Source of the DNA: Myxococcales bacterium
GTDB taxonomy: Bacteria; Myxococcota_A; Polyangia; Polyangiales; Houyiibacteriaceae
Direction of reading: 5' to 3'
Assembly: GCA_020351445.1 (NCBI GenBank)
Contig: CP070713.1
Coordinates: 3,217,654-3,261,836 of the forward strand
Length of the DNA stretch: 44,183 bases
Position 1 is the stretch's first letter; each line of letters begins with the position of its first letter. The translations under genes and the position numbers were made by a program. A model generated the notes under the pieces. The model saw only the letters and a program-made list of their open reading frames with translations. It was not told where the DNA came from and did not search any database. Below, one piece after another: positions 1 through 44,183 of this stretch.

Positions 1-7
1 CAAGGTT

Positions 8-1072
8 TTGTCGCTGGACGTGGCGATCACGGTCCCGGACCCGAGCGCTGTGCTGGCGAACTACGATCAGATCCAAGTCTACCGCAGCACGTCGGGCAGC
101 GGAGGACCCTACGTCGAGATCACAACGGCAGAAACGCGGCTTGCGCTGCGCACGTGCGAGACGGAATACGTCTACACGGATCCAGTAGGCTCCAACGCCT
201 ACTGGTACAAATTCGCCTTTTTCAATTCGTCAACGCTGGCGCAATCGGCGCTGAGCTCCGCTCAACCGGGCGAGCTCCATCCCGCGCTGGATATCATGTC
301 GATTGACGAGCTCAAAGAAGTCTACCTCTTTGGGATCGATCTGACAGACGACGCGGGCAATCCCATGCCGGATACGCTCATGGCGTACTACATCATAAAC
401 GCGGTGGACTGGCTGGAAAAGAAGCTGGACATCCCCATCCTGCCCCGCGTTTACGAGGACGAGCGCCACGATTACTACAGGGAGGATTACAATAAATATA
501 TTTGGATGAATCTGCTCCGCTCCCCCGTGATCGGTATCGAGGAAGTGCGGCTGGTGCTCCCAGGCGAGCAGGTGGTCCAGGTATTCGAGCGAGACTGGAT
601 CCACATTCAGCGGCACGATGGCCAGCTGCAGCTGGTGCCGGGGACGGGGACCGCGGGGACGATTCTGCTGGGCGCCAGCGGCGCGTGGATACCTCTGATC
701 TACGGGTCAAACCGTTTCATCCCGGACGCATTCCGCGTGCGGTATGAGGCGGGTTTTGGCAAGCCCCGCAGCTGTGACGCGGTGACAGTCCGGGATCCGG
801 ACTATGACACCGTGCCGCGGATCATCAAAGAGCTTGTGGGGAAAATCGCAAGTTTCGGGCCCTTCAATATCGCGGGTGATCTCATTGTCGGCGCTGGTAT
901 CGCCACAACGTCCCTGAGCATTGACGGGCTCAGCCAATCGGTGGGCACCACGTCCAGCGCGACGAATAGCGGCTATGGCGCGCGCCTGGTGCAGTACAGC
1001 AAAGAGATCAAGGATCAGATCCCCAGCTTGCGCCGGTACTACAAGGGGATCTCCAACATGGTGGTGGTCTGA
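8..1072 (+). CDS. Neck / head-tail adaptor protein (gp6-like connector region after a beta-rich N-terminal domain). The 5' end may lie upstream of the window.
   Basis: 354-aa ORF. The TTG at 8 is the first start, but the frame is open to the window edge. SIDELKEVYLFGIDLTDD...AVDWLEKKL resembles the N-terminal helix of gp6-type head-tail connectors. It has a 1-nt TGATG overlap with the next gene and lies upstream of the sheath. Confidence 0.5.
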   Translation: MSLDVAITVPDPSAVLANYDQIQVYRSTSGSGGPYVEITTAETRLALRTCETEYVYTDPVGSNAYWYKFAFFNSSTLAQSALSSAQPGELHPALDIMSIDELKEVYLFGIDLTDDAGNPMPDTLMAYYIINAVDWLEKKLDIPILPRVYEDERHDYYREDYNKYIWMNLLRSPVIGIEEVRLVLPGEQVVQVFERDWIHIQRHDGQLQLVPGTGTAGTILLGASGAWIPLIYGSNRFIPDAFRVRYEAGFGKPRSCDAVTVRDPDYDTVPRIIKELVGKIASFGPFNIAGDLIVGAGIATTSLSIDGLSQSVGTTSSATNSGYGARLVQYSKEIKDQIPSLRRYYKGISNMVVV

Positions 1073-1866
1073 TGACTGTGAGTTTCAACGCTGGCAGTCT
1101 TGGCCTGCCAACGGGGCTCAAAGACAAGCCCCGCGTGGACTTTCGCGTCAACGACTTTGTGCGCGTGATCGAGTCGAAGGGCTATCGCGTCGCGTGGCAG
1201 CGCGCCAGCCCGTGCCCGTGTGTGCCGATCAACGCACAGACCGATCAGGTGAATCCAAATTGCACGCTCTGCAGTGGGCAAGGGTGGATCCTTTTCAAAC
1301 CGTCCTACGCAGTGACGGACGCGCGGACTATTGGCGAGCTCACACCGTTGCAGGCCCAGCTTGCGGCGGACGCCGCGGTGGTCCGAGCGGTCATGTCGGG
1401 CCTAACGGCGACAAAGCAACCATACCTCGATATCGGGCCGCGGCTTGAGGGGCAGCTGATGGTCACGATGAGAGCCGAAAACAAACTGGCCTACTATGAC
1501 CGCATTGTGAACCTGGACGCCGTGGCGGTCTATGCGCAGATCGCCACGCTCGAGTCGGGGGACACCGTGCCCCTGCGATATCCAGCGGTGCACGTCAATC
1601 TGCTGCGCTCAGAGTCGGCCGTCTACACGGAGGGGACGGATTTTGACGTGGTGGCGGGGGCGGTGATTTTCCGCACAGGCGTTGCGACGACGGGCCTACG
1701 TGTGGCTTGCCACTACCTCACACACCCGAGCTGGCGAATTGTTGAGCACCCGCACAACGTGCGGTTGACGCAGGTGAAAACCAAGCAAACGAGCCTGGCG
1801 ACGCCAGCGGGCAATCCGTCTGATCTGCCCGTGCAGGCCATCGCCAAGTTGGAGTTTTTGCTGTGA
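1072..1866 (+). CDS. Virion neck/head-completion protein with a Cys4 knuckle
   Basis: 264-aa ORF, start-stop coupled on both sides. Cysteine cluster SPCPCVPINAQTDQVNPNCTLCSGQGW (CxC-N15-CxxC). The function is inferred from position only. Confidence 0.4.
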   Translation: MTVSFNAGSLGLPTGLKDKPRVDFRVNDFVRVIESKGYRVAWQRASPCPCVPINAQTDQVNPNCTLCSGQGWILFKPSYAVTDARTIGELTPLQAQLAADAAVVRAVMSGLTATKQPYLDIGPRLEGQLMVTMRAENKLAYYDRIVNLDAVAVYAQIATLESGDTVPLRYPAVHVNLLRSESAVYTEGTDFDVVAGAVIFRTGVATTGLRVACHYLTHPSWRIVEHPHNVRLTQVKTKQTSLATPAGNPSDLPVQAIAKLEFLL

Positions 1867-2768
1867 TCGTGCCTATCGACCTACGCGCGATTGTCCCCGA
1901 GGGGATCCTGGCGGCTGTCAGTGAGGACGCCGTGAATTCCATTATGCGGGACATAGCCGAAGGAGCTCGGCACGAATGGATCCGCCTAGCAGGCAAAAAC
2001 GTCCGGGCCCAGGCGCCGACGTACCTTCGCGCGATCCAGGCCGTCCGCTTTGGCCGCGGCACGGCGACAATCACGCTGCTGGGGGAGGAAGCAAACCGGA
2101 TTGAGCAAGGCCATCCGCGGATTGAGCAAAAGCACGGGCTGCTCGGCGAAAAGGTGCCGGTCACAGAGCCCCCAGCGAAAGGCAAGCGCCAGCGCTACAA
2201 GCGCGAGCGGCGCGGGGGCAAAACGGTGCTTACCGAGGACGGATTCTATCGCCCTGTGCCCATACGGCACGCTACGCCGCAGACACGCGGGCAGGTGGGG
2301 ACGCCGATGGGCGACGCGTACCGGGACGCGCTGGGCCCCAAGGCAGCCGCGCGACTGGGCCGGGCTGTGTATGCCGCGGCAAAGGAGCTCGCGCCAACCA
2401 CGACGGAGCCTTACGGCAGCGGCACAAAGTGGGGCGAGCGCCTGGACACGTCTGAGCTCGTCTATGGGAAAAAGAAGACGCCGATCGATGTGCCTAAGCT
2501 CAAAGAATATCACACCGTCGACATTTACGCCGGCATGTATCGGATGGAGAAAACCTACGAGCAGGCCACGCAAGGTTACTACCAGACATTTCGCACGATC
2601 TCCGTGGACGGCAGCGGGATGCTTGTTGGCGCGAAGGGAAAACCCAAGCACCCTGACTCTTGGGTGCTACCAGAGAAAAAGGGCGTTCATATCGCAGAGG
2701 ACGTGCGGAAGTATGTCGCAAAAATCAGCCCTGAGAGTTTTCGGGCTTACATCGAGGCAATGAAATGA
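1863..2768 (+). CDS. Neck/tail-completion protein (N-terminal part resembles the HK97 gp10 type)
   Basis: 301-aa ORF with a GTGA overlap upstream and an ATGA overlap downstream. AVNSIMRDIAEGARHEW...LLGEEANRIEQGHP fits the gp10-family pattern (..a..iE.G). The middle part is basic. Confidence 0.4.
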   Translation: MIVPIDLRAIVPEGILAAVSEDAVNSIMRDIAEGARHEWIRLAGKNVRAQAPTYLRAIQAVRFGRGTATITLLGEEANRIEQGHPRIEQKHGLLGEKVPVTEPPAKGKRQRYKRERRGGKTVLTEDGFYRPVPIRHATPQTRGQVGTPMGDAYRDALGPKAAARLGRAVYAAAKELAPTTTEPYGSGTKWGERLDTSELVYGKKKTPIDVPKLKEYHTVDIYAGMYRMEKTYEQATQGYYQTFRTISVDGSGMLVGAKGKPKHPDSWVLPEKKGVHIAEDVRKYVAKISPESFRAYIEAMK

Positions 2769-3430
2769 TCCAGCGTGTGCTCTACAACATTTTGACCGAA
2801 GGTATGAGCCTCATTAACGCTCAGCCGGAAATTCTTGAGGACTTATTCCAAGAGAATTATTCCCTGACTCGCAGTGAGGTAGACGAGATCAAGCAATTTT
2901 TCCGTGAGCAGACGCCTGGGGTGATCCACGGCTGGGCGCGCTCTGACAGCACATTCCCGCTGTATTCGATTGTGCTGATCAACGAGCAGGAAACGGAATC
3001 GGTGCTTGCCGACGACGCGGGGCAAATTGAGGACGAGGACGATCCGGACTTCGCCGCAGAGTGCTACACCGCGATCTGGGAGCACCGTTACGACGTGATG
3101 TGCTTCTGTGAGCATTCGGACGCGGTGCAATATATGTATGAGGTCGCCAAGTCTCTGATGTTCGCTGCGGAGGACTACTTTCTGCAGGAAGGGCTTTTCG
3201 AGCGCCATTTGTCCGGCTCCGACGTGGCGCCTGATCCGCGTTACGTTCCCGAGCACCTATTTTTGCGGCGGCTGACTTTCTCAGCGCAACGCGAATTCAT
3301 GCGGACGGACAAGCGGAGCAAGCTCTACAAAGCATTTCAGGTGCGGGGAATTCACGTCGATAGGAGCGGCAGCCCCAGCGACGTGGGCGACGTTGATACT
3401 CTGATCACAACCTACGAGGGGGGCCGGTAA
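2765..3430 (+). CDS. Virion structural protein (positional candidate for tail terminator/completion)
   Basis: 221-aa acidic ORF, ATGA-coupled upstream and TAATG-coupled downstream. It is two genes (about 0.36 kb) upstream of the sheath gene. I recognised no family motif. Confidence 0.35.
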   Translation: MIQRVLYNILTEGMSLINAQPEILEDLFQENYSLTRSEVDEIKQFFREQTPGVIHGWARSDSTFPLYSIVLINEQETESVLADDAGQIEDEDDPDFAAECYTAIWEHRYDVMCFCEHSDAVQYMYEVAKSLMFAAEDYFLQEGLFERHLSGSDVAPDPRYVPEHLFLRRLTFSAQREFMRTDKRSKLYKAFQVRGIHVDRSGSPSDVGDVDTLITTYEGGR

Positions 3431-3771
3431 TGGCAACAAACGGTGAGCCCGAGAAGAAAGAAGCGAAAAGCGACGCGCACAAGGCAGCAACGCAAGCGCC
3501 ACCTGAGAAGCCCAAGCCCGCGGTGCAAGCGAAAGTATCGCCGCGGGTGAAAGCAGCGGGGCCGCCGCAGGCTGCACCGAAGCCCGCGGTTTTGCCCCAG
3601 GCGCCGGAACCGTCAAGGGTCCGATTGGAAGTCTTTTGCCGGCTAACAGGGATCAAGTGGGACCGGCTGGCAGCGTTCAAGTTCTATGCGAGGAAAAAAA
3701 GGCTCGGCCCTCTGCCTGTCCGTCACTGGTGGGCGGAGTTTGAAAAATTCCAAAAGCGGCCAGTAGGCTGA
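3430..3771 (+). CDS. Small protein with a Lys/Ala/Pro-rich N-terminal tail
   Basis: 113-aa ORF. N-terminus KKEAKSDAHKAATQAPPEKPKPAVQAKVSPRVKAAGPP, with a Trp/Phe-rich C-terminal half. Coupled start. Confidence 0.45.
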   Translation: MATNGEPEKKEAKSDAHKAATQAPPEKPKPAVQAKVSPRVKAAGPPQAAPKPAVLPQAPEPSRVRLEVFCRLTGIKWDRLAAFKFYARKKRLGPLPVRHWWAEFEKFQKRPVG

Positions 3772-3787
3772 GAGGGGCAAAGGATCA

Positions 3788-6100
3788 ATGGCTACGTCAA
3801 TTTTTTTCAACGGTAGGTTGATCTCGGTTCCCGGAAGCTACAGCGAAGTAGACGCTTCCGGACTCGAGCAAGTTGGACTGGGCGCGGCTGGAATTGTGGC
3901 TGTGCTCGGCACTGCGGTAGGCGGCAAACCGGTGACGGCCCTCGAATCGATCGAGGATTTCATCCGGTTCAACAAGCCGGAATCTGCGCGCCGCACGTTC
4001 CGCTCCGGGGATCTGCGCGAAGCAAGCGACATGCTTTTCGCGCCGGGCAAGGATCCGGACATTCTGGGCGGAGCCGTCGAAGTGATCGCAATGAAGGTGA
4101 ATCCCGCCACGCAGAGCGCAGCGAGTTTTGCCAACGTCCAGGGCCCGGCAATGGACGTGGAAAGCGTGGACTATGGCGCTTTCACCGAGCAGATCAACGT
4201 CGATATCCAGGACGGCACGGTGCAGGGCAAGCTCCTGACAATCACGTTTGAGGACGTGGTTGAGGCCGTGGACGATCTGGGCGGCGATGAGATTTTCACC
4301 ATGAACTACGTCGCGCCTATCGCAGACGGCTGGGCCACCATGACGGCCGAAGTCGCTGCGGGCGGTGTGATCAAGGCCAACGGTACGCGCGGCGTGGCGG
4401 GCCTGGACGGGGACGTTACGCCCCTACTCGCCCAGGGGCCTGTGCGTATCGTATCGAGCAATTCCGGCGACACCAACGACGTGGTGATCTATGGGCTGGA
4501 CGCGAGCGGCAATCCGGTCAGTGAGACGTTGACGCTGACCGGTACGGTGGCCGTGGACGGGTCGCAGGTTTTCGGCGTGGGGAAGGTGCTTGGAGCTCGA
4601 GCAATCGGGACCACGGCGGGGACCGTGACGATCAGCGATCAGGTGATCCCCACAACGATCATGACGCTCGCCGCCGGTGCGGATCAGAAAAAGGGTCTGC
4701 ACTACGGCACCGGCATGTGGGTGGGCAATGACGTGGTATCGGCCGTTGCGGACGGGGCCACGACAAAAGACCTGATCCTTGTCGGCACGTCGCCAACGGG
4801 CACAGTGATTCTCGAAAAACTGACTCTCACGGGTGCCGTGGCTGTAACCGGCTCCGCGGACTTCGCGTCGCTGACAGCGATTGTCACTGGCGAAGTCGAG
4901 GCCGCGCGGACCGTGACGCTCAGCGCGGTGGCAGTGCAGACCACGCCAAGCGTTCACGACACGCTGCAAAAGGCGATCGACTATTTCAACGCGCGCCAGA
5001 TCGTGCAGACCACGGTGCGCGGCTTTGTTGGCGTGATCGAGACGTTGGATACAGGCATGGCAGTGACGGGCCTGGACGTGAGTGTCAGTGCTCAAAACTG
5101 CTTTGGCGCGACGGTCGCCGAGTTTTACGCCGACCTGTGGGCGGTGATCAATTGGATCAACACGAATTCGGAATTGATCACGGCCAGCATGGCCAGCGGC
5201 GCGACGGGCGGAGCTCCGAGCAACACCACGAGCCCCGTCTTTCTGCAGGGCGGTGTTGAGGGGACGCCGACAAGCACGCACTGGCAGGATGCGCTGGATT
5301 GGCTGAAACGGATCCGCGTCAACACGATTGTCCCGCTGACCGGAGATCCGGCGGTACACGCGGCCGTGGACGCGCACTGCGCCTACATGGGCGGGGTGGG
5401 CCGGAACGAGCGAGACGCGGTTGTGGGCGTCCAGAATTCGGGCCTGACCGACGTGCCCACCAAGGCTGAGGCCAAGGCCGCAATCGTGGATCTCAACAGC
5501 CGGCACATTCGAGCCGTGGCCCAGGCGATTGAGCGGTTCGGCACAGACGGCACGCGCCAGGAATTCCAGCCGCATTTCCTCGCATGCGTGATTGCGGGTA
5601 TGCAGGCGGGCAGCGACGTAGGCACGCCCTTGACCTACAAATACACCAACACGCTCGCCTACCGGCAAGACTCGAGCTGGAATCCGGTGGACGACGCAGA
5701 GGAACTCGTCCAGGCCGGGCTGTGCTTCCTGGAAAATGTTGAGGGGCAGGGCCGCCGCGTGGTGCGGAATATCACGACGCATCGGAGCTCCAACAACCTG
5801 GCTTTCACGGAGGGAAGTGTCAACGAGGCCGTGAACTATGCGGCCTACAATTTCCGCACCAACATGGAATTTGCGGTGGGCCGCAAGGGCTTTTCCGGGA
5901 CCGTCAACGCCGGCAAGAGCGTAGCGCTCAACACGCTCGGGTTGCTGGTGGATGAGACAATCCTGGTGGCCTATCGGTCGTTGGCGGTGGAATTGATCGT
6001 GGATGTGATGGAAGTCGAGTGCGAGATCGCACCCGTGCTGCCTATCAATTTCGTTAAGAACACACTGCACCTTGTGACCGTTCGACAAAGCGCCGCGTAG
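3788..6100 (+). CDS. Tail sheath protein
   Basis: 770 aa. N-terminus ...LISVPGSYSEVDASGL (the sheath PGVY-type motif). C-terminal GLCFLENVEGQGRRVVRNITT matches the conserved sheath C-domain pattern. Directly followed by a tube-sized gene. Confidence 0.85.
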   Translation: MATSIFFNGRLISVPGSYSEVDASGLEQVGLGAAGIVAVLGTAVGGKPVTALESIEDFIRFNKPESARRTFRSGDLREASDMLFAPGKDPDILGGAVEVIAMKVNPATQSAASFANVQGPAMDVESVDYGAFTEQINVDIQDGTVQGKLLTITFEDVVEAVDDLGGDEIFTMNYVAPIADGWATMTAEVAAGGVIKANGTRGVAGLDGDVTPLLAQGPVRIVSSNSGDTNDVVIYGLDASGNPVSETLTLTGTVAVDGSQVFGVGKVLGARAIGTTAGTVTISDQVIPTTIMTLAAGADQKKGLHYGTGMWVGNDVVSAVADGATTKDLILVGTSPTGTVILEKLTLTGAVAVTGSADFASLTAIVTGEVEAARTVTLSAVAVQTTPSVHDTLQKAIDYFNARQIVQTTVRGFVGVIETLDTGMAVTGLDVSVSAQNCFGATVAEFYADLWAVINWINTNSELITASMASGATGGAPSNTTSPVFLQGGVEGTPTSTHWQDALDWLKRIRVNTIVPLTGDPAVHAAVDAHCAYMGGVGRNERDAVVGVQNSGLTDVPTKAEAKAAIVDLNSRHIRAVAQAIERFGTDGTRQEFQPHFLACVIAGMQAGSDVGTPLTYKYTNTLAYRQDSSWNPVDDAEELVQAGLCFLENVEGQGRRVVRNITTHRSSNNLAFTEGSVNEAVNYAAYNFRTNMEFAVGRKGFSGTVNAGKSVALNTLGLLVDETILVAYRSLAVELIVDVMEVECEIAPVLPINFVKNTLHLVTVRQSAA

Positions 6101-6173
6101 CGGGCGCCCGCGCAAGTGGGCAGGGGGGCCCGCTGCGCATTGCTGACATTCGCCACAGAAGGGGGGGGATCCC

Positions 6174-6620
6174 GTGGCTGAAAAAGGACGCATCTTTACG
6201 GGTGCCCGAGCGCGCTTTTCCATCGATGGCGTCAAAGTCGGGTATGCTCGGAACGTCAACGTTTCCGAGGAAATCACGATGGAGCCGATCGAAGTCATGG
6301 ACAACGTGGAAGTCGAGGAGTACGTGCCTACCGGCTACCGCGTGACGTTCACGGCGAGCAAATTCCGTGTGATCGGCGAGACGCTGAAAACGCGAGGATG
6401 GTTCCCGGAAAACGGCGCAAACACCGAAGAACACTTGCAAAACATCCTGGCGGCTGGGGAAATGTCCGCCACAATCGAGGATGTGAAAACGGGCAAGCTC
6501 TTTGCGACGCTCGAGCAGGTGAAAATCCAATCACATAACTGGGTGATTGACGCTCGGGGCGTGGTTGGTGAGGACGTGACTTTCAACGCTATCCGGCTGA
6601 AGGACGAAAGCGAAGTCTAG
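6174..6620 (+). CDS. Tail tube protein
   Basis: 148 aa, GTG start behind a G-rich RBS. Lies immediately after the sheath. The sequence looks beta-rich and has the size expected of contractile-tail tube proteins. Confidence 0.8.
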   Translation: MAEKGRIFTGARARFSIDGVKVGYARNVNVSEEITMEPIEVMDNVEVEEYVPTGYRVTFTASKFRVIGETLKTRGWFPENGANTEEHLQNILAAGEMSATIEDVKTGKLFATLEQVKIQSHNWVIDARGVVGEDVTFNAIRLKDESEV

Positions 6621-6667
6621 ACGCCTTCCCCGGTTTTCTAAGACGACCTCGGGCTAACTCCGTCCCC

Positions 6668-6700
6668 GGGGGGGCCGGCTATTGGCTGGCCGGTCCCCCC
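6668..6700 (+). promoter_or_regulatory. Strong GC hairpin between the tube and chaperone genes
   Basis: GGGGGGGCCGGC (6668-6679) pairs with GCCGGTCCCCCC (6689-6700): 12 bp including one G-T pair, with a 9-nt loop. No U-tract follows. Confidence 0.5.
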
Positions 6701-6783
6701 AACCTACTCGCTGGCTTAGCTCGTGACTTTCACCGGGCGGCTGGGCGAAGGTGGGGGAAACCTACAGGGGACGGAGTGAACCT

Positions 6784-7314
6784 ATGCCAGAGCAGCAACA
6801 AGCCAAGAAATTGACGCCCGCGGAGCTCGCCGAGCGGCTGCGCCCTACGCACCTAGAAAGCGTCACGACCGAGGAAATGGCCGAGCAGGTGTCGGCTGAG
6901 ACTCAGGGCCCTGAGCCCCAGGCGCCCGAGGTGGACGCCGAGAAGGACCCCCGCAGCCACAATCCCTATGCGTTCAATTTTGACTGGGTAGACCCGCGGG
7001 GCCACCGGTGGGAGGGGCGTTTTATCACGCACATGCCGACGCCGCGGGATCTGATGCAGGCCGGGGTCATGCAGGCCCGGATGCTTGGCAGCACACCGCG
7101 GGAATCGGTGGACGCATTCACAGAGGAAATCGCCTACATCGTTTCTCGGCTTTCGTTTGTCTTGGACGAGCGCCCGTCGTGGTTTGCTGATCCGCTGAGC
7201 ATGGTCGACGCCGTGCCTCTGCTGCAGCAAATTTACACGGAGGTAGCCTCTTTCGAGGCCTTTTTTCGCCGACACGGAAAGACTGAAGGCGAAGGCAAAG
7301 CGCAACCTGGCTGA
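6784..7314 (+). CDS. Tail assembly chaperone, short form (gpG-like)
   Basis: Lies between the tube and the tape measure. I prefer the ATG at 6784 (RBS GGAG 6 nt upstream) over the GTG at 6751. Acidic, about 176 aa. Confidence 0.6.
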   Translation: MPEQQQAKKLTPAELAERLRPTHLESVTTEEMAEQVSAETQGPEPQAPEVDAEKDPRSHNPYAFNFDWVDPRGHRWEGRFITHMPTPRDLMQAGVMQARMLGSTPRESVDAFTEEIAYIVSRLSFVLDERPSWFADPLSMVDAVPLLQQIYTEVASFEAFFRRHGKTEGEGKAQPG

Positions 7315-7612
7315 CCATGACGAGCAGATCCGCCGGTGGTGGTGCCGCAAGTACAGCGCGCCACCGACTGACACACGGTTCACGTCGCGGAGCATCGCCG
7401 AATGGACGATCGAGCTCATAGAGGACACGATCGAGCGCCAGGCCGAAGTGCGACGACAGATCGAGGACGGGGAGATCAGTTTCAATCACGGGGAGGCGAT
7501 TCTGCGCCGGCTGTCAGAGGCGCTGGGCGAGGAACCGGAAGGTTACGATCCGCTGGTGGATCAATGGGAACGTGAGCTCGAGCAGGGCCTCATTCCCGAT
7601 CTAGACGCATGA
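6784..7612 (+). CDS. Tail assembly chaperone, frameshift-extended form (gpGT-like), through a +1 (or -2) slip at T6 7261-7266
   Basis: The +1 frame is open from 7247 to the TGA at 7610-7612. It looks coding (third positions mostly G/C). Its first ATG/GTG/TTG comes only about 55 codons before its stop. GCC TTT TTT CGC lies inside the 7247-7314 overlap window. Confidence 0.5.
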
Positions 7613-7619
7613 GGGGGCC

Positions 7620-10406
7620 ATGGCAGAGCTTCGTACCGATCTCATAATCGCAGCCGATACCAAGGGATTTTCCCAGGCCGCCCAGGAAGCGGAGCGGCTG
7701 AGCGCCACAGCAAACCGGGCTACCGCGGATCAGGTGAAAGGCTACCAGGCCGCACAAGAAGAAATCGCGGGCATTGGCCAGGCCGCGAAGGCGGCTGTGG
7801 GTGAGCAGGGGTCCGCTGTCGCCGACGCACGGAAATCGCTCGAGCAGTACCAGGCGGAGATCCGTCGGCTGCAGGAAGCCCTGGGCGAGCTCAAGAGCTC
7901 ACAGCTGGCGACCGTGCAGAGCCTCATGCAGGTGCAGAAAGGCAGCGAGGAATACAAGCGCCTGCAGAAACAGCTGGGGGACACGAACGAGACAATGCGG
8001 CTCACCGAGACCGCGTTGCGCGGACTGAATGAGGCCGTGCTGGCGGACGACGGTGCGGCGGAGGCCGCGGACAAACTGGTGGCGGGATACAGCAAGGCAA
8101 AGACTTCCCAGCGGCAATACCGCCAGGAGATCCAAGCGCTCAAGCGCGAGCTCCAAGGGCTAGCCCAGGAGCAAGCCGCGGTGGCCCAGGCGTTGGGAAA
8201 AACAGAGCGCGGGTCCGCAGCGTATCAGGTACTCAGCCGGCGGCTGCAGGACACATCCGAGAAGTCCCGGACCACCGAGACACGGATCCGAGCAATCGAG
8301 CGCGCGACTGGGCGGGGCATGCCCCTGACTGAGCGCGACATGGCCAAGGGCGCCTTCTGGCAGGGGCTGATGCAGGGGGCCTTCCCGGGCATGGGGATGA
8401 TTCAGCGTGGGCCCGGGATGCAGCAGCAAATGATGGGCGCCATGATGGGCCGCGCCGGCCGCGGCGTGGTGGCGGGGGCTTTTGGCGGGGTCCGCGGGCT
8501 GCAACAGATGATCGGAGCCGCGCCGGTGCCTGGCGCCGGGGTGCTTGCGGCCCAGGTGGGCACCGGGCTTGGTTTTGCTGGCGGGGGGCTGCAGCAGATG
8601 CAGGCCCGCTTGCGGGCCCTGCCCATGATGGGCGGGGTGCAGGAGCTCGGGGAGCGGATAGCGGCTGCTCGAGGACGCGCGGGACGGCGCGCGCGCGAGA
8701 CCTACGCGCCGACGCCGATGGCCCCCGAGGCAATCGAGGCTGAAGCACGGGCGGCGGCGGAGCGAGTGCGCGGCGAGCGGATGCCCGAGCTCGAAGCCAA
8801 AATGCGGCGCGCGGAGGATCAGACGCGGCTCGAGCGCGAGACATCCCGCGGGACGGTCCGGGCGATGAGTCGCCGAGAGTACGAGATCGAAGAAGAAATC
8901 GGCCGCATGCAGCGCCACCGTGAGCAGACATTGCGGACAGAGCGAGAGGCCCGGACGCAGGAGCTCCTATCAGGGATCACCGGGGAGCCTACGGCGACGC
9001 AGCGCCGGGCGATGGAAATGAAGGCCCGCAAAGAGCAGGAGATCCTAGAGCGGACCCGCAAGCCCGAAGTAGAGCGCCGCATGCGTGAAATCGTCGAGGC
9101 AGACGTGCAGCGGAAGTATGAGGGGAGGGAGCGCGATCAGATTGAAGCCGAAGCGGAAGCCGCGGCCACGGCCATGCGGAGGGATCTCGAGCGGCCTGAG
9201 CGCCAGCGACGGGCGGCGATGGCAGCTGCAGCCAGGGCAGAGCGCCGGGCCATTTTTCGGCCGGTGCGCCGGGCTGGGGCGGAGCTTGCCGGGCTCCCCG
9301 AGCAGCAAGCAATCCAAATGCTGCAGGCGGTGACACAGCGGGGGGGCGGCGGGATCCAAGACCTGCAGCAGCAAGGCATGCTGCGGGCCGCATTTGCCGC
9401 CCAGACGGCTTACGGGCTAGGGCCCGAGGTAACAGGCGCATTTCAGATGGGAGGCCGCAGAGGGGCCATGGTGGGCGCCAGGGGGCAAGCTGGGGAGCTT
9501 ATGGCCCAAACCATCGGCGATGCGCTGGGCATGGGACTCGAAGGGTGGGAGGCCACCGAATACATGCAGCAAATGGCCAGCGGGATCGATGCCTTCAAAC
9601 AGACGGGCATTCCGATCAATCCGCGGAGCATTGGCAAGCTGGGGCAGGAATTCGCCCAGACCGGTGTGGGGGGACTGCGCGGTGGGATCATGGGCCGGGG
9701 GCTTATGCAGGGCTTGCAGCGGATCTCGACAGAGGGGGTCCGCGGCGGCGTGGACTTGCTGGCGGCTCAGGTTTTCGGTGGCTTCGAGGGGGGTGGGCTT
9801 GGGAATTGGTGGGAAATGCAGAAGCGCTTGGAGGCCGGCGGCGGGGAGGAAGGTTTCAGCACAGAGCAGATCCGAGAATTCATCCAACGCGCGACAGAGG
9901 CCGGCGGCGGAGGCGTGGGCGGCATGATGAGTCTGCGCGAAGTCATGCGACAGATGGGCGTGCAGATGACCGCGGCGGAAACCGAGCAGTTGGCCCGCGG
10001 CGCCATGGCCCCAGGTGAAATGACGCAGGAGCAACAGCAACGTTTTGCTGAAGTGCGGCAACAGATGGCCGCGGGAGCTCGAGCAGCCCCCCGCGGTGTA
10101 GCGGATCTCGAGCAAGATGCGCGCACCATGATGGATACCTTTGGGAAGGAAATTCGGCGGACGGCCGCCCTGCAAAACAAGCAAAACGACATCGGCGAAA
10201 AGCTGGTGCCGGTTTTCAACAACCTGCAATCAAGCGCAGCCAATATCAACAGCATTTTTGCCAACCTGGCGGATGACTCGCTGATCAAATTCTCGAAGGG
10301 CGCAGAGGAATTGAGCAAGAAAATGGTTAAACTCGCCGACAGCCTAGACCGGGCTGAGAGCAGCGAAGCGCTTTCGATTCTCGGCAAGCTAGTCACGTTC
10401 ATGTGA
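7620..10406 (+). CDS. Tail tape measure protein
   Basis: 928 aa. Long coiled-coil Q/E/R/A-rich segments plus Gly/Met-rich hydrophobic stretches (GMGMIQRGPGMQQQMMGAMMG...). Lies after the chaperone pair. Confidence 0.85.
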   Translation: MAELRTDLIIAADTKGFSQAAQEAERLSATANRATADQVKGYQAAQEEIAGIGQAAKAAVGEQGSAVADARKSLEQYQAEIRRLQEALGELKSSQLATVQSLMQVQKGSEEYKRLQKQLGDTNETMRLTETALRGLNEAVLADDGAAEAADKLVAGYSKAKTSQRQYRQEIQALKRELQGLAQEQAAVAQALGKTERGSAAYQVLSRRLQDTSEKSRTTETRIRAIERATGRGMPLTERDMAKGAFWQGLMQGAFPGMGMIQRGPGMQQQMMGAMMGRAGRGVVAGAFGGVRGLQQMIGAAPVPGAGVLAAQVGTGLGFAGGGLQQMQARLRALPMMGGVQELGERIAAARGRAGRRARETYAPTPMAPEAIEAEARAAAERVRGERMPELEAKMRRAEDQTRLERETSRGTVRAMSRREYEIEEEIGRMQRHREQTLRTEREARTQELLSGITGEPTATQRRAMEMKARKEQEILERTRKPEVERRMREIVEADVQRKYEGRERDQIEAEAEAAATAMRRDLERPERQRRAAMAAAARAERRAIFRPVRRAGAELAGLPEQQAIQMLQAVTQRGGGGIQDLQQQGMLRAAFAAQTAYGLGPEVTGAFQMGGRRGAMVGARGQAGELMAQTIGDALGMGLEGWEATEYMQQMASGIDAFKQTGIPINPRSIGKLGQEFAQTGVGGLRGGIMGRGLMQGLQRISTEGVRGGVDLLAAQVFGGFEGGGLGNWWEMQKRLEAGGGEEGFSTEQIREFIQRATEAGGGGVGGMMSLREVMRQMGVQMTAAETEQLARGAMAPGEMTQEQQQRFAEVRQQMAAGARAAPRGVADLEQDARTMMDTFGKEIRRTAALQNKQNDIGEKLVPVFNNLQSSAANINSIFANLADDSLIKFSKGAEELSKKMVKLADSLDRAESSEALSILGKLVTFM

Positions 10407-10416
10407 GGGGGCCCAC

Positions 10417-11946
10417 ATGCCTACGGGGGGACCTAGCCCGGGTTTTCAGGGCACGGAAACGAGCGGTGCGGAAATCACCGTCTATTCAGTCGGCGACGAT
10501 CCCATTGTTTTCGGTTCAAGCGGCGCGCTGCCTATCGTGGGCCGCTACCGCCAGGACGCTGACCACGCGCTGGTGGCCTGCAATACGCAGAAAATCATGG
10601 GGCAGGCGGGGCAGTTTTCCTTCACGGTGAAACCAGCCCGCGGGGTGACGGATACCCTCTTTGAGCGGATCGTTGACGATGACTGGGTGGACATTGTTTT
10701 TCGGAGGCACGGCCGCGTTTGGCATACGATGCGCGGGACCGTGGACAATGTGTCCAGACAGCGGACGGTCGGCGGGGCAGGCGCAACGCAGATCAGTTAC
10801 ACGATCACCGGCCGGGATCACCAGAAGCAATTTGAGCTCACGCCGCTTTGGTTCAACAAATTCACGCACGAAAACCTGGCGGGCAGCGCGTCCTATCGGG
10901 TCTATTCGATAGCTCCAACGCTTGGCGGGGATCCGGCGGAAACGGTGCAGGCGTTCCTGATCTCATGGATGCAGGAGCTCGAAGGGATAGGCCGCGCAAA
11001 TTGGCCTATGCCGGACACGCTGCCAAATACGCTCGGGAATTTCATCGAGGACATACAGCGCGGCTTTGTCCTGGACGGATTCAGCGGCGTACCTTCCCGA
11101 GTCTCGATCAATCCCAATTTCATGGAGCCGAACGGGACGCTTTGGAGTTTGGCCCAGGAATGGGGGGACCCTGGTTTCTGCGAGCTCTGGTGCGACCTGG
11201 GCAAAAACAGTGCGCAGCTGGGCGCCGGGGAGGAATGCACGCTTGACGAGTCGACCCTGAGCGTCTTCTTTCGAGACCGGCCGTTTCCGCTTTCCCGGGC
11301 CGTGGTCGACGAAAACAATCAGACGCCCACGGGCCTTGGCTTGGGCCGGGACAGCGCGTGGTTTTCGCTGCCCCTTCACGTGGTGCCGCGCCAGCAAGTG
11401 ATTGCCGACACGGTGCAGCGTTCCGGCACGGAACGACTCAACGCGTTTTTCGTTTCACCGCAGCTGACACAGGAGTTTTGCCGCCTGGGCCGCAACGACT
11501 TGCTGCAGCCCCTTTGGAGCTCGCGCGACATATACCGCCATGGCTTGCGTCGTTACGATATCATGACGCACTACAAGCACCCCCAGGCGAAGTTGCTCAC
11601 GATCAGCGCGATCCAACGCCACATGGCGCGGGACTGGTACGCGATCAATCCCTACCTGATGAATGGGACGATCAACCTGGCGGTGGGACGCCCTGAGATC
11701 CGCGTGGGTACGCGCGTGCGTATCCCCGGGGACGCGGGCGAGACCACGCTGGACGAGACCTATTACGTCGAGGGGGTGTCCAATGATTGGGTTTTTGGCC
11801 AGGGGATCCGGACGGGCCTAAACGTCACGCGTGGGTGGATCGGCGATGACGATAGCCTGATGGATGCAGTGGAAACCTTGGTTGACGAATACGCGCAGCC
11901 CGAAAAGATGACGCCGCGGGCCGCGTCAAGTGAGGCGCTAGTATGA
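10417..11946 (+). CDS. Baseplate hub protein (gp27/gpD-like by position)
   Basis: 509 aa. First gene after the tape measure and ATGA-coupled to the spike gene. Beta-rich N-terminal region (GQFSFTVKP...DDDWVDIVF). Confidence 0.45.
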   Translation: MPTGGPSPGFQGTETSGAEITVYSVGDDPIVFGSSGALPIVGRYRQDADHALVACNTQKIMGQAGQFSFTVKPARGVTDTLFERIVDDDWVDIVFRRHGRVWHTMRGTVDNVSRQRTVGGAGATQISYTITGRDHQKQFELTPLWFNKFTHENLAGSASYRVYSIAPTLGGDPAETVQAFLISWMQELEGIGRANWPMPDTLPNTLGNFIEDIQRGFVLDGFSGVPSRVSINPNFMEPNGTLWSLAQEWGDPGFCELWCDLGKNSAQLGAGEECTLDESTLSVFFRDRPFPLSRAVVDENNQTPTGLGLGRDSAWFSLPLHVVPRQQVIADTVQRSGTERLNAFFVSPQLTQEFCRLGRNDLLQPLWSSRDIYRHGLRRYDIMTHYKHPQAKLLTISAIQRHMARDWYAINPYLMNGTINLAVGRPEIRVGTRVRIPGDAGETTLDETYYVEGVSNDWVFGQGIRTGLNVTRGWIGDDDSLMDAVETLVDEYAQPEKMTPRAASSEALV

Positions 11947-13019
11947 CACAGCCACGTGTGCCGCAAAGCGGCCTGATCCGCCGCTACCAGCTGCCAGGGC
12001 AGGGCTACCGTTCGACGGGCCAGCTGATCCGCGGCGTGGTCCTCGCAACCTACGTGACCGATGATCCTGGGCACCCTGAGACCCCCGAGGGGAGCGAGGA
12101 TGGCCGGATCCCTACGGCCGTCTACTGCGACGTGCTGTGCTACTCGAGCATGCCGGGAATGCGTTTCGTGGCGTTGCCGCGGGTCATGGTGCTACAGGAC
12201 GCCGGGGGGATGCACAGTGGGCGGATCTGGAAACCGCGCGCCACCACGTTCGATATCACGGGCGCCGAGCTCGACGTTGACGGCCCGACCGAAGTGGCAA
12301 ACATGGACGGCGACCATGTGCTGGTGGCGTTCATTGAAGGCAATCCCAACGAGCCGGTGATTGTCGGCGGGGTGCCGCACCCCAGCCGCGACGTGGGCAA
12401 CGAGGAAAAAGAGACCGGCCGGCGGCTGCGCCTGAAAATCGAGGACGGCGACCCGAACCTTGTGAAGCACCATGGGACTTTCTGGGGCGTCCTCGACAAT
12501 GGAGACTGGATCCTTGACTCGACGCACGCCAACGATGGGACGCTGCAGGACGGCGACGCCACGCGAGCTCACGAGCAGCCGCCCCCCGACGATGGAAAGG
12601 GGGCCCAGCGTTTTCGCCTGGGCCCGAATGCCGAGCACCTGGTGGAGCTCGTGGATCACATCACAGATCCGGACGCGCCTGAGAGTGTGGCCCACGCGAA
12701 GCTCACGGCGGCTCTGCGGGAGATCCTGATCAAAGAGGCCGGGGCGATCTGGCGGGTCATTCTCGAGGAAGGGGCCAACACATTGGAGGCCACCGGGAAG
12801 GATGACGCCGCAGAGCTCAAAGTGGGGGACGGCGCCGTGGGGGCGATGATCGGTCAGAATTGGGAATCGTTCTTTGACGGGTCGCTGAAAACTTGGCTGA
12901 CCACGCACACGCATCCCACCGGGGTTGGGCCCAGCGGCCCACCGGCGGAGGCCGGCTCTTTTCCGTCCTACAGCGGCGCGGGGTCTACTTCTACCAAGCT
13001 CACGTTTCCGGATGGCTGA
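11943..13019 (+). CDS. Baseplate central spike (gpV / gp5 OB-fold type)
   Basis: GDHVLVAFIEGNPNEPVIVGGVPH matches the gpV/VgrG OB-fold signature (GD.V.V.F..G....P.I.G). HTH (HxH) at 12906-12914 lies near the C-terminal tip. Confidence 0.75.
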   Translation: MTQPRVPQSGLIRRYQLPGQGYRSTGQLIRGVVLATYVTDDPGHPETPEGSEDGRIPTAVYCDVLCYSSMPGMRFVALPRVMVLQDAGGMHSGRIWKPRATTFDITGAELDVDGPTEVANMDGDHVLVAFIEGNPNEPVIVGGVPHPSRDVGNEEKETGRRLRLKIEDGDPNLVKHHGTFWGVLDNGDWILDSTHANDGTLQDGDATRAHEQPPPDDGKGAQRFRLGPNAEHLVELVDHITDPDAPESVAHAKLTAALREILIKEAGAIWRVILEEGANTLEATGKDDAAELKVGDGAVGAMIGQNWESFFDGSLKTWLTTHTHPTGVGPSGPPAEAGSFPSYSGAGSTSTKLTFPDG

Positions 13020-13022
13020 CCT

Positions 13023-13577
13023 ATGGCGATGAGTGCGGACACATTGGCGAGCGAGCTCGAAGCGCTCGATCCGGTAGCCGATGAGGCGCCGGTGATTGAG
13101 AATCTGCGCAATGCCTGGGATCTCTACTTCGCAGAGTCGACGGTCAAGGGTATCAGCCCAATTGTCACGCCCTACGATCCAGGGCCCCCGGAAGTGCCGC
13201 GGTCCACGCCCTACGACGTAGCCCTAGACGCCTTCGCTGGGGCCCTCACGGGCATTTCCACGGGCACAACGGCCGTCCAGGGGGCAACCTACCTGGTAAA
13301 CGCTATGGTCGCATTCTGGGGCGCTCTGGCGCCCCTGGTGCCCACCGTCTGGGTGACGGTCCCGCCGCTGGCAACACTCACGACGATCCCCACTGGTTTG
13401 CTTGCGCCACCTACGGTGATCGCTGCGCTGGCGCCAGTGTTTACGGCAAACACGGTGGCTGCGCTGTCGAAGCCGGATTGCATGAGTGCAATTGCGGCCA
13501 TCCTTCACGCAAACAACACGGGCGCGACAGTGACCGATACCACGGTCCCGACGCCTCTGATTCTGCCGGTGCTCTAG
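13023..13577 (+). CDS. Ala/Thr/Pro/Val-rich baseplate-module protein, function unknown
   Basis: 184-aa ORF between the spike and LysM genes. I did not see the gp25-like motif expected at this position. Confidence 0.4.
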   Translation: MAMSADTLASELEALDPVADEAPVIENLRNAWDLYFAESTVKGISPIVTPYDPGPPEVPRSTPYDVALDAFAGALTGISTGTTAVQGATYLVNAMVAFWGALAPLVPTVWVTVPPLATLTTIPTGLLAPPTVIAALAPVFTANTVAALSKPDCMSAIAAILHANNTGATVTDTTVPTPLILPVL

Positions 13578-13590
13578 AAGGGGGGAAGCA

Positions 13591-15567
13591 ATGGCAAACG
13601 CACTGAAGTTGCTACGCGAGCAGACAAGGCAATCGGCGACGGGGGACAGTCTCTATTACCGCCGGCTGCTCAATTTCTTTGAGCTCCGCGTGCCCCCGGA
13701 ATCAGCGTTTGGCGTGATCAACGAATTCCTTTTCCCGTTTGTGATCCCGCACGATTCAATGCGCGTCGAGGAACCTTTCACCGTGGAAGTGACGCCGACG
13801 CAAGGCGGGGGACTCTACACAGAAGAAAACGGGATCGTGCAGCGGATGATCACAATCCGCGGCAATACGGGCTTCAAACCGCGGCGACTGCAGGGCAACG
13901 GGTCATGGGTGCTCGCCACCACGACGCCCGAGAAAAAGAGCTATACGCGCCAGCTGCCGTCTCACGTGACCGACGCAATCACAGGCCATCGGCATTTTGA
14001 GTATCTGAACGACGCTGTTTTTCGCACGTATGGGGACTTGAAACGGGACCCTGCGACGGCGGAGGGGACGAAGCTCATTCTGCACGTGCCGAAGGACGAG
14101 GAACATTGGGTTGTTGTGCCCCAGCGCTTCACGCTCGAGCGCGCCGCGGGGCGCCCGCACATTTACAACTATGCGATTGACCTGATCGCCGTCGACAAAG
14201 CAGACGATGTTGAGGCCACATTCTCGGAGGACAAAGACTGGCTGGATACGCTGCGGGACGGTGTGCGCGTCGTGAAGGCCGCGGTGGATCTCGCGTCGGG
14301 CGCAATCCAGGATCTGACTGCAATCGTCGGCGAGCTCGAGAATTTCATCAAAGACGTTGCCAAGATCATTGACGCAGTGGGGACGATACTTGAGGCAGCG
14401 CAAGATTTCTTGGACGGGGTAACCGACTTGATACAGGCGCCGCTGGCGCTGATCGATAGCACGCTGGGACTGATAGACACCGCGCAAGACACGTGGGACG
14501 CGCTCAAAGAGGCGAATGAGGACATTCGCGACATTGACGATACGATCAAGCACAAGCTTTTCCAGGTGACGCTAGATGCGCTCGAGCTCTTTGGGACGCA
14601 TCCCGAGCTCTTTGAGACGCCGCAACAGAGGGAAGCCCGGCAACGCAAAGAGCGGAGCATCCTACTGCGGGACATTTCGCCAGCCCGGCGGACTGAAGCG
14701 GAGGCGAGCGATCCACCGAGCTCCATTGACGCCTGGGCTGCGCTGGGGACCACGTTGACGCCTGGGGACGTGCTCTCAGCCCAGGGTGAGCTCTTTTCGG
14801 CGGTCCGGGTGCCGAACTACAGCAGTGCGCAGCTGGTGCCCATCGGCCAGGGGGACACGCTCCCCAACCTGGCAGCCCGATACCTGGGCGACGCGCGCCG
14901 GTGGGATGACATCGCCGATCAAAACAACCTGGAGCCGCCCTTTGTCGACGCACAGGCGTCAACCGACTTGCAGACGACAGACGACAAGGCGTTGTCGCAG
15001 GCCCTCGGGACCGGTGACTATCTGCTGATCCCCAATTTCACCAAGAGCGCAGCCAAGCGAGCTCTGACCGCGGTGCTTGGCGTGCGGCCCACAGAGAGCC
15101 CGCTGGTGCACCTGCTAGGCCGGGATCTGGCCGTGGTGCGGACTGCAGCTGTCGGCGAAACGCCCGCGTCCTACATCGCCCCCAGGCGCCCGCTATTCGA
15201 TCTGCCGGTGGACATCGCAGGGGGCTCACAGGACGCGCAGACGGCGGAGGGAATTGACAACCTATCGCAAGGCCTTCTGCTGCGGATCACGACAGAGCGC
15301 GGCACCGATATCCTGTATCGCCGTCTAGGGCTGGGGCGCGTCGTGGGGACGAATCAGGCGGGGATTGAGCTTGAAATATCCCGTTTTCGGGTGACCGAAT
15401 GCCTGGGCGCGGACGCGCGTATTGCGTCTGTGCGGCAAGTCGTTTTCGAGGGGATCGATCCGGGGTCTGCTGTCCCCGCCAACGTGTCCCTAGATACTCT
15501 GGTGGTCGACGTTGAGCTTGAAGTGTTGGGCTTTGCAGAGCGCGTCAACGTGAGGCTAGCCGTCTGA
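13591..15567 (+). CDS. Large baseplate/tail protein with an internal LysM domain
   Basis: 658 aa. LysM-type motif QLVPIGQGDTLPNLAARYLGDARRWDDIADQNNL (about 14830-14930). Long acidic helical region in the middle. Confidence 0.65.
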   Translation: MANALKLLREQTRQSATGDSLYYRRLLNFFELRVPPESAFGVINEFLFPFVIPHDSMRVEEPFTVEVTPTQGGGLYTEENGIVQRMITIRGNTGFKPRRLQGNGSWVLATTTPEKKSYTRQLPSHVTDAITGHRHFEYLNDAVFRTYGDLKRDPATAEGTKLILHVPKDEEHWVVVPQRFTLERAAGRPHIYNYAIDLIAVDKADDVEATFSEDKDWLDTLRDGVRVVKAAVDLASGAIQDLTAIVGELENFIKDVAKIIDAVGTILEAAQDFLDGVTDLIQAPLALIDSTLGLIDTAQDTWDALKEANEDIRDIDDTIKHKLFQVTLDALELFGTHPELFETPQQREARQRKERSILLRDISPARRTEAEASDPPSSIDAWAALGTTLTPGDVLSAQGELFSAVRVPNYSSAQLVPIGQGDTLPNLAARYLGDARRWDDIADQNNLEPPFVDAQASTDLQTTDDKALSQALGTGDYLLIPNFTKSAAKRALTAVLGVRPTESPLVHLLGRDLAVVRTAAVGETPASYIAPRRPLFDLPVDIAGGSQDAQTAEGIDNLSQGLLLRITTERGTDILYRRLGLGRVVGTNQAGIELEISRFRVTECLGADARIASVRQVVFEGIDPGSAVPANVSLDTLVVDVELEVLGFAERVNVRLAV

Positions 15568-15603
15568 GCAAACCACATAGCTTGGCAATCCTGGGGGGGA
15601 ATC

Positions 15604-17223
15604 ATGCCGAGATTTACACCGCTAACGCAGCCACAGATCCAGCAACGCATGGTGGCGAAGTTGATCACACGCGCGGGGATCTCCGACGTAGGCGATAGCT
15701 CGGTTGCCAAGCACATCCTGGCAGCTGCGGCGCGCTCAGACGCGGAGCAATATTACCAAATGGTGCGCCTGCTCAAGCTATTCAGCATTGACACGGCCAC
15801 CGGGGAGGACTTGGACGAGCGCGCGAAAGACGTGCAGCCGAGCACGATTAACCGCATTCAGAGCGCGAAAGCAAGCGGCTTTGTCGTCTTCTCGCGATCG
15901 GGCACAACGGGCACGGTCACGATCCCCGCGGGAACGCGCGTGAAAACATCGGCTGGGGTGGAATTCTCAACCACGGCCGTTGGGACGATCACGCCCACCA
16001 GCGCGGAGCGCATAGGCGGCCACGGCGTGGGCCGTGACAGCAACCTGGTTTCCTGCCTGGCCGTCCTCCCAGGCGCAGACGGCAACGTGGCAGCGGATAC
16101 CGTGATCCGCTTCTCGGCGAAGCCGGCGGGTGTGGATGAGGTAACCAACCTAACCGCATTCAGCAACGGGTTGGACACCGAGACGGATGACTCCTTTCGG
16201 AACCGAATCAAGAATTTCATCGCATCGTTGGCCCGGTGCACTGTCGGCTCCATCGAGAGCAATCTGATAGGCCAGCAAGATCCGGACAGCGGCGCCAGCG
16301 TGCTGTTTGCCAAGGTGGTTGAGGACTCGATCAATCCGGGGATCATCACGATCTACATTGACGACGGGACGGGGACTGCTGAGACCACTGAGGAAATTGC
16401 GATTGCGCTGGCGGTGAATTACACGTGGAACGGGACAACCACCGTGACCATGAGCGACACAAGCGACGTGGCCGCGGGGGACTGGATCCGGCTGGACAGC
16501 GATGGGCAATTTTTTGAAGTGCAGAGCGTTGTCCCAAATACGTCGGTTGCCATCGCCAATCCGGGAGCTCTCACCATTCCCACAGGGACGGGCCCGAGCA
16601 GCAAGAGCGGCGACCTGGTGACGCTGGGCCTGGCGGGACCCCCGCCAAATACAGCGGTCGGCGGGGAAACGACGCTCAATCTGAACTATGGGGCGATCAA
16701 AGACACGCTGCCCCTGACTATTTGGAGCTCAACACGGGGCCCGCTGAGCTCGCCCACAGAATTCTATGTGAACTACGCGACGGGGCAGATCGATTTCCCG
16801 GTGGCTTTGTCTACTGGCGAAGCGATTGCGGCGAACTACACGCGGTTTACAGGGCTTCTCGCCTACGTGCAGAAAATCGTGGACGGGGATCCGAATGACC
16901 GGATCAATTTCCCGGGCCTTCGCGCCGCGGGGATACTGGCGAGCGTCGCTGTGCCGCAAGTCCTGCTCCAAAACGTGGTGGCTGTCCTGACAATCGAGGA
17001 AGGCTACGAGCCGGACGACGTGCGCCTGGGCGTGACGCGGGCCGTCAAAGAGTACATCAATTCCCTGAACATTTCGGGGGACGTGATAGTGGCGGAGCTC
17101 ATTGCGCGTATCATGGGCGTCGCTGGGGTCTACAACGTGACTGTCACTGAGCCTGCGGCTGACCGCGTGATCCTCGACGATCAGCTGATACGCACACAGG
17201 ACAGCAATATCACGATCACCTAG
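15604..17223 (+). CDS. Baseplate wedge protein, gpJ / gp6-like
   Basis: 539 aa. The N-terminal pattern (FTPLTQPQIQQRMVAKL...SSVAKHILAAAARSDAEQYYQM...TATGEDLDERAKDV) is typical of Baseplate_J proteins. Carries an inserted 68-aa domain at 16405-16608. Confidence 0.75.
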   Translation: MPRFTPLTQPQIQQRMVAKLITRAGISDVGDSSVAKHILAAAARSDAEQYYQMVRLLKLFSIDTATGEDLDERAKDVQPSTINRIQSAKASGFVVFSRSGTTGTVTIPAGTRVKTSAGVEFSTTAVGTITPTSAERIGGHGVGRDSNLVSCLAVLPGADGNVAADTVIRFSAKPAGVDEVTNLTAFSNGLDTETDDSFRNRIKNFIASLARCTVGSIESNLIGQQDPDSGASVLFAKVVEDSINPGIITIYIDDGTGTAETTEEIAIALAVNYTWNGTTTVTMSDTSDVAAGDWIRLDSDGQFFEVQSVVPNTSVAIANPGALTIPTGTGPSSKSGDLVTLGLAGPPPNTAVGGETTLNLNYGAIKDTLPLTIWSSTRGPLSSPTEFYVNYATGQIDFPVALSTGEAIAANYTRFTGLLAYVQKIVDGDPNDRINFPGLRAAGILASVAVPQVLLQNVVAVLTIEEGYEPDDVRLGVTRAVKEYINSLNISGDVIVAELIARIMGVAGVYNVTVTEPAADRVILDDQLIRTQDSNITIT

Positions 17224-17235
17224 CAGGGGGCCGCT

Positions 17236-18249
17236 ATGTCAATCACGCTAGACTCAGTGTCGCCTGATGCGGTGGACGCTTACGGCGGCAAGAAATTGAT
17301 AATTGACGGGGATTTTTCCGAGCATGTGGGACAGGATTTCGAGGTGGTTTGTACTCCGAGACTCCCTGGCGAATCAGTTTTGGCGCTGACCGGGAAACCG
17401 GGATCCCCGAGAGTCATTCAGCCGCTAAATGCGGGGCGGATGATTTGCTACACACCGCGGCTGATTGCATCGGTGCTCAAAACGCTCGAGGACCCTCTGG
17501 ATAGCGATCTGGGGTATTGGCGTCTAGATACGTCGTATCCAAGCGCAATCAATTTTTCTGGGGGCATTGCCACCGTCCAGGGCGCCGCATATGCGGAGAT
17601 CTCAGGGTGGTCGGCCATGAAAAACTACGCGGTGATCGTTGACGCGAGGCACACTAGCCCCGCGGTTGGGGATGACGGATGGTTTGGGCCAGGAATTCTT
17701 GCCCGAGGGAACTACTTCGCCGCCGATGCTCACGGTTACGCTGCTTTGATCAACACTCTGGATTCCAACGCCTATGCTGTCAAAGCGATAAACGGCGTTT
17801 TCTCGATCAACACGTACCCAGTTACGCCGACGCTTGCTCATAACACATGGTATCGCCTGGACTACCGCGCACGTTCACTTGGAGGGACGACGGTAGAGCT
17901 TGAGTTCCGCGTTGACGGCAACCTGATATTTTCGGAGCAGCATTCAGACGGCGCGCTGAGCGGCGCTGCGGCGCTAGGGGTATCTGCAACCGGTGCCCAG
18001 ACGGCTGACTTTGACGATATGTTGATCACGTCCCTAACGGACGTGGGGGCTGGCGAGATCGAGCAGGTGATCGCGTATGACCTAACGGTCCGTCTGATTG
18101 AGGATCCAAACGTCTCGGCGACGATAGAGGAAGCATTTAACGCGCTGCCCAGGCAATACAACACTAGTGTTTTTGGCCTGCGAAGCTCTTTGCCACCTAC
18201 CTACAACACAGGCCCTCGCAATCCGGGGCTATTGGAGCAGATCACATGA
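17236..18249 (+). CDS. Baseplate-associated protein with a ConA/LamG-like lectin domain
   Basis: 337 aa. WFGPGILARGNYF...NTWYRLDYRARSLGGTTVELEFRVDGNLIF...ADFDDMLI fits a concanavalin-like jelly-roll pattern. ATGA-coupled to the next gene. Confidence 0.5.
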   Translation: MSITLDSVSPDAVDAYGGKKLIIDGDFSEHVGQDFEVVCTPRLPGESVLALTGKPGSPRVIQPLNAGRMICYTPRLIASVLKTLEDPLDSDLGYWRLDTSYPSAINFSGGIATVQGAAYAEISGWSAMKNYAVIVDARHTSPAVGDDGWFGPGILARGNYFAADAHGYAALINTLDSNAYAVKAINGVFSINTYPVTPTLAHNTWYRLDYRARSLGGTTVELEFRVDGNLIFSEQHSDGALSGAAALGVSATGAQTADFDDMLITSLTDVGAGEIEQVIAYDLTVRLIEDPNVSATIEEAFNALPRQYNTSVFGLRSSLPPTYNTGPRNPGLLEQIT

Positions 18250-20591
18250 CAGCTGCCGTGGGCATGCTCGAGGCCCTGACAAGCGCCATAGGCGAGTCGG
18301 ACGGCGAGATCGGGGGGATACCCTTCACGCGGCTCACAGCGCCTGTCACAGACGGCGTGGCGCTGTCTGCGACCTACACATGGGATGGAACGACAACCAT
18401 TCTGTGCGGGGACACATCCGAGATCGCAGTGGGGGACTGGATCCGCCTGGACGTGGATGGGCAGTATTTCGAGGTGACGGGCGAGACCCCCGATACCTCG
18501 ATCACGATTGACAATCCACAGAGCTTGATCATTCCCACCGGGAGCTCTCAGAGCTCCAAGGCCGTGACCACGTTGCCGGTGGAAAGCACGCTGGACTTTT
18601 CCGAGGACAGCAAGGTGTCCATTGATGGGGCGGTCTACTACTACACAGGCAAAACGGATCAAAGCTTCACGGGGATCTACCACCTGGTAGGCGGGGTGAG
18701 CATTGCGGGTGTGCAACGTTTGCACCGCGTCGAAAGCGTCGTTTACGATCGCAACCGGGACCGCTCCGCAATCGATCTTGTGCGTCGCGCGATGTTGGTG
18801 GACTACGCGGAGGGGGAGGACTTGAACGCGCTCGCGCGCAACCTGGGCGTGCTCCGCCTGGCGTTTCTCAGCGACGACGATCAGTTTCGAGAGATCGTGA
18901 AGGTGCTCGCCTACAATCCCAAGGGCACGCTGTATGGCTTGCAGCTGGCGCTTGAGGGGCTGGTGGGCGCGGGGAATTTCACGATCTATGAGGACCCGAT
19001 CAATTTTCCGGCGGAGGTATTCATCACGCTATCCGCTGCGGCGTTTTTGGCGACGGTGCCCCAGGGGTCAGCCTATCTGTCAGGGGGCGAGCTGGTGGAC
19101 TGGGATAGCCTCACACAGGTTACGGTGGCCTACCCAGCCGCATCCTATGGCGCTGTGCGGCATGTGCGCATGGCGCCGCTGTCCCACGTGACCGATACGA
19201 CATCGGCGTATCCGTCGACCGATCAATATGAGCGCTATCCAGGCTCGGGCCTGAGCAATTTCTACACAACGACTGGGACGGAAGGGACTACGGTTCAGAT
19301 CGTCACGACTGATGGGGGCGCGCTCGAGTTTACCAACGGCCCGATGGCTGTCAATTACGCTTACTATGGCCGCCAGCACACATCCACGCGCGGATCGATC
19401 AGTATGTGGCTGCGCATGCTGGACAACGGCAGCGGGGTGCCCGAGGCCCAGCCGGCGGCTCGCATCAATTGGGGGGACGGCCAATACATGGTCCGGTTTG
19501 TCTGGACGCAAAACGGTACGGGGGGCTCTGCGTCCTGGGATATTGGCTTTGGCGACTGGTCAGGCGCGTTTGGGATAACCCCGCCGAATATCCCGATTGA
19601 CAACGCCTGGCATGAGCTCCGCCTAGAGCGCAGCGGGGATGGGTATATCAGTTGGTACTGGGATGGAGTGCTCCAACAGAGGTTCGCAACGTCCTATTGG
19701 AATCCTCACACGACAGAGGCTATCGGTTTTGGGTACTCGCTGACTCCGACAAGCGCGGCGTCTTGGCGCATGAAGGAATTCCGCATTGACACGGTGCAGC
19801 TGCGGGACTTCTATGCTGCGACACTCACTGATGGGGTTGTAGCGGCTGCGTCGAGGACGCTTACCACAAGCGGCTTCACGTTCCTATCAGCCGACGTGGG
19901 AAAGGGCTTCTCGACGCTCAATAGTGCCGTTGTGAACGCCTATGGGGGTAACAACAACGGCCGCTGGCTGGTGGAAGCCCAGGGGGGAACGACGGTCACA
20001 CTGATCGGCGAGACTTGGACGGGAGCTCTGGTGCAGGGGGCCTTCCCAACGCGGATCACGTTGCCCTTGGATCAGCCGCTGCTGAAATATCCGGATGATC
20101 AGGGAAAGGAAATCGAGATCCTGGGCAGCGGGCCTAACGCGGGGATCTACGTGATCGATGATCTGCTGGATCCGGTGACCGGTACGCCGATTGACAGTGC
20201 AGCCACACCGTTGCCGCAGAAGACGCACCTGTGCACGGTGGTCGGCGCTACGTTCGCGAGCGAGACGGATCTGAGCTTCCGTCTGCGGCCGAATTTCGCG
20301 GCTGAATCGGGGCTTGAGTGGATTTTGCAGGAAGCCGGCTCCATGTCGGGCCAGGTGATCACGATGCGCCAGGGCTTTCCCAATATCCCAAACAACGGGA
20401 AGGCCGCAGAGGTGATCTACGGTAGCGTACTGAGTGCCCAGCTGCTCCGAAATGCGGACGTGGAAAACGCGCTTGGGGCGAGTGGGTTTGACTACTGGCC
20501 GTTTTACCTGGCGGACCCCCTGGGATACGCGCGGACGTATCTATCAGGCGTGACAGCTGCCGGGGTGATACCGAGTTTCGATCTCGACTAG
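18246..20591 (+). CDS. Baseplate wedge/peripheral protein (DUF2313/gpI-like segment plus LamG-like domain)
   Basis: 781 aa. YAEGEDLNALARNLGVLR...DDQFREIVKVL..NPKGTLYGLQLAL resembles the Mu gp48/XkdU family. A later segment, NAWHELRLERSGDGYISWYWDGVL, is LamG-like. The N-terminal 68-aa domain is homologous to the insert in the gpJ-like protein. Confidence 0.55.
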   Translation: MTAAVGMLEALTSAIGESDGEIGGIPFTRLTAPVTDGVALSATYTWDGTTTILCGDTSEIAVGDWIRLDVDGQYFEVTGETPDTSITIDNPQSLIIPTGSSQSSKAVTTLPVESTLDFSEDSKVSIDGAVYYYTGKTDQSFTGIYHLVGGVSIAGVQRLHRVESVVYDRNRDRSAIDLVRRAMLVDYAEGEDLNALARNLGVLRLAFLSDDDQFREIVKVLAYNPKGTLYGLQLALEGLVGAGNFTIYEDPINFPAEVFITLSAAAFLATVPQGSAYLSGGELVDWDSLTQVTVAYPAASYGAVRHVRMAPLSHVTDTTSAYPSTDQYERYPGSGLSNFYTTTGTEGTTVQIVTTDGGALEFTNGPMAVNYAYYGRQHTSTRGSISMWLRMLDNGSGVPEAQPAARINWGDGQYMVRFVWTQNGTGGSASWDIGFGDWSGAFGITPPNIPIDNAWHELRLERSGDGYISWYWDGVLQQRFATSYWNPHTTEAIGFGYSLTPTSAASWRMKEFRIDTVQLRDFYAATLTDGVVAAASRTLTTSGFTFLSADVGKGFSTLNSAVVNAYGGNNNGRWLVEAQGGTTVTLIGETWTGALVQGAFPTRITLPLDQPLLKYPDDQGKEIEILGSGPNAGIYVIDDLLDPVTGTPIDSAATPLPQKTHLCTVVGATFASETDLSFRLRPNFAAESGLEWILQEAGSMSGQVITMRQGFPNIPNNGKAAEVIYGSVLSAQLLRNADVENALGASGFDYWPFYLADPLGYARTYLSGVTAAGVIPSFDLD

Positions 20592-20600
20592 GGGGAAGCC

Positions 20601-23600
20601 ATGAGCACGGATCTTCTGAGAGTAGAGCCTAACCAGCGTGTGGATCACACCGATTTTGACTACATGCTGAATGAGTCAATGACCGCGGCAATGCGGGATC
20701 TGGGGGAAAATTTCCTGCTAGATCCAGACGCCCCTGTGGCGGACCGCGTGCGGATCATTGACGGTTTCGCAATGACAAACCCGTCCGGCAAGCAATTGAC
20801 CGTGACGCTGGGCCGAGCTCTGCTGGCAGAGCGTGTCTCGGGCGTGGTGCAATACGGCGCCCTTGTTGCCAGCGGCGACGCGACGCAGACAATCGACATG
20901 GCGCCGCTCGCGTCCAACACATACGGGGTCTATATCCGCTTTGAGTACGTGGACGCTGAGACCGGCAGCCGCGTCTTTTGGAATCCGAGCGGGGCCGGCT
21001 CCGAATTCACACAGAGCATACCCACGCGGCGCGTGGCCCGGTGGTCCATGCGAGTTGAGCTCGCGTCCCCAGGCGCCGAATGGCTGCAGATCGGGACGGC
21101 GGACAATTCCGGCGGGTCGCTGGTGATTGTGGATCAGCGGGATCTGTATTTCGAGGGGCCCATTGACAATTCCTATCAGAGCGGCTGGAGCTCGGACGGT
21201 GGCGGGATCGCCAATGACCGCAACGCGGATCGGAAAACCTATGGTGTGACCGATCTGCAAACCTTCACATCGGCAATGCGCCAGTGTCTCGAGGACATCA
21301 AAGGCCGGGGGCTCCGCCGCTGGTGGGATCGGGACATAGGCGGTCTGAACGTCGGTTTTGACGCGGATCCTTCAGAGGACACAGTTGCGATCGGGGATCA
21401 GTATTTCAATTTGAATTTCGATGGGACTGACCCGACGATCCAAGTGGATGACGACGATTGGCTTTGGTACGACCGCAGCCAAAATGCTTTCCGCTTCGCA
21501 ATCGGCACGACAACCGAAGTCAAAATTGACGCGTCGGGCTTGTATGTCGGAAATGGTCTTTACGTCGGCGATACCTCGACGACTCCGACAGACAACGACA
21601 TTTATGCAGCGGGTGGGATCAATTGCGGCGGGTCCACGGATCCCACGGCTGGGGATGGTATTTTCACGCGCGGCGTTGTCGTGGGCTTCGACGGCGCCCC
21701 CGCGGATGACGAGCTCCAAATTACTGACTCGCTTTTCCGGTTGTACGTCTCAACGGACCCGTTTATCTATTTCGATGCCAACGATTTCTTGCAGTATGAT
21801 AGGTCGGCCAATGATTTTCTGTTCAAAGTCGGCAACAGTACAGAGCTCAAGATCGGCAACACGGGACTGAACGTCAACAACGGGATTTTCGTCGGCGACG
21901 TGGCCACGGATCCGACTGACAATGAGCTCCGGACGCAGGGCGATATCCACGTAGGCGGGCTACAGCTGTATTTCGGCCTTGCCTCAGACGATTACATCGA
22001 GTTTAGCGACACCACTAACTACTACTCGTTTTGGGTGGATGCCGCTGAGCAAGTCAAAGTCGGCACCCCAGGTGTCCAGATCCTGACCGGGCTACACGTC
22101 GGGGATCTTACGACGGCGCCGACTAACGACAGTATCAAAGCGGTAGGGTCAATCACGGGGAATGTGCTGATCGCCGAAACGATAGTTCAAGCTGGTACGA
22201 TTTTTCAGTTTACCGGTGCAAATGACTATTTCCAAAACGTCGACAACACGCAAATTGACGTTTACGTCAACAACGTGAATGAGGTACGTTTCACAGCCAA
22301 CGGGTTGAACGTCCTAAACGGGATCTATGTCGGTACGCTCACGGGGACGCCGACTGATAATGACATTTATGCCCAGGGTAGCATCGCATGCGGCACCACG
22401 ATTGATGCCAGCGGTGATGCGACTTTTGGCAGTATCACGATGACCGGATTTGACGTGGACGCCAGCGGAAACTGTGACGTGGCCACGCTGGATTCTACAG
22501 GCGCGATCACCGGCTCGTCTTTGGACGTTTCTGATGGGACGGTCACGTGCGGCCGGCTGCTTTTCCACACCGGGGGGTCAGAGTATATCGACTATGACGC
22601 CACCGGCAATTACATGACATTTACTGTCTCGAGCGCTGAGGAAATGCGCCTGGACAGTGACGGGCTGCGCATTCTGAATGGGCTTTACGTCGGGAGTCTC
22701 ACTGGCACGGCCACCGATAATGACATTCTTGCCGAAGGGGACATTTCGGCTGGTGGCAGTTTCATCTGTGACAATATCACTGATCGCTATTTGACTTTTA
22801 ACACAATATCGGGAACGGATGACTACTGGTATCTTGTGCTGAATGGCCAAACTACTATGCGGGGCCAATACGGGACCGGGGTTGATAACGGGGTTATCGT
22901 TTACCAGGGCTTGGTTGTCGGCGATAGCACACCGCCAGCTGGTTATCCTGACTACCCAAATATTTGGTGCTACGGGGACATCATTGCCAACCAGGACGGA
23001 ACGGGGGACTTGTACGCCAGCGCGGGAAACATCGGCTATTGGGGCGGCTCCCCTATCGATCCGAGTTACAGCGACTGGATCGTTGAAACGACAATCAGTG
23101 TCGGCTGGCAGCACGCTACGCTTGGAACTGATGAAATCCAAATCCGGTTGGACTCCTACAAGAACGTAACGCTCAAACACGATGGTACGGATGGATGGAT
23201 CTCTTTCGGTGGGTCAACGGCAGCGTCGACCGCGCGAATGATGATGGATAGTTCATGGAGTGAATTTCTTTTTGAGTCGGGGTCAGGTTGGCCTGATCGG
23301 GCCATGATCTCTGACCGCTACGGTATCCGCTCGCTTGGGGGCTTCCACAAAGGCGGTGAGCACCTAACCGGGAACATGCTCGGCGAGAGGGACGGGACGG
23401 ACTGGGTATGGGCCTACAACAATTCGGGCGTGGCGATGGGCAAGGGTGAGGTGGTAATGATCAACGGGAATTCCATTTCCCGGATCAATATCAAGCGCCT
23501 GGACGGGGTATCGTCAAGCGTGATTTTCGGCGTAACAATGTCCTCGATTGCCAACAATGACGAGGGGCGCGTGGCGGTCGGGGGCCTGGTGAAAGCGCGC

Positions 23601-23771
23601 TGGGGCACGGCAGTCTATACGCAGTACGGCTATCGAGTGGACGCGGGCCCAGGCGGAACCACGTACTTGTCCGGCACAGCGTCGTCCCGCGGAACTTTCA
23701 CCTATGGGATTTACATCGGGGGAGCGGTGGACACTAATTATGGTTGGGTCTACATCAACCATGGGGCATAA
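20601..23771 (+). CDS. Tail fibre protein with five internal repeat modules
   Basis: 1056 aa. The module ...E(V/L)K(I/V)...GL.V.NG(L/I)YVG..T..PTDNDIYA.G.I..GG is repeated five times. It is the last large gene of the structural block. Confidence 0.7.
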   Translation: MSTDLLRVEPNQRVDHTDFDYMLNESMTAAMRDLGENFLLDPDAPVADRVRIIDGFAMTNPSGKQLTVTLGRALLAERVSGVVQYGALVASGDATQTIDMAPLASNTYGVYIRFEYVDAETGSRVFWNPSGAGSEFTQSIPTRRVARWSMRVELASPGAEWLQIGTADNSGGSLVIVDQRDLYFEGPIDNSYQSGWSSDGGGIANDRNADRKTYGVTDLQTFTSAMRQCLEDIKGRGLRRWWDRDIGGLNVGFDADPSEDTVAIGDQYFNLNFDGTDPTIQVDDDDWLWYDRSQNAFRFAIGTTTEVKIDASGLYVGNGLYVGDTSTTPTDNDIYAAGGINCGGSTDPTAGDGIFTRGVVVGFDGAPADDELQITDSLFRLYVSTDPFIYFDANDFLQYDRSANDFLFKVGNSTELKIGNTGLNVNNGIFVGDVATDPTDNELRTQGDIHVGGLQLYFGLASDDYIEFSDTTNYYSFWVDAAEQVKVGTPGVQILTGLHVGDLTTAPTNDSIKAVGSITGNVLIAETIVQAGTIFQFTGANDYFQNVDNTQIDVYVNNVNEVRFTANGLNVLNGIYVGTLTGTPTDNDIYAQGSIACGTTIDASGDATFGSITMTGFDVDASGNCDVATLDSTGAITGSSLDVSDGTVTCGRLLFHTGGSEYIDYDATGNYMTFTVSSAEEMRLDSDGLRILNGLYVGSLTGTATDNDILAEGDISAGGSFICDNITDRYLTFNTISGTDDYWYLVLNGQTTMRGQYGTGVDNGVIVYQGLVVGDSTPPAGYPDYPNIWCYGDIIANQDGTGDLYASAGNIGYWGGSPIDPSYSDWIVETTISVGWQHATLGTDEIQIRLDSYKNVTLKHDGTDGWISFGGSTAASTARMMMDSSWSEFLFESGSGWPDRAMISDRYGIRSLGGFHKGGEHLTGNMLGERDGTDWVWAYNNSGVAMGKGEVVMINGNSISRINIKRLDGVSSSVIFGVTMSSIANNDEGRVAVGGLVKARWGTAVYTQYGYRVDAGPGGTTYLSGTASSRGTFTYGIYIGGAVDTNYGWVYINHGA

Positions 23772-23780
23772 AGGGTGCCC

Positions 23781-24203
23781 ATGAATAGGAAATTGCGGCG
23801 CTTTGCCGCTAGCAAAAGGGGACGGCAGATGGCAGTCAAGGCAGTCAAAGACGGTGAAGCTATTGAGGGGAAAGCAGCCAAGGCGGCGGCTCTGGCAAAC
23901 AATCCCCCGCAACGGGGGAATGCTGAGCAGATCGAAAAGGCGGAACGGGCTGAGCGCCTACAGAAAATCGTGGCTGGGCGGATCCCCCCGCCTAATGAGA
24001 CGGTGGGCTATTTCGTCGGCCAGCTGCGCAAGGTTTTCGCCGAAACGGATCAAGTCAATCGCAACCTACAGCAAGCGCGGGCTGCAGTAGAGCAGGCGGA
24101 GGCACGGGCCCGGGAATTGCGCGGCATGCGCTCGAAGTACCTTGAGGACATCGAAAACTGGGACAAACCGATCGAGGAAACCGAAAAGGAAGGTGAGCAA
24201 TGA
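23781..24203 (+). CDS. Coiled-coil protein, function unknown
   Basis: About 140 aa (ATG at 23781; an in-frame GTG at 23775 is also possible). Basic N-terminus, helical Q/A/E/R-rich body, ATGA coupling to the next gene. Confidence 0.45.
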   Translation: MNRKLRRFAASKRGRQMAVKAVKDGEAIEGKAAKAAALANNPPQRGNAEQIEKAERAERLQKIVAGRIPPPNETVGYFVGQLRKVFAETDQVNRNLQQARAAVEQAEARARELRGMRSKYLEDIENWDKPIEETEKEGEQ

Positions 24204-24757
24204 TCGAGCTCTCAACGCCGCTCAATCCTGGCGACGTGCATCCTGGGGTGGTTTACACGCACGCACGCATGCGCTTCTGCAACATGGATCTGCTGAAGCT
24301 CAGGATCCGCGCAGCCGTGAGCTATGTCTATTTGGCGGGGGACGGCACCTGGCAGGAAGGCCTTGCACCAGCCCTAGACGTGTTGATCGACGGGCCGGAT
24401 TTCCACACGGCAAAAAAGCTCAAAGCGAAAATGCCGAATGGGGACATACTGCGAGAATGGGCGAAAGCGCTCGAGCAATTTCTGGTGGATGAGGGGCTGA
24501 TCAGCGGCCGGGTTATTGATGACGATCTGTTGAACGATCCGCCGCCATTGCTTGAGGGTCAGACGCCCATGCCGTCGCTGAAAAAGCGAACGGATATGAC
24601 GCTGGGCTACCACAAGCCGCCAGAGCAGCGCGCGAAAGAAGCCGCGGCTACAAAAGTGGCTGCTCGGGCTGAAAGGCAGGCTGAGCAGGCCGCAAAAGCG
24701 GCGGCTGCAGGGCCCCCACCAAAGTCTTCGCGAAAGAAAGCCCCAGCCCCGCAGTAA
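24200..24757 (+). CDS. Protein of unknown function with a Lys/Ala-rich C-terminal tail
   Basis: 185 aa. C-terminus EQRAKEAAATKVAARAERQAEQAAKAAAAGPPPKSSRKKAPAPQ. Confidence 0.5.
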   Translation: MIELSTPLNPGDVHPGVVYTHARMRFCNMDLLKLRIRAAVSYVYLAGDGTWQEGLAPALDVLIDGPDFHTAKKLKAKMPNGDILREWAKALEQFLVDEGLISGRVIDDDLLNDPPPLLEGQTPMPSLKKRTDMTLGYHKPPEQRAKEAAATKVAARAERQAEQAAKAAAAGPPPKSSRKKAPAPQ

Positions 24758-24853
24758 CACGCTGCTTTTCCATTCGCCTAGACACCATACCCCCCGTCCC
24801 GCACGTTAGGAGTAGTAGTAACAAGCCCGCGGTTCCGCGGGGGGGAGGTATCC

Positions 24854-25219
24854 ATGCCCACAAGCGAGAAAATCAAGCTCTGGCTGAAGGAATTTCTCTG
24901 GCGCTTTTTCGGCGCGCTTTTCATGGAGGAAAAGACGCTGCCCAACGGGGAAAAGACGCGCGCGGCGTCGCTGCACCGCGTTCTAGCGCTGGTAGCCTTT
25001 GGGACGTGTTTTGCCTTGTGGGTAAGCCCTGGCGGCCTGCAGACGGCCGATCCGGAAGTCCTGCAGGCACTGGCGGAGGCAGGCGTTGATCTCAGCAAGG
25101 TGGCTGAGCAGGCCCAGAGCATACCTGATACGCTGGTGTGGACTCTTTGGAGCCTATTGGGGCTGAACGGGGGCCACAAAATTGCGGCGGTGGTTGCCAA
25201 CGCAAAGGCGCAGAAGTGA
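24854..25219 (+). CDS. Small multi-pass membrane protein (holin candidate)
   Basis: 121 aa. Hydrophobic segments LHRVLALVAFGTCFALWV and LVWTLWSLLGLNGGHKIAAVV, with a charged C-terminus. First gene after the fibre block. Confidence 0.4.
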   Translation: MPTSEKIKLWLKEFLWRFFGALFMEEKTLPNGEKTRAASLHRVLALVAFGTCFALWVSPGGLQTADPEVLQALAEAGVDLSKVAEQAQSIPDTLVWTLWSLLGLNGGHKIAAVVANAKAQK

Positions 25220-25677
25220 AACGCGCCTGGCGCTGGCTGTGCGACTGGGGCGGCTTGCTCATTGCGGCCATTGCGGCCGTAGTGGGCTGGCTGCTCTATC
25301 GCAATCGGGGTGCGTCTGCCCCAGGCGAGAAATTGCGGCTCGAGCTCGCTGCGATTGAGGCCGCCAGGCAAGCGCGAAAAATGCAAGCGGAGCTCGGATA
25401 TGAGGAAACCCTGAGACACGTGAGGGACCGCTATGCCACAGCCTACCGAGCCGCATTGGCAGACGACGCGCGAAAAATTACTGCGTTGGAACGAAACCCA
25501 GATCTACTTGCCAAACGGTTGGCGCGCACCGGGTGTCGTGGTGACGTTCCGCGAAAGCCGCCGCCAGCGGCTCCTACGGGTGGCGACGGGGATCCTGATG
25601 ATCACGGCAACGGTGGTCGCCTTCCTGATTTACACATGCACCGCGCGCGCGGAGGGATACGGAAAGGCGCTGTGTAG
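25216..25677 (+). CDS. N-terminally anchored coiled-coil protein (i-spanin-like architecture)
   Basis: GTG at 25216 overlaps the previous stop (GTGA). WGGLLIAAIAAVVGWLLY is a transmembrane segment, followed by a helical region. From about 25480 on, third-position GC falls and the residues become R/G/P-rich, so the true 3' end is uncertain. Confidence 0.35.
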   Translation: MKRAWRWLCDWGGLLIAAIAAVVGWLLYRNRGASAPGEKLRLELAAIEAARQARKMQAELGYEETLRHVRDRYATAYRAALADDARKITALERNPDLLAKRLARTGCRGDVPRKPPPAAPTGGDGDPDDHGNGGRLPDLHMHRARGGIRKGAV

Positions 25678-26038
25678 TCCCCAGGATCCGGACAGCTGTG
25701 TGTACCTGATTGACCGGGGGGAGCCGGCTCCCTTCACGGGCCACCTGATCACCTACCGGCGGGCGGCTGAGCTCGTGGTGGCCTATGACAATTGCCAGAC
25801 GGTGGCCGGGCTGAGAGTCGCCGAAGAGCAGGCCATATGCCGCGCAAAATTGGCCAGGAGCGCCGCAGACCGGGAATCCCTGGGGGAAGCCCATCTGCGC
25901 CAGCTGGACGTACTACAGAGGCGCCTGGAGGCCATAGAGGGGCCCCAGCCGTGGTGGCAGAAGCCGGGGGCAATCGTCATGGTGGCCGTGGCTGGCATGT
26001 TGACAGGGGTGGCCGGCGGGATCTATCTGACCCGCTGA
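25433..26038 (+). CDS. Cys-rich coiled-coil membrane protein with two hydrophobic segments
   Basis: 201-aa ORF in the +1 frame relative to 25216..25677, overlapping it by 245 nt. GILMITATVVAFLIYTC, then 5 Cys, a coiled coil, and the C-terminal transmembrane segment AIVMVAVAGMLTGVAGGIYL. Internal starts are possible at GTG 25580 and ATG 25598. Confidence 0.45.
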   Translation: MPQPTEPHWQTTREKLLRWNETQIYLPNGWRAPGVVVTFRESRRQRLLRVATGILMITATVVAFLIYTCTARAEGYGKALCSPQDPDSCVYLIDRGEPAPFTGHLITYRRAAELVVAYDNCQTVAGLRVAEEQAICRAKLARSAADRESLGEAHLRQLDVLQRRLEAIEGPQPWWQKPGAIVMVAVAGMLTGVAGGIYLTR

Positions 26039-26205
26039 CCGCATGGTTGTATGCTCCCCGGAGGGTCCCTTTCACAGGTGGTTCTTTGAACGGTGCGCCC
26101 CCGGGGGGCGCCTTCCGCCCGCTTTGTCGACCTGCCACCGGTTTGGGGATGAGTTCAAGAAATGGGGATCACGCCCCCCGTGGGGGGCACAACGAAAGGG
26201 AAAGC

Positions 26206-26664
26206 ATGAAAGTAGCGGCGATGATTCTGGGCATGCTGGCTGCGGCGGTGGTCGGCTGCGGTTGCAACGGAGTCACCTACGAAATTGACGGGGTGACCGT
26301 GGTACTTGAGAAGGGCGACGGGCCCGAGCGGGAACATATGCTGCTGGCGTCCGAGAAGTATCGGACGGAGGCCGGGCTCCGCTGGGATCTCATGCCGGAC
26401 GATGAGACCGCTGTGTGGCGAGCTCTGTCAGAGATCCGCTGGACAGCTGAAGGGGTGCCCGATCGGGCGGCCTACGATCCGGCGACGCGCGCGATACGCG
26501 CCACGTGGTTGGGCTGTGCGCTGAGCGTGCCCCTATATTCCGAGCTCACTGAGCATTACGTGGCTGTGCTGCAGGAAGGAAGCGGGCCCACCGACGATGA
26601 TCGCCAATGGGCCCGGGACCTAGAGAGTGCTACTGCCGTCGCGTTGTGTCGACTCGATTTCTAG
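26206..26664 (+). CDS. Lipoprotein
   Basis: ATG at 26206 behind AAGGGA. MKVAAMILGMLAAAVVGC has a good lipobox (VVGC). The longer 25792 ORF upstream of this start is R/G/P-rich junk. Confidence 0.6.
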   Translation: MKVAAMILGMLAAAVVGCGCNGVTYEIDGVTVVLEKGDGPEREHMLLASEKYRTEAGLRWDLMPDDETAVWRALSEIRWTAEGVPDRAAYDPATRAIRATWLGCALSVPLYSELTEHYVAVLQEGSGPTDDDRQWARDLESATAVALCRLDF

Positions 26665-26673
26665 TCACGTAAT

Positions 26674-26717
26674 GCCCCCCCGTGCAAGGGAGTGCACCCG
26701 CTTGCTTCCGGGGGGGC
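26674..26717 (+). terminator. Two-tier GC stem-loop just after the last late gene (U-tract-less terminator candidate)
   Basis: GCCCCCCC (26674-26681) pairs with GGGGGGGC (26710-26717). This encloses an inner GTGCA/TGCAC hairpin (26682-26697). Confidence 0.35.
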
Positions 26718-27090
26718 CACCAACAACCGAATGTGTGGCCGATCCTGCAGGTGAGCCAGCGTCATGCCCTGCAGGCCCCATGCTCTCCAATTGCTCCCCG
26801 CACAAGTGCGTGAATGAACCTCTAGGGCTTCTACAATTGGCATACTGGCCATGAGCTATGCGGTGTCGAGGTGGCTGCCTGGGCACCGCGGTATCGACCA
26901 CGGGGCCCGTCCTAGCAGGAGCTCACGAAGGAAGCAAGAGAGGGGGGGCGTCGACATCTACTCACGACAGAAGAAGGAAAGAAGGCACCTGCGAATCCCG
27001 CGAATTCCGCAAACCAGAACCAAAGTAACGCCCCCCCTCTGCAACCAGGAGTCTACCACCGTAGCACCGGGGGGCAACGGGCGCCAAGCG

Positions 27091-27123
27091 TTCCGAAAAA
27101 ACGCAGGGTGCAAAATTTCGGAA
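27091..27123 (-). terminator. Hairpin just downstream of the mazG-like stop codon
   Basis: TTCCGAAA (27091-27098) / TTTCGGAA (27116-27123), 8 bp with a 17-nt loop, no clear U-tract. Weak. Confidence 0.25.
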
Positions 27124-27125
27124 TG

Positions 27126-27626
27126 CTATCCGTCTGAACGAGCTCGGCCGTGACACTGGCCGCGATCCATGTTTTTCGCCAGCTTCTGCTCCATTTCGGA
27201 TGGAAGATCGATCTGCAGCCGGTGCGCCAGGGCAAACGTCTCTGCCAGGGCGAGCTCGAGACTGATGCGCGTATCCGTTTGGTTGTTGTCGCGCCATTGC
27301 TCGGTGGCATTGCACAGCCAGTGCAGAATCGACCACAGCAATACCTCGACGGGGATGAAACAGAGGCCTGCAGGATACTTGGAGGCACGGCGATCATACC
27401 ATGTGTCACGCCAGAGCGTATGCAGTATGTCGAGCAGGCGGATCGCCACGTCGGCGAATTCTTCTCCAAGGGGATCTACGCCGGTGCCGTCTGTCGCGGC
27501 GCGAGCCTCGTCGAGCTCTGTGGTGGCCAGCATGAGCTTGATCGGCAGGTTTTCCCAGCTGGGCGGATCAAAGCCGTTGTCTAGGTTCACGGCGTGGATG
27601 CTCTGAGCGAAAGAGCGGATATCCAT
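27126..27626 (-). CDS. mazG: MazG-like all-alpha nucleoside triphosphate pyrophosphohydrolase
   Basis: 166 aa. KLMLATTELDEA...LGEEFADVAIRLLDILH and QIDLPSEMEQKLAKNMDR fit the MazG motifs E..E...EE..D and K...N..R. RBS AGGGGGG. Confidence 0.7.
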   Translation of the reverse strand: MDIRSFAQSIHAVNLDNGFDPPSWENLPIKLMLATTELDEARAATDGTGVDPLGEEFADVAIRLLDILHTLWRDTWYDRRASKYPAGLCFIPVEVLLWSILHWLCNATEQWRDNNQTDTRISLELALAETFALAHRLQIDLPSEMEQKLAKNMDRGQCHGRARSDG

Positions 27627-27635
27627 TTGTCCCCC

Positions 27636-28352
27636 CTATCGTCGGCGACGGCTCTGGCGATTATTGTTCCGGGACCGGGACTGCGATCTATGCCTAGACT
27701 TGTCCCGGGCGGACTGCGCCTGGCGCCGCTCGAATTCTTGCTTGCTGATGAATTTCCCTTTTTTGTCGCGGTATTGCGTGGCGGATTGGGATCCGGAAAA
27801 AACCCCAGGGGCCTTTTTTCCGGATTGCTGCGCGGCTTGGACGCGGGCCCGGTGCGCGGCTCGATCGCGCTCGCTCTGAGCTCGGCGCCGATCATACTCC
27901 GCTGCGCTGATTGGATTGCCGCGGCGGTCCCGGTAGTTGTGCTCGTCATGGACGTTTGACTCGCGCTGCCACGTGCCCGAGGGATTCTTCTGCTCGAAGT
28001 GGCGCTTGCTCAGCATGTAACTCAGCGCGGCGCCCCCCGCGGCTCCTGCCCCAGCCGCAGCGAGAAATTTCCAGGTGTCGTTTGCCTCTTTGCTCTCGGG
28101 GTCCTTCCATTGCCATTGCCCGTCCGGGCCCCAGCTGCCGGCGGCCGGGTTGCCCACGTGATTGACGTACTGGCCAGGGGCCACGGGGCCCAGCGGTGGG
28201 GCGCCTGGGGGAACCTGGGCGGGGGCTGCTGGGGCGGCCATGGGCGCGGTGATCGTCGGCGACGGTTGCGGGGGGTCATTGCAAGCGATGGCCTGGATGG
28301 CCTGTAAAATGAACGGTGCGACCGTTAGATTGACAAAAGGATGGTTTTTCAT
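27636..28352 (-). CDS. Lipoprotein with a Pro-rich linker, a glycine-zipper segment and a tandem-repeat basic C-terminus
   Basis: Start at MKNHPF (AAGGAG 8 nt upstream). Lipobox AIAC. Gly-zipper FLAAAGAGAAGGAALSYML. Two 30-aa repeats: NYRDRRGNPISAAEYDRRRAQSERDRAAHR and QYRDKKGKFISKQEFERRQAQSARDKSRHR. The 22 upstream codons of the tracked ORF overlap the tRNA-like element. Confidence 0.6.
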   Translation of the reverse strand: MKNHPFVNLTVAPFILQAIQAIACNDPPQPSPTITAPMAAPAAPAQVPPGAPPLGPVAPGQYVNHVGNPAAGSWGPDGQWQWKDPESKEANDTWKFLAAAGAGAAGGAALSYMLSKRHFEQKNPSGTWQRESNVHDEHNYRDRRGNPISAAEYDRRRAQSERDRAAHRARVQAAQQSGKKAPGVFSGSQSATQYRDKKGKFISKQEFERRQAQSARDKSRHRSQSRSRNNNRQSRRRR

Positions 28353-28374
28353 TGGCTTAGCTCCTTTCAGATAA

Positions 28375-28443
28375 TGGCGGGGAGCATGGGAATTGAACCC
28401 ACAACGCCACCGCTGCATGGGCGTTACCCCGTGCGGACTCCCC
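28375..28443 (-). other. tRNA-like element: intact T-arm, acceptor 3' strand and CCA, but no canonical D or anticodon arms
   Basis: Minus strand: GGGGAGTCCGCACGGGGTAACGCCCATGCAGCGGTGGCGTTGTGGGTTCAATTCCCATGCTCCCCGCCA. T-arm GTGGG-TTCAATT-CCCAT. A 7-bp acceptor pairing is possible (GGGGAGT/GCTCCCC). It is only 69 nt including CCA. The + strand translation shows the GIEPTT artefact typical of antisense tRNA. Confidence 0.5.
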
Positions 28444-28525
28444 GCGTCAAAGAATGGCCGCGTCGCAGTCTACCGGTTCGAGCTCTGTCAGTCTTCTGCA
28501 AATTGGCGGGGGGGTCAGTTTGCAA

Positions 28526-28558
28526 GATGGAACCCGGATGGAACCCGGATGGAACCCG
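28526..28558. repeat. Perfect 3 x 11-bp tandem direct repeat, GATGGAACCCG
   Basis: 28526-28536, 28537-28547 and 28548-28558 are identical. Flanked by the TGCAAA/TTTGCA inverted repeat (28497-28502 / 28519-28524) and the CCGGGG/CCCCGG hairpin. Confidence 0.9.
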
Positions 28559-28691
28559 GGGGGCTCAATCCCCGGAGCCCCTTGCAACCTGTGTGCCAAA
28601 GTGTGCGGAAGTGGGGGCGGACTGCGCGGACCGCGCTTCCCCTCGTTTTTGTTGAGTTTTGCTCTGAGCGCTGCTCGAGCTCCCGGGCCCG

Positions 28692-28727
28692 TGACTCGTT
28701 TTTCTCGCTCAGGCGTTAAACCAGGTG
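28692..28727 (+). promoter_or_regulatory. Conserved promoter-like motif, copy 1
   Basis: TGACTC-N16-CGTTAA-ACCAGGTG. It sits at the head of the ORF-poor structured region. Confidence 0.5.
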
Positions 28728-29000
28728 AGGACATTCAGTCCGTCCTGACTCAGACAGATCGCGGTGAGTCGTTCGGCGACAAGTGCCGGTTGCATCGGTG
28801 AGTCGAGTGCGGCGAGGTTCGAGCCCAGTGATGGGTGTCCTCCATCCAATAGATACGCGCCAGGACAGTCGGCGAGTGACCCGCACGAGTTGCGACACAG
28901 CTAAAGGACTTGAATCGCGGTGGATGAACATACCCCGCCCTTGCCCCGGTAGAGCTGCTGGCTCAGTGAGGGGCGGGGGTGTGTAGAGAAACTGAAACGC

Positions 29001-29040
29001 TTAAATGCTTTTTAGCATTCTTTTTTTATAAAAAAAGAAG
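29001..29040. other. AT-rich tract (candidate DNA unwinding element or host-type promoter region)
   Basis: TTAAATGCTTTTTAGCATTCTTTTTTTATAAAAAAAGAAG is the only strongly AT-rich stretch I saw in this GC-rich window. It includes T7-AT-A7 and a TATAAA hexamer (29027-29032). Confidence 0.5.
29004..29027 (+). terminator. Weak AT-rich hairpin plus T7 run
   Basis: AATGCT-TTTT-AGCATT (29004-29019) followed by C and T7 (29021-29027). Confidence 0.3.
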
Positions 29041-29075
29041 GGGTCTCCACTATTACCAAATTACTAGGAGTTGCT

Positions 29076-29110
29076 GCTTTAGGGGACTCGCTTCGCTCGT
29101 CCCCTAAAGC
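29076..29110 (+). promoter_or_regulatory. Perfect 12-bp stem-loop
   Basis: GCTTTAGGGGAC (29076-29087) / GTCCCCTAAAGC (29099-29110) with an 11-nt loop, TCGCTTCGCTC. Extendable by 2-3 flanking pairs. Confidence 0.6.
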
Positions 29111-29113
29111 AGT

Positions 29114-29149
29114 AGGCCGCGCTTCGCGCGGCCTGTGTCTTTTGTTTTT
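29114..29149 (+). terminator. Rho-independent terminator
   Basis: AGGCCGCGC-TTC-GCGCGGCCT (9-bp GC stem) followed by GTGTCTTTTGTTTTT. Confidence 0.7.
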
Positions 29150-29198
29150 CGACTGGGAAGGAATAAATGGGGAGGGGTCCCAGGCGGATAAAGGGGAA

Positions 29199-29384
29199 AT
29201 GAAAATGGGAAGCAAAGAGAGGTTTCTGCGGATCAGTACGCGGGCCCTGGTGTTGGCTGGTGCCTGCATAATTGCAGGCCATCCGATGGATGAGGGCCCG
29301 CATGTGTCGCTGCTGCTGTCCTGGCTGTTTCTGGGGCTGGGCTGGGGCTTTGTGCGGCTTCTGTGGCCCGTTGCCCGGGATTGA
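29199..29384 (+). CDS. Small two-pass membrane protein
   Basis: ATG at 29199 or 29205, after AAGGGG. RALVLAGACIIAG and SLLLSWLFLGLGWGFVRLLW are hydrophobic. Third positions are mostly G/C. Confidence 0.4.
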   Translation: MKMGSKERFLRISTRALVLAGACIIAGHPMDEGPHVSLLLSWLFLGLGWGFVRLLWPVARD

Positions 29385-29414
29385 GCTCGGGCCGGGTGCG
29401 TGGTTGACTTCCGC

Positions 29415-29630
29415 ATGCTCGTGAGTGCATCGACGTTGGCTGTCCCCCCGCCATCCGCGGGGGAGCTCTTGCCTGCCTGGGTGGCTGCGCACCGGCAATG
29501 CGGCACCGGCTACCGGTGGCAGGCGGACTGTGCCCGGGGTTGTCTCGTCTACCGCTGCCCGCGGTGTGGCGAGACCCTGGATGTGCCCTTTGAGGGTCGC
29601 GGCCCAGGCGGCCCCCCGAGGGGCGGATAG
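29415..29630 (+). CDS. Small Cys-rich zinc-ribbon-like protein
   Basis: About 71 aa with QCGTGYRWQADCARGCLVYRCPRCGE. High third-position GC. Ends 10 nt before the helicase start. Confidence 0.45.
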   Translation: MLVSASTLAVPPPSAGELLPAWVAAHRQCGTGYRWQADCARGCLVYRCPRCGETLDVPFEGRGPGGPPRGG

Positions 29631-29642
29631 GCTAGAGGATTG

Positions 29643-31151
29643 ATGGGAAATACCTCGAGGTTGGTACTGCAGGCGCACAATTCCTGGACGTATGTGCTTG
29701 AGGCAGACGAGCTCATGCTGTCGGTGCTCAGCCAGGAGTGTCGATATCCGACTGAGCACGCCGAAATGATGGCCGATGGAACCTACCGGCCGCCGGCTGG
29801 CGAGCGTCCCTATGGCGGTTGGGACGGGTGGATCCGGTTGCTCAAACGGCCGCGGAGCGGGCCCCCCGCGTTGCCTACGGGGCTGCTGCCCCTGGCATGT
29901 CGCCTGGCTGCCAAGTACCAGCGGCACTCGGTGGTTGAGGACTGCCGGCAGCGGCCGGACGAGGAAATGCCCGAGTTCCCCGCGGTGAGCCTGCGTGACT
30001 ACCAGGAGCAGGCTGTCCGGGCGGCCATCCACGCGGGGCGGGGGGTCCTCGATCTGCCCCCCAGGGCCGGCAAGACTCGAATTGCTGCGGAGCTCCAACG
30101 GCGGCTAGGTTTCCCCACCGTGTGGCTGGCGCCAACCGAGCGGATTGTGGCGCAGACGGCGGACGTGCTGACCGAGCATTTTGGGCGGAACTATGCGCGC
30201 GCGCTCGAGTGCGCGGCAGACGCGGACATGATGCGGGACCGGCGGATCGTCGTCATGACTGCGGCGATGGCCGCGCGGCTGCCGGCGGACTGGTATCTGT
30301 CGCGGCAGATGATCCTGGTGGACGAGTTCCACCACGCCGCGGCCAAGACTTACAGCCGCGACGTGTGGCCGAAGATCGATCACATCTTCTGGCGCTTTGG
30401 GATGACGGGCACGTTTTTCCGCTCGGGCCATGATGCCCTGGCCATGCATGCGCTGCTCAGCCAGACGGTCTACCGGATGACGCCTGGGCAGCTGCTCGAG
30501 CAGGGCCACCTGGTGCCGACGCACTGCGTCTTTCTGCCCGTTGACGCGCCGCGGCTGCGGGGGGTGGGCAAGGGCTGGCACCAGGGGATGGGCACGGCCG
30601 GTATCCATGAGCACGAAATGCGGGCCAGGATGGCCGCAGACGCCGCTCTGAGCCTCTGCCGGCTCGGACGCAGGGTGCTAGCCCTGGTGGGCACCAAACG
30701 CCAGGGATACGCCCTGCAGGGGCTCCTAGAGGGGGGATTGCCCCGTCCTCCCCCAGGCGCTGAATTCCGAAGTGCGGAGTTCCTGAGCACCGATCGAGCT
30801 CGGCCAGTGCGCCAGCGTGTGATCGATAGCTTCCTGGCCGGCGGGGAGGTACGGGTGTTGATCGGGACTTCCCTGCTCGGGGAGGGGGTGGATCTTCCTA
30901 GCGCGGATGCGCTTGTGTACGCGCGCGGGGAACGTGCTGAGGTGAGCTTGATCCAGAATGCCTATCGCGTCGGGACGGCGCAGCCCGGGAAGCGGGCGGC
31001 GATCCTGGTGGACTTCGCCGACAGGCATCACAAGAACCTGCTCGGGCACAGCACAGAGCGGCTCCGCCTGTACTACCGTGAGCCTACGTTCAGTGTCACG
31101 GTGCTCGAGCATCCCAGCCAGCTCGAGCCGTGGGTTGCGCAGATCCCTTGA
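29643..31151 (+). CDS. SF2 DExH helicase, UvsW-like
   Basis: Walker A PPRAGKT, DEFH box (ILVDEFHHAA), MTGTFFRSG, LIGTSLLGEGVDLP and QNAYRVGT. The N-terminal domain has GGWDGWIRLL...PTGLL, like the UvsW N-domain. ATG at 29643 after GAGGA. Confidence 0.8.
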   Translation: MGNTSRLVLQAHNSWTYVLEADELMLSVLSQECRYPTEHAEMMADGTYRPPAGERPYGGWDGWIRLLKRPRSGPPALPTGLLPLACRLAAKYQRHSVVEDCRQRPDEEMPEFPAVSLRDYQEQAVRAAIHAGRGVLDLPPRAGKTRIAAELQRRLGFPTVWLAPTERIVAQTADVLTEHFGRNYARALECAADADMMRDRRIVVMTAAMAARLPADWYLSRQMILVDEFHHAAAKTYSRDVWPKIDHIFWRFGMTGTFFRSGHDALAMHALLSQTVYRMTPGQLLEQGHLVPTHCVFLPVDAPRLRGVGKGWHQGMGTAGIHEHEMRARMAADAALSLCRLGRRVLALVGTKRQGYALQGLLEGGLPRPPPGAEFRSAEFLSTDRARPVRQRVIDSFLAGGEVRVLIGTSLLGEGVDLPSADALVYARGERAEVSLIQNAYRVGTAQPGKRAAILVDFADRHHKNLLGHSTERLRLYYREPTFSVTVLEHPSQLEPWVAQIP

Positions 31152-31162
31152 CGCGGACTCGC

Positions 31163-31198
31163 TGACCCGTTTTTCTGCGCCGAGCGTTAACCCAGGTG
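31163..31198 (+). promoter_or_regulatory. Conserved promoter-like motif, copy 2
   Basis: TGACCC-N16-CGTTAA-CCCAGGTG, 12 nt after the helicase stop and 83 nt before ATG 31282. A 9-bp hairpin (GCCCGACCG/CGGTCGGGC) lies in the putative leader. Confidence 0.5.
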
Positions 31199-31281
31199 AC
31201 AGGGCGACAGCCCACAACGGATAGCCCGACCGTCGCCTTAGCCCCGCGGCGGTCGGGCACATTTGCGAAGGAGCTCATAGG

Positions 31282-31680
31282 ATGACGTTGGAGATCCGAG
31301 AAGTGGCGGGCATGGATGACGCGGAGCGTCTGCAGGCACAGGAGCGCGTGGCGATCAAGTCGAGGGAGCAGCTGCTCGCGTTTCTGCATGAGAGTGAACG
31401 GGATTGGCTGATCTTCAACACGCGGCACCTGATCGAGGCGATCCCCTTTCCGCAAGGGGTCCTCATGATGCAGCAGATCGTTGCATGGTATCGCAATCAC
31501 CGGGCCCAGGTGGGCACAGGCCGCAAGGTGCCCGGGAAGCACCCGATCACGGGTGAGCCGATCCACGTCGAGGACATGCACGGCGAAGCCCTTGAAATTT
31601 CGGAGGCTGAGCAGGCGATCCGATTCCTTCTGGACATGATCCGGACCCGTGATCCAAGCTGGACGCTGGCTCGGTTGTAG
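31282..31680 (+). CDS. Hypothetical protein
   Basis: 132-aa ORF with RBS GAAGGAG. I recognised no motif. Confidence 0.55.
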   Translation: MTLEIREVAGMDDAERLQAQERVAIKSREQLLAFLHESERDWLIFNTRHLIEAIPFPQGVLMMQQIVAWYRNHRAQVGTGRKVPGKHPITGEPIHVEDMHGEALEISEAEQAIRFLLDMIRTRDPSWTLARL

Positions 31681-31763
31681 GCGCAAACCAACGGGGGACG
31701 GTGTGCGATCGATAGACATTGCAGCGCCGTTCTATTCCCCCTTTTCCACGCGAGGGATCTTTG

Positions 31764-32405
31764 ATGGAAACCACCATGGAGGCCGTACTATGCTCGGATT
31801 TCAACCATTGGCGGAATCAGACGTGGCATACACAGCAATTGCGCAAGCAAAAGCCGATCCGAAATGTGTCTTTGAAAAAGGGCCAGCCCATTTTTTCAGC
31901 GCTCAATCGCTGGTGCGCCGAAAGGAAAATAGACCCCCGCCGGTGGCTTTATTTTCGGTTTGCGTCTCGTCATTGGAAATACGCCCCGCCCCTAGATCAG
32001 CTAGTCCCTGCCCCGCGCAGCGAGAAAAAAGCGTTGATTGCTTATCGGCTGCTGGGTGAGACTCCAGCATTTTCCGATCGAATTTACAGCGAAATACAGT
32101 ACCAGCGAGACGAAACCGGGGTTTCCTGGGATGTGAATAGGGATATTTCCCACCTGGCCGAAGCAATCAAAAGACGATACCTCGCAACGAATGACTGGCA
32201 GCGCTGCATGAGCCGCATGCAGGATCAAACCTACGGTTTCCATCCGAAAAGTCGAGTGTGTGGGCGTTGCCCCGCGGCGAGCTCTTGCGCTGAGCAGCTG
32301 CAACGAGGGGTGCCTTTCGATATCGTGGCGCTACGCCGGGGGGATGTGTCTCTGCGTTCATGCTACGTGGCCGCAGAGAGGGGGACACATGGAGCAAGGC
32401 GTTGA
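31764..32405 (+). CDS. Hypothetical protein (Trp/Arg-rich, C-terminal Cys pair)
   Basis: I prefer the ATG at 31764 (GAGGGA upstream) over the TTG at 31719. No family recognised. Overlaps the DnaB-like start by 17 nt. Confidence 0.5.
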   Translation: METTMEAVLCSDFNHWRNQTWHTQQLRKQKPIRNVSLKKGQPIFSALNRWCAERKIDPRRWLYFRFASRHWKYAPPLDQLVPAPRSEKKALIAYRLLGETPAFSDRIYSEIQYQRDETGVSWDVNRDISHLAEAIKRRYLATNDWQRCMSRMQDQTYGFHPKSRVCGRCPAASSCAEQLQRGVPFDIVALRRGDVSLRSCYVAAERGTHGARR

Positions 32406-33837
32406 TGTTCACGGCGAGCAGCGATTGCCTTTTGACATTGAATTCCAAGCCGCGCTGATCCGCTTGCTATGCGAGGATGCGGGCTTTGGTGCCGTAGTAG
32501 GGAAGCATCTGAAGGGGGAATATTTCGAGGACGAGGGGTTGGCCTGGGCCTGGCGCACGGCCCAGGCGCATGAACAGCGATATGGGGATCTGCCGTCTGT
32601 CCCTACGTTGCGCCAGTATGCCATGATGAGTGATCCGCGACTGCGACAGCTGCACTACGCAACGGCCGTGCGTATCGAGCGGACGCCCGTGCGGGATGAG
32701 CAATTCATGCGGGATAGTGCGGTGGACTTCTGCAAGCGTAATATTTTCACCGCGACGGTGCGGCAATGCGCGCAGCAGTACAATTCCGGGCGAGTCGAGG
32801 ATGCATACGAGCAGCTGGCGCGCGCGACAGACGAGCTCGAGAAAGCGACTTGGCGGACGCCCGATGCGACGTATTTTTTCGATGATCTCGCGCGCCGCAA
32901 TACGTTGCGGCTCTGCGGGGAATCGAGCGGCTATGCGGTGGCGACGGCAATTCATGAGCTCGATCGGTTGCTCGGCGGGGGGCTGAAAAAGGGCGAGCTC
33001 GGGACGTGGATTTCCTATCCCAAGGTGGGGAAGTCCACAATGCTGCTCACAATGGGCGTGGCTGCGACCCGCAGTCAAATGCGGCCTACCGCTCATTTCA
33101 TTTTTGAGGGGGCGAGAAAGCAGGCGGAGGACCGTTACGAGGCAGCGTTTACGCAGGAAGCCTATCAGGAAGTGCGGACGCGTGGCCTAGAATCGTCGGC
33201 GTTTCGTGACGCGTGGGAGCAGTATCAGTATTTGCGTGGGCTGCTTTGGCTGCAGGCAATGGTTGAGGAATGGGACTACACCGCGATAGAGATCACTGAG
33301 AGCTTGCGTGCCCAGAAGCGTGCGAAAAATTGGACCCCCGATCTGGTGATCGTCGATTATGGCGATCTGCTTTCCGGACGGCACAAGCCCTACCGAAGCG
33401 AGCAGCAGAAGCAAAAGGACGCTTTCCGGGATCTTAAAATGCTGGCTTCGCGGGGATATGCTCTGTGGACGGCCAGCCAGGTGCAGCGGCCGAAAGAGGG
33501 GGCTGAGGATGACGCACATTGGATTTTCGCGCGCCAGATCGCGGACTGTTACGAGAAGGTGAGGGTCTGCGATTTTATCGGCTCGCTGAATCAAACCAAC
33601 GCGGAGCGGAAGCACAAAGTCATGAGGATATTTGCGGAGCTCTATCGGGACAACGAAGCGAATTTGCGCTTTCTCGTATCTTGCGATTTTTCTGTGATGC
33701 GCATTGCGTCCGGCAAAGACCTATGGTCGCCGAGTATGGCTGATCTGCAATCGGGGACTGGGCTGGGTATGCAGGACAAGGGACGGACGCCCAAGACGGC
33801 GGACCGGCCGCAGCAATTGACCGCTCCGCTGACATGA
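32389..33837 (+). CDS. dnaB: DnaB-family replicative helicase
   Basis: Starts at MEQGVDV. PFDIEFQAALIRLLCED is an N-domain-like pattern. Walker A YPKVGKST, Walker B LVIVDYGDLL, and ASQVQR (the SQLNR-like motif). Confidence 0.8.
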   Translation: MEQGVDVHGEQRLPFDIEFQAALIRLLCEDAGFGAVVGKHLKGEYFEDEGLAWAWRTAQAHEQRYGDLPSVPTLRQYAMMSDPRLRQLHYATAVRIERTPVRDEQFMRDSAVDFCKRNIFTATVRQCAQQYNSGRVEDAYEQLARATDELEKATWRTPDATYFFDDLARRNTLRLCGESSGYAVATAIHELDRLLGGGLKKGELGTWISYPKVGKSTMLLTMGVAATRSQMRPTAHFIFEGARKQAEDRYEAAFTQEAYQEVRTRGLESSAFRDAWEQYQYLRGLLWLQAMVEEWDYTAIEITESLRAQKRAKNWTPDLVIVDYGDLLSGRHKPYRSEQQKQKDAFRDLKMLASRGYALWTASQVQRPKEGAEDDAHWIFARQIADCYEKVRVCDFIGSLNQTNAERKHKVMRIFAELYRDNEANLRFLVSCDFSVMRIASGKDLWSPSMADLQSGTGLGMQDKGRTPKTADRPQQLTAPLT

Positions 33838-34838
33838 GCGACCTACGCGCGGCCATAGACGCTTTCGATCTTGAGTCGTATGTGCTCGAGCACGGAGCGG
33901 ACGAGCGCCAGCGTGGGGAATGGACTCTCACGTGCCCGATCTGCGCCGGGGAAAAACTGCTCGTCAACATGCGCAAAAAAACCTGGCATTGCTGGGTGTG
34001 TCAGCGCTTTGAGCTCCGCTGGACGGGCAACGCATACAAGCGTGTTGCCACGCGCGGCGCCGGGGGGCTGCTGCAGCTGGTGCAGCTGCTCGAAGGCTGC
34101 TCGCGCAATGAGGCAGAGCTCCGCGTGCTACGGGGCCGCGTGCGGCGCCCTGGCAGTCTGCAGCGCGTGGACGTGGCAGAGCTCGAGGGGCCACCGGCTC
34201 CGCCGATGCAAGCGCCGGCCATTGCTCCGCCCCCAGGCGTGATCGCCTTTGAGCGGGTGCTGCCCTATCTGCAGAGCCGCGGGATCACGTGGGAGGACGT
34301 GCAGGCCTTCGCGCTCAGCTGGTGCCCTTGGGGGCGGTACAAGGATCGCTGTGTCTTTCCGTGCTTCGAGTCTGGCCGGCTGGTGTATTGGCAGGCGCGC
34401 GCCATGTGGGAAGGCTCAGGGCGCGATTTTGTGAAGGCGCTGAATCCTCCCCGTGTCCTCGGAGGCGTGACGAGCGCCGAAGTCCTTTTTAACCTAGATC
34501 AGGCGGTCCGCGTGGGCCACGGGCACGTCTGTATCTGCGAAGGCCCCATTGATGCCATCCATGCGGGTTATGACGCTGTGTGCACATTCGGTAAGCAGAT
34601 CAGCGGAGCACAGATCGGCAAAATGCTCCAGAGGGGAGTTGATCGCGTGGATGTCATGTGGGATGCAGATGCGAGCAGGGATGCAGCAGTGGCCGCGCAA
34701 CGCTTGTCCGCGCTCTTTCGCGTGCGTCTAGTTGTGCTGCCGTCTGGCGACCCTGGGGACTGGCCACGCGATCAATTGTGGCGGATGCGACAGAGCGCGC
34801 CATGGGTATGGCGCGAATCGCGTCTTTCGCGACTGTAG
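33834..34838 (+). CDS. DNA primase (zinc ribbon plus TOPRIM, T7 gp4 N-terminal type)
   Basis: CPICAGEKLLVNMRKKTWHCWVCQ zinc ribbon. TOPRIM motifs CEGPIDA and WDADASRD. ATGA-coupled to the helicase gene. Confidence 0.8.
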   Translation: MSDLRAAIDAFDLESYVLEHGADERQRGEWTLTCPICAGEKLLVNMRKKTWHCWVCQRFELRWTGNAYKRVATRGAGGLLQLVQLLEGCSRNEAELRVLRGRVRRPGSLQRVDVAELEGPPAPPMQAPAIAPPPGVIAFERVLPYLQSRGITWEDVQAFALSWCPWGRYKDRCVFPCFESGRLVYWQARAMWEGSGRDFVKALNPPRVLGGVTSAEVLFNLDQAVRVGHGHVCICEGPIDAIHAGYDAVCTFGKQISGAQIGKMLQRGVDRVDVMWDADASRDAAVAAQRLSALFRVRLVVLPSGDPGDWPRDQLWRMRQSAPWVWRESRLSRL

Positions 34839-34847
34839 GGGGAGCGG

Positions 34848-35075
34848 TTGCGACGGAAAATATCCATATTTTTGCCGGCAGACACTCTGACACTGATCGA
34901 TGAGGTGGCCCGTACTAGGCTCGGCGTGGGGCGCAGTGCGTTCCTGGCCGTGGGCGGGATGTGTCTGGCTGCGCGGTTCTTGGCGATCACACCGCGTCCC
35001 AAGCGCAAGCAAAGTCTCGCTGCGTTGGAGGCGCTGCTTTCAGAGCTACGCGATAGGGTCGAAAAAGCGCAATAA
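34848..35075 (+). CDS. Ribbon-helix-helix (CopG/Arc-like) DNA-binding protein
   Basis: 75 aa, TTG start. KISIFLPADTLTLIDEVARTRLGVGRSAFLA fits the strand-helix-helix pattern. Confidence 0.6.
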   Translation: MRRKISIFLPADTLTLIDEVARTRLGVGRSAFLAVGGMCLAARFLAITPRPKRKQSLAALEALLSELRDRVEKAQ

Positions 35076-35247
35076 ATTAGCGGAGATACATATGGGGTCC
35101 GGGTTTGCCTAGTTTTCAGGGAAATCTGTTGCGTTTTGCTCCAATCTTGCGCTAACGTCCGAAAATCCGTTGTTGTTTAGGGCTGTTACTTGGCCGTGGC
35201 CAGAAGGGCCGCGGTGTGCGCCGGGGTTTGCCCGGCTTGGGGCTTCT

Positions 35248-35766
35248 ATGGGGACCGATCCTATCGAGGGATACCTGCCTGCTATCGAGACTGTGGCGCG
35301 CTCTGCTGCGCCGGTGGCCAACCGGTTGGACCGGTTGGCCTATGACCGCGAGGACTACCGCCAGGAGCTCGTCTGCGTGGCGCTTCAGGCGCAAGGCTCC
35401 TTTCGTCGTCGCGTGGGCTTCTGCGGGCCGCATGAGCGCCGCTATGTGCTGCGGAGTCTCTGGAATCACTTGCGCTCGCGCTTTCGCTCGCGTGTGCGCG
35501 TGCTCGGGGAGGGGAAGGCCCGTGCGGTCGTGGGTGACTGGGACGTGATGGATCACGTAGTGGACACCGCCGGTCAGCATGAGGCCCGGGAGTTCCTAGC
35601 TGCTGTTGGGGAGGCCTGCGACGGCGCAGAGCTCGAGCTCATTGCCCGCTTGGCCCAGGCGGGGGGTCACGTGCCCAGGGCCCATGACCCTGATCAGGAC
35701 GGCTCGATCTCTGCTTTTCGTCGCCGTGTCCGCGCGGTCAGGGAACGTGTCAGATCCTTGCGGTAG
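35248..35766 (+). CDS. Divergent sigma-70/ECF-like factor
   Basis: LAYDREDYRQELVCVALQAQGSF...RRYVLRSLWNHLRSRFRS resembles region 2 (D.ED..QE......, ...N...D..R). The C-terminal ELELIARLAQ...SISAFRRRVRAVRERVRSL resembles the region 4 helix. Start chosen at MGTDPIE. Confidence 0.45.
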   Translation: MGTDPIEGYLPAIETVARSAAPVANRLDRLAYDREDYRQELVCVALQAQGSFRRRVGFCGPHERRYVLRSLWNHLRSRFRSRVRVLGEGKARAVVGDWDVMDHVVDTAGQHEAREFLAAVGEACDGAELELIARLAQAGGHVPRAHDPDQDGSISAFRRRVRAVRERVRSLR

Positions 35767-35771
35767 GTTGC

Positions 35772-35806
35772 TGACTCGTTTTCTGCGCTCGAGCGTTAGA
35801 CCGGGA
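35772..35806 (+). promoter_or_regulatory. Conserved promoter-like motif, copy 3
   Basis: TGACTC-N16-CGTTAG-ACCGGGA, 6 nt after the sigma-like stop and 38 nt before ATG 35845. Confidence 0.45.
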
Positions 35807-35844
35807 AAGGGCGGAGGTGGTAGGGGGGGACAATCGGAGGTGAA

Positions 35845-36789
35845 ATGGAAGCGTTACCCTATCAGATCACGGGGGGGCGGTGGCTTGTCACTGGGCCCCT
35901 ACCGAACGACTGCCAGCTGATCGAGCGCAATGGGCAGCAAATTTTCACAGACGCCGCGGGGAATCCACAGCCGGATTGTTTTGGGGTTTTCTGGGAAGCC
36001 GTTGGGCCTGAGACGGACACCGAGAATTGCCGTGATTGCGATCTCGAGCCTATCTGTCGCATGGCCACGGTGCATTACCGGATGCCAGCAGCCCTAAAGG
36101 GACTTGGCGGGCCGCTCGGGGAGCATACCGCCGCTGCGTTGGCGCCCCAGCTTGAGCTCAATTGTGAGGCTGTGCGTGCCCTGGTGGCGGATTGGCGGGC
36201 ATTGAATGAGCCCGCACAGGGTGTGCAGCCGAAGCGGCCGAAGCGAGCTCCGCCGGCCGCTGGGGGGGAAAAGGCGGGACCCCCGGAGCCGGGCGGAGGG
36301 CCCCCCGAAAACCCTATGTGCGCCCCGTCTGCTCAGATTGTGGCGGGCGGGGCTACGCAGCCGGCGACAAAAATACTCTATGCCCGACTTGCCAAGGTTT
36401 GGGATGTCCACCGGCGGATCTGGATCCGCCCGTGGGAGGCTCGCAGCCAATGGCAGAAGGAACGCCAGGCCAACGAATGGATCCGCCGGTTGCTGCCGGG
36501 AATGATTCTGCGGCGGTCGTTTGCGGGCCAGTGGTGGACGGTGCAGGTGCACAGCCATGCGTATCAATTCCAGGGCCGGCGGTATCCGACGCTGACCGCA
36601 GTAACGGGGGAGGTGTTTTCGCAAGTCCCTGTCCGCCGCCGTACCCAACAGCAAAGGACCATTCATTGCCCGAGTCACGTGGCCAGGTTTTGGTGCCTGC
36701 CAAAGCTTCTAGAGGTGGATCGGAGGAAGGTTGCTGGGGTTGCAGAAACGATGCTCGCGCGCTTGCACAACAGGTTTTGGCGCGAATGA
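35845..36789 (+). CDS. Protein with a Cys-rich N-terminus and a DUF2924-like C-terminal domain
   Basis: LLPGMILRRSFAGQWWTVQVHSHAYQFQGRRYPTLTAVTGEVF matches the DUF2924 pattern (L.pGt.L.R.w.G..h.V.v....f.y.G..Y.SLSa.A..ITG), from memory. Confidence 0.45.
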   Translation: MEALPYQITGGRWLVTGPLPNDCQLIERNGQQIFTDAAGNPQPDCFGVFWEAVGPETDTENCRDCDLEPICRMATVHYRMPAALKGLGGPLGEHTAAALAPQLELNCEAVRALVADWRALNEPAQGVQPKRPKRAPPAAGGEKAGPPEPGGGPPENPMCAPSAQIVAGGATQPATKILYARLAKVWDVHRRIWIRPWEARSQWQKERQANEWIRRLLPGMILRRSFAGQWWTVQVHSHAYQFQGRRYPTLTAVTGEVFSQVPVRRRTQQQRTIHCPSHVARFWCLPKLLEVDRRKVAGVAETMLARLHNRFWRE

Positions 36790-36971
36790 TCCGCACGTGT
36801 GGCTTGACGGAGCCGCGCTGCGATTTTCTGCCGTCTGAATCTGCGACGGCGAGCCGTGGGAGCCTCAAGCGGATCGGCCCGGTATCCTCGTTGCGCATGC
36901 TGCGGTTGATGCATTCTGGGTTGTCCTTTTCCGACGCCTTGGACGTGGTGGTCAATTGTCACTACAGCTGA
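36786..36971 (+). CDS. Small hypothetical protein
   Basis: 61 codons, ATGA-coupled to the preceding stop and overlapping the polymerase start. This is only the 3' part of tracked ORF 36318..36971. Confidence 0.35.
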   Translation: MIRTCGLTEPRCDFLPSESATASRGSLKRIGPVSSLRMLRLMHSGLSFSDALDVVVNCHYS

Positions 36972-38926
36972 GAGCATTTTACGAGCAGTGCGACGATCCG
37001 CAGCGTCGCATTGTCGAGGACGGCGCTACGTTTGAGCGCTTGCTTGCATGGTTGCGGACGCGCCAGGCCGTGGTGGTCGACTATGAAACTAGCGGCCTGG
37101 CCTGGTATCACAAGGCTAGGATTTGCGGCGTGGGCTTGGGTGCGTGGGCGGATAGCGGGGAATTTTTCGCTGCGTATGTCCCTATCCGCCATCGCACCGC
37201 CCAGCCGCAATTGCCTGAAAAGCACGTCCTCGCTGGTGTAGGGGAGATCCTGGCCGATCCGTCGATCACCAAAATAGGGCATAATCTGAAATTCGAGGAC
37301 CATATGAGCCGCGTTGATGGAATGCGGATCTGCGGTCCCCGCGTCGACACGATGGTTGCGGCCCACCTATACAATGAAAACCGCCCCGTCCAATTGGAGC
37401 AGCGCGCGCGGGATGACTTGGGCGTCCAGGACGCCTACGCAACATCCAAGTTGGTGACAGAGCGCATTGCTCGCCTGGCGCGCGAAAATGGGCTTTCCCG
37501 GGAGCGGTATCGTGCGCGCTATGGGTATTCTGAGCTCGATACGCATTTTTGTGGGCGCTACTGCTGCGGTGATCTGATTCACACGGCGGGCTTGGCAAGT
37601 CTGTATCTGAATTGGGGTGTGCGGGAGCATTTCCCGCGTCTGTGGGACACGGAAATGCGGTTGACGGAGGTTCTGTGCGACACGGAGTGCGCGGGGCTGA
37701 AAGTTGACACGGAATATCTGAGCAAGCTTCGAGACACGGTGCAGGCGACGAAAGCGGCCCTAGGTCAGCATTTGTGGCAGGCCACCGGGGGCTATGAGCT
37801 CAATCCAGGCAGCGATCACGACGTGCGGAAATTCCTGGCGGACGTGATGCGCCTTCCGTTGTCCAAGGTGACGGATAAGGGGGAATGGAGCGTTGACGCT
37901 GAAGTCCTATCGGAATTCGCTGAGGGCAATCACGTCTGCCGGTTGTTGCTGCAGTGGCGCGAAGCGGATAAGCTGGCGACGACCTACACCGATTCGATTC
38001 TGAAGCGGCTAGACGACGCTGATTTTTTGTATGCTGACTTGCAGCAAATGGGTGCGGCGACCGGCCGGCTCAGCTGCAAGGATCCAAATTTCCATAATTT
38101 CCCTACTGACAGCAACGATCGGGCCGTTGCTCACAGCGGCAAGAAATTGAAGGAGGGTGGCGTTGATCCATGGTCAATACGTCGCGCTTTTCTTGTGCGC
38201 GAGCCTGGCTGGACGCGAATTTTTCTGGACTACAGCCAGATCGAGCTCCGCGTGCTGGCCCATTATTCACGCGATCCAATCATGGTGGATGCTTTTTTGC
38301 AGGGCGCCGATGTGCATGAGCGCACTGCGAGCGAAGTGGCAAAAATTCTCGGCTATGAGCCTGAGCGCCGCATAGCAAAAATCGTCAATTTCGGCTTGTC
38401 CTACGGGATGAGTGAAATCGGATTGCAGCGGCAAGCGAAAATTCCTTTTGTCGAGGCTGAAGCTTTCTTGCGCGCCTTTTTCCAGAAATACGTGGGCGTG
38501 CAGCGCTACCGATATTCGGTGGTCCAGGAAGCGCTCAGCAACGGTTGTCAGTGGCGCAATGTTTTCGGCCGCTGCCGGCGGATCCCGGCTCTCAATTCGC
38601 AGCATGCGAACGAGCGCAACGCGGCCATGCGGCAGATGATCGCTTCTGCCATCCAAGGGACTGCTGCCGAGCTCACGAAGGAAAGCATGGTGCGGATCTC
38701 GGACTGGCTGCGGGCGGAAAACTCGCCAGCGATGCTCTGCAATACGGTCCATGATGAAATCCAGATCGATGCGCCGGACGAATGCGTGCCGGCGGTGATC
38801 GAGCAGTGCAAGAAATTGATGGAGGACTATCCGGAATTTGCCCCGATACCGATCTTGGTGGACGCTGAGACTTCCACTAAATCGTGGGCAGACAAAACAG
38901 CATATTCGCCAGGGGGGGAATCATGA
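36956..38926 (+). CDS. polA: Family A DNA polymerase with a 3'-5' exonuclease domain
   Basis: Exo motifs VVVDYETSGL, HNLKFEDHM and YCCGDL. Pol motifs DYSQIELRVLAH (A), RRIAKIVNFGLSYGM (B) and VHDEI (C). The TTG start is uncertain. No 5' nuclease domain. Confidence 0.95.
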   Translation: MSLQLRAFYEQCDDPQRRIVEDGATFERLLAWLRTRQAVVVDYETSGLAWYHKARICGVGLGAWADSGEFFAAYVPIRHRTAQPQLPEKHVLAGVGEILADPSITKIGHNLKFEDHMSRVDGMRICGPRVDTMVAAHLYNENRPVQLEQRARDDLGVQDAYATSKLVTERIARLARENGLSRERYRARYGYSELDTHFCGRYCCGDLIHTAGLASLYLNWGVREHFPRLWDTEMRLTEVLCDTECAGLKVDTEYLSKLRDTVQATKAALGQHLWQATGGYELNPGSDHDVRKFLADVMRLPLSKVTDKGEWSVDAEVLSEFAEGNHVCRLLLQWREADKLATTYTDSILKRLDDADFLYADLQQMGAATGRLSCKDPNFHNFPTDSNDRAVAHSGKKLKEGGVDPWSIRRAFLVREPGWTRIFLDYSQIELRVLAHYSRDPIMVDAFLQGADVHERTASEVAKILGYEPERRIAKIVNFGLSYGMSEIGLQRQAKIPFVEAEAFLRAFFQKYVGVQRYRYSVVQEALSNGCQWRNVFGRCRRIPALNSQHANERNAAMRQMIASAIQGTAAELTKESMVRISDWLRAENSPAMLCNTVHDEIQIDAPDECVPAVIEQCKKLMEDYPEFAPIPILVDAETSTKSWADKTAYSPGGES

Positions 38927-39435
38927 GCGAATTGGACATGGACGCCTATGTGTCGCGCCTGCAAAACATGCCCAGCTGGAATATCCACAGTCTGGACAAT
39001 GAAGGGTCGACCACGTTTCCGTGGTTTCAGGTGCCGCACGATATCTGGCGTGCGCTGGTGATCAACGAATTGAACGCGCAAGCGGAGGCCATGACGATCG
39101 GCGCGGAGATCCAGAAGTGGGGGCGGCTGACTGCGCTTGCGCGCCGCATATGGCAAGTCGAGGAACGCGGATATCGGTCGTGGCGGTCGGCGTTCCTGTT
39201 GGATGCGATGAATCCGGACGGCAAGCCGGACGGGTGGAAAAAGCCGACAAAGGATCAGGTTGAATCAGCCTATCGGGTGGACCCTGACTACAAGCTCTGG
39301 CAGGTGCGGATCGAGCGGGCGGAGGAAGCATACCACGCGACGGAGTGCATGGTTGACGCGCTGCGCGCAAAGAAGGATGCGCTGATCCGTTTTGCTCCGA
39401 CCTGGCGGGATGCGGGAGCCGCCACGGCCGTCTGA
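38923..39435 (+). CDS. Hypothetical protein
   Basis: ATGA-coupled to the polymerase stop, about 170 aa, Trp-rich. No motif recognised. Confidence 0.5.
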   Translation: MSELDMDAYVSRLQNMPSWNIHSLDNEGSTTFPWFQVPHDIWRALVINELNAQAEAMTIGAEIQKWGRLTALARRIWQVEERGYRSWRSAFLLDAMNPDGKPDGWKKPTKDQVESAYRVDPDYKLWQVRIERAEEAYHATECMVDALRAKKDALIRFAPTWRDAGAATAV

Positions 39436-39468
39436 CTCGTTTTTCGGTCCCGAGCGTTAAACCAGGTG
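39433..39468 (+). promoter_or_regulatory. Conserved promoter-like motif, copy 4
   Basis: TGACTC-N16-CGTTAA-ACCAGGTG. The TGA of the motif is the stop codon of the preceding gene. It lies 22 nt before ATG 39491. Confidence 0.5.
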
Positions 39469-39490
39469 GACAGACAAAGGAGCTCGAGCG

Positions 39491-40849
39491 ATGACAAGCT
39501 ATCAATATCCGCCAGCCGGTCAAATGCCGGCCCAGGCGCCCCAGCAGCCCTATCCGCAGTATGCGCAGCAGCAGCCCCAGGGAGCTCCGCCGAGCAATGG
39601 CGGGATGCCTGGCTGGCATGAGGCCAACGACGAGCAGGCGCGGCAAGCGTATGCCACGGCAGCGGCAAGCGTGGGGAATTTCGGACCGAATCCCCAATTT
39701 CTGAAGATCCCAGGGCCGCGTGGTCAGCTGGTTTGGGACAACAGCGTGCCCCAGGGCTACAGCGCGAATTGCGTGATCCGAGTCATGCCCCCGTGGGCCC
39801 AGGGCAAGACAGTTTTCGTTGAGAGCAAGACGATCTTCTACAAGTCCCACAAGTACCCCCGTGGGCGGGTGCTCGGCTACCAGGGGGAGGATAGCCTTTT
39901 CATGCAGGCTATCCAGCGGGCCGCGGACAGCGGCGACGAACGGTTGCAGCGGGTCGCCGCCGACTATGGCCGCGTGCGGACGCAGTATCTCTACAACGTG
40001 ATCGATCTGTCGCATCCGGACAGCCACACGGGGCAGGACGGCGTGATGCGCCCCTATCTGCTCGGCGCTGGCCGCCAGCTGCACCGGGATATCGGCGACT
40101 TGGTTGAGGCCCGCGGCGGGATCAATCGGATCGTGTCCCCGGTGGCAGGCCGTCCGGTTCGCTACACGAAAACCAAGACGGGCCCGGAGCCGATGAATGT
40201 GGAATATGGGGTGATCGATCTTGAACCCCAGGAGCTCCATTCCTATTTCCATCCCATTTTGCAAAACCTGTGGGATCTCGAGGCCCAGATCCCGGTGCCG
40301 ACGCAGGATGACGTGCTCGAAGCGATCCGGGAGCTCGGGCTGCCGGATCCACGGCAGACAATGGCCCAGGTTCCGGGGCAGATGGCAGGGGCGCCCCCGC
40401 AGTCCTACGGCATGAGCTATCAGCCCGATCCCAATCCGCCGCACGGCAGTCCCTACCAGGCCCAGGCGGCTCCGCCCCAGACATGGGCCCAACAGCCCCC
40501 AGGCCCCCCGCAGCAGCCCGCGGGAGCGCCACCGGCTCCTGTGCCCTTCGCCGAGTCACAGATGCAGCAGCAGCCCGCACAGGGGGGCTGGGGGGCACCA
40601 GTCAATCCCGCAGCAATGGGTCAGCCCGCGGCTCCGCCGCCAGCCCAGGGAGCTCCGCCGCAGCAGTGGGCAGGGGCCGCGGCTCCGCCGCCACCGGCAA
40701 TGCCGCCAGCGCAGCAGCAAGCGCAGCAGTGGGGAGGGACTGCGGCTCCGCCGCCAATGCCGACGCAGCAGCCGCCGCCAGTGACCTCGGGGCAGGCTCT
40801 ACCGGGTGGGTATCAGCCGGCACCGGGGGGGCCACCTAACCCTTTGTGA
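39491..40849 (+). CDS. gp32-like ssDNA-binding protein with Pro/Gln-rich N- and C-terminal low-complexity tails
   Basis: The core FLKIPGPRG...NCVIRVMPPW...TQYLYNVIDL...RPVRYTKTKTG parallels T4 gp32 (LKLDNAG..AVIRFLP ... SYWANILVV ... FVLKVKQVSG). The tails are rich in P, Q and A. Confidence 0.55.
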   Translation: MTSYQYPPAGQMPAQAPQQPYPQYAQQQPQGAPPSNGGMPGWHEANDEQARQAYATAAASVGNFGPNPQFLKIPGPRGQLVWDNSVPQGYSANCVIRVMPPWAQGKTVFVESKTIFYKSHKYPRGRVLGYQGEDSLFMQAIQRAADSGDERLQRVAADYGRVRTQYLYNVIDLSHPDSHTGQDGVMRPYLLGAGRQLHRDIGDLVEARGGINRIVSPVAGRPVRYTKTKTGPEPMNVEYGVIDLEPQELHSYFHPILQNLWDLEAQIPVPTQDDVLEAIRELGLPDPRQTMAQVPGQMAGAPPQSYGMSYQPDPNPPHGSPYQAQAAPPQTWAQQPPGPPQQPAGAPPAPVPFAESQMQQQPAQGGWGAPVNPAAMGQPAAPPPAQGAPPQQWAGAAAPPPPAMPPAQQQAQQWGGTAAPPPMPTQQPPPVTSGQALPGGYQPAPGGPPNPL

Positions 40850-41040
40850 GTGCTCGGCGGGATGGCCGCCATTTGTGCTTTGGGCGATGGCATGAGGCTG
40901 ACCTGATGTGTCGGGGATGCCCGTCTGATCTGCTGGTGAAATGCACGCGGGTTGCCGGTTGCTCGCGTGCTTCCGCTCCATCTGCGGAGCAAGCGGCGGA
41001 GCTCGCGCGGCTCGAGCGCGCTTTACGGGGGGAAATCTGA
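40846..41040 (+). CDS. Small Cys-rich protein
   Basis: 64 aa. GTGA overlap with the SSB stop and TGATG overlap with the recA-like start. HLCFGRWHEADLMCRGCPSDLLVKC. Confidence 0.4.
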   Translation: MSARRDGRHLCFGRWHEADLMCRGCPSDLLVKCTRVAGCSRASAPSAEQAAELARLERALRGEI

Positions 41041-42212
41041 TGGCCAAGGCACGGTCAAAGAAAAAAGCCCCGAAAAAGGGCCCGAAAAAGTCTCGGAGCC
41101 CGGTGTCTAGTAGCAAGACACGGCGCACACCGAAAGTGAAATCTGATCCGGTGGCTGAGTATCGGGCCACGCTGGAAAAGCAGGGTATCGCAAAGGTGGT
41201 CCACCTGAGCAATGATGAGGCCCTGCCCAATATCCGTGGGCGAATTTCCACGCAATCGCTGTCCCTTGATTGTGTGCTTCGCGGTGATCAGGATCCACCG
41301 GACTGGGCTGGCGGTTTGCCGATGGGCCGGATCACGGAAATTTTCGGGCCGCCGTTTATTGGGAAATCAACATTGCTTGATCACGTTTTTGGCAGCGTGC
41401 AGCGTATGGGCGGCATTGCTGTGCTTGCTGACACGGAGGTTTCTCGGGATCGGCATTACACGGAGCGGCTGGGCGTTGATTTGAAGCGTCTGATTTACCT
41501 GGAATTTGAGCGCGGTGAAAGCACGATCGAGAATGTGATCCGAGCGGCTTACGTCTCAATTGACTTCTGGGCCAGCCACTATCCGGGTTTGCCGGTGGTC
41601 ATTGGATGGGATGCGCTTGGTGGGACAGCGACGCAGGACGAATGGAATAAGGGGATCCAGAATGAGGCATCCACCAAGCCCGGGGCTGCTGCGAAAGCGA
41701 TGCACCAGGCAACGCGCCAGCTAGCCCCGCGGCTTGGTGGGACGCATATCTGCTTTGTCATAGCGAATCATGAATACGAAATGATCAACACCACGCCGGG
41801 AAGGTTCGGCAAACGTCGCGAAACTTACGGGGGCAGCGGCGTGCGACATGCAGGGAGTGTGCGGATCCAGCTGCATAGCAATGGGAATCTGATCAAGCGA
41901 AGCGATGGGCGTGTGCTGGGGCGTGAGGTGGTGGCCCGAACGGTGAAAAATAGGCTCGGCGAGACTCATATTGAGGCCGTGGTGCCGATAATCACGGGCG
42001 CTGGCGTCGACAATACCTATACCCTTTATCAGGATCTGAAAAAGGCCGGTGTGCTGGTGGTCAACGGATCCTGGGCGCAGATCAACCTGGACGGGGAGAT
42101 CCTTTCTTTTCAGGGATGGATGGGATTGCGCGCGAAATGCTCTGAGGACGGCACCCTTTTCGATCGCCTATGCAGTGTGTGGAGGGAACACTGTGCCCGT
42201 CTATACCTATGA
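41040..42212 (+). CDS. recA: RecA/UvsX-family recombinase with a Lys-rich N-terminal extension
   Basis: ISTQSLSLDCVL...GGLPMGRITEIFGPPFIGKSTLLDH parallels RecA [35 protein letters not shown]. The N-terminal 37 aa are MAKARSKKKAPKKGPKKSRSPVSSSKTRRTPKVKSDP. Confidence 0.85.
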   Translation: MAKARSKKKAPKKGPKKSRSPVSSSKTRRTPKVKSDPVAEYRATLEKQGIAKVVHLSNDEALPNIRGRISTQSLSLDCVLRGDQDPPDWAGGLPMGRITEIFGPPFIGKSTLLDHVFGSVQRMGGIAVLADTEVSRDRHYTERLGVDLKRLIYLEFERGESTIENVIRAAYVSIDFWASHYPGLPVVIGWDALGGTATQDEWNKGIQNEASTKPGAAAKAMHQATRQLAPRLGGTHICFVIANHEYEMINTTPGRFGKRRETYGGSGVRHAGSVRIQLHSNGNLIKRSDGRVLGREVVARTVKNRLGETHIEAVVPIITGAGVDNTYTLYQDLKKAGVLVVNGSWAQINLDGEILSFQGWMGLRAKCSEDGTLFDRLCSVWREHCARLYL

Positions 42213-42429
42213 CTGCGACAATTGTACGCGCGTTGTTGACGTGATCGTGTCCTATGCTGATCGGGATGGGAGGCATTTGTGCTCTGTCTGCAAGGGGGAC
42301 TTGATTCGCCGCGGTGTGTCCGGTTTCCGGTTGGGGAAACCCCGGTATCAGATGGCCGCGGTTTTGCCAAATGGGGACCACATACCGGGCCATTTCGGAA
42401 AGGACGCTAGCCGTAGGCGGAAAAAGTGA
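42193..42429 (+). CDS. FmdB-type CxxC...CxxC zinc-ribbon protein
   Basis: GTG start. VPVYTYDCDNCTRVVDV...HLCSVCKGDLIRR matches the MP.YEY.C..CG..FE....C P.CG pattern. Confidence 0.55.
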   Translation: MPVYTYDCDNCTRVVDVIVSYADRDGRHLCSVCKGDLIRRGVSGFRLGKPRYQMAAVLPNGDHIPGHFGKDASRRRKK

Positions 42430-42701
42430 TGCGCGGGCAATGGCGGGCGTTGCACACGCAATATCGGACGGCGCGTGGAAACCTGGTGCGCTATGACCCG
42501 AGGACACATTGTGTGCAGATCACGTTGCCGCAGTATCATGCGGACGCTTCATATGAAATTCCCCTGGCCCGGATTACTACGGCGAGCGACTTCTGCGACT
42601 GGGCGGATCATCTGTTGGAAAAGGCCTGGATTGACGCTGAATTGATGGGTGCGATCATCATTTCGATTGATGACGCAATCGGTTTGCGGGGGCTTCAATG
42701 A
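42426..42701 (+). CDS. Hypothetical protein
   Basis: About 90 aa (GTG 42426 or ATG 42429). Coupled on both sides. Confidence 0.5.
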   Translation: MMRGQWRALHTQYRTARGNLVRYDPRTHCVQITLPQYHADASYEIPLARITTASDFCDWADHLLEKAWIDAELMGAIIISIDDAIGLRGLQ

Positions 42702-43693
42702 TCATTTTTTCGGATCTTCATTTGAGGGAATCATCGGCTGAGACGGTGCTCGGGGAGGTACTGCCCGGGATACTTGCTGCAGCAAAGGAGCACGGTCAAA
42801 GCGACGTGGCGTGTCTCGGCGACGTGCTGCATTTCCGCTATCGCGTGGACGCTCGGATCTTGAATGCGCTTCTAGACGAGCTCCAAGCGTGGCGTGCGGC
42901 CGGGCTCAGGCTGCACATTCTGCCGGGCAACCATGATCAATACCAGGTGGACGGGCGCAACGCGTTGGAGGTTTTTGACGAGCTCCCGCACGTGTCCGTC
43001 TACAGCAAGCCCTACGCGAACGAGTGGGGATACTGGGTGCCTTATCGCAAGGATCTGCAGGCGGTCGCTGCTGCCTTGCGTTTTGAGCCGGATCAGCGTG
43101 TGCCGCGGATCCTATTCACGCACCTGCCTATCCAAGGCGCCACGATGAATGATCACAAGGTCGACACTACGGGTGTCCCGTGTGAGCAGGTGGCGAAGTG
43201 GGATGTTGTTTTCAGCGGGCATTACCACAAGCGGCAAGCGCTCCGCCGTGCGGTTTGGTACGTCGGCAGCCCGTATCAGACGCGAGCCGATGAAAGCGGC
43301 CAGGAAAAGGGCTATGCGATCTGGGAACCGAAAACACAGCGCGTAGGGTGGATCAACACTGACTGGGGCCCGAAATACCACCGGGTGACGGTGCAGGCGG
43401 GTCAACCGGTGGACGTGCAGGGGATAGGGCCGCGGGATCAGGTACGCGTCCGCGTGACGGGGTGCGGCTCCGAGGCCCACGCGGAGCGCGTCTACCAGCA
43501 ATTGAGTCTGGCAGGCATCGGCGGGCCTGTGACCGTGACGCCCGAGCTCGAGCACGCGGAGGCGCGGCTTGACGTGCAAGACGGCGCCGGGATGGCAGAC
43601 TACGTGCGCGCCTATGTCGACAACCACGCCGGGGAGCTCCCCCAGCCGGGGTTGCTGGATGTGTTCCGAGACATAACGGGGGTGCAGCTGTGA
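42698..43693 (+). CDS. sbcD: Mre11/SbcD-family nuclease (T4 gp47-like)
   Basis: Metallophosphoesterase motifs IIFSDLHL, CLGDVLHF, LPGNHDQ and SGHYHKRQ. Confidence 0.85.
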   Translation: MIIFSDLHLRESSAETVLGEVLPGILAAAKEHGQSDVACLGDVLHFRYRVDARILNALLDELQAWRAAGLRLHILPGNHDQYQVDGRNALEVFDELPHVSVYSKPYANEWGYWVPYRKDLQAVAAALRFEPDQRVPRILFTHLPIQGATMNDHKVDTTGVPCEQVAKWDVVFSGHYHKRQALRRAVWYVGSPYQTRADESGQEKGYAIWEPKTQRVGWINTDWGPKYHRVTVQAGQPVDVQGIGPRDQVRVRVTGCGSEAHAERVYQQLSLAGIGGPVTVTPELEHAEARLDVQDGAGMADYVRAYVDNHAGELPQPGLLDVFRDITGVQL

Positions 43694-44183
43694 AAGTCCA
43701 GGGTGTCACGATCGAGAATTATGGCAGCTATCACGGCCGCCATGTGGTCAAATTGCGGGATCAAGGCCTGGTGCTTGTGCTTGGCGACAATCGGGACGAG
43801 CCCCGGATGAGTAGCAACGGAGCCGCCAAGAGCTCTATTTTCGAGGCGCTGGATTGGTGCCTTTTCGGCGTGGTGCCGAAGGGCGATCACGTGGACAGCG
43901 TGATCAATGATGAGAGCTCGGCTGTAACCGTTGAGGCATCGTTCCGTGACGAGGATCAGGATCGAACCTTGACGGTTCGGCGAAGTAAGCAGCGCGGAAA
44001 GGCCGCTGAGCTCAAGTATGCCTTAGACGCCACCGACTGTACCACCTTGGACACGCGCGAGACGCAGCGGGCCCTTGAGGCTGAGCTTGGCCTTGATCGG
44101 GACGTTTTCCACGCGGCGGTGTTCTATGCGCAGTCTGACCGGCTGGGCTTCGCTGAGAGCACCGAAGCGCGCCGCATGGAGCT
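43690..44183 (+). CDS. sbcC: Rad50/SbcC-family ATPase (T4 gp46-like), 3'-truncated by the window edge
   Basis: GTGA-coupled GTG start. My translation is VKVQGVTIENYGSYHG...MSSNGAAKSSIFEALDWCLFG (Walker A region). The frame is open to the end of the window. Absent from the ORF track because it has no stop. Confidence 0.8.
   Translation, partial: MKVQGVTIENYGSYHGRHVVKLRDQGLVLVLGDNRDEPRMSSNGAAKSSIFEALDWCLFGVVPKGDHVDSVINDESSAVTVEASFRDEDQDRTLTVRRSKQRGKAAELKYALDATDCTTLDTRETQRALEAELGLDRDVFHAAVFYAQSDRLGFAESTEARRME

Follow-up and report, generated by a model that had tools for sequence, protein, structure and literature searches.

Four conserved two-box sites as candidate promoters for a probable, divergent ECF-type sigma factor encoded in a phage replication module

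What reads a two-box sequence that recurs four times among the replication genes of a contractile-tailed phage of roughly 100 kb, belonging to a clade known only from metagenomes? A preliminary description of this locus had proposed that the copies are ECF-like promoters, served either by a sigma-like protein of the phage or by an alternative sigma factor of the host. We analysed a 44,183-nucleotide stretch of the genome (hereafter, the window) and its metagenomic relatives. On the basis of sequence comparison, the four copies are best explained as promoters used by the host's core RNA polymerase when it is loaded with the 172-amino-acid ECF-type sigma factor that the phage encodes (probability of about 0.78).

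Four copies of the motif in the window

The motif has the form TGACyC-N16-CGTTAr followed by aCCAGG, and exactly four + strand copies occur in the 44 kb:

28692–28727, + strand, motif copy 1 (P1), TGACTC-N16-CGTTAA-ACCAGGTG, in the divergent non-coding region between a minus-strand gene (27636–28418) and the helicase cluster
31163–31198, + strand, motif copy 2 (P2), heading the cluster with the DnaB-like helicase, primase and putative sigma genes; runs from 11 nt past the stop of the helicase gene (31151) to 83 nt short of the ATG at 31282
35772–35807, + strand, motif copy 3 (P3), heading the DUF2924 and DNA polymerase A genes; runs from 5 nt past the stop of the putative sigma gene (35766) to 38 nt short of the ATG at 35845
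39433–39468, + strand, motif copy 4 (P4), heading the SSB-like, RecA/UvsX-like and SbcD genes (in relatives, SbcC too); its own TGA is the stop codon of the open reading frame 38884–39435, with 22 nt between the end of the copy and the ATG at 39491

The genes downstream were identified by Pfam and PHROG matches, and their order is conserved:

29643–44183, + strand, replication and recombination genes downstream of the four candidate promoters
29643–31151, + strand, helicase
32260–33837, + strand, DnaB-like helicase
33834–34838, + strand, primase
35845–36789, + strand, DUF2924 protein
36956–38926, + strand, DNA polymerase A (PolA)
39491–40849, + strand, SSB-like protein
40941–42212, + strand, RecA/UvsX-like protein
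42698–43693, + strand, SbcD

The positions and strand of the copies, and the stop and start distances of P2–P4, agree with the preliminary description. Scanning both strands of all 44,183 bases with the pattern TGACYCGTTTT-N11-CGTTAR gave four exact matches and no further site on either strand when up to three mismatches were allowed; shuffling put the chance expectation at 0.12, with 0 of 100 shuffles reaching four, and a blind repeat finder recovered the same sites independently as one family (D3). The position weight matrix scan that had been suggested, run over the whole window, added no further or weaker copy and no site of intermediate score (the high scores of the four copies hold by construction, because the matrix was trained on them). 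As first described, the late operon is free of the motif: no copy was found in the structural region (1–26,000), or in the 10 kb upstream of the homologue of the window's first gene in L032, a relative with 79% identity in that gene (the window's first open reading frame, 8–1072, has more than 1,100 homologous clusters for its product). The scan covered about half of the roughly 100-kb phage genome; since the structural genes in it carry no copy, they are probably under other control.

The four copies had also been taken to divide the region into at least four transcription units. Four candidate promoters stand, but separate units are too strong a reading: a terminator search before copies 2–4 found none, so P2–P4 would be internal, additive promoters in a co-directional cluster.

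Conservation at syntenic junctions

The relatives, on contigs of 97–113 kb, keep the gene order of the replication module, and the motif stands at the same four junctions (on either side of the helicase gene, behind the 172-amino-acid gene, and behind the gene following DNA polymerase) in L017, L039, L014, L013, L001, L042 and L028. Junction by junction, syntenic copies of P1 were located in L013 (position 3053), L001 (362), L042 (3835), L041 (9752) and L040 (9694); those of P2 in L017, L014, L013, L001, L042, L044, L041 and L040; those of P3 in every relative covering that junction; and P4 also has syntenic copies in relatives. Identity was 85–90% in the putative −35 box with its T-tract and in the putative −10 box, 72–80% in the CCAGG block, 39–42% in the spacer and 26–47% in the flanks, and this contrast holds across lineages and across junctions alike. 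When the three post-gene junctions were searched blindly for an ungapped motif in common, seven lineages gave 16–24 identical columns of 36, against at most 14 in shuffled controls; in the further-out lineages L052, L059, L060 and L064, in which a sigma homologue is detectable, no shared junction motif exceeded background. Judged by this pattern, purifying selection maintains the motif at the four syntenic junctions of diverged relatives.

Among 17 distinct sites, the −10 box reads CGTTA in 16, with C23, T25, T26 and A27 invariant, and TTTT occupies motif positions 8–11, one base past the hexamer, in all 17. The −35 box takes the form TGACyC, TGTCCC or TGwCAC (AAC is absent), with the P1 homologue reading TGTCAC-N16-CGTT in L001 and TGTCCC in L042 and L028. 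The 16-nt spacer claimed for the window copies is exact in all four and in every relative. Related phages had been named as the place where copies inside genes or in both orientations might surface; their sites are syntenic, point in one direction and lie on the coding strand, always just upstream of genes.

The motif had been described as a sequence signal and not a hairpin, which accords with RNAalifold (0 conserved pairs and no covariation on the 17 sites) and with the four window sites, where neither a hairpin nor a T-run was found. These results bear on the possibility that the copies are RNA-level elements (processing sites, terminators or antiterminators) or a recombination boundary, that is, exchange-promoting module junctions. 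Such a role would suit sites that sit exactly at gene junctions and, in copy 4, overlap a stop codon; however, copy 1 lies at no such junction, and invariant boxes around a free spacer of fixed length point to a protein that reads double-stranded DNA. We regard an RNA-level or recombination role as extremely unlikely.

A probable divergent sigma factor in the module

The proposed reader is encoded within the replication module, between the primase and DNA polymerase genes, and a second small gene is listed with it:

35248–35766, + strand, gene for a divergent 172-amino-acid ECF-type sigma factor (sigma-2 plus sigma-4), assigned by family profile
34848–35075, gene for a small conserved 75-amino-acid protein

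Taken alone, the window protein matched nothing in Pfam, PHROG or NCBIfam (E ≤ 0.01 in Pfam and NCBIfam), and tblastn against INPHARED (50,697 phage records) gave no match at E ≤ 1. Its family comprises about 97 clusters at 50% identity, and no cultured representative was found. A profile built from 84 members and compared with PDB sequences matched CnrH best (4cxf, E = 6.6 × 10−5), followed by other solved ECF sigmas (5uxx, 0.0058; SigH/E 6jcy, 0.027), with an alignment that is colinear with CnrH residues 46–186 and spans both domains. Individual members also matched curated models: TIGR02937 (13 of 84, best 5.3 × 10−5), TIGR02989 (4 of 84), Sigma70_r2 (3 of 84), SigZ (1 of 84, 9.4 × 10−7) and the PHROG sigma family phrog_1740 (1 of 84, at 0.009). 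Comparison with an approximate Escherichia coli RpoE sequence by hhalign gave E = 1 × 10−3 and a probability of 22%. The AlphaFold2 model (pLDDT 90) has two helical bundles and a low-confidence linker at residues 95–106; Foldseek matches were weak and enriched for sigma factors (best 1.5 × 10−3 in BFVD and 0.48 in PDB), with a weak structural match to the GAP52 sigma (E = 1.6). The 172-residue length and the sigma-2 plus sigma-4 architecture fit the ECF (group 4) layout, which has about 170–200 residues and lacks region 3. The protein appears to be a very divergent sigma factor that is visible only at the level of the family profile, and these transitive matches to ECF sigmas support its earlier designation as sigma-like. 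In all relatives, the neighbours of the sigma gene on either side are small conserved genes of unassigned role. Whereas typical autoregulated ECF sigma genes have their motif directly upstream, this one does not.

Proposed promoter recognition and cascade

In the proposed mechanism, domain 4 of the phage sigma would touch TGACyC as the −35 box, beside which GTTTTt would represent the T-tract known as an accessory feature of the promoters of several ECF groups; domain 2 would touch CGTTAr as the −10 box; and the 16-nt spacing would set the register. The aCCAGG block would cover the predicted start, probably a purine at motif position 32 or 33. ECF promoters have no such CCAGG block as a standard element. 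The testable parts of the promoter reading (two boxes, fixed spacer, direction, synteny and ECF-like layout) held, and from them we infer initiation at the sites.

A sigma-70 promoter scan called none of the four motif sites. Upstream of the sigma gene lies an element of another kind:

35129–35158, + strand, sigma-70-like element TTGCGT-N18-TAACGT, a candidate host-sigma promoter identified by conservation

Placed 119 nt upstream of the sigma ATG, this element is found in the corresponding position in seven lineages besides the window (eight in all), including some with different boxes in the four-copy motif; it is more conserved than that motif, with the general form TTGCGT-N17/18-TAnnnT. It is the sole such match in the window, a count that is not significant alone. 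The arrangement suggests a cascade in which the host sigma leads to the phage sigma and this in turn to the replication genes: host primary-sigma polymerase would first transcribe the sigma gene from this element, and the phage sigma would then activate P2, P3 and P4, and with them the genes for replication and recombination, as well as P1 with its non-coding region. P2 is upstream of the sigma gene too, which would give positive feedback.

Lineages with different boxes

In distant lineages, the junctions and the 16-nt spacing persist with other boxes, namely TGGCCA-N16-CGTTA (as in L044), TGCCAA-N16-CGTTA and GTTCCC-N16-CATCA. The L041 motif, TTGCCAAAAA-N13-CGTT, has four sites against 0 expected, and that of L040, GTTMCC-N16-CATCAATA, four against 0.07 expected, with CATCA in place of CGTTA as the −10 box; in L041 and L044, an A-tract replaces the T-tract next to the −35 box. 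The sigma homologues of L041 and L040 share 27% and 29% identity, respectively, with that of the window, and every motif-bearing lineage has a sigma homologue within the same module. These box changes at fixed junctions and spacing are consistent with promoters that co-evolve with the phage sigma.

Host ECF sigmas are usually kept inactive by anti-sigma factors, a first point against the proposal that a host ECF-type alternative sigma reads the promoters while the 172-amino-acid protein serves as a decoy, an anti-sigma antagonist or some other regulator. In its favour, the window protein is not recognizable singly as a sigma, the record for the helicase cluster includes a contig of 3.54 Mb and hence points to a possible location of the element in a bacterial chromosome, and the motif matches the generic ECF geometry of many bacterial sigmas (PMC5758882, PMC3426412). 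Yet the boxes vary among phage lineages in step with the phage sigma while junctions and spacing stay fixed, a homologue accompanies the motif in each lineage, and the strict pattern found only single, low-scoring matches in 185,579 representative genomes. We consider a host sigma unlikely; of the two candidate readers originally named, the phage protein is favoured because the boxes follow its lineage.

The same lineages help to assess whether the sites instead bind a phage regulator, such as the 75-amino-acid protein or the DUF2924 protein, in the role of activator or operator elements or in partition or replication. The CCAGG block and the near-invariant 12-nt first block exceed typical sigma contacts in length, and the small genes flanking the sigma gene might supply such a regulator. 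But the 75-amino-acid protein has no DNA-binding domain match, the motif is asymmetric and always oriented with the downstream genes, and N16 persists in diverged lineages although both boxes change; a fixed 16-nt gap with a free spacer is a signature of sigma recognition, unlike dimeric operators. A regulator site is accordingly rated as improbable, below a host sigma.

A further candidate reader is a phage RNA polymerase (T7-like single-subunit or otherwise non-canonical) encoded in the other half of the genome: the sequence examined comprised about 44 kb plus 10 kb upstream in one relative, whereas the relatives' contigs reach 97–113 kb. Promoters of single-subunit polymerases, however, form one contiguous block of about 20 bp and not two boxes with a free 9–10-nt spacer; a search of the window's large open reading frames detected no RNA polymerase domain, and a sigma homologue is present. 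A phage polymerase is very improbable as the reader, and the phage sigma remains our preferred one.

The non-coding region downstream of P1

P1 differs in setting, as it points into conserved non-coding DNA and not straight into a gene:

28728–29146, + strand, non-coding region of about 430 nt downstream of P1, with hairpins and no convincing open reading frame

An independent gene caller leaves the near-identical contig L039 empty there. The region contains a GC hairpin (28933–28979), a stretch of 17% GC (29000–29039) and tandem terminator-like hairpins (about 29075–29136) followed by a T-run, with a terminator-like site called at 29112–29136. Its predicted fold has z = −5.2, six lineages share the architecture, one stem change among them being compensatory, and a tRNA and Rfam search gave no match. 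Lineage-specific direct repeats lie upstream of P1; across lineages the low-GC part is 5–20% GC or consists of short repeats; and P1 with the non-coding block immediately precedes the helicase gene. We tentatively raise the possibility, itself rather unlikely, that P1 triggers a phage replication origin rather than acting as a gene promoter. If true, sigma-dependent transcription would open or prime the origin, and one small sigma would couple gene expression to replication timing.

Comparison with known systems

Phages with a sigma of their own and private promoters for it are familiar from T4 and SPO1 onwards, and in the ECF-like form from phiEco32 and 7-11 onwards. The classical sigma cascades are those of T4 (gp55) and SPO1 (gp28 and gp33/34). 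The present system resembles them in that a phage specificity factor would redirect host core polymerase to later-class phage promoters; the promoter types there are unrelated, the factors are not ECF two-domain proteins, and no homology was detected here. Such cascades are also mentioned in PMC9429907.

Promoters of the Bacillus subtilis ECF sigmas (sigma-W, -V, -X and -M) read tGAAACnTTTt ... CGTA/CGTC, with 14–17-nt spacers and a T-tract that spans −30 to −26 (PMC5758882). The phage sites share their register (TGACyC-G-TTTTt...CGTTA compared with tGAAAC-n-TTTt...CGTA, with 16 nt within that range) and their high adherence to consensus (PMC5758882). Unlike them, they have CyC for AAC in the −35 box, a −10 box extended to CGTTAr and the extra aCCAGG, and their proposed sigma comes from the phage and lacks an obvious anti-sigma partner. 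AAC is typical of −35 boxes and not universal, given that the experimentally verified ECF41 signature, TGTCACA-n16(±1)-CGTC/TGTT, does without it (PMC3426412). The ECF41 promoters also resemble those of the phage clade in their TGTCAC-type −35 box (as in L001, and TGTCCC in L042 and L028), the 16 ± 1-nt spacer and a −10 box of CGTC, TGTT or CGTT (PMC3426412). ECF41 sigmas differ in having a C-terminal regulatory extension and one neighbouring target (PMC3426412), whereas the phage protein has 172 residues in two domains and four proposed targets, and neither the family profile nor the curated models detected a specific relationship of the family to ECF41.

By analogy, the closest counterpart is gp47 of Salmonella phage 7-11, which has eight promoters of the form GTAAtg-(16)-aCTA (PMC8948821). 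As with gp47 and with gp36 of phiEco32, the sigma gene lies in the DNA-replication (middle) cluster, a few near-identical promoters stand between phage genes (with a 16-nt spacer in 7-11), early sigma-70 promoters start the programme, as proposed here, and relatives with diverged sigmas differ in consensus at similar genome positions (PMC8948821, PMC12276001). In the clade studied here, the arrangement of a sigma gene in the replication module with four motif copies is likewise seen in the six other lineages that score above background at the junctions. Unlike in 7-11 and phiEco32, the consensus is different, the candidate promoters serve replication and recombination genes and not late structural genes, the phage is contractile-tailed, about 100 kb and metagenome-only and not a podovirus, and there is no detectable sequence similarity. 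Given the absence of a tblastn match and the weak phrog_1740 and GAP52 matches, the system probably works like those of gp36 and gp47 without being a sequence member of their group.

Significance

The reading of this locus as a new example of a known phage strategy, not a new kind of system, is well supported and overturns nothing. It describes a compact, internally consistent regulon of one sigma gene, one candidate host-type promoter and four target promoters. Because the family is essentially invisible to Pfam and PHROGs, its genes are now annotated as hypothetical, and phage transcription programmes would be better annotated once these genes are recognized. With positions and N16 kept and boxes swapped, the clade offers a natural experiment in sigma–promoter co-evolution; its at least four specificities at fixed positions may serve as a model for rewiring ECF specificity across a whole regulon, and as a possible source of orthogonal sigma–promoter pairs for synthetic biology.

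A four-copy motif in the replication region

Both strands of the window were scanned with TGACYCGTTTT-N11-CGTTAR, which yielded four matches, all on the + strand (0.12 expected by chance from shuffles; 0 of 100 shuffles reached four), and no further site on either strand with up to three mismatches. The same four sites were recovered as a 37-nt family by a blind repeat finder, and a position weight matrix scan, a check proposed in the preliminary description, gave no intermediate-scoring site in 44,183 bases. The four sequences reported there were confirmed exactly, as were the distances of the copies to the flanking stop and start codons. The layout of the motif in the window is TGACyC-G-TTTTt-N10-g-CGTTAr, and each copy occupies a particular gene junction:

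28692–28727, + strand: motif copy 1 (P1), upstream of the helicase cluster
31163–31198, + strand: copy 2 (P2), directly after the helicase gene
35248–35766, + strand: gene for a 172-aa protein, the proposed phage sigma factor
35772–35807, + strand: copy 3 (P3), directly after the 172-aa gene
39433–39468, + strand: copy 4 (P4), directly after the ~170-aa gene immediately downstream of the polymerase gene

The motif had been described as a sequence signal rather than a hairpin, consistent with the zero base pairs found by RNAalifold on an alignment of 17 sites; a hairpin or terminator reading was rejected on a terminator scan and this lack of conserved pairing. The combined sigma-70 and terminator scan detected no terminator immediately upstream of copies 2–4. 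The sigma-70 reading of P1–P4 was also rejected, because CGTTAA lacks the position-2 A and position-6 T of TATAAT and none of the sites was called by the sigma-70 scan.

Conservation in close relatives

The metagenomic contig L001 (IMG/VR), whose DNA polymerase and sigma-like protein are 67% and 48% identical to those of the window, carries four motif copies with nearly the same spacing. Homologues of the 172-aa protein and the helicase led to further contigs, and in all of L013, L014, L017, L028, L039 and L042 (sigma identity to the window from 96% down to 42%) the motif occupies these junctions, always on the coding strand. We compared the identity of each block between lineages and also between the junctions of one genome:

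Identity of motif blocks and flanks
First block (TGACyCGTTTTt): 85–88%
9-nt spacer: 39–42%
Second block (gCGTTAr): 87–90%
Third block (aCCAGg): 72–80%
Motif flanks: 26–47%

Over 17 distinct sites the motif holds about 46 bits of information, with positions T1, G2, C6, T8–T11, C23, T25–A27, C30, C31 and G33 invariant. Motif scans of larger collections returned one true relative and eight single chance matches from IMG/VR, only near-identical L001 copies and chance matches from JGI metagenomes, and six single low-scoring matches from GTDB representative genomes, which we judged to be chance, including two in Planctomycetales MAGs; the phage host could not be inferred from the GTDB scan.

Likeness to ECF promoters

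The ECF-promoter-like geometry proposed in the preliminary description holds, as the motif is in exactly the register of Bacillus subtilis ECF promoters. These have the class consensus tGAAACnTTTt...CGTA/CGTC, with a −35 AAC, a −10 CGT and spacers of 14–17 bp, and a T-tract at −30 to −26 is stimulatory (PMC5758882). Both consist of a hexamer, one base, a T-tract and CGT 16 nt after the hexamer, and the window motif departs once, with CyC where the −35 element has AAC. The promoters of ECF41 sigmas, TGTCACA-n16(±1)-CGTC/TGTT, have been verified experimentally (PMC3426412), so known ECF promoters include −35 boxes that lack AAC; relatives of the window have TGTCAC or TGTCCC at this position. The third block (aCCAGg), unlike the other two, is not a standard ECF promoter element. 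In L028 its distance from the −10 box differs by one base, a shift more in keeping with a start-site or discriminator region than with a rigid protein-binding site. Initiation is predicted at the purine of motif position 32 or 33, 5–6 nt after CGTTA. Judged from its sequence, the window system would work like an ECF sigma–promoter system.

The 172-aa protein as a probable sigma factor

The 172-aa protein alone had no match in Pfam, PHROGs or NCBIfam, and a PDB sequence search with a 6-sequence profile of its family gave none. An exhaustive profile search recovered 97 cluster representatives (E ≤ 0.001; nearly all 160–190 aa), 84 of which were used to build a deep family alignment and profile. 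This profile aligned colinearly, from region 2 to region 4, with three solved ECF sigmas (CnrH 4cxf, E = 6.6e-5; 5uxx, 0.0058; SigH/SigE chimera 6jcy, 0.027). TIGR02937 (sigma70-ECF) was matched by 13 of the 84 members and Pfam Sigma70_r2 by three; other members matched TIGR02989 and SigZ, and all NCBIfam families matched by the family are sigma factors. A weaker line is an hhalign comparison with Escherichia coli RpoE (E = 1e-3, colinear). AlphaFold2 with the 84-sequence alignment predicted two helical domains joined by a flexible linker (pLDDT 90); a prediction from a shallow 5-sequence alignment (pLDDT 42) was unusable. Whole-chain Foldseek scores of the model were weak, which presumably reflects an arbitrary placement of the two domains relative to each other; the named matches were mostly sigma factors, including phage 'Sigma70-ECF' proteins and the phage GAP52 sigma. 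The protein is probably a highly divergent ECF-type sigma, an identity that standard annotation would miss; it was rightly called sigma-like in the preliminary description. An alignment-based locus search with the family returned nothing usable, the family having no conserved stretch.

Putative promoter boxes change with the phage sigma

In more distant lineages, different motifs occupy the same places:

Motifs of distant lineages (four sites each, at the same four junctions)
L044/L045: TGGCCA-N16-CGTTA
L041 (sigma 27% identical to that of the window): TTGCCAAAAA-N13-CGTT, equivalent to TGCCAA-N16-CGTTA; chance 0
L040 (sigma 29% identical): GTTMCC-N16-CATCAATA; chance 0.07

A junction-anchored comparison of the three post-gene junctions, made with no prior knowledge of the motif, found 16–24 of 36 columns identical across all three in seven lineages (at most 14 in shuffles); gapped k-mer pair enumeration on 38 IMG/VR loci was too noisy and strict two-box matching too stringent. 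Junction positions and the 16-nt geometry thus stay constant, and it is the box sequences that vary with the phage sigma, as expected of a co-evolving sigma–promoter pair. The same behaviour is awkward for the alternative that P1–P4 are read by a host ECF sigma, since the boxes would have to change in step with a phage protein at fixed junctions and spacing, and we consider that reading improbable; others retain small residual likelihoods. As far as sequence analysis can decide, the distant lineages favour the phage sigma. We assign a probability of roughly 0.78 to P1–P4 being phage-sigma-dependent promoters, and the promoter interpretation of the preliminary description is supported by the ECF register, the conserved junctions and the sigma family matches. 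The conserved-junction pattern is not universal among relatives: the junction-anchored search found no motif above background in L052, L059, L060 and L064 (no more than 35% identity between their sigma homologues and any member of the query set), and L030 had no motif match.

A candidate host promoter upstream of the sigma gene

Within the 170-nt gap that precedes this gene is a conserved GTTGCGTTTTGCTCCAATCTTGCGCTAAC (35128–35156; as GTTGCGTTTTGCTCCAATCTTGCGCTAACGT at 35128–35158), which reads as a sigma-70-like TTGCGT-N18-TAACGT (35129–35158), 119 nt before the gene. It is the sole such match in the window, a count that alone is not significant. The form TTGCGT-N17/18-TAnnnT recurs 107–128 nt from the ATG in seven lineages, among them L041 and L040 with their altered four-copy motif; a similar element in L029 was aligned by eye, giving eight in all (the window and seven further lineages). 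We consider the element a candidate host primary-sigma promoter. In the cascade that we infer, the host sigma would drive expression of the phage sigma, which would then read P1–P4; P2 also lies upstream of the sigma gene, which would add feedback. Conservation extends to part of the spacer, TTTGCTCCA; a simple promoter would not usually show this, and the segment may point to an operator. Directly upstream of the gap is a 75-aa ORF (34848–35075) kept in all relatives; a by-eye resemblance of its product to ribbon-helix-helix regulators was dropped for want of Pfam support.

Regions downstream of P1 and P2

No convincing ORF occurs for about 430 nt downstream of copy 1 (28728–29146), and an independent gene caller placed no gene there in the near-identical contig L039. 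The predicted fold of the region is far more stable than that of shuffled sequences (z = −5.2), and tandem terminator-like hairpins lie at its end; searches for tRNA, tmRNA and Rfam families were negative. The architecture of the region is common to six lineages (the window; L013 3090–3620; L001 400–960; L042 3870–4330; L041 9790–10000; L040 9730–10000), with the following parts in order:

1: GC hairpin, CCCCGCCC...GGGGCGGGG
2: stretch of 5–20% GC or short repeats (17% GC at 29000–29039 of the window)
3: tandem hairpins with CTTCG loops and a T-run
4: conserved GCGACTGGGAAGG, then a small ORF, then the helicase gene

In L041, the first hairpin is instead CCCCACCC...GGGGTGGGG, a compensatory change. 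About 130 nt upstream of copy 1, the window has three perfect tandem copies of ATGGAACCCGG (28527–28559), and different, lineage-specific direct repeats take the same place upstream of P1 in L013 (2 × ~26 nt) and L001 (2 × ~40 nt); all of these may bind protein in the manner of iterons. T4 and T7 have origins that combine a promoter with an unwinding element; by analogy, the region downstream of copy 1 could be a replication origin activated by transcription, or alternatively a phage non-coding RNA. After copy 2, the 5′ leader (31199–31281) starts with ACAGGGCGACAGCCCACAACGGA, kept in L013, L014 and L017, and contains a strong hairpin, CCCGACCGTCGCC...GGCGGTCGGG (about 31226–31258), immediately ahead of the first gene's ribosome-binding site; this may be a leader or attenuator structure.

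Phage setting

The window belongs to a contractile-tailed phage, with tail sheath, baseplate J and tube-initiator domains; the sheath distantly resembles those of ~90–95-kb Pseudomonas, Bordetella and Aeromonas myoviruses. A module of co-directional replication and recombination genes starts at about 29.6 kb and encodes an SF2 helicase, a DnaB-like helicase, a primase, the 172-aa protein, a DUF2924 protein, DNA polymerase A and SSB-like, RecA/UvsX-like and SbcD proteins. Against INPHARED, megablast of positions 28,000–40,000 found no close cultured phage and tblastn with the window sigma no match. The metagenomic relatives sit on 97–113-kb contigs, and the window is therefore roughly half a genome. 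The longest contig listed for the protein cluster of the window's helicase is 3,543,082 bp, so the window may derive from a bacterial chromosome or MAG (as a prophage, or through a join made in binning or assembly) and not from a phage contig on its own; no integrase turned up in the 44 kb.

Three diverged copies (65–72% identity) of a 79-nt coding repeat occur at 21535–22738, within a 1056-aa ORF (20601–23771) that probably encodes a tail fibre, and a 107-nt repeat is common to 16456–16562 and 18411–18517. The helicase orthologue is 635–840 aa in several relatives (L013 4064–5971; L001 1667–4174; proteins P0225, P0258, P0305 and P0332), with Hint/intein domains (PF07591, PF05203 and PF14890) that the 502-aa window helicase lacks; the intein therefore comes and goes here. 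Between the helicase and DnaB-like genes, L040 encodes a small protein (12177–12413) with a weak Hfq-domain match (PF17209), without counterpart at that position in the window.

Relation to known systems

Phage sigmas that redirect the host core polymerase to private promoters are a well-known class of mechanism, and the closest analogue of the window system is gp47 of Salmonella phage 7-11. Its gene lies within the replication cluster, it has eight promoters (GTAAtg-(16)-aCTA), and the early promoters are sigma-70-dependent; the related phiEco32 has, at similar positions, another consensus (PMC8948821). In contrast to these phages, the window phage is of a different type, its sigma family has no detectable homology to their sigmas, its promoter consensus differs and its proposed targets are replication genes, not late genes. 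The window regulon introduces no new principle; it offers a clean, testable regulon and a natural series of sigma–promoter co-evolution in an uncultivated clade.

Follow-up and report, generated by a model that had tools for sequence, protein, structure and literature searches.

A conserved non-coding element at the head of the replication-gene operon in a clade of uncultured myoviruses

Directly 5' of the replication-gene operon of an uncultured phage lies a non-coding element of approximately 0.5 kb (28691-29199 of the window, the term used here for the whole 44,183-nucleotide stretch of DNA analyzed), and homologs of this element occupy the same position, ahead of the operon of an XPB/UvsW-like helicase, in 10 other phage contigs. 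We tentatively favor a view of the element as the untranslated leader of the replication operon, acting in cis to gate read-through or processing; it adds a further case to known phage designs and does not amount to a new kind of system. This reading is favored because the element is both non-coding and conserved, starts at a promoter-like motif and is followed by no second promoter-like site before the first open reading frame (ORF); because four more distant relatives must read their operons through the hairpins, and the hairpin design recurs after a second copy of the motif; and because one of its hairpins is the strongest terminator-like site found, another folds preferentially on the + strand, and a third adjoins the ribosome-binding site. 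The helicases of the 10 other contigs are 53-97% identical to that of the window, and their elements are flanked by the end of the late/accessory genes on one side and by the helicase operon on the other. Common to these relatives is an order of parts in which the promoter-like motif is followed by a variable 5' part, a GC hairpin (CCCCGCCC/GGGCGGGG), an AT-rich island, two GC hairpins with the apex GC-TNC-GC, and a further hairpin at the ribosome-binding site (Table 1). The features listed in an earlier note on this DNA were all found in the sequence, with a few details corrected as described below.

Table 1. Positions of the element's parts, of the first operon genes and of the further motif copies in the window
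Feature	Positions	Strand	Description
Promoter-like motif, copy 1	28691..28727	+	GTGACTCGTTTTTC-N9-GCGTTAAACCAGGTG; repeat family D3, weight-matrix scan
Variable 5' part of leader	28728..28927	+	Non-coding; holds mechanical ORFs 28783-28986 (+) and 28716-28931 (-)
Hairpin P1	28928..28984	+	Basal stem ACATACCCCGCCC (28928-28940) / GGGCGGGGGTGTGT (28971-28984); variable top
AT-rich island	28985..29073	.	Palindromes AATGCT/AGCATT (29004-29019) and CTTTTTTT/AAAAAAAG (29020-29037), then purine-rich box, TAGGAG
Hairpin A	29074..29112	+	14-bp perfect stem, 2x2 internal loop, apex GC-TTC-GC, conserved 13-mer CTCGCTTCGCTCG
Hairpin B and T-rich tail	29114..29149	+	AGGCCGCGC-TTC-GCGCGGCCT (29114-29134), tail 29135-29149; resembles intrinsic terminator
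Hairpin P5	29150..29186	+	CGACTGGGA (29150-29158) with TCCCAGGCG (29178-29186); directly 5' of ribosome-binding site
Ribosome-binding site AAGGGG and first operon ORF	29191..29384	+	ATG 29199; 61-aa predicted membrane protein
Zinc-ribbon ORF, then helicase	3' of 61-aa ORF (helicase 29640-31151)	+	ORF list; ResIII and Helicase_C domains
Promoter-like motif, copy 2	31162-31198	+	Own leader hairpin, ahead of ORF at 31282
Leader hairpin of motif copy 2	31224-31236 pairing with 31246-31258	+	Loop CTTAGCCCC; alignment and consensus fold, five phages
Promoter-like motif, copy 3	35771..35807	+	38 nt 5' of ORF at 35845
Promoter-like motif, copy 4	39432..39468	+	23 nt 5' of ORF at 39491

The non-coding status of the element is evident from comparisons among relatives, which agree with the earlier statement that the region holds no convincing ORF. 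Although the two ORFs of the 5' region exist mechanically, and gene calling in one relative (L023) gave a 154-aa ORF that overlaps the region in part, it is scarcely credible that either represents a small protein-coding gene. Substitutions relative to L024 fall evenly over the codon positions (28/27/25 for the minus-strand ORF and 20/21/19 for the plus-strand ORF), and indels of 1, 4 and 7 nt relative to L024, L025 and L023 break both frames; the L023 element is 96.5% identical and yet carries a 1-nt insertion. Six-frame peptide matches between relatives are short and scattered across several frames and both strands, and no gene was called in the region on an independent contig (L100). The signature of protein coding, a third-position excess together with indels in multiples of three, was absent between the relatives, and the codon-position substitution pattern revealed no conserved small ORF in them.

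Whether it acts as RNA or as DNA, the element constitutes a well-defined, alignable non-coding family absent from Rfam: in the window and nine relatives no match to any Rfam family, GOLLD, ROOL, riboswitches and 6S among them, reached the gathering score, and even at E<=5 nothing relevant appeared in 28300-29300, the only nearby match being weak, tRNA-like and outside the element. A tRNA scan found none, and 3.5 kb around the element gave no megablast match against GenBank phages. The element stands where the replication module begins in uncultured myoviruses of approximately 100 kb, a clade without a close cultured relative, the nearest phage proteins being <30% identical. Its first 200 nt are poorly conserved between subfamilies, being GC-rich in subfamilies A and B and CA-rich with ARN repeats in subfamily C, and a consensus fold of this part from four sequences was weak (-15 kcal/mol) and was set aside. 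The 9-mer GGTGAGTCG that had been noted as a repeat is indeed present in two copies, but as a signal it is at chance level, since 36% of dinucleotide shuffles hold a repeated 9-mer; the repeat is also absent in L024 and L025. The leader folds better than shuffled sequences (z = -3.3 on the + strand), but the minus strand gives an even stronger value (z = -5.3), which indicates that these fold statistics stem from palindromes and are not strand-specific.

The promoter-like motif that opens the element had been recognized previously, and only its start required correction, to 28691. With a weight matrix built from 13 copies in five phages, the four copies in the window score 39-57 bits, and no other site on either strand exceeds -3 bits. 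All four are on the + strand at short distances before replication-module genes, and the motif is absent from 26 kb of structural genes. In L023, L024, L025, L004 and L027 the motif likewise heads the element and recurs 3' of the helicase gene; a scan of IMG/VR for the motif matched only the contig of L004. From this distribution we infer that the motif behaves like an early or middle promoter, with transcription probably starting a few nucleotides 3' of copy 1, near 28733-28737, and it may represent the promoter consensus for the early or middle genes of the clade. The leader of motif copy 2 contains a hairpin of 13-14 pairs, six of which show compensatory changes among five phages, with G-U pairs on the + strand; this hairpin sits just 5' of the next ribosome-binding site and is followed by a T-run in L025, L027 and L004.

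Within the element, the long-range 9-bp stem described earlier is real, is longer than had been thought, and is conserved in ten relatives as the basal stem of hairpin P1. Its 8-bp core is nearly invariant, with one compensatory change from G-C to A-T in L005, and the flanking pairs differ between subfamilies but stay complementary (-10.0 kcal/mol for a subfamily's own flanks vs -7.6 kcal/mol for cross-subfamily flanks, p=0.02). On average the + strand of P1 folds 2.6 kcal/mol better than the - strand, and an unpaired TGCCCC at 28942-28947 is conserved. The apical hairpin of P1 was discarded as covariation evidence, its inner segments pairing no better than shuffles (mean z -0.45). Of the 64 loci that matched the P1 pattern in IMG/VR, the related ones were the contigs of L004 and L001 only.

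Hairpins A and B are perfect Watson-Crick palindromic stems without G-U pairs. For hairpin A, previously described as a perfect 12-bp hairpin, the structure holds but the length does not, as 14 Watson-Crick pairs join 29074-29087 with 29099-29112. Its apex is kept on quite different stems in L024, L004, L027, L096 and L005, and in L023 both arms carry a compensatory one-base deletion; no other extended hairpin with a GCTTCGC apex occurs in the window. A scan of IMG/VR with the hairpin-A 15-mer GCTCGCTTCGCTCGC was uninformative, returning at least 120 loci of which none was related and most lacked a stem. Among nine B-type hairpins, 92.6% of cells are paired, seven of nine pairs are changed on both sides and the apex is invariant, values that are descriptive inasmuch as the hairpins were chosen for their stems. 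In the window the minus strand of both hairpins reads GCGAAGC at the apex, so that one DNA strand carries a sequence of the mini-hairpin type (GCGNAGC or GCGNNAGC); the minus-strand apex of the relatives is GCGAAGC, GCGGAGC, GCGTAGC or GCGCAGC in most of 19-20 hairpins, the exceptions being the second hairpins of L001 and L005 and the first hairpin of L098.

Hairpin B and its tail, identified in the earlier note as a classic terminator, outrank every other terminator-like site of the 40 kb scanned, with 11 pairs at 29112-29136, eight of them G-C, and the tail GTCTTTTGTT; other terminator-like matches occur at the level of shuffled sequences (13 found vs 15 expected, and 23 vs 16). The hairpin is kept in all relatives, but the T-tail is absent in about half of them: among the first 10 nt after the hairpin, at least 6 are T in the window and L023, L025, L004 and L027, 5 in L024, and 3-4 in L096, L001, L097, L098 and L005. 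Termination is therefore unlikely to be the conserved function of the element. The proposal of tandem terminators stands for hairpin B in the window and L023, L025, L004 and L027, but hairpin A is never T-tailed. The 49 nt between the terminator-like site and the ATG at 29199 had been regarded as holding no obvious promoter, and neither a second motif nor a sigma-70-like site was found by scanning between the hairpins and the first ORF; this interval is not empty, however, as it contains the conserved hairpin P5. Subfamilies A and B share a conserved P5 box, CGACTGGGAAGG, whose partner CCCAG(T/G)CG follows after loops of 5 to approximately 70 nt, and in subfamily C GACTGG lies inside the ribosome-binding region of the helicase gene. 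In the more distant L001, L097, L098 and L005, only 20-25 nt separate the end of the hairpins from the helicase ATG, and the upstream gene ends in its own hairpin before the motif, T-tailed in L097 and L098; in these phages the operon must be read through the element.

The replication module behind the element begins with the 61-aa ORF, a gene that was also called on an independent 15-kb contig of 99.9% identity, and its helicase is related to XPB/RAD25 and T4 UvsW. Matches in the PDB were to XPB/RAD25 (E 1.5e-16) and to UvsW (2oca, E 5e-10), and tblastn aligned the protein with uvsW of T4-like phages over 86-96% of its length at 21-24% identity. The module also encodes a DnaB-like helicase, a weakly DnaG-like primase, a family-A polymerase and a UvsX-like recombinase. 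A conserved 213-aa protein upstream of DnaB gave only a weak match to the DnaI N-terminus in PDB profile searches (E 0.13), and for its AlphaFold model (pLDDT 77) Foldseek returned nothing better than E 0.47. Several lipoprotein homologs, found in unrelated contexts (L028-L032), were discarded.

Under the leader reading, a phage-specific promoter represented by motif copy 1 would start transcription near 28735 and generate an RNA of approximately 400 nt, composed of the variable 5' part, P1, an AU-rich spacer and two very stable GC hairpins. The U-rich tail after hairpin B may cause a fraction of transcripts in this phage to end near 29140-29150 as an RNA of approximately 410 nt, while read-through transcripts would pass the hairpin at the ribosome-binding site and continue into the 61-aa ORF, the zinc-ribbon ORF, the XPB/UvsW-like helicase gene and the remaining replication module. 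The hairpins might gate this read-through, or instead mark and stabilize a processed 5' end, and either mode of action would tie expression of the replication genes to a phage or host factor. The element is thereby a candidate for the point at which the switch to replication is controlled. Several observations count against a role at the RNA level. No special RNA stability of the GC-TNC-GC apex is known, and this together with the absence of G-U pairs in hairpins A and B weighs against an RNA-level leader, as does the missing T-tail in about half of the relatives. Searches of approximately 30 proteins of the window against Pfam, PHROGs and NCBIfam likewise detected no antiterminator family, Q/N-type included. 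Conservation of the spacer in A+T content but not in sequence, and the clustering of GATC sites in L001 and L097, are left unexplained by an RNA role. Were the RNA-level reading alone true, the element would be one more promoter-proximal attenuator, useful for annotation but not surprising.

The AT hairpin and T7 run reported earlier are present and lie inside 28980-29039, which of all 60-mers in the 44-kb window is the richest in A+T (75% vs a window mean of 38.9%, sd 7.1%, or approximately 5 sd above). The equivalent island, of 63-88% A+T, ranks first in A+T in eight of nine related loci; it is the composition of the island that is conserved and not its sequence. Short palindromes or repeats recur in the islands of relatives, such as AGCTAAA four times in L004 and AATACT repeats in L098, and the islands of L001 and L097 contain six GATC within 80 nt (clustering p ~4e-4 and ~0.009, respectively). 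GATC clustering was rejected as a general property, being significant only in L001, L097 and L008, and the window's own island has no GATC. The distance from motif to island is about 290 nt in this phage and ranges over 130-290 nt. Features that point to a DNA-level role as a replication origin had escaped the earlier note, namely the island conserved by composition only, the template-strand GCGNAGC apex and the location in front of the replication genes.

Two other accounts of the element must be weighed against the untranslated leader. The discrete phage RNA envisaged earlier would be an abundant, trans-acting molecule of approximately 410 nt, extending from about 28735 to 29145, ending at the tandem hairpins and acting on a host or phage target, with the operon served by another, unrecognized promoter. 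Such an RNA would be in keeping with the promoter-like motif, the structure detected relative to shuffles on the + strand, the strongest terminator-like hairpin and the conservation in relatives, but the account is weakened by the inconstant T-tail and by the divergence of the 5' 200 nt between subfamilies. In subfamily C, moreover, the hairpins abut the helicase start codon and leave no room for a promoter, and the lack of any Rfam match and the stronger minus-strand z also speak against it; we regard it as improbable. A second account, the main rival to the leader and possible although on present evidence rather unlikely, is that the conserved core (P1, the AT island and the two hairpins) is a lytic replication origin, transcription-activated or -primed from the motif promoter, a function that would be compatible with a leader role. 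The island would serve as an unwinding element at which the transcript forms an R-loop or just opens the duplex, the GCGNAGC hairpins of the template (minus) strand would be entry signals for the DnaG-like primase and the DnaB-like helicase, and leading-strand synthesis would proceed rightwards, the direction of all transcription. The element can be considered a candidate origin by virtue of the first rank and composition-only conservation of the island, its palindromes or tandem repeats and the significant GATC clusters in L001 and L097, the minus-strand GCGNAGC apex, variable in its middle base, of most of the hairpins, the perfect Watson-Crick stems of hairpins A and B, and its position ahead of a module with two helicases, a primase, a polymerase and a recombinase; in L008, a more distant relative, the corresponding position is taken by iterons and GATC repeats arrayed over 800 nt. 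On the other side, neither iterons nor an initiator protein could be identified for the core, cumulative GC skew has no turning point at 29 kb, the island of the window lacks GATC, the 213-aa protein next to DnaB has no informative fold match, and the T-tail, P5 with its location beside the ribosome-binding site, and the better folding of P1 on the + strand resemble features that act at the level of RNA.

If a DNA-level role were true, the GCGNAGC mini-hairpin would reach beyond ssDNA phages and plasmids into large dsDNA phages. A combination that we consider doubtful unites leader, operon gate and origin in one device, in which transcription from a phage-specific promoter would open the AT island of an approximately 100-kb myovirus, the two template-strand GCGNAGC mini-hairpins would be entry sites for the DnaG-like primase or for a polymerase, and the exposed GCCCC of P1 would bind a common factor that also recognizes the GCCCC loop of the second leader. 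Among tailed dsDNA phages such a device would be an origin of new architecture, one that couples the firing of replication to replication-gene expression.

Known origins offer both parallels and differences. The primary origin of T7 comprises the promoters phi1.1A/1.1B, an AT-rich region and the RNase III site R1.1, and the order of promoter, hairpin and gene recurs along the T7 early region. The element likewise has a promoter-like motif, an AT-rich stretch and hairpins at the head of DNA-metabolism genes, although RNase III cleavage is putative here, the window yielded no single-subunit RNA polymerase, and T7 promoters show no relation to the motif. In RSF1010 oriV, a GC-rich block is followed by an AT-rich block and then by hairpin signals, an order of blocks resembling that of the element; ssiA and ssiB are on opposite strands, however, whereas both hairpins here are on one strand. 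GCGNAGC forms an extra-stable DNA mini-hairpin and is reported at the complementary-strand origin of G4, at RSF1010 ssiA and at N4 promoters (PMC13037366). Comparable sequences occur here in two adjacent hairpins with template-strand GCGAAGC (GCGGAGC or GCGTAGC in relatives) beside an easily melted AT-rich stretch, but the stems are of 9-14 bp vs 5-7 bp at N4 promoters, and neither a RepB'-type primase nor an N4-type polymerase was detected. T4 oriF (uvsY) and oriG (34) provide a precedent for the origin account, in that a phage promoter is combined with an A+T-rich unwinding element whose sequence is unimportant, R-loops are removed by UvsW, and the origin transcript also expresses the downstream gene (PMC3016281). 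A phage-specific promoter-like motif is followed here by an A+T-rich island, in a phage encoding UvsW-like and UvsX-like proteins. The T4 unwinding element adjoins its promoter within minimal origins of approximately 100 bp, whereas the island here lies 130-290 nt downstream, about 290 nt in this phage, between conserved GC hairpins; the helicase is also no more than 21-24% identical to UvsW, and the polymerase is of family A.

For the untranslated leader that we prefer, counterparts exist in lambda and HK022. Transcription of the lambda pR'-tR' leader, the 194-nt '6S RNA', is subject to Q antitermination, and the gated operon is that of the late genes. As in the lambda Q, lambda N/nut and HK022 put systems, a promoter-like site here precedes an untranslated leader and a strong terminator-like hairpin directly before an operon. 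The earlier proposal of a regulatory leader with read-through fits the evidence best, but membership in the lambda N/Q or put systems could not be shown: neither in sequence nor against Rfam was any similarity seen, and the proteins scanned included none of the Q/N type. Relative to pR'-tR', moreover, the genes that would be gated are replication genes, the T-tail is not conserved family-wide, and the leader is approximately 400 nt long with an AT island inside. Lambda nut and HK022 put likewise have a conserved RNA hairpin, here P1, between promoter and terminator, and in lambda the design is found at two promoters of one phage, nutL and nutR, as it is here at motif copies 1 and 2.

The window belongs to a larger genome, myovirus-like and ~61% G+C, for which no close cultured phage was found; related contigs are 97-109 kb long. 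Between its leftward accessory genes and the rightward replication module lies the element considered here, which begins with a promoter-like motif and ends at the first ORF of the helicase operon.

Features of the window and of the element, in window coordinates
Feature	Position	Strand
Tail sheath, baseplate and tail-fibre genes	1-26.6 kb	+
Two accessory genes: pyrophosphatase-like protein, lipoprotein-like protein	27126-28352	-
37-nt motif, copies 1-4	28691, 31162, 35771, 39432	+
P1 stem	28928-28940 with 28971-28984	
Most AT-rich 60-mer	28980-29039	
Hairpin A stem	29074-29087 with 29099-29112	
GC hairpin plus T-tail (hairpin B)	29112-29145	
P5 stem	29150-29158 with 29178-29186	
Replication module start: 61-aa ORF, then zinc-ribbon ORF	from 29199	+
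SF2 helicase, related to XPB/RAD25 and T4 UvsW	replication module, from 29199	+
Copy-2 leader hairpin	31224-31258	
DnaB-like helicase; weakly DnaG-like primase; family-A DNA polymerase	replication module	+
UvsX-like recombinase; SbcD-like nuclease	replication module	+

A profile search yielded the first homologous region (L004, E 4e-11); further related contigs (L023, L024, L025, L027, L096 (partial), L097 and L098) were fetched via the neighbouring lipoprotein and helicase, and the elements of L001 and L005 were found by reading the sequence upstream of their helicases. Among these relatives helicase identity to that of the window falls from 97.5% (L023) to 53% (L005), and the elements form three subfamilies: A (window, L023, L024, L025), B (L004, L027, L096) and C (L001, L097, L098, L005). 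The regions upstream of the helicases of L019, L002, L006 and L008 (45-52% identical) differ from the element. With no Rfam match in the window or nine relatives, the element constitutes a new family in both sequence and structure; the two candidate mechanisms weighed below, a leader or gate and a transcription-activated origin, are both of known kinds.

Comparison with these relatives indicates that the element is non-coding, and a small gene is barely conceivable. Against L024, substitutions spread evenly over codon positions in the minus-strand ORF (28/27/25) as in the plus-strand ORF (20/21/19); both frames are disrupted by indels of 1, 4 and 7 nt, and the L023 element, 96.5% identical, yet carries a 1-nt insertion. 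Six-frame peptide matches between relatives are short and scattered across frames and strands, and no gene was called here in an independent annotation of a 99.9% identical contig. An 11-codon mini-ORF at 29167-29202 (MGRGPRRIKGK), with a good ribosome-binding site and a TGA overlapping ATG 29199, is probably non-functional, being frame-shifted in L023 and missing from L024.

The motif at the head of the element is sharply defined. A weight matrix built from 13 copies in 5 phages scores the four window copies at 39-57 bits, with no other site above -3 bits on either strand of the window; none of the four lies in the structural-gene region. Copies 2-4, but not copy 1, stand only 23-84 nt ahead of replication-module genes, and relatives keep the motif at two places, the element head and directly after the helicase gene. 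This distribution and these conserved positions suggest an early or middle promoter, its hexamers GTGACT and GTTAAA being spaced 18 nt apart.

Downstream follow a 5' part, P1, an AT-rich island, two GC hairpins and, in subfamilies A and B only, P5, which precedes the ribosome-binding site. All features listed in the earlier note were located, with corrections of detail. The 5' part (90-260 nt) differs among subfamilies and is CA-rich with ARN repeats in C; the 9-mer GGTGAGTCG does occur twice, as noted, but this is no more than chance, since 36% of dinucleotide shuffles have some 9-mer repeated, and relatives lack the repeat. P1, earlier described as a 9-bp stem, has ~13 pairs; its 8-bp core CCCCGCCC/GGGCGGGG hardly varies (L005 has one compensatory change, from G-C to A-T), and its flanking pairs are subfamily-specific yet complementary (ACAUA/UGUGU, CGCU/AGCG, ACAC/GUGU; modest support, p=0.02). 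The unpaired UGCCCC in P1 is conserved, the top folds at chance level, and the + strand folds better by 2.6 kcal/mol on average. The island (70-110 nt) is conserved in composition alone and ranks first in A+T in 8 of 9 related loci; in the window the AT hairpin proposed earlier is present, inside a 60-mer of 75% A+T (60-mers across the whole window, 38.9%, sd 7.1%). The GC hairpins have wholly different stems between phages and nearly always the apex GC-TNC-GC, carried by no other extended hairpin in the window. Hairpin A, whose stem is indeed perfect but of 14 Watson-Crick pairs rather than 12, additionally keeps the 13-mer CTCGCTTCGCTCG and in L023 shows a compensatory deletion in both arms. 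The nine B-type hairpins, a set selected for having stems and so described only, are 92.6% paired, with both-side changes in 7 of 9 pairs. The 49 nt before ATG 29199 hold P5.

The terminator-like hairpin recognised earlier is the strongest such site in the 40 kb scanned, other matches being at shuffle level only. Its T-rich tail recurs in L023, L025, L004 and L027, is weak in L024, and is absent from L096, L001, L097, L098 and L005; because the tail varies in this way, what appears conserved is the hairpins, not termination. In subfamily C they end 20-25 nt upstream of the helicase ATG, so that the operon can only be transcribed through them. Motif copy 2 is likewise followed by a hairpin of 14 pairs, six with compensatory changes, which has G-U pairs on the + strand, is trailed by a T-run in L025, L027 and L004, and lies directly upstream of the next ribosome-binding site. 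Promoter, stable hairpin and ribosome-binding site thus seem to form a repeated device in these phages, which argues for a role of such leaders at the RNA level. The loop of the copy-2 hairpin, YWAGCCCC, has GCCCC in common with the P1 internal loop.

We tentatively place first a cis-acting leader or gate, the regulatory leader of the earlier note, since it needs the fewest assumptions to accommodate the motif, the non-coding status, the variable T-tail, read-through in subfamily C and the recurring design. On this view a terminated RNA of ~410 nt would be either a side product or a regulated off-state, comparable to the situation at lambda pR'-tR'. That this RNA is instead a discrete product acting in trans, as the earlier note alternatively held, is improbable, given that the T-tail is not conserved and that the subfamily C hairpins abut the helicase ATG and are read through. 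Every functional step here is proposed from sequence, conservation and analogy.

The main rival, somewhat unlikely though able to coexist with a leader or gate, is a transcription-activated origin. It would account for features left unexplained by an RNA role: an island conserved in composition only, the palindromes, repeats and GATC clusters this island carries in some relatives, the perfect Watson-Crick stems, and the template-strand apex rule G-N-A, which matches GCGNAGC, an extra-stable DNA mini-hairpin reported from the G4 origin, RSF1010 ssiA and N4 hairpin promoters (PMC13037366). T4 oriF and oriG combine a phage promoter with an AT-rich unwinding element whose sequence is arbitrary, and form R-loops later removed by UvsW (PMC3016281); the present phage has genes for proteins resembling UvsW and UvsX. 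Against an origin, neither iterons nor an initiator were found, 130-290 nt separate promoter and island, and GC skew has no inflection.

Several further observations concern the element and its relatives. The exposed GCCCC (P1 internal loop UGCCCC, 28942-28947; copy-2 loop UAGCCCC, 31240-31245) is kept in subfamilies A and B, the last C being altered in three B instances; it could be where one protein or RNA contacts both sites, or it could pair instead with the G-rich 3' arms. Within the AT palindrome, 13 nt (29004-29016) are inverted relative to the 96.5% identical L023 element (AAATGCTTTTTAG vs CTAAAAAGCATTT), probably through a hairpin, and L023 has gained a GATC site nearby; GATC occurs at 9.7 per kb in the whole window, ~2.5x the 1/256 expectation, and is absent from the island. 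Hfq binds ARN triplets on its distal face. Subfamily C leaders carry ARN runs (L098 1480-1530, L097 2790-2830; e.g. AAC AAC AGC AAU AAC AGC AAC), and these phages encode, two genes past the helicase, a protein of 68-73 aa that weakly matches Pfam Hfq (L097 5065-5271); the window has neither. Upstream of the L008 helicase (45% identical), a ~800 nt direct-repeat array of iterons and GATC repeats (4380-4990), with a 30-nt iteron four times, AGATCAGACTAGATC units, CCAGAT nine times and four copies of the palindrome TTCCAGCAAATTTGCTGGAA, looks like an origin and operator region. Inteins split the helicase genes of L004 (~4990-5990; Hint domain and endonuclease-like insert) and L024 (764-2671; Pfam PT-HINT match), and the window's helicase has none. 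Directly upstream of the DnaB-like helicase, a conserved 213-aa protein (31764-32405) with invariant C148, H160, C166, C169 and C175 shows a weak profile match (E 0.13) to the zinc-binding N-terminal domain of DnaI, a helicase loader; its AlphaFold model (pLDDT 77) gave no structural match.

Sigma-54 promoters are unusual in phages. Upstream of the element, TGGCACACAGGTTGCA (28583-28598, - strand) is the window's only exact match to the sigma-54 consensus TGGCAC-N5-TTGCW; it points leftward to the lipoprotein-like gene (28352->27636). L023 retains the site, and in L024 it reads TGGCACACCTCTTGCT. Between site and gene, the 11-nt repeat ATGGAACCCGG occurs three times in tandem (28527-28559), with four copies in L023 and four or five ATGRRACC units in L024; its spacing of one helical turn suggests a protein-binding array. 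A tRNA-like piece at 28378-28444 (- strand) has a 7-bp acceptor stem, a GGTTCAATTCC T-arm and an aberrant middle; ARAGORN calls no tRNA there, and the piece scores 22.8 bits (E 0.08) against the Rfam tRNA-Sec model. Since L023 carries an 87-aa CopG/BrnA-like antitoxin ORF in its place, this is a variable insertion spot.
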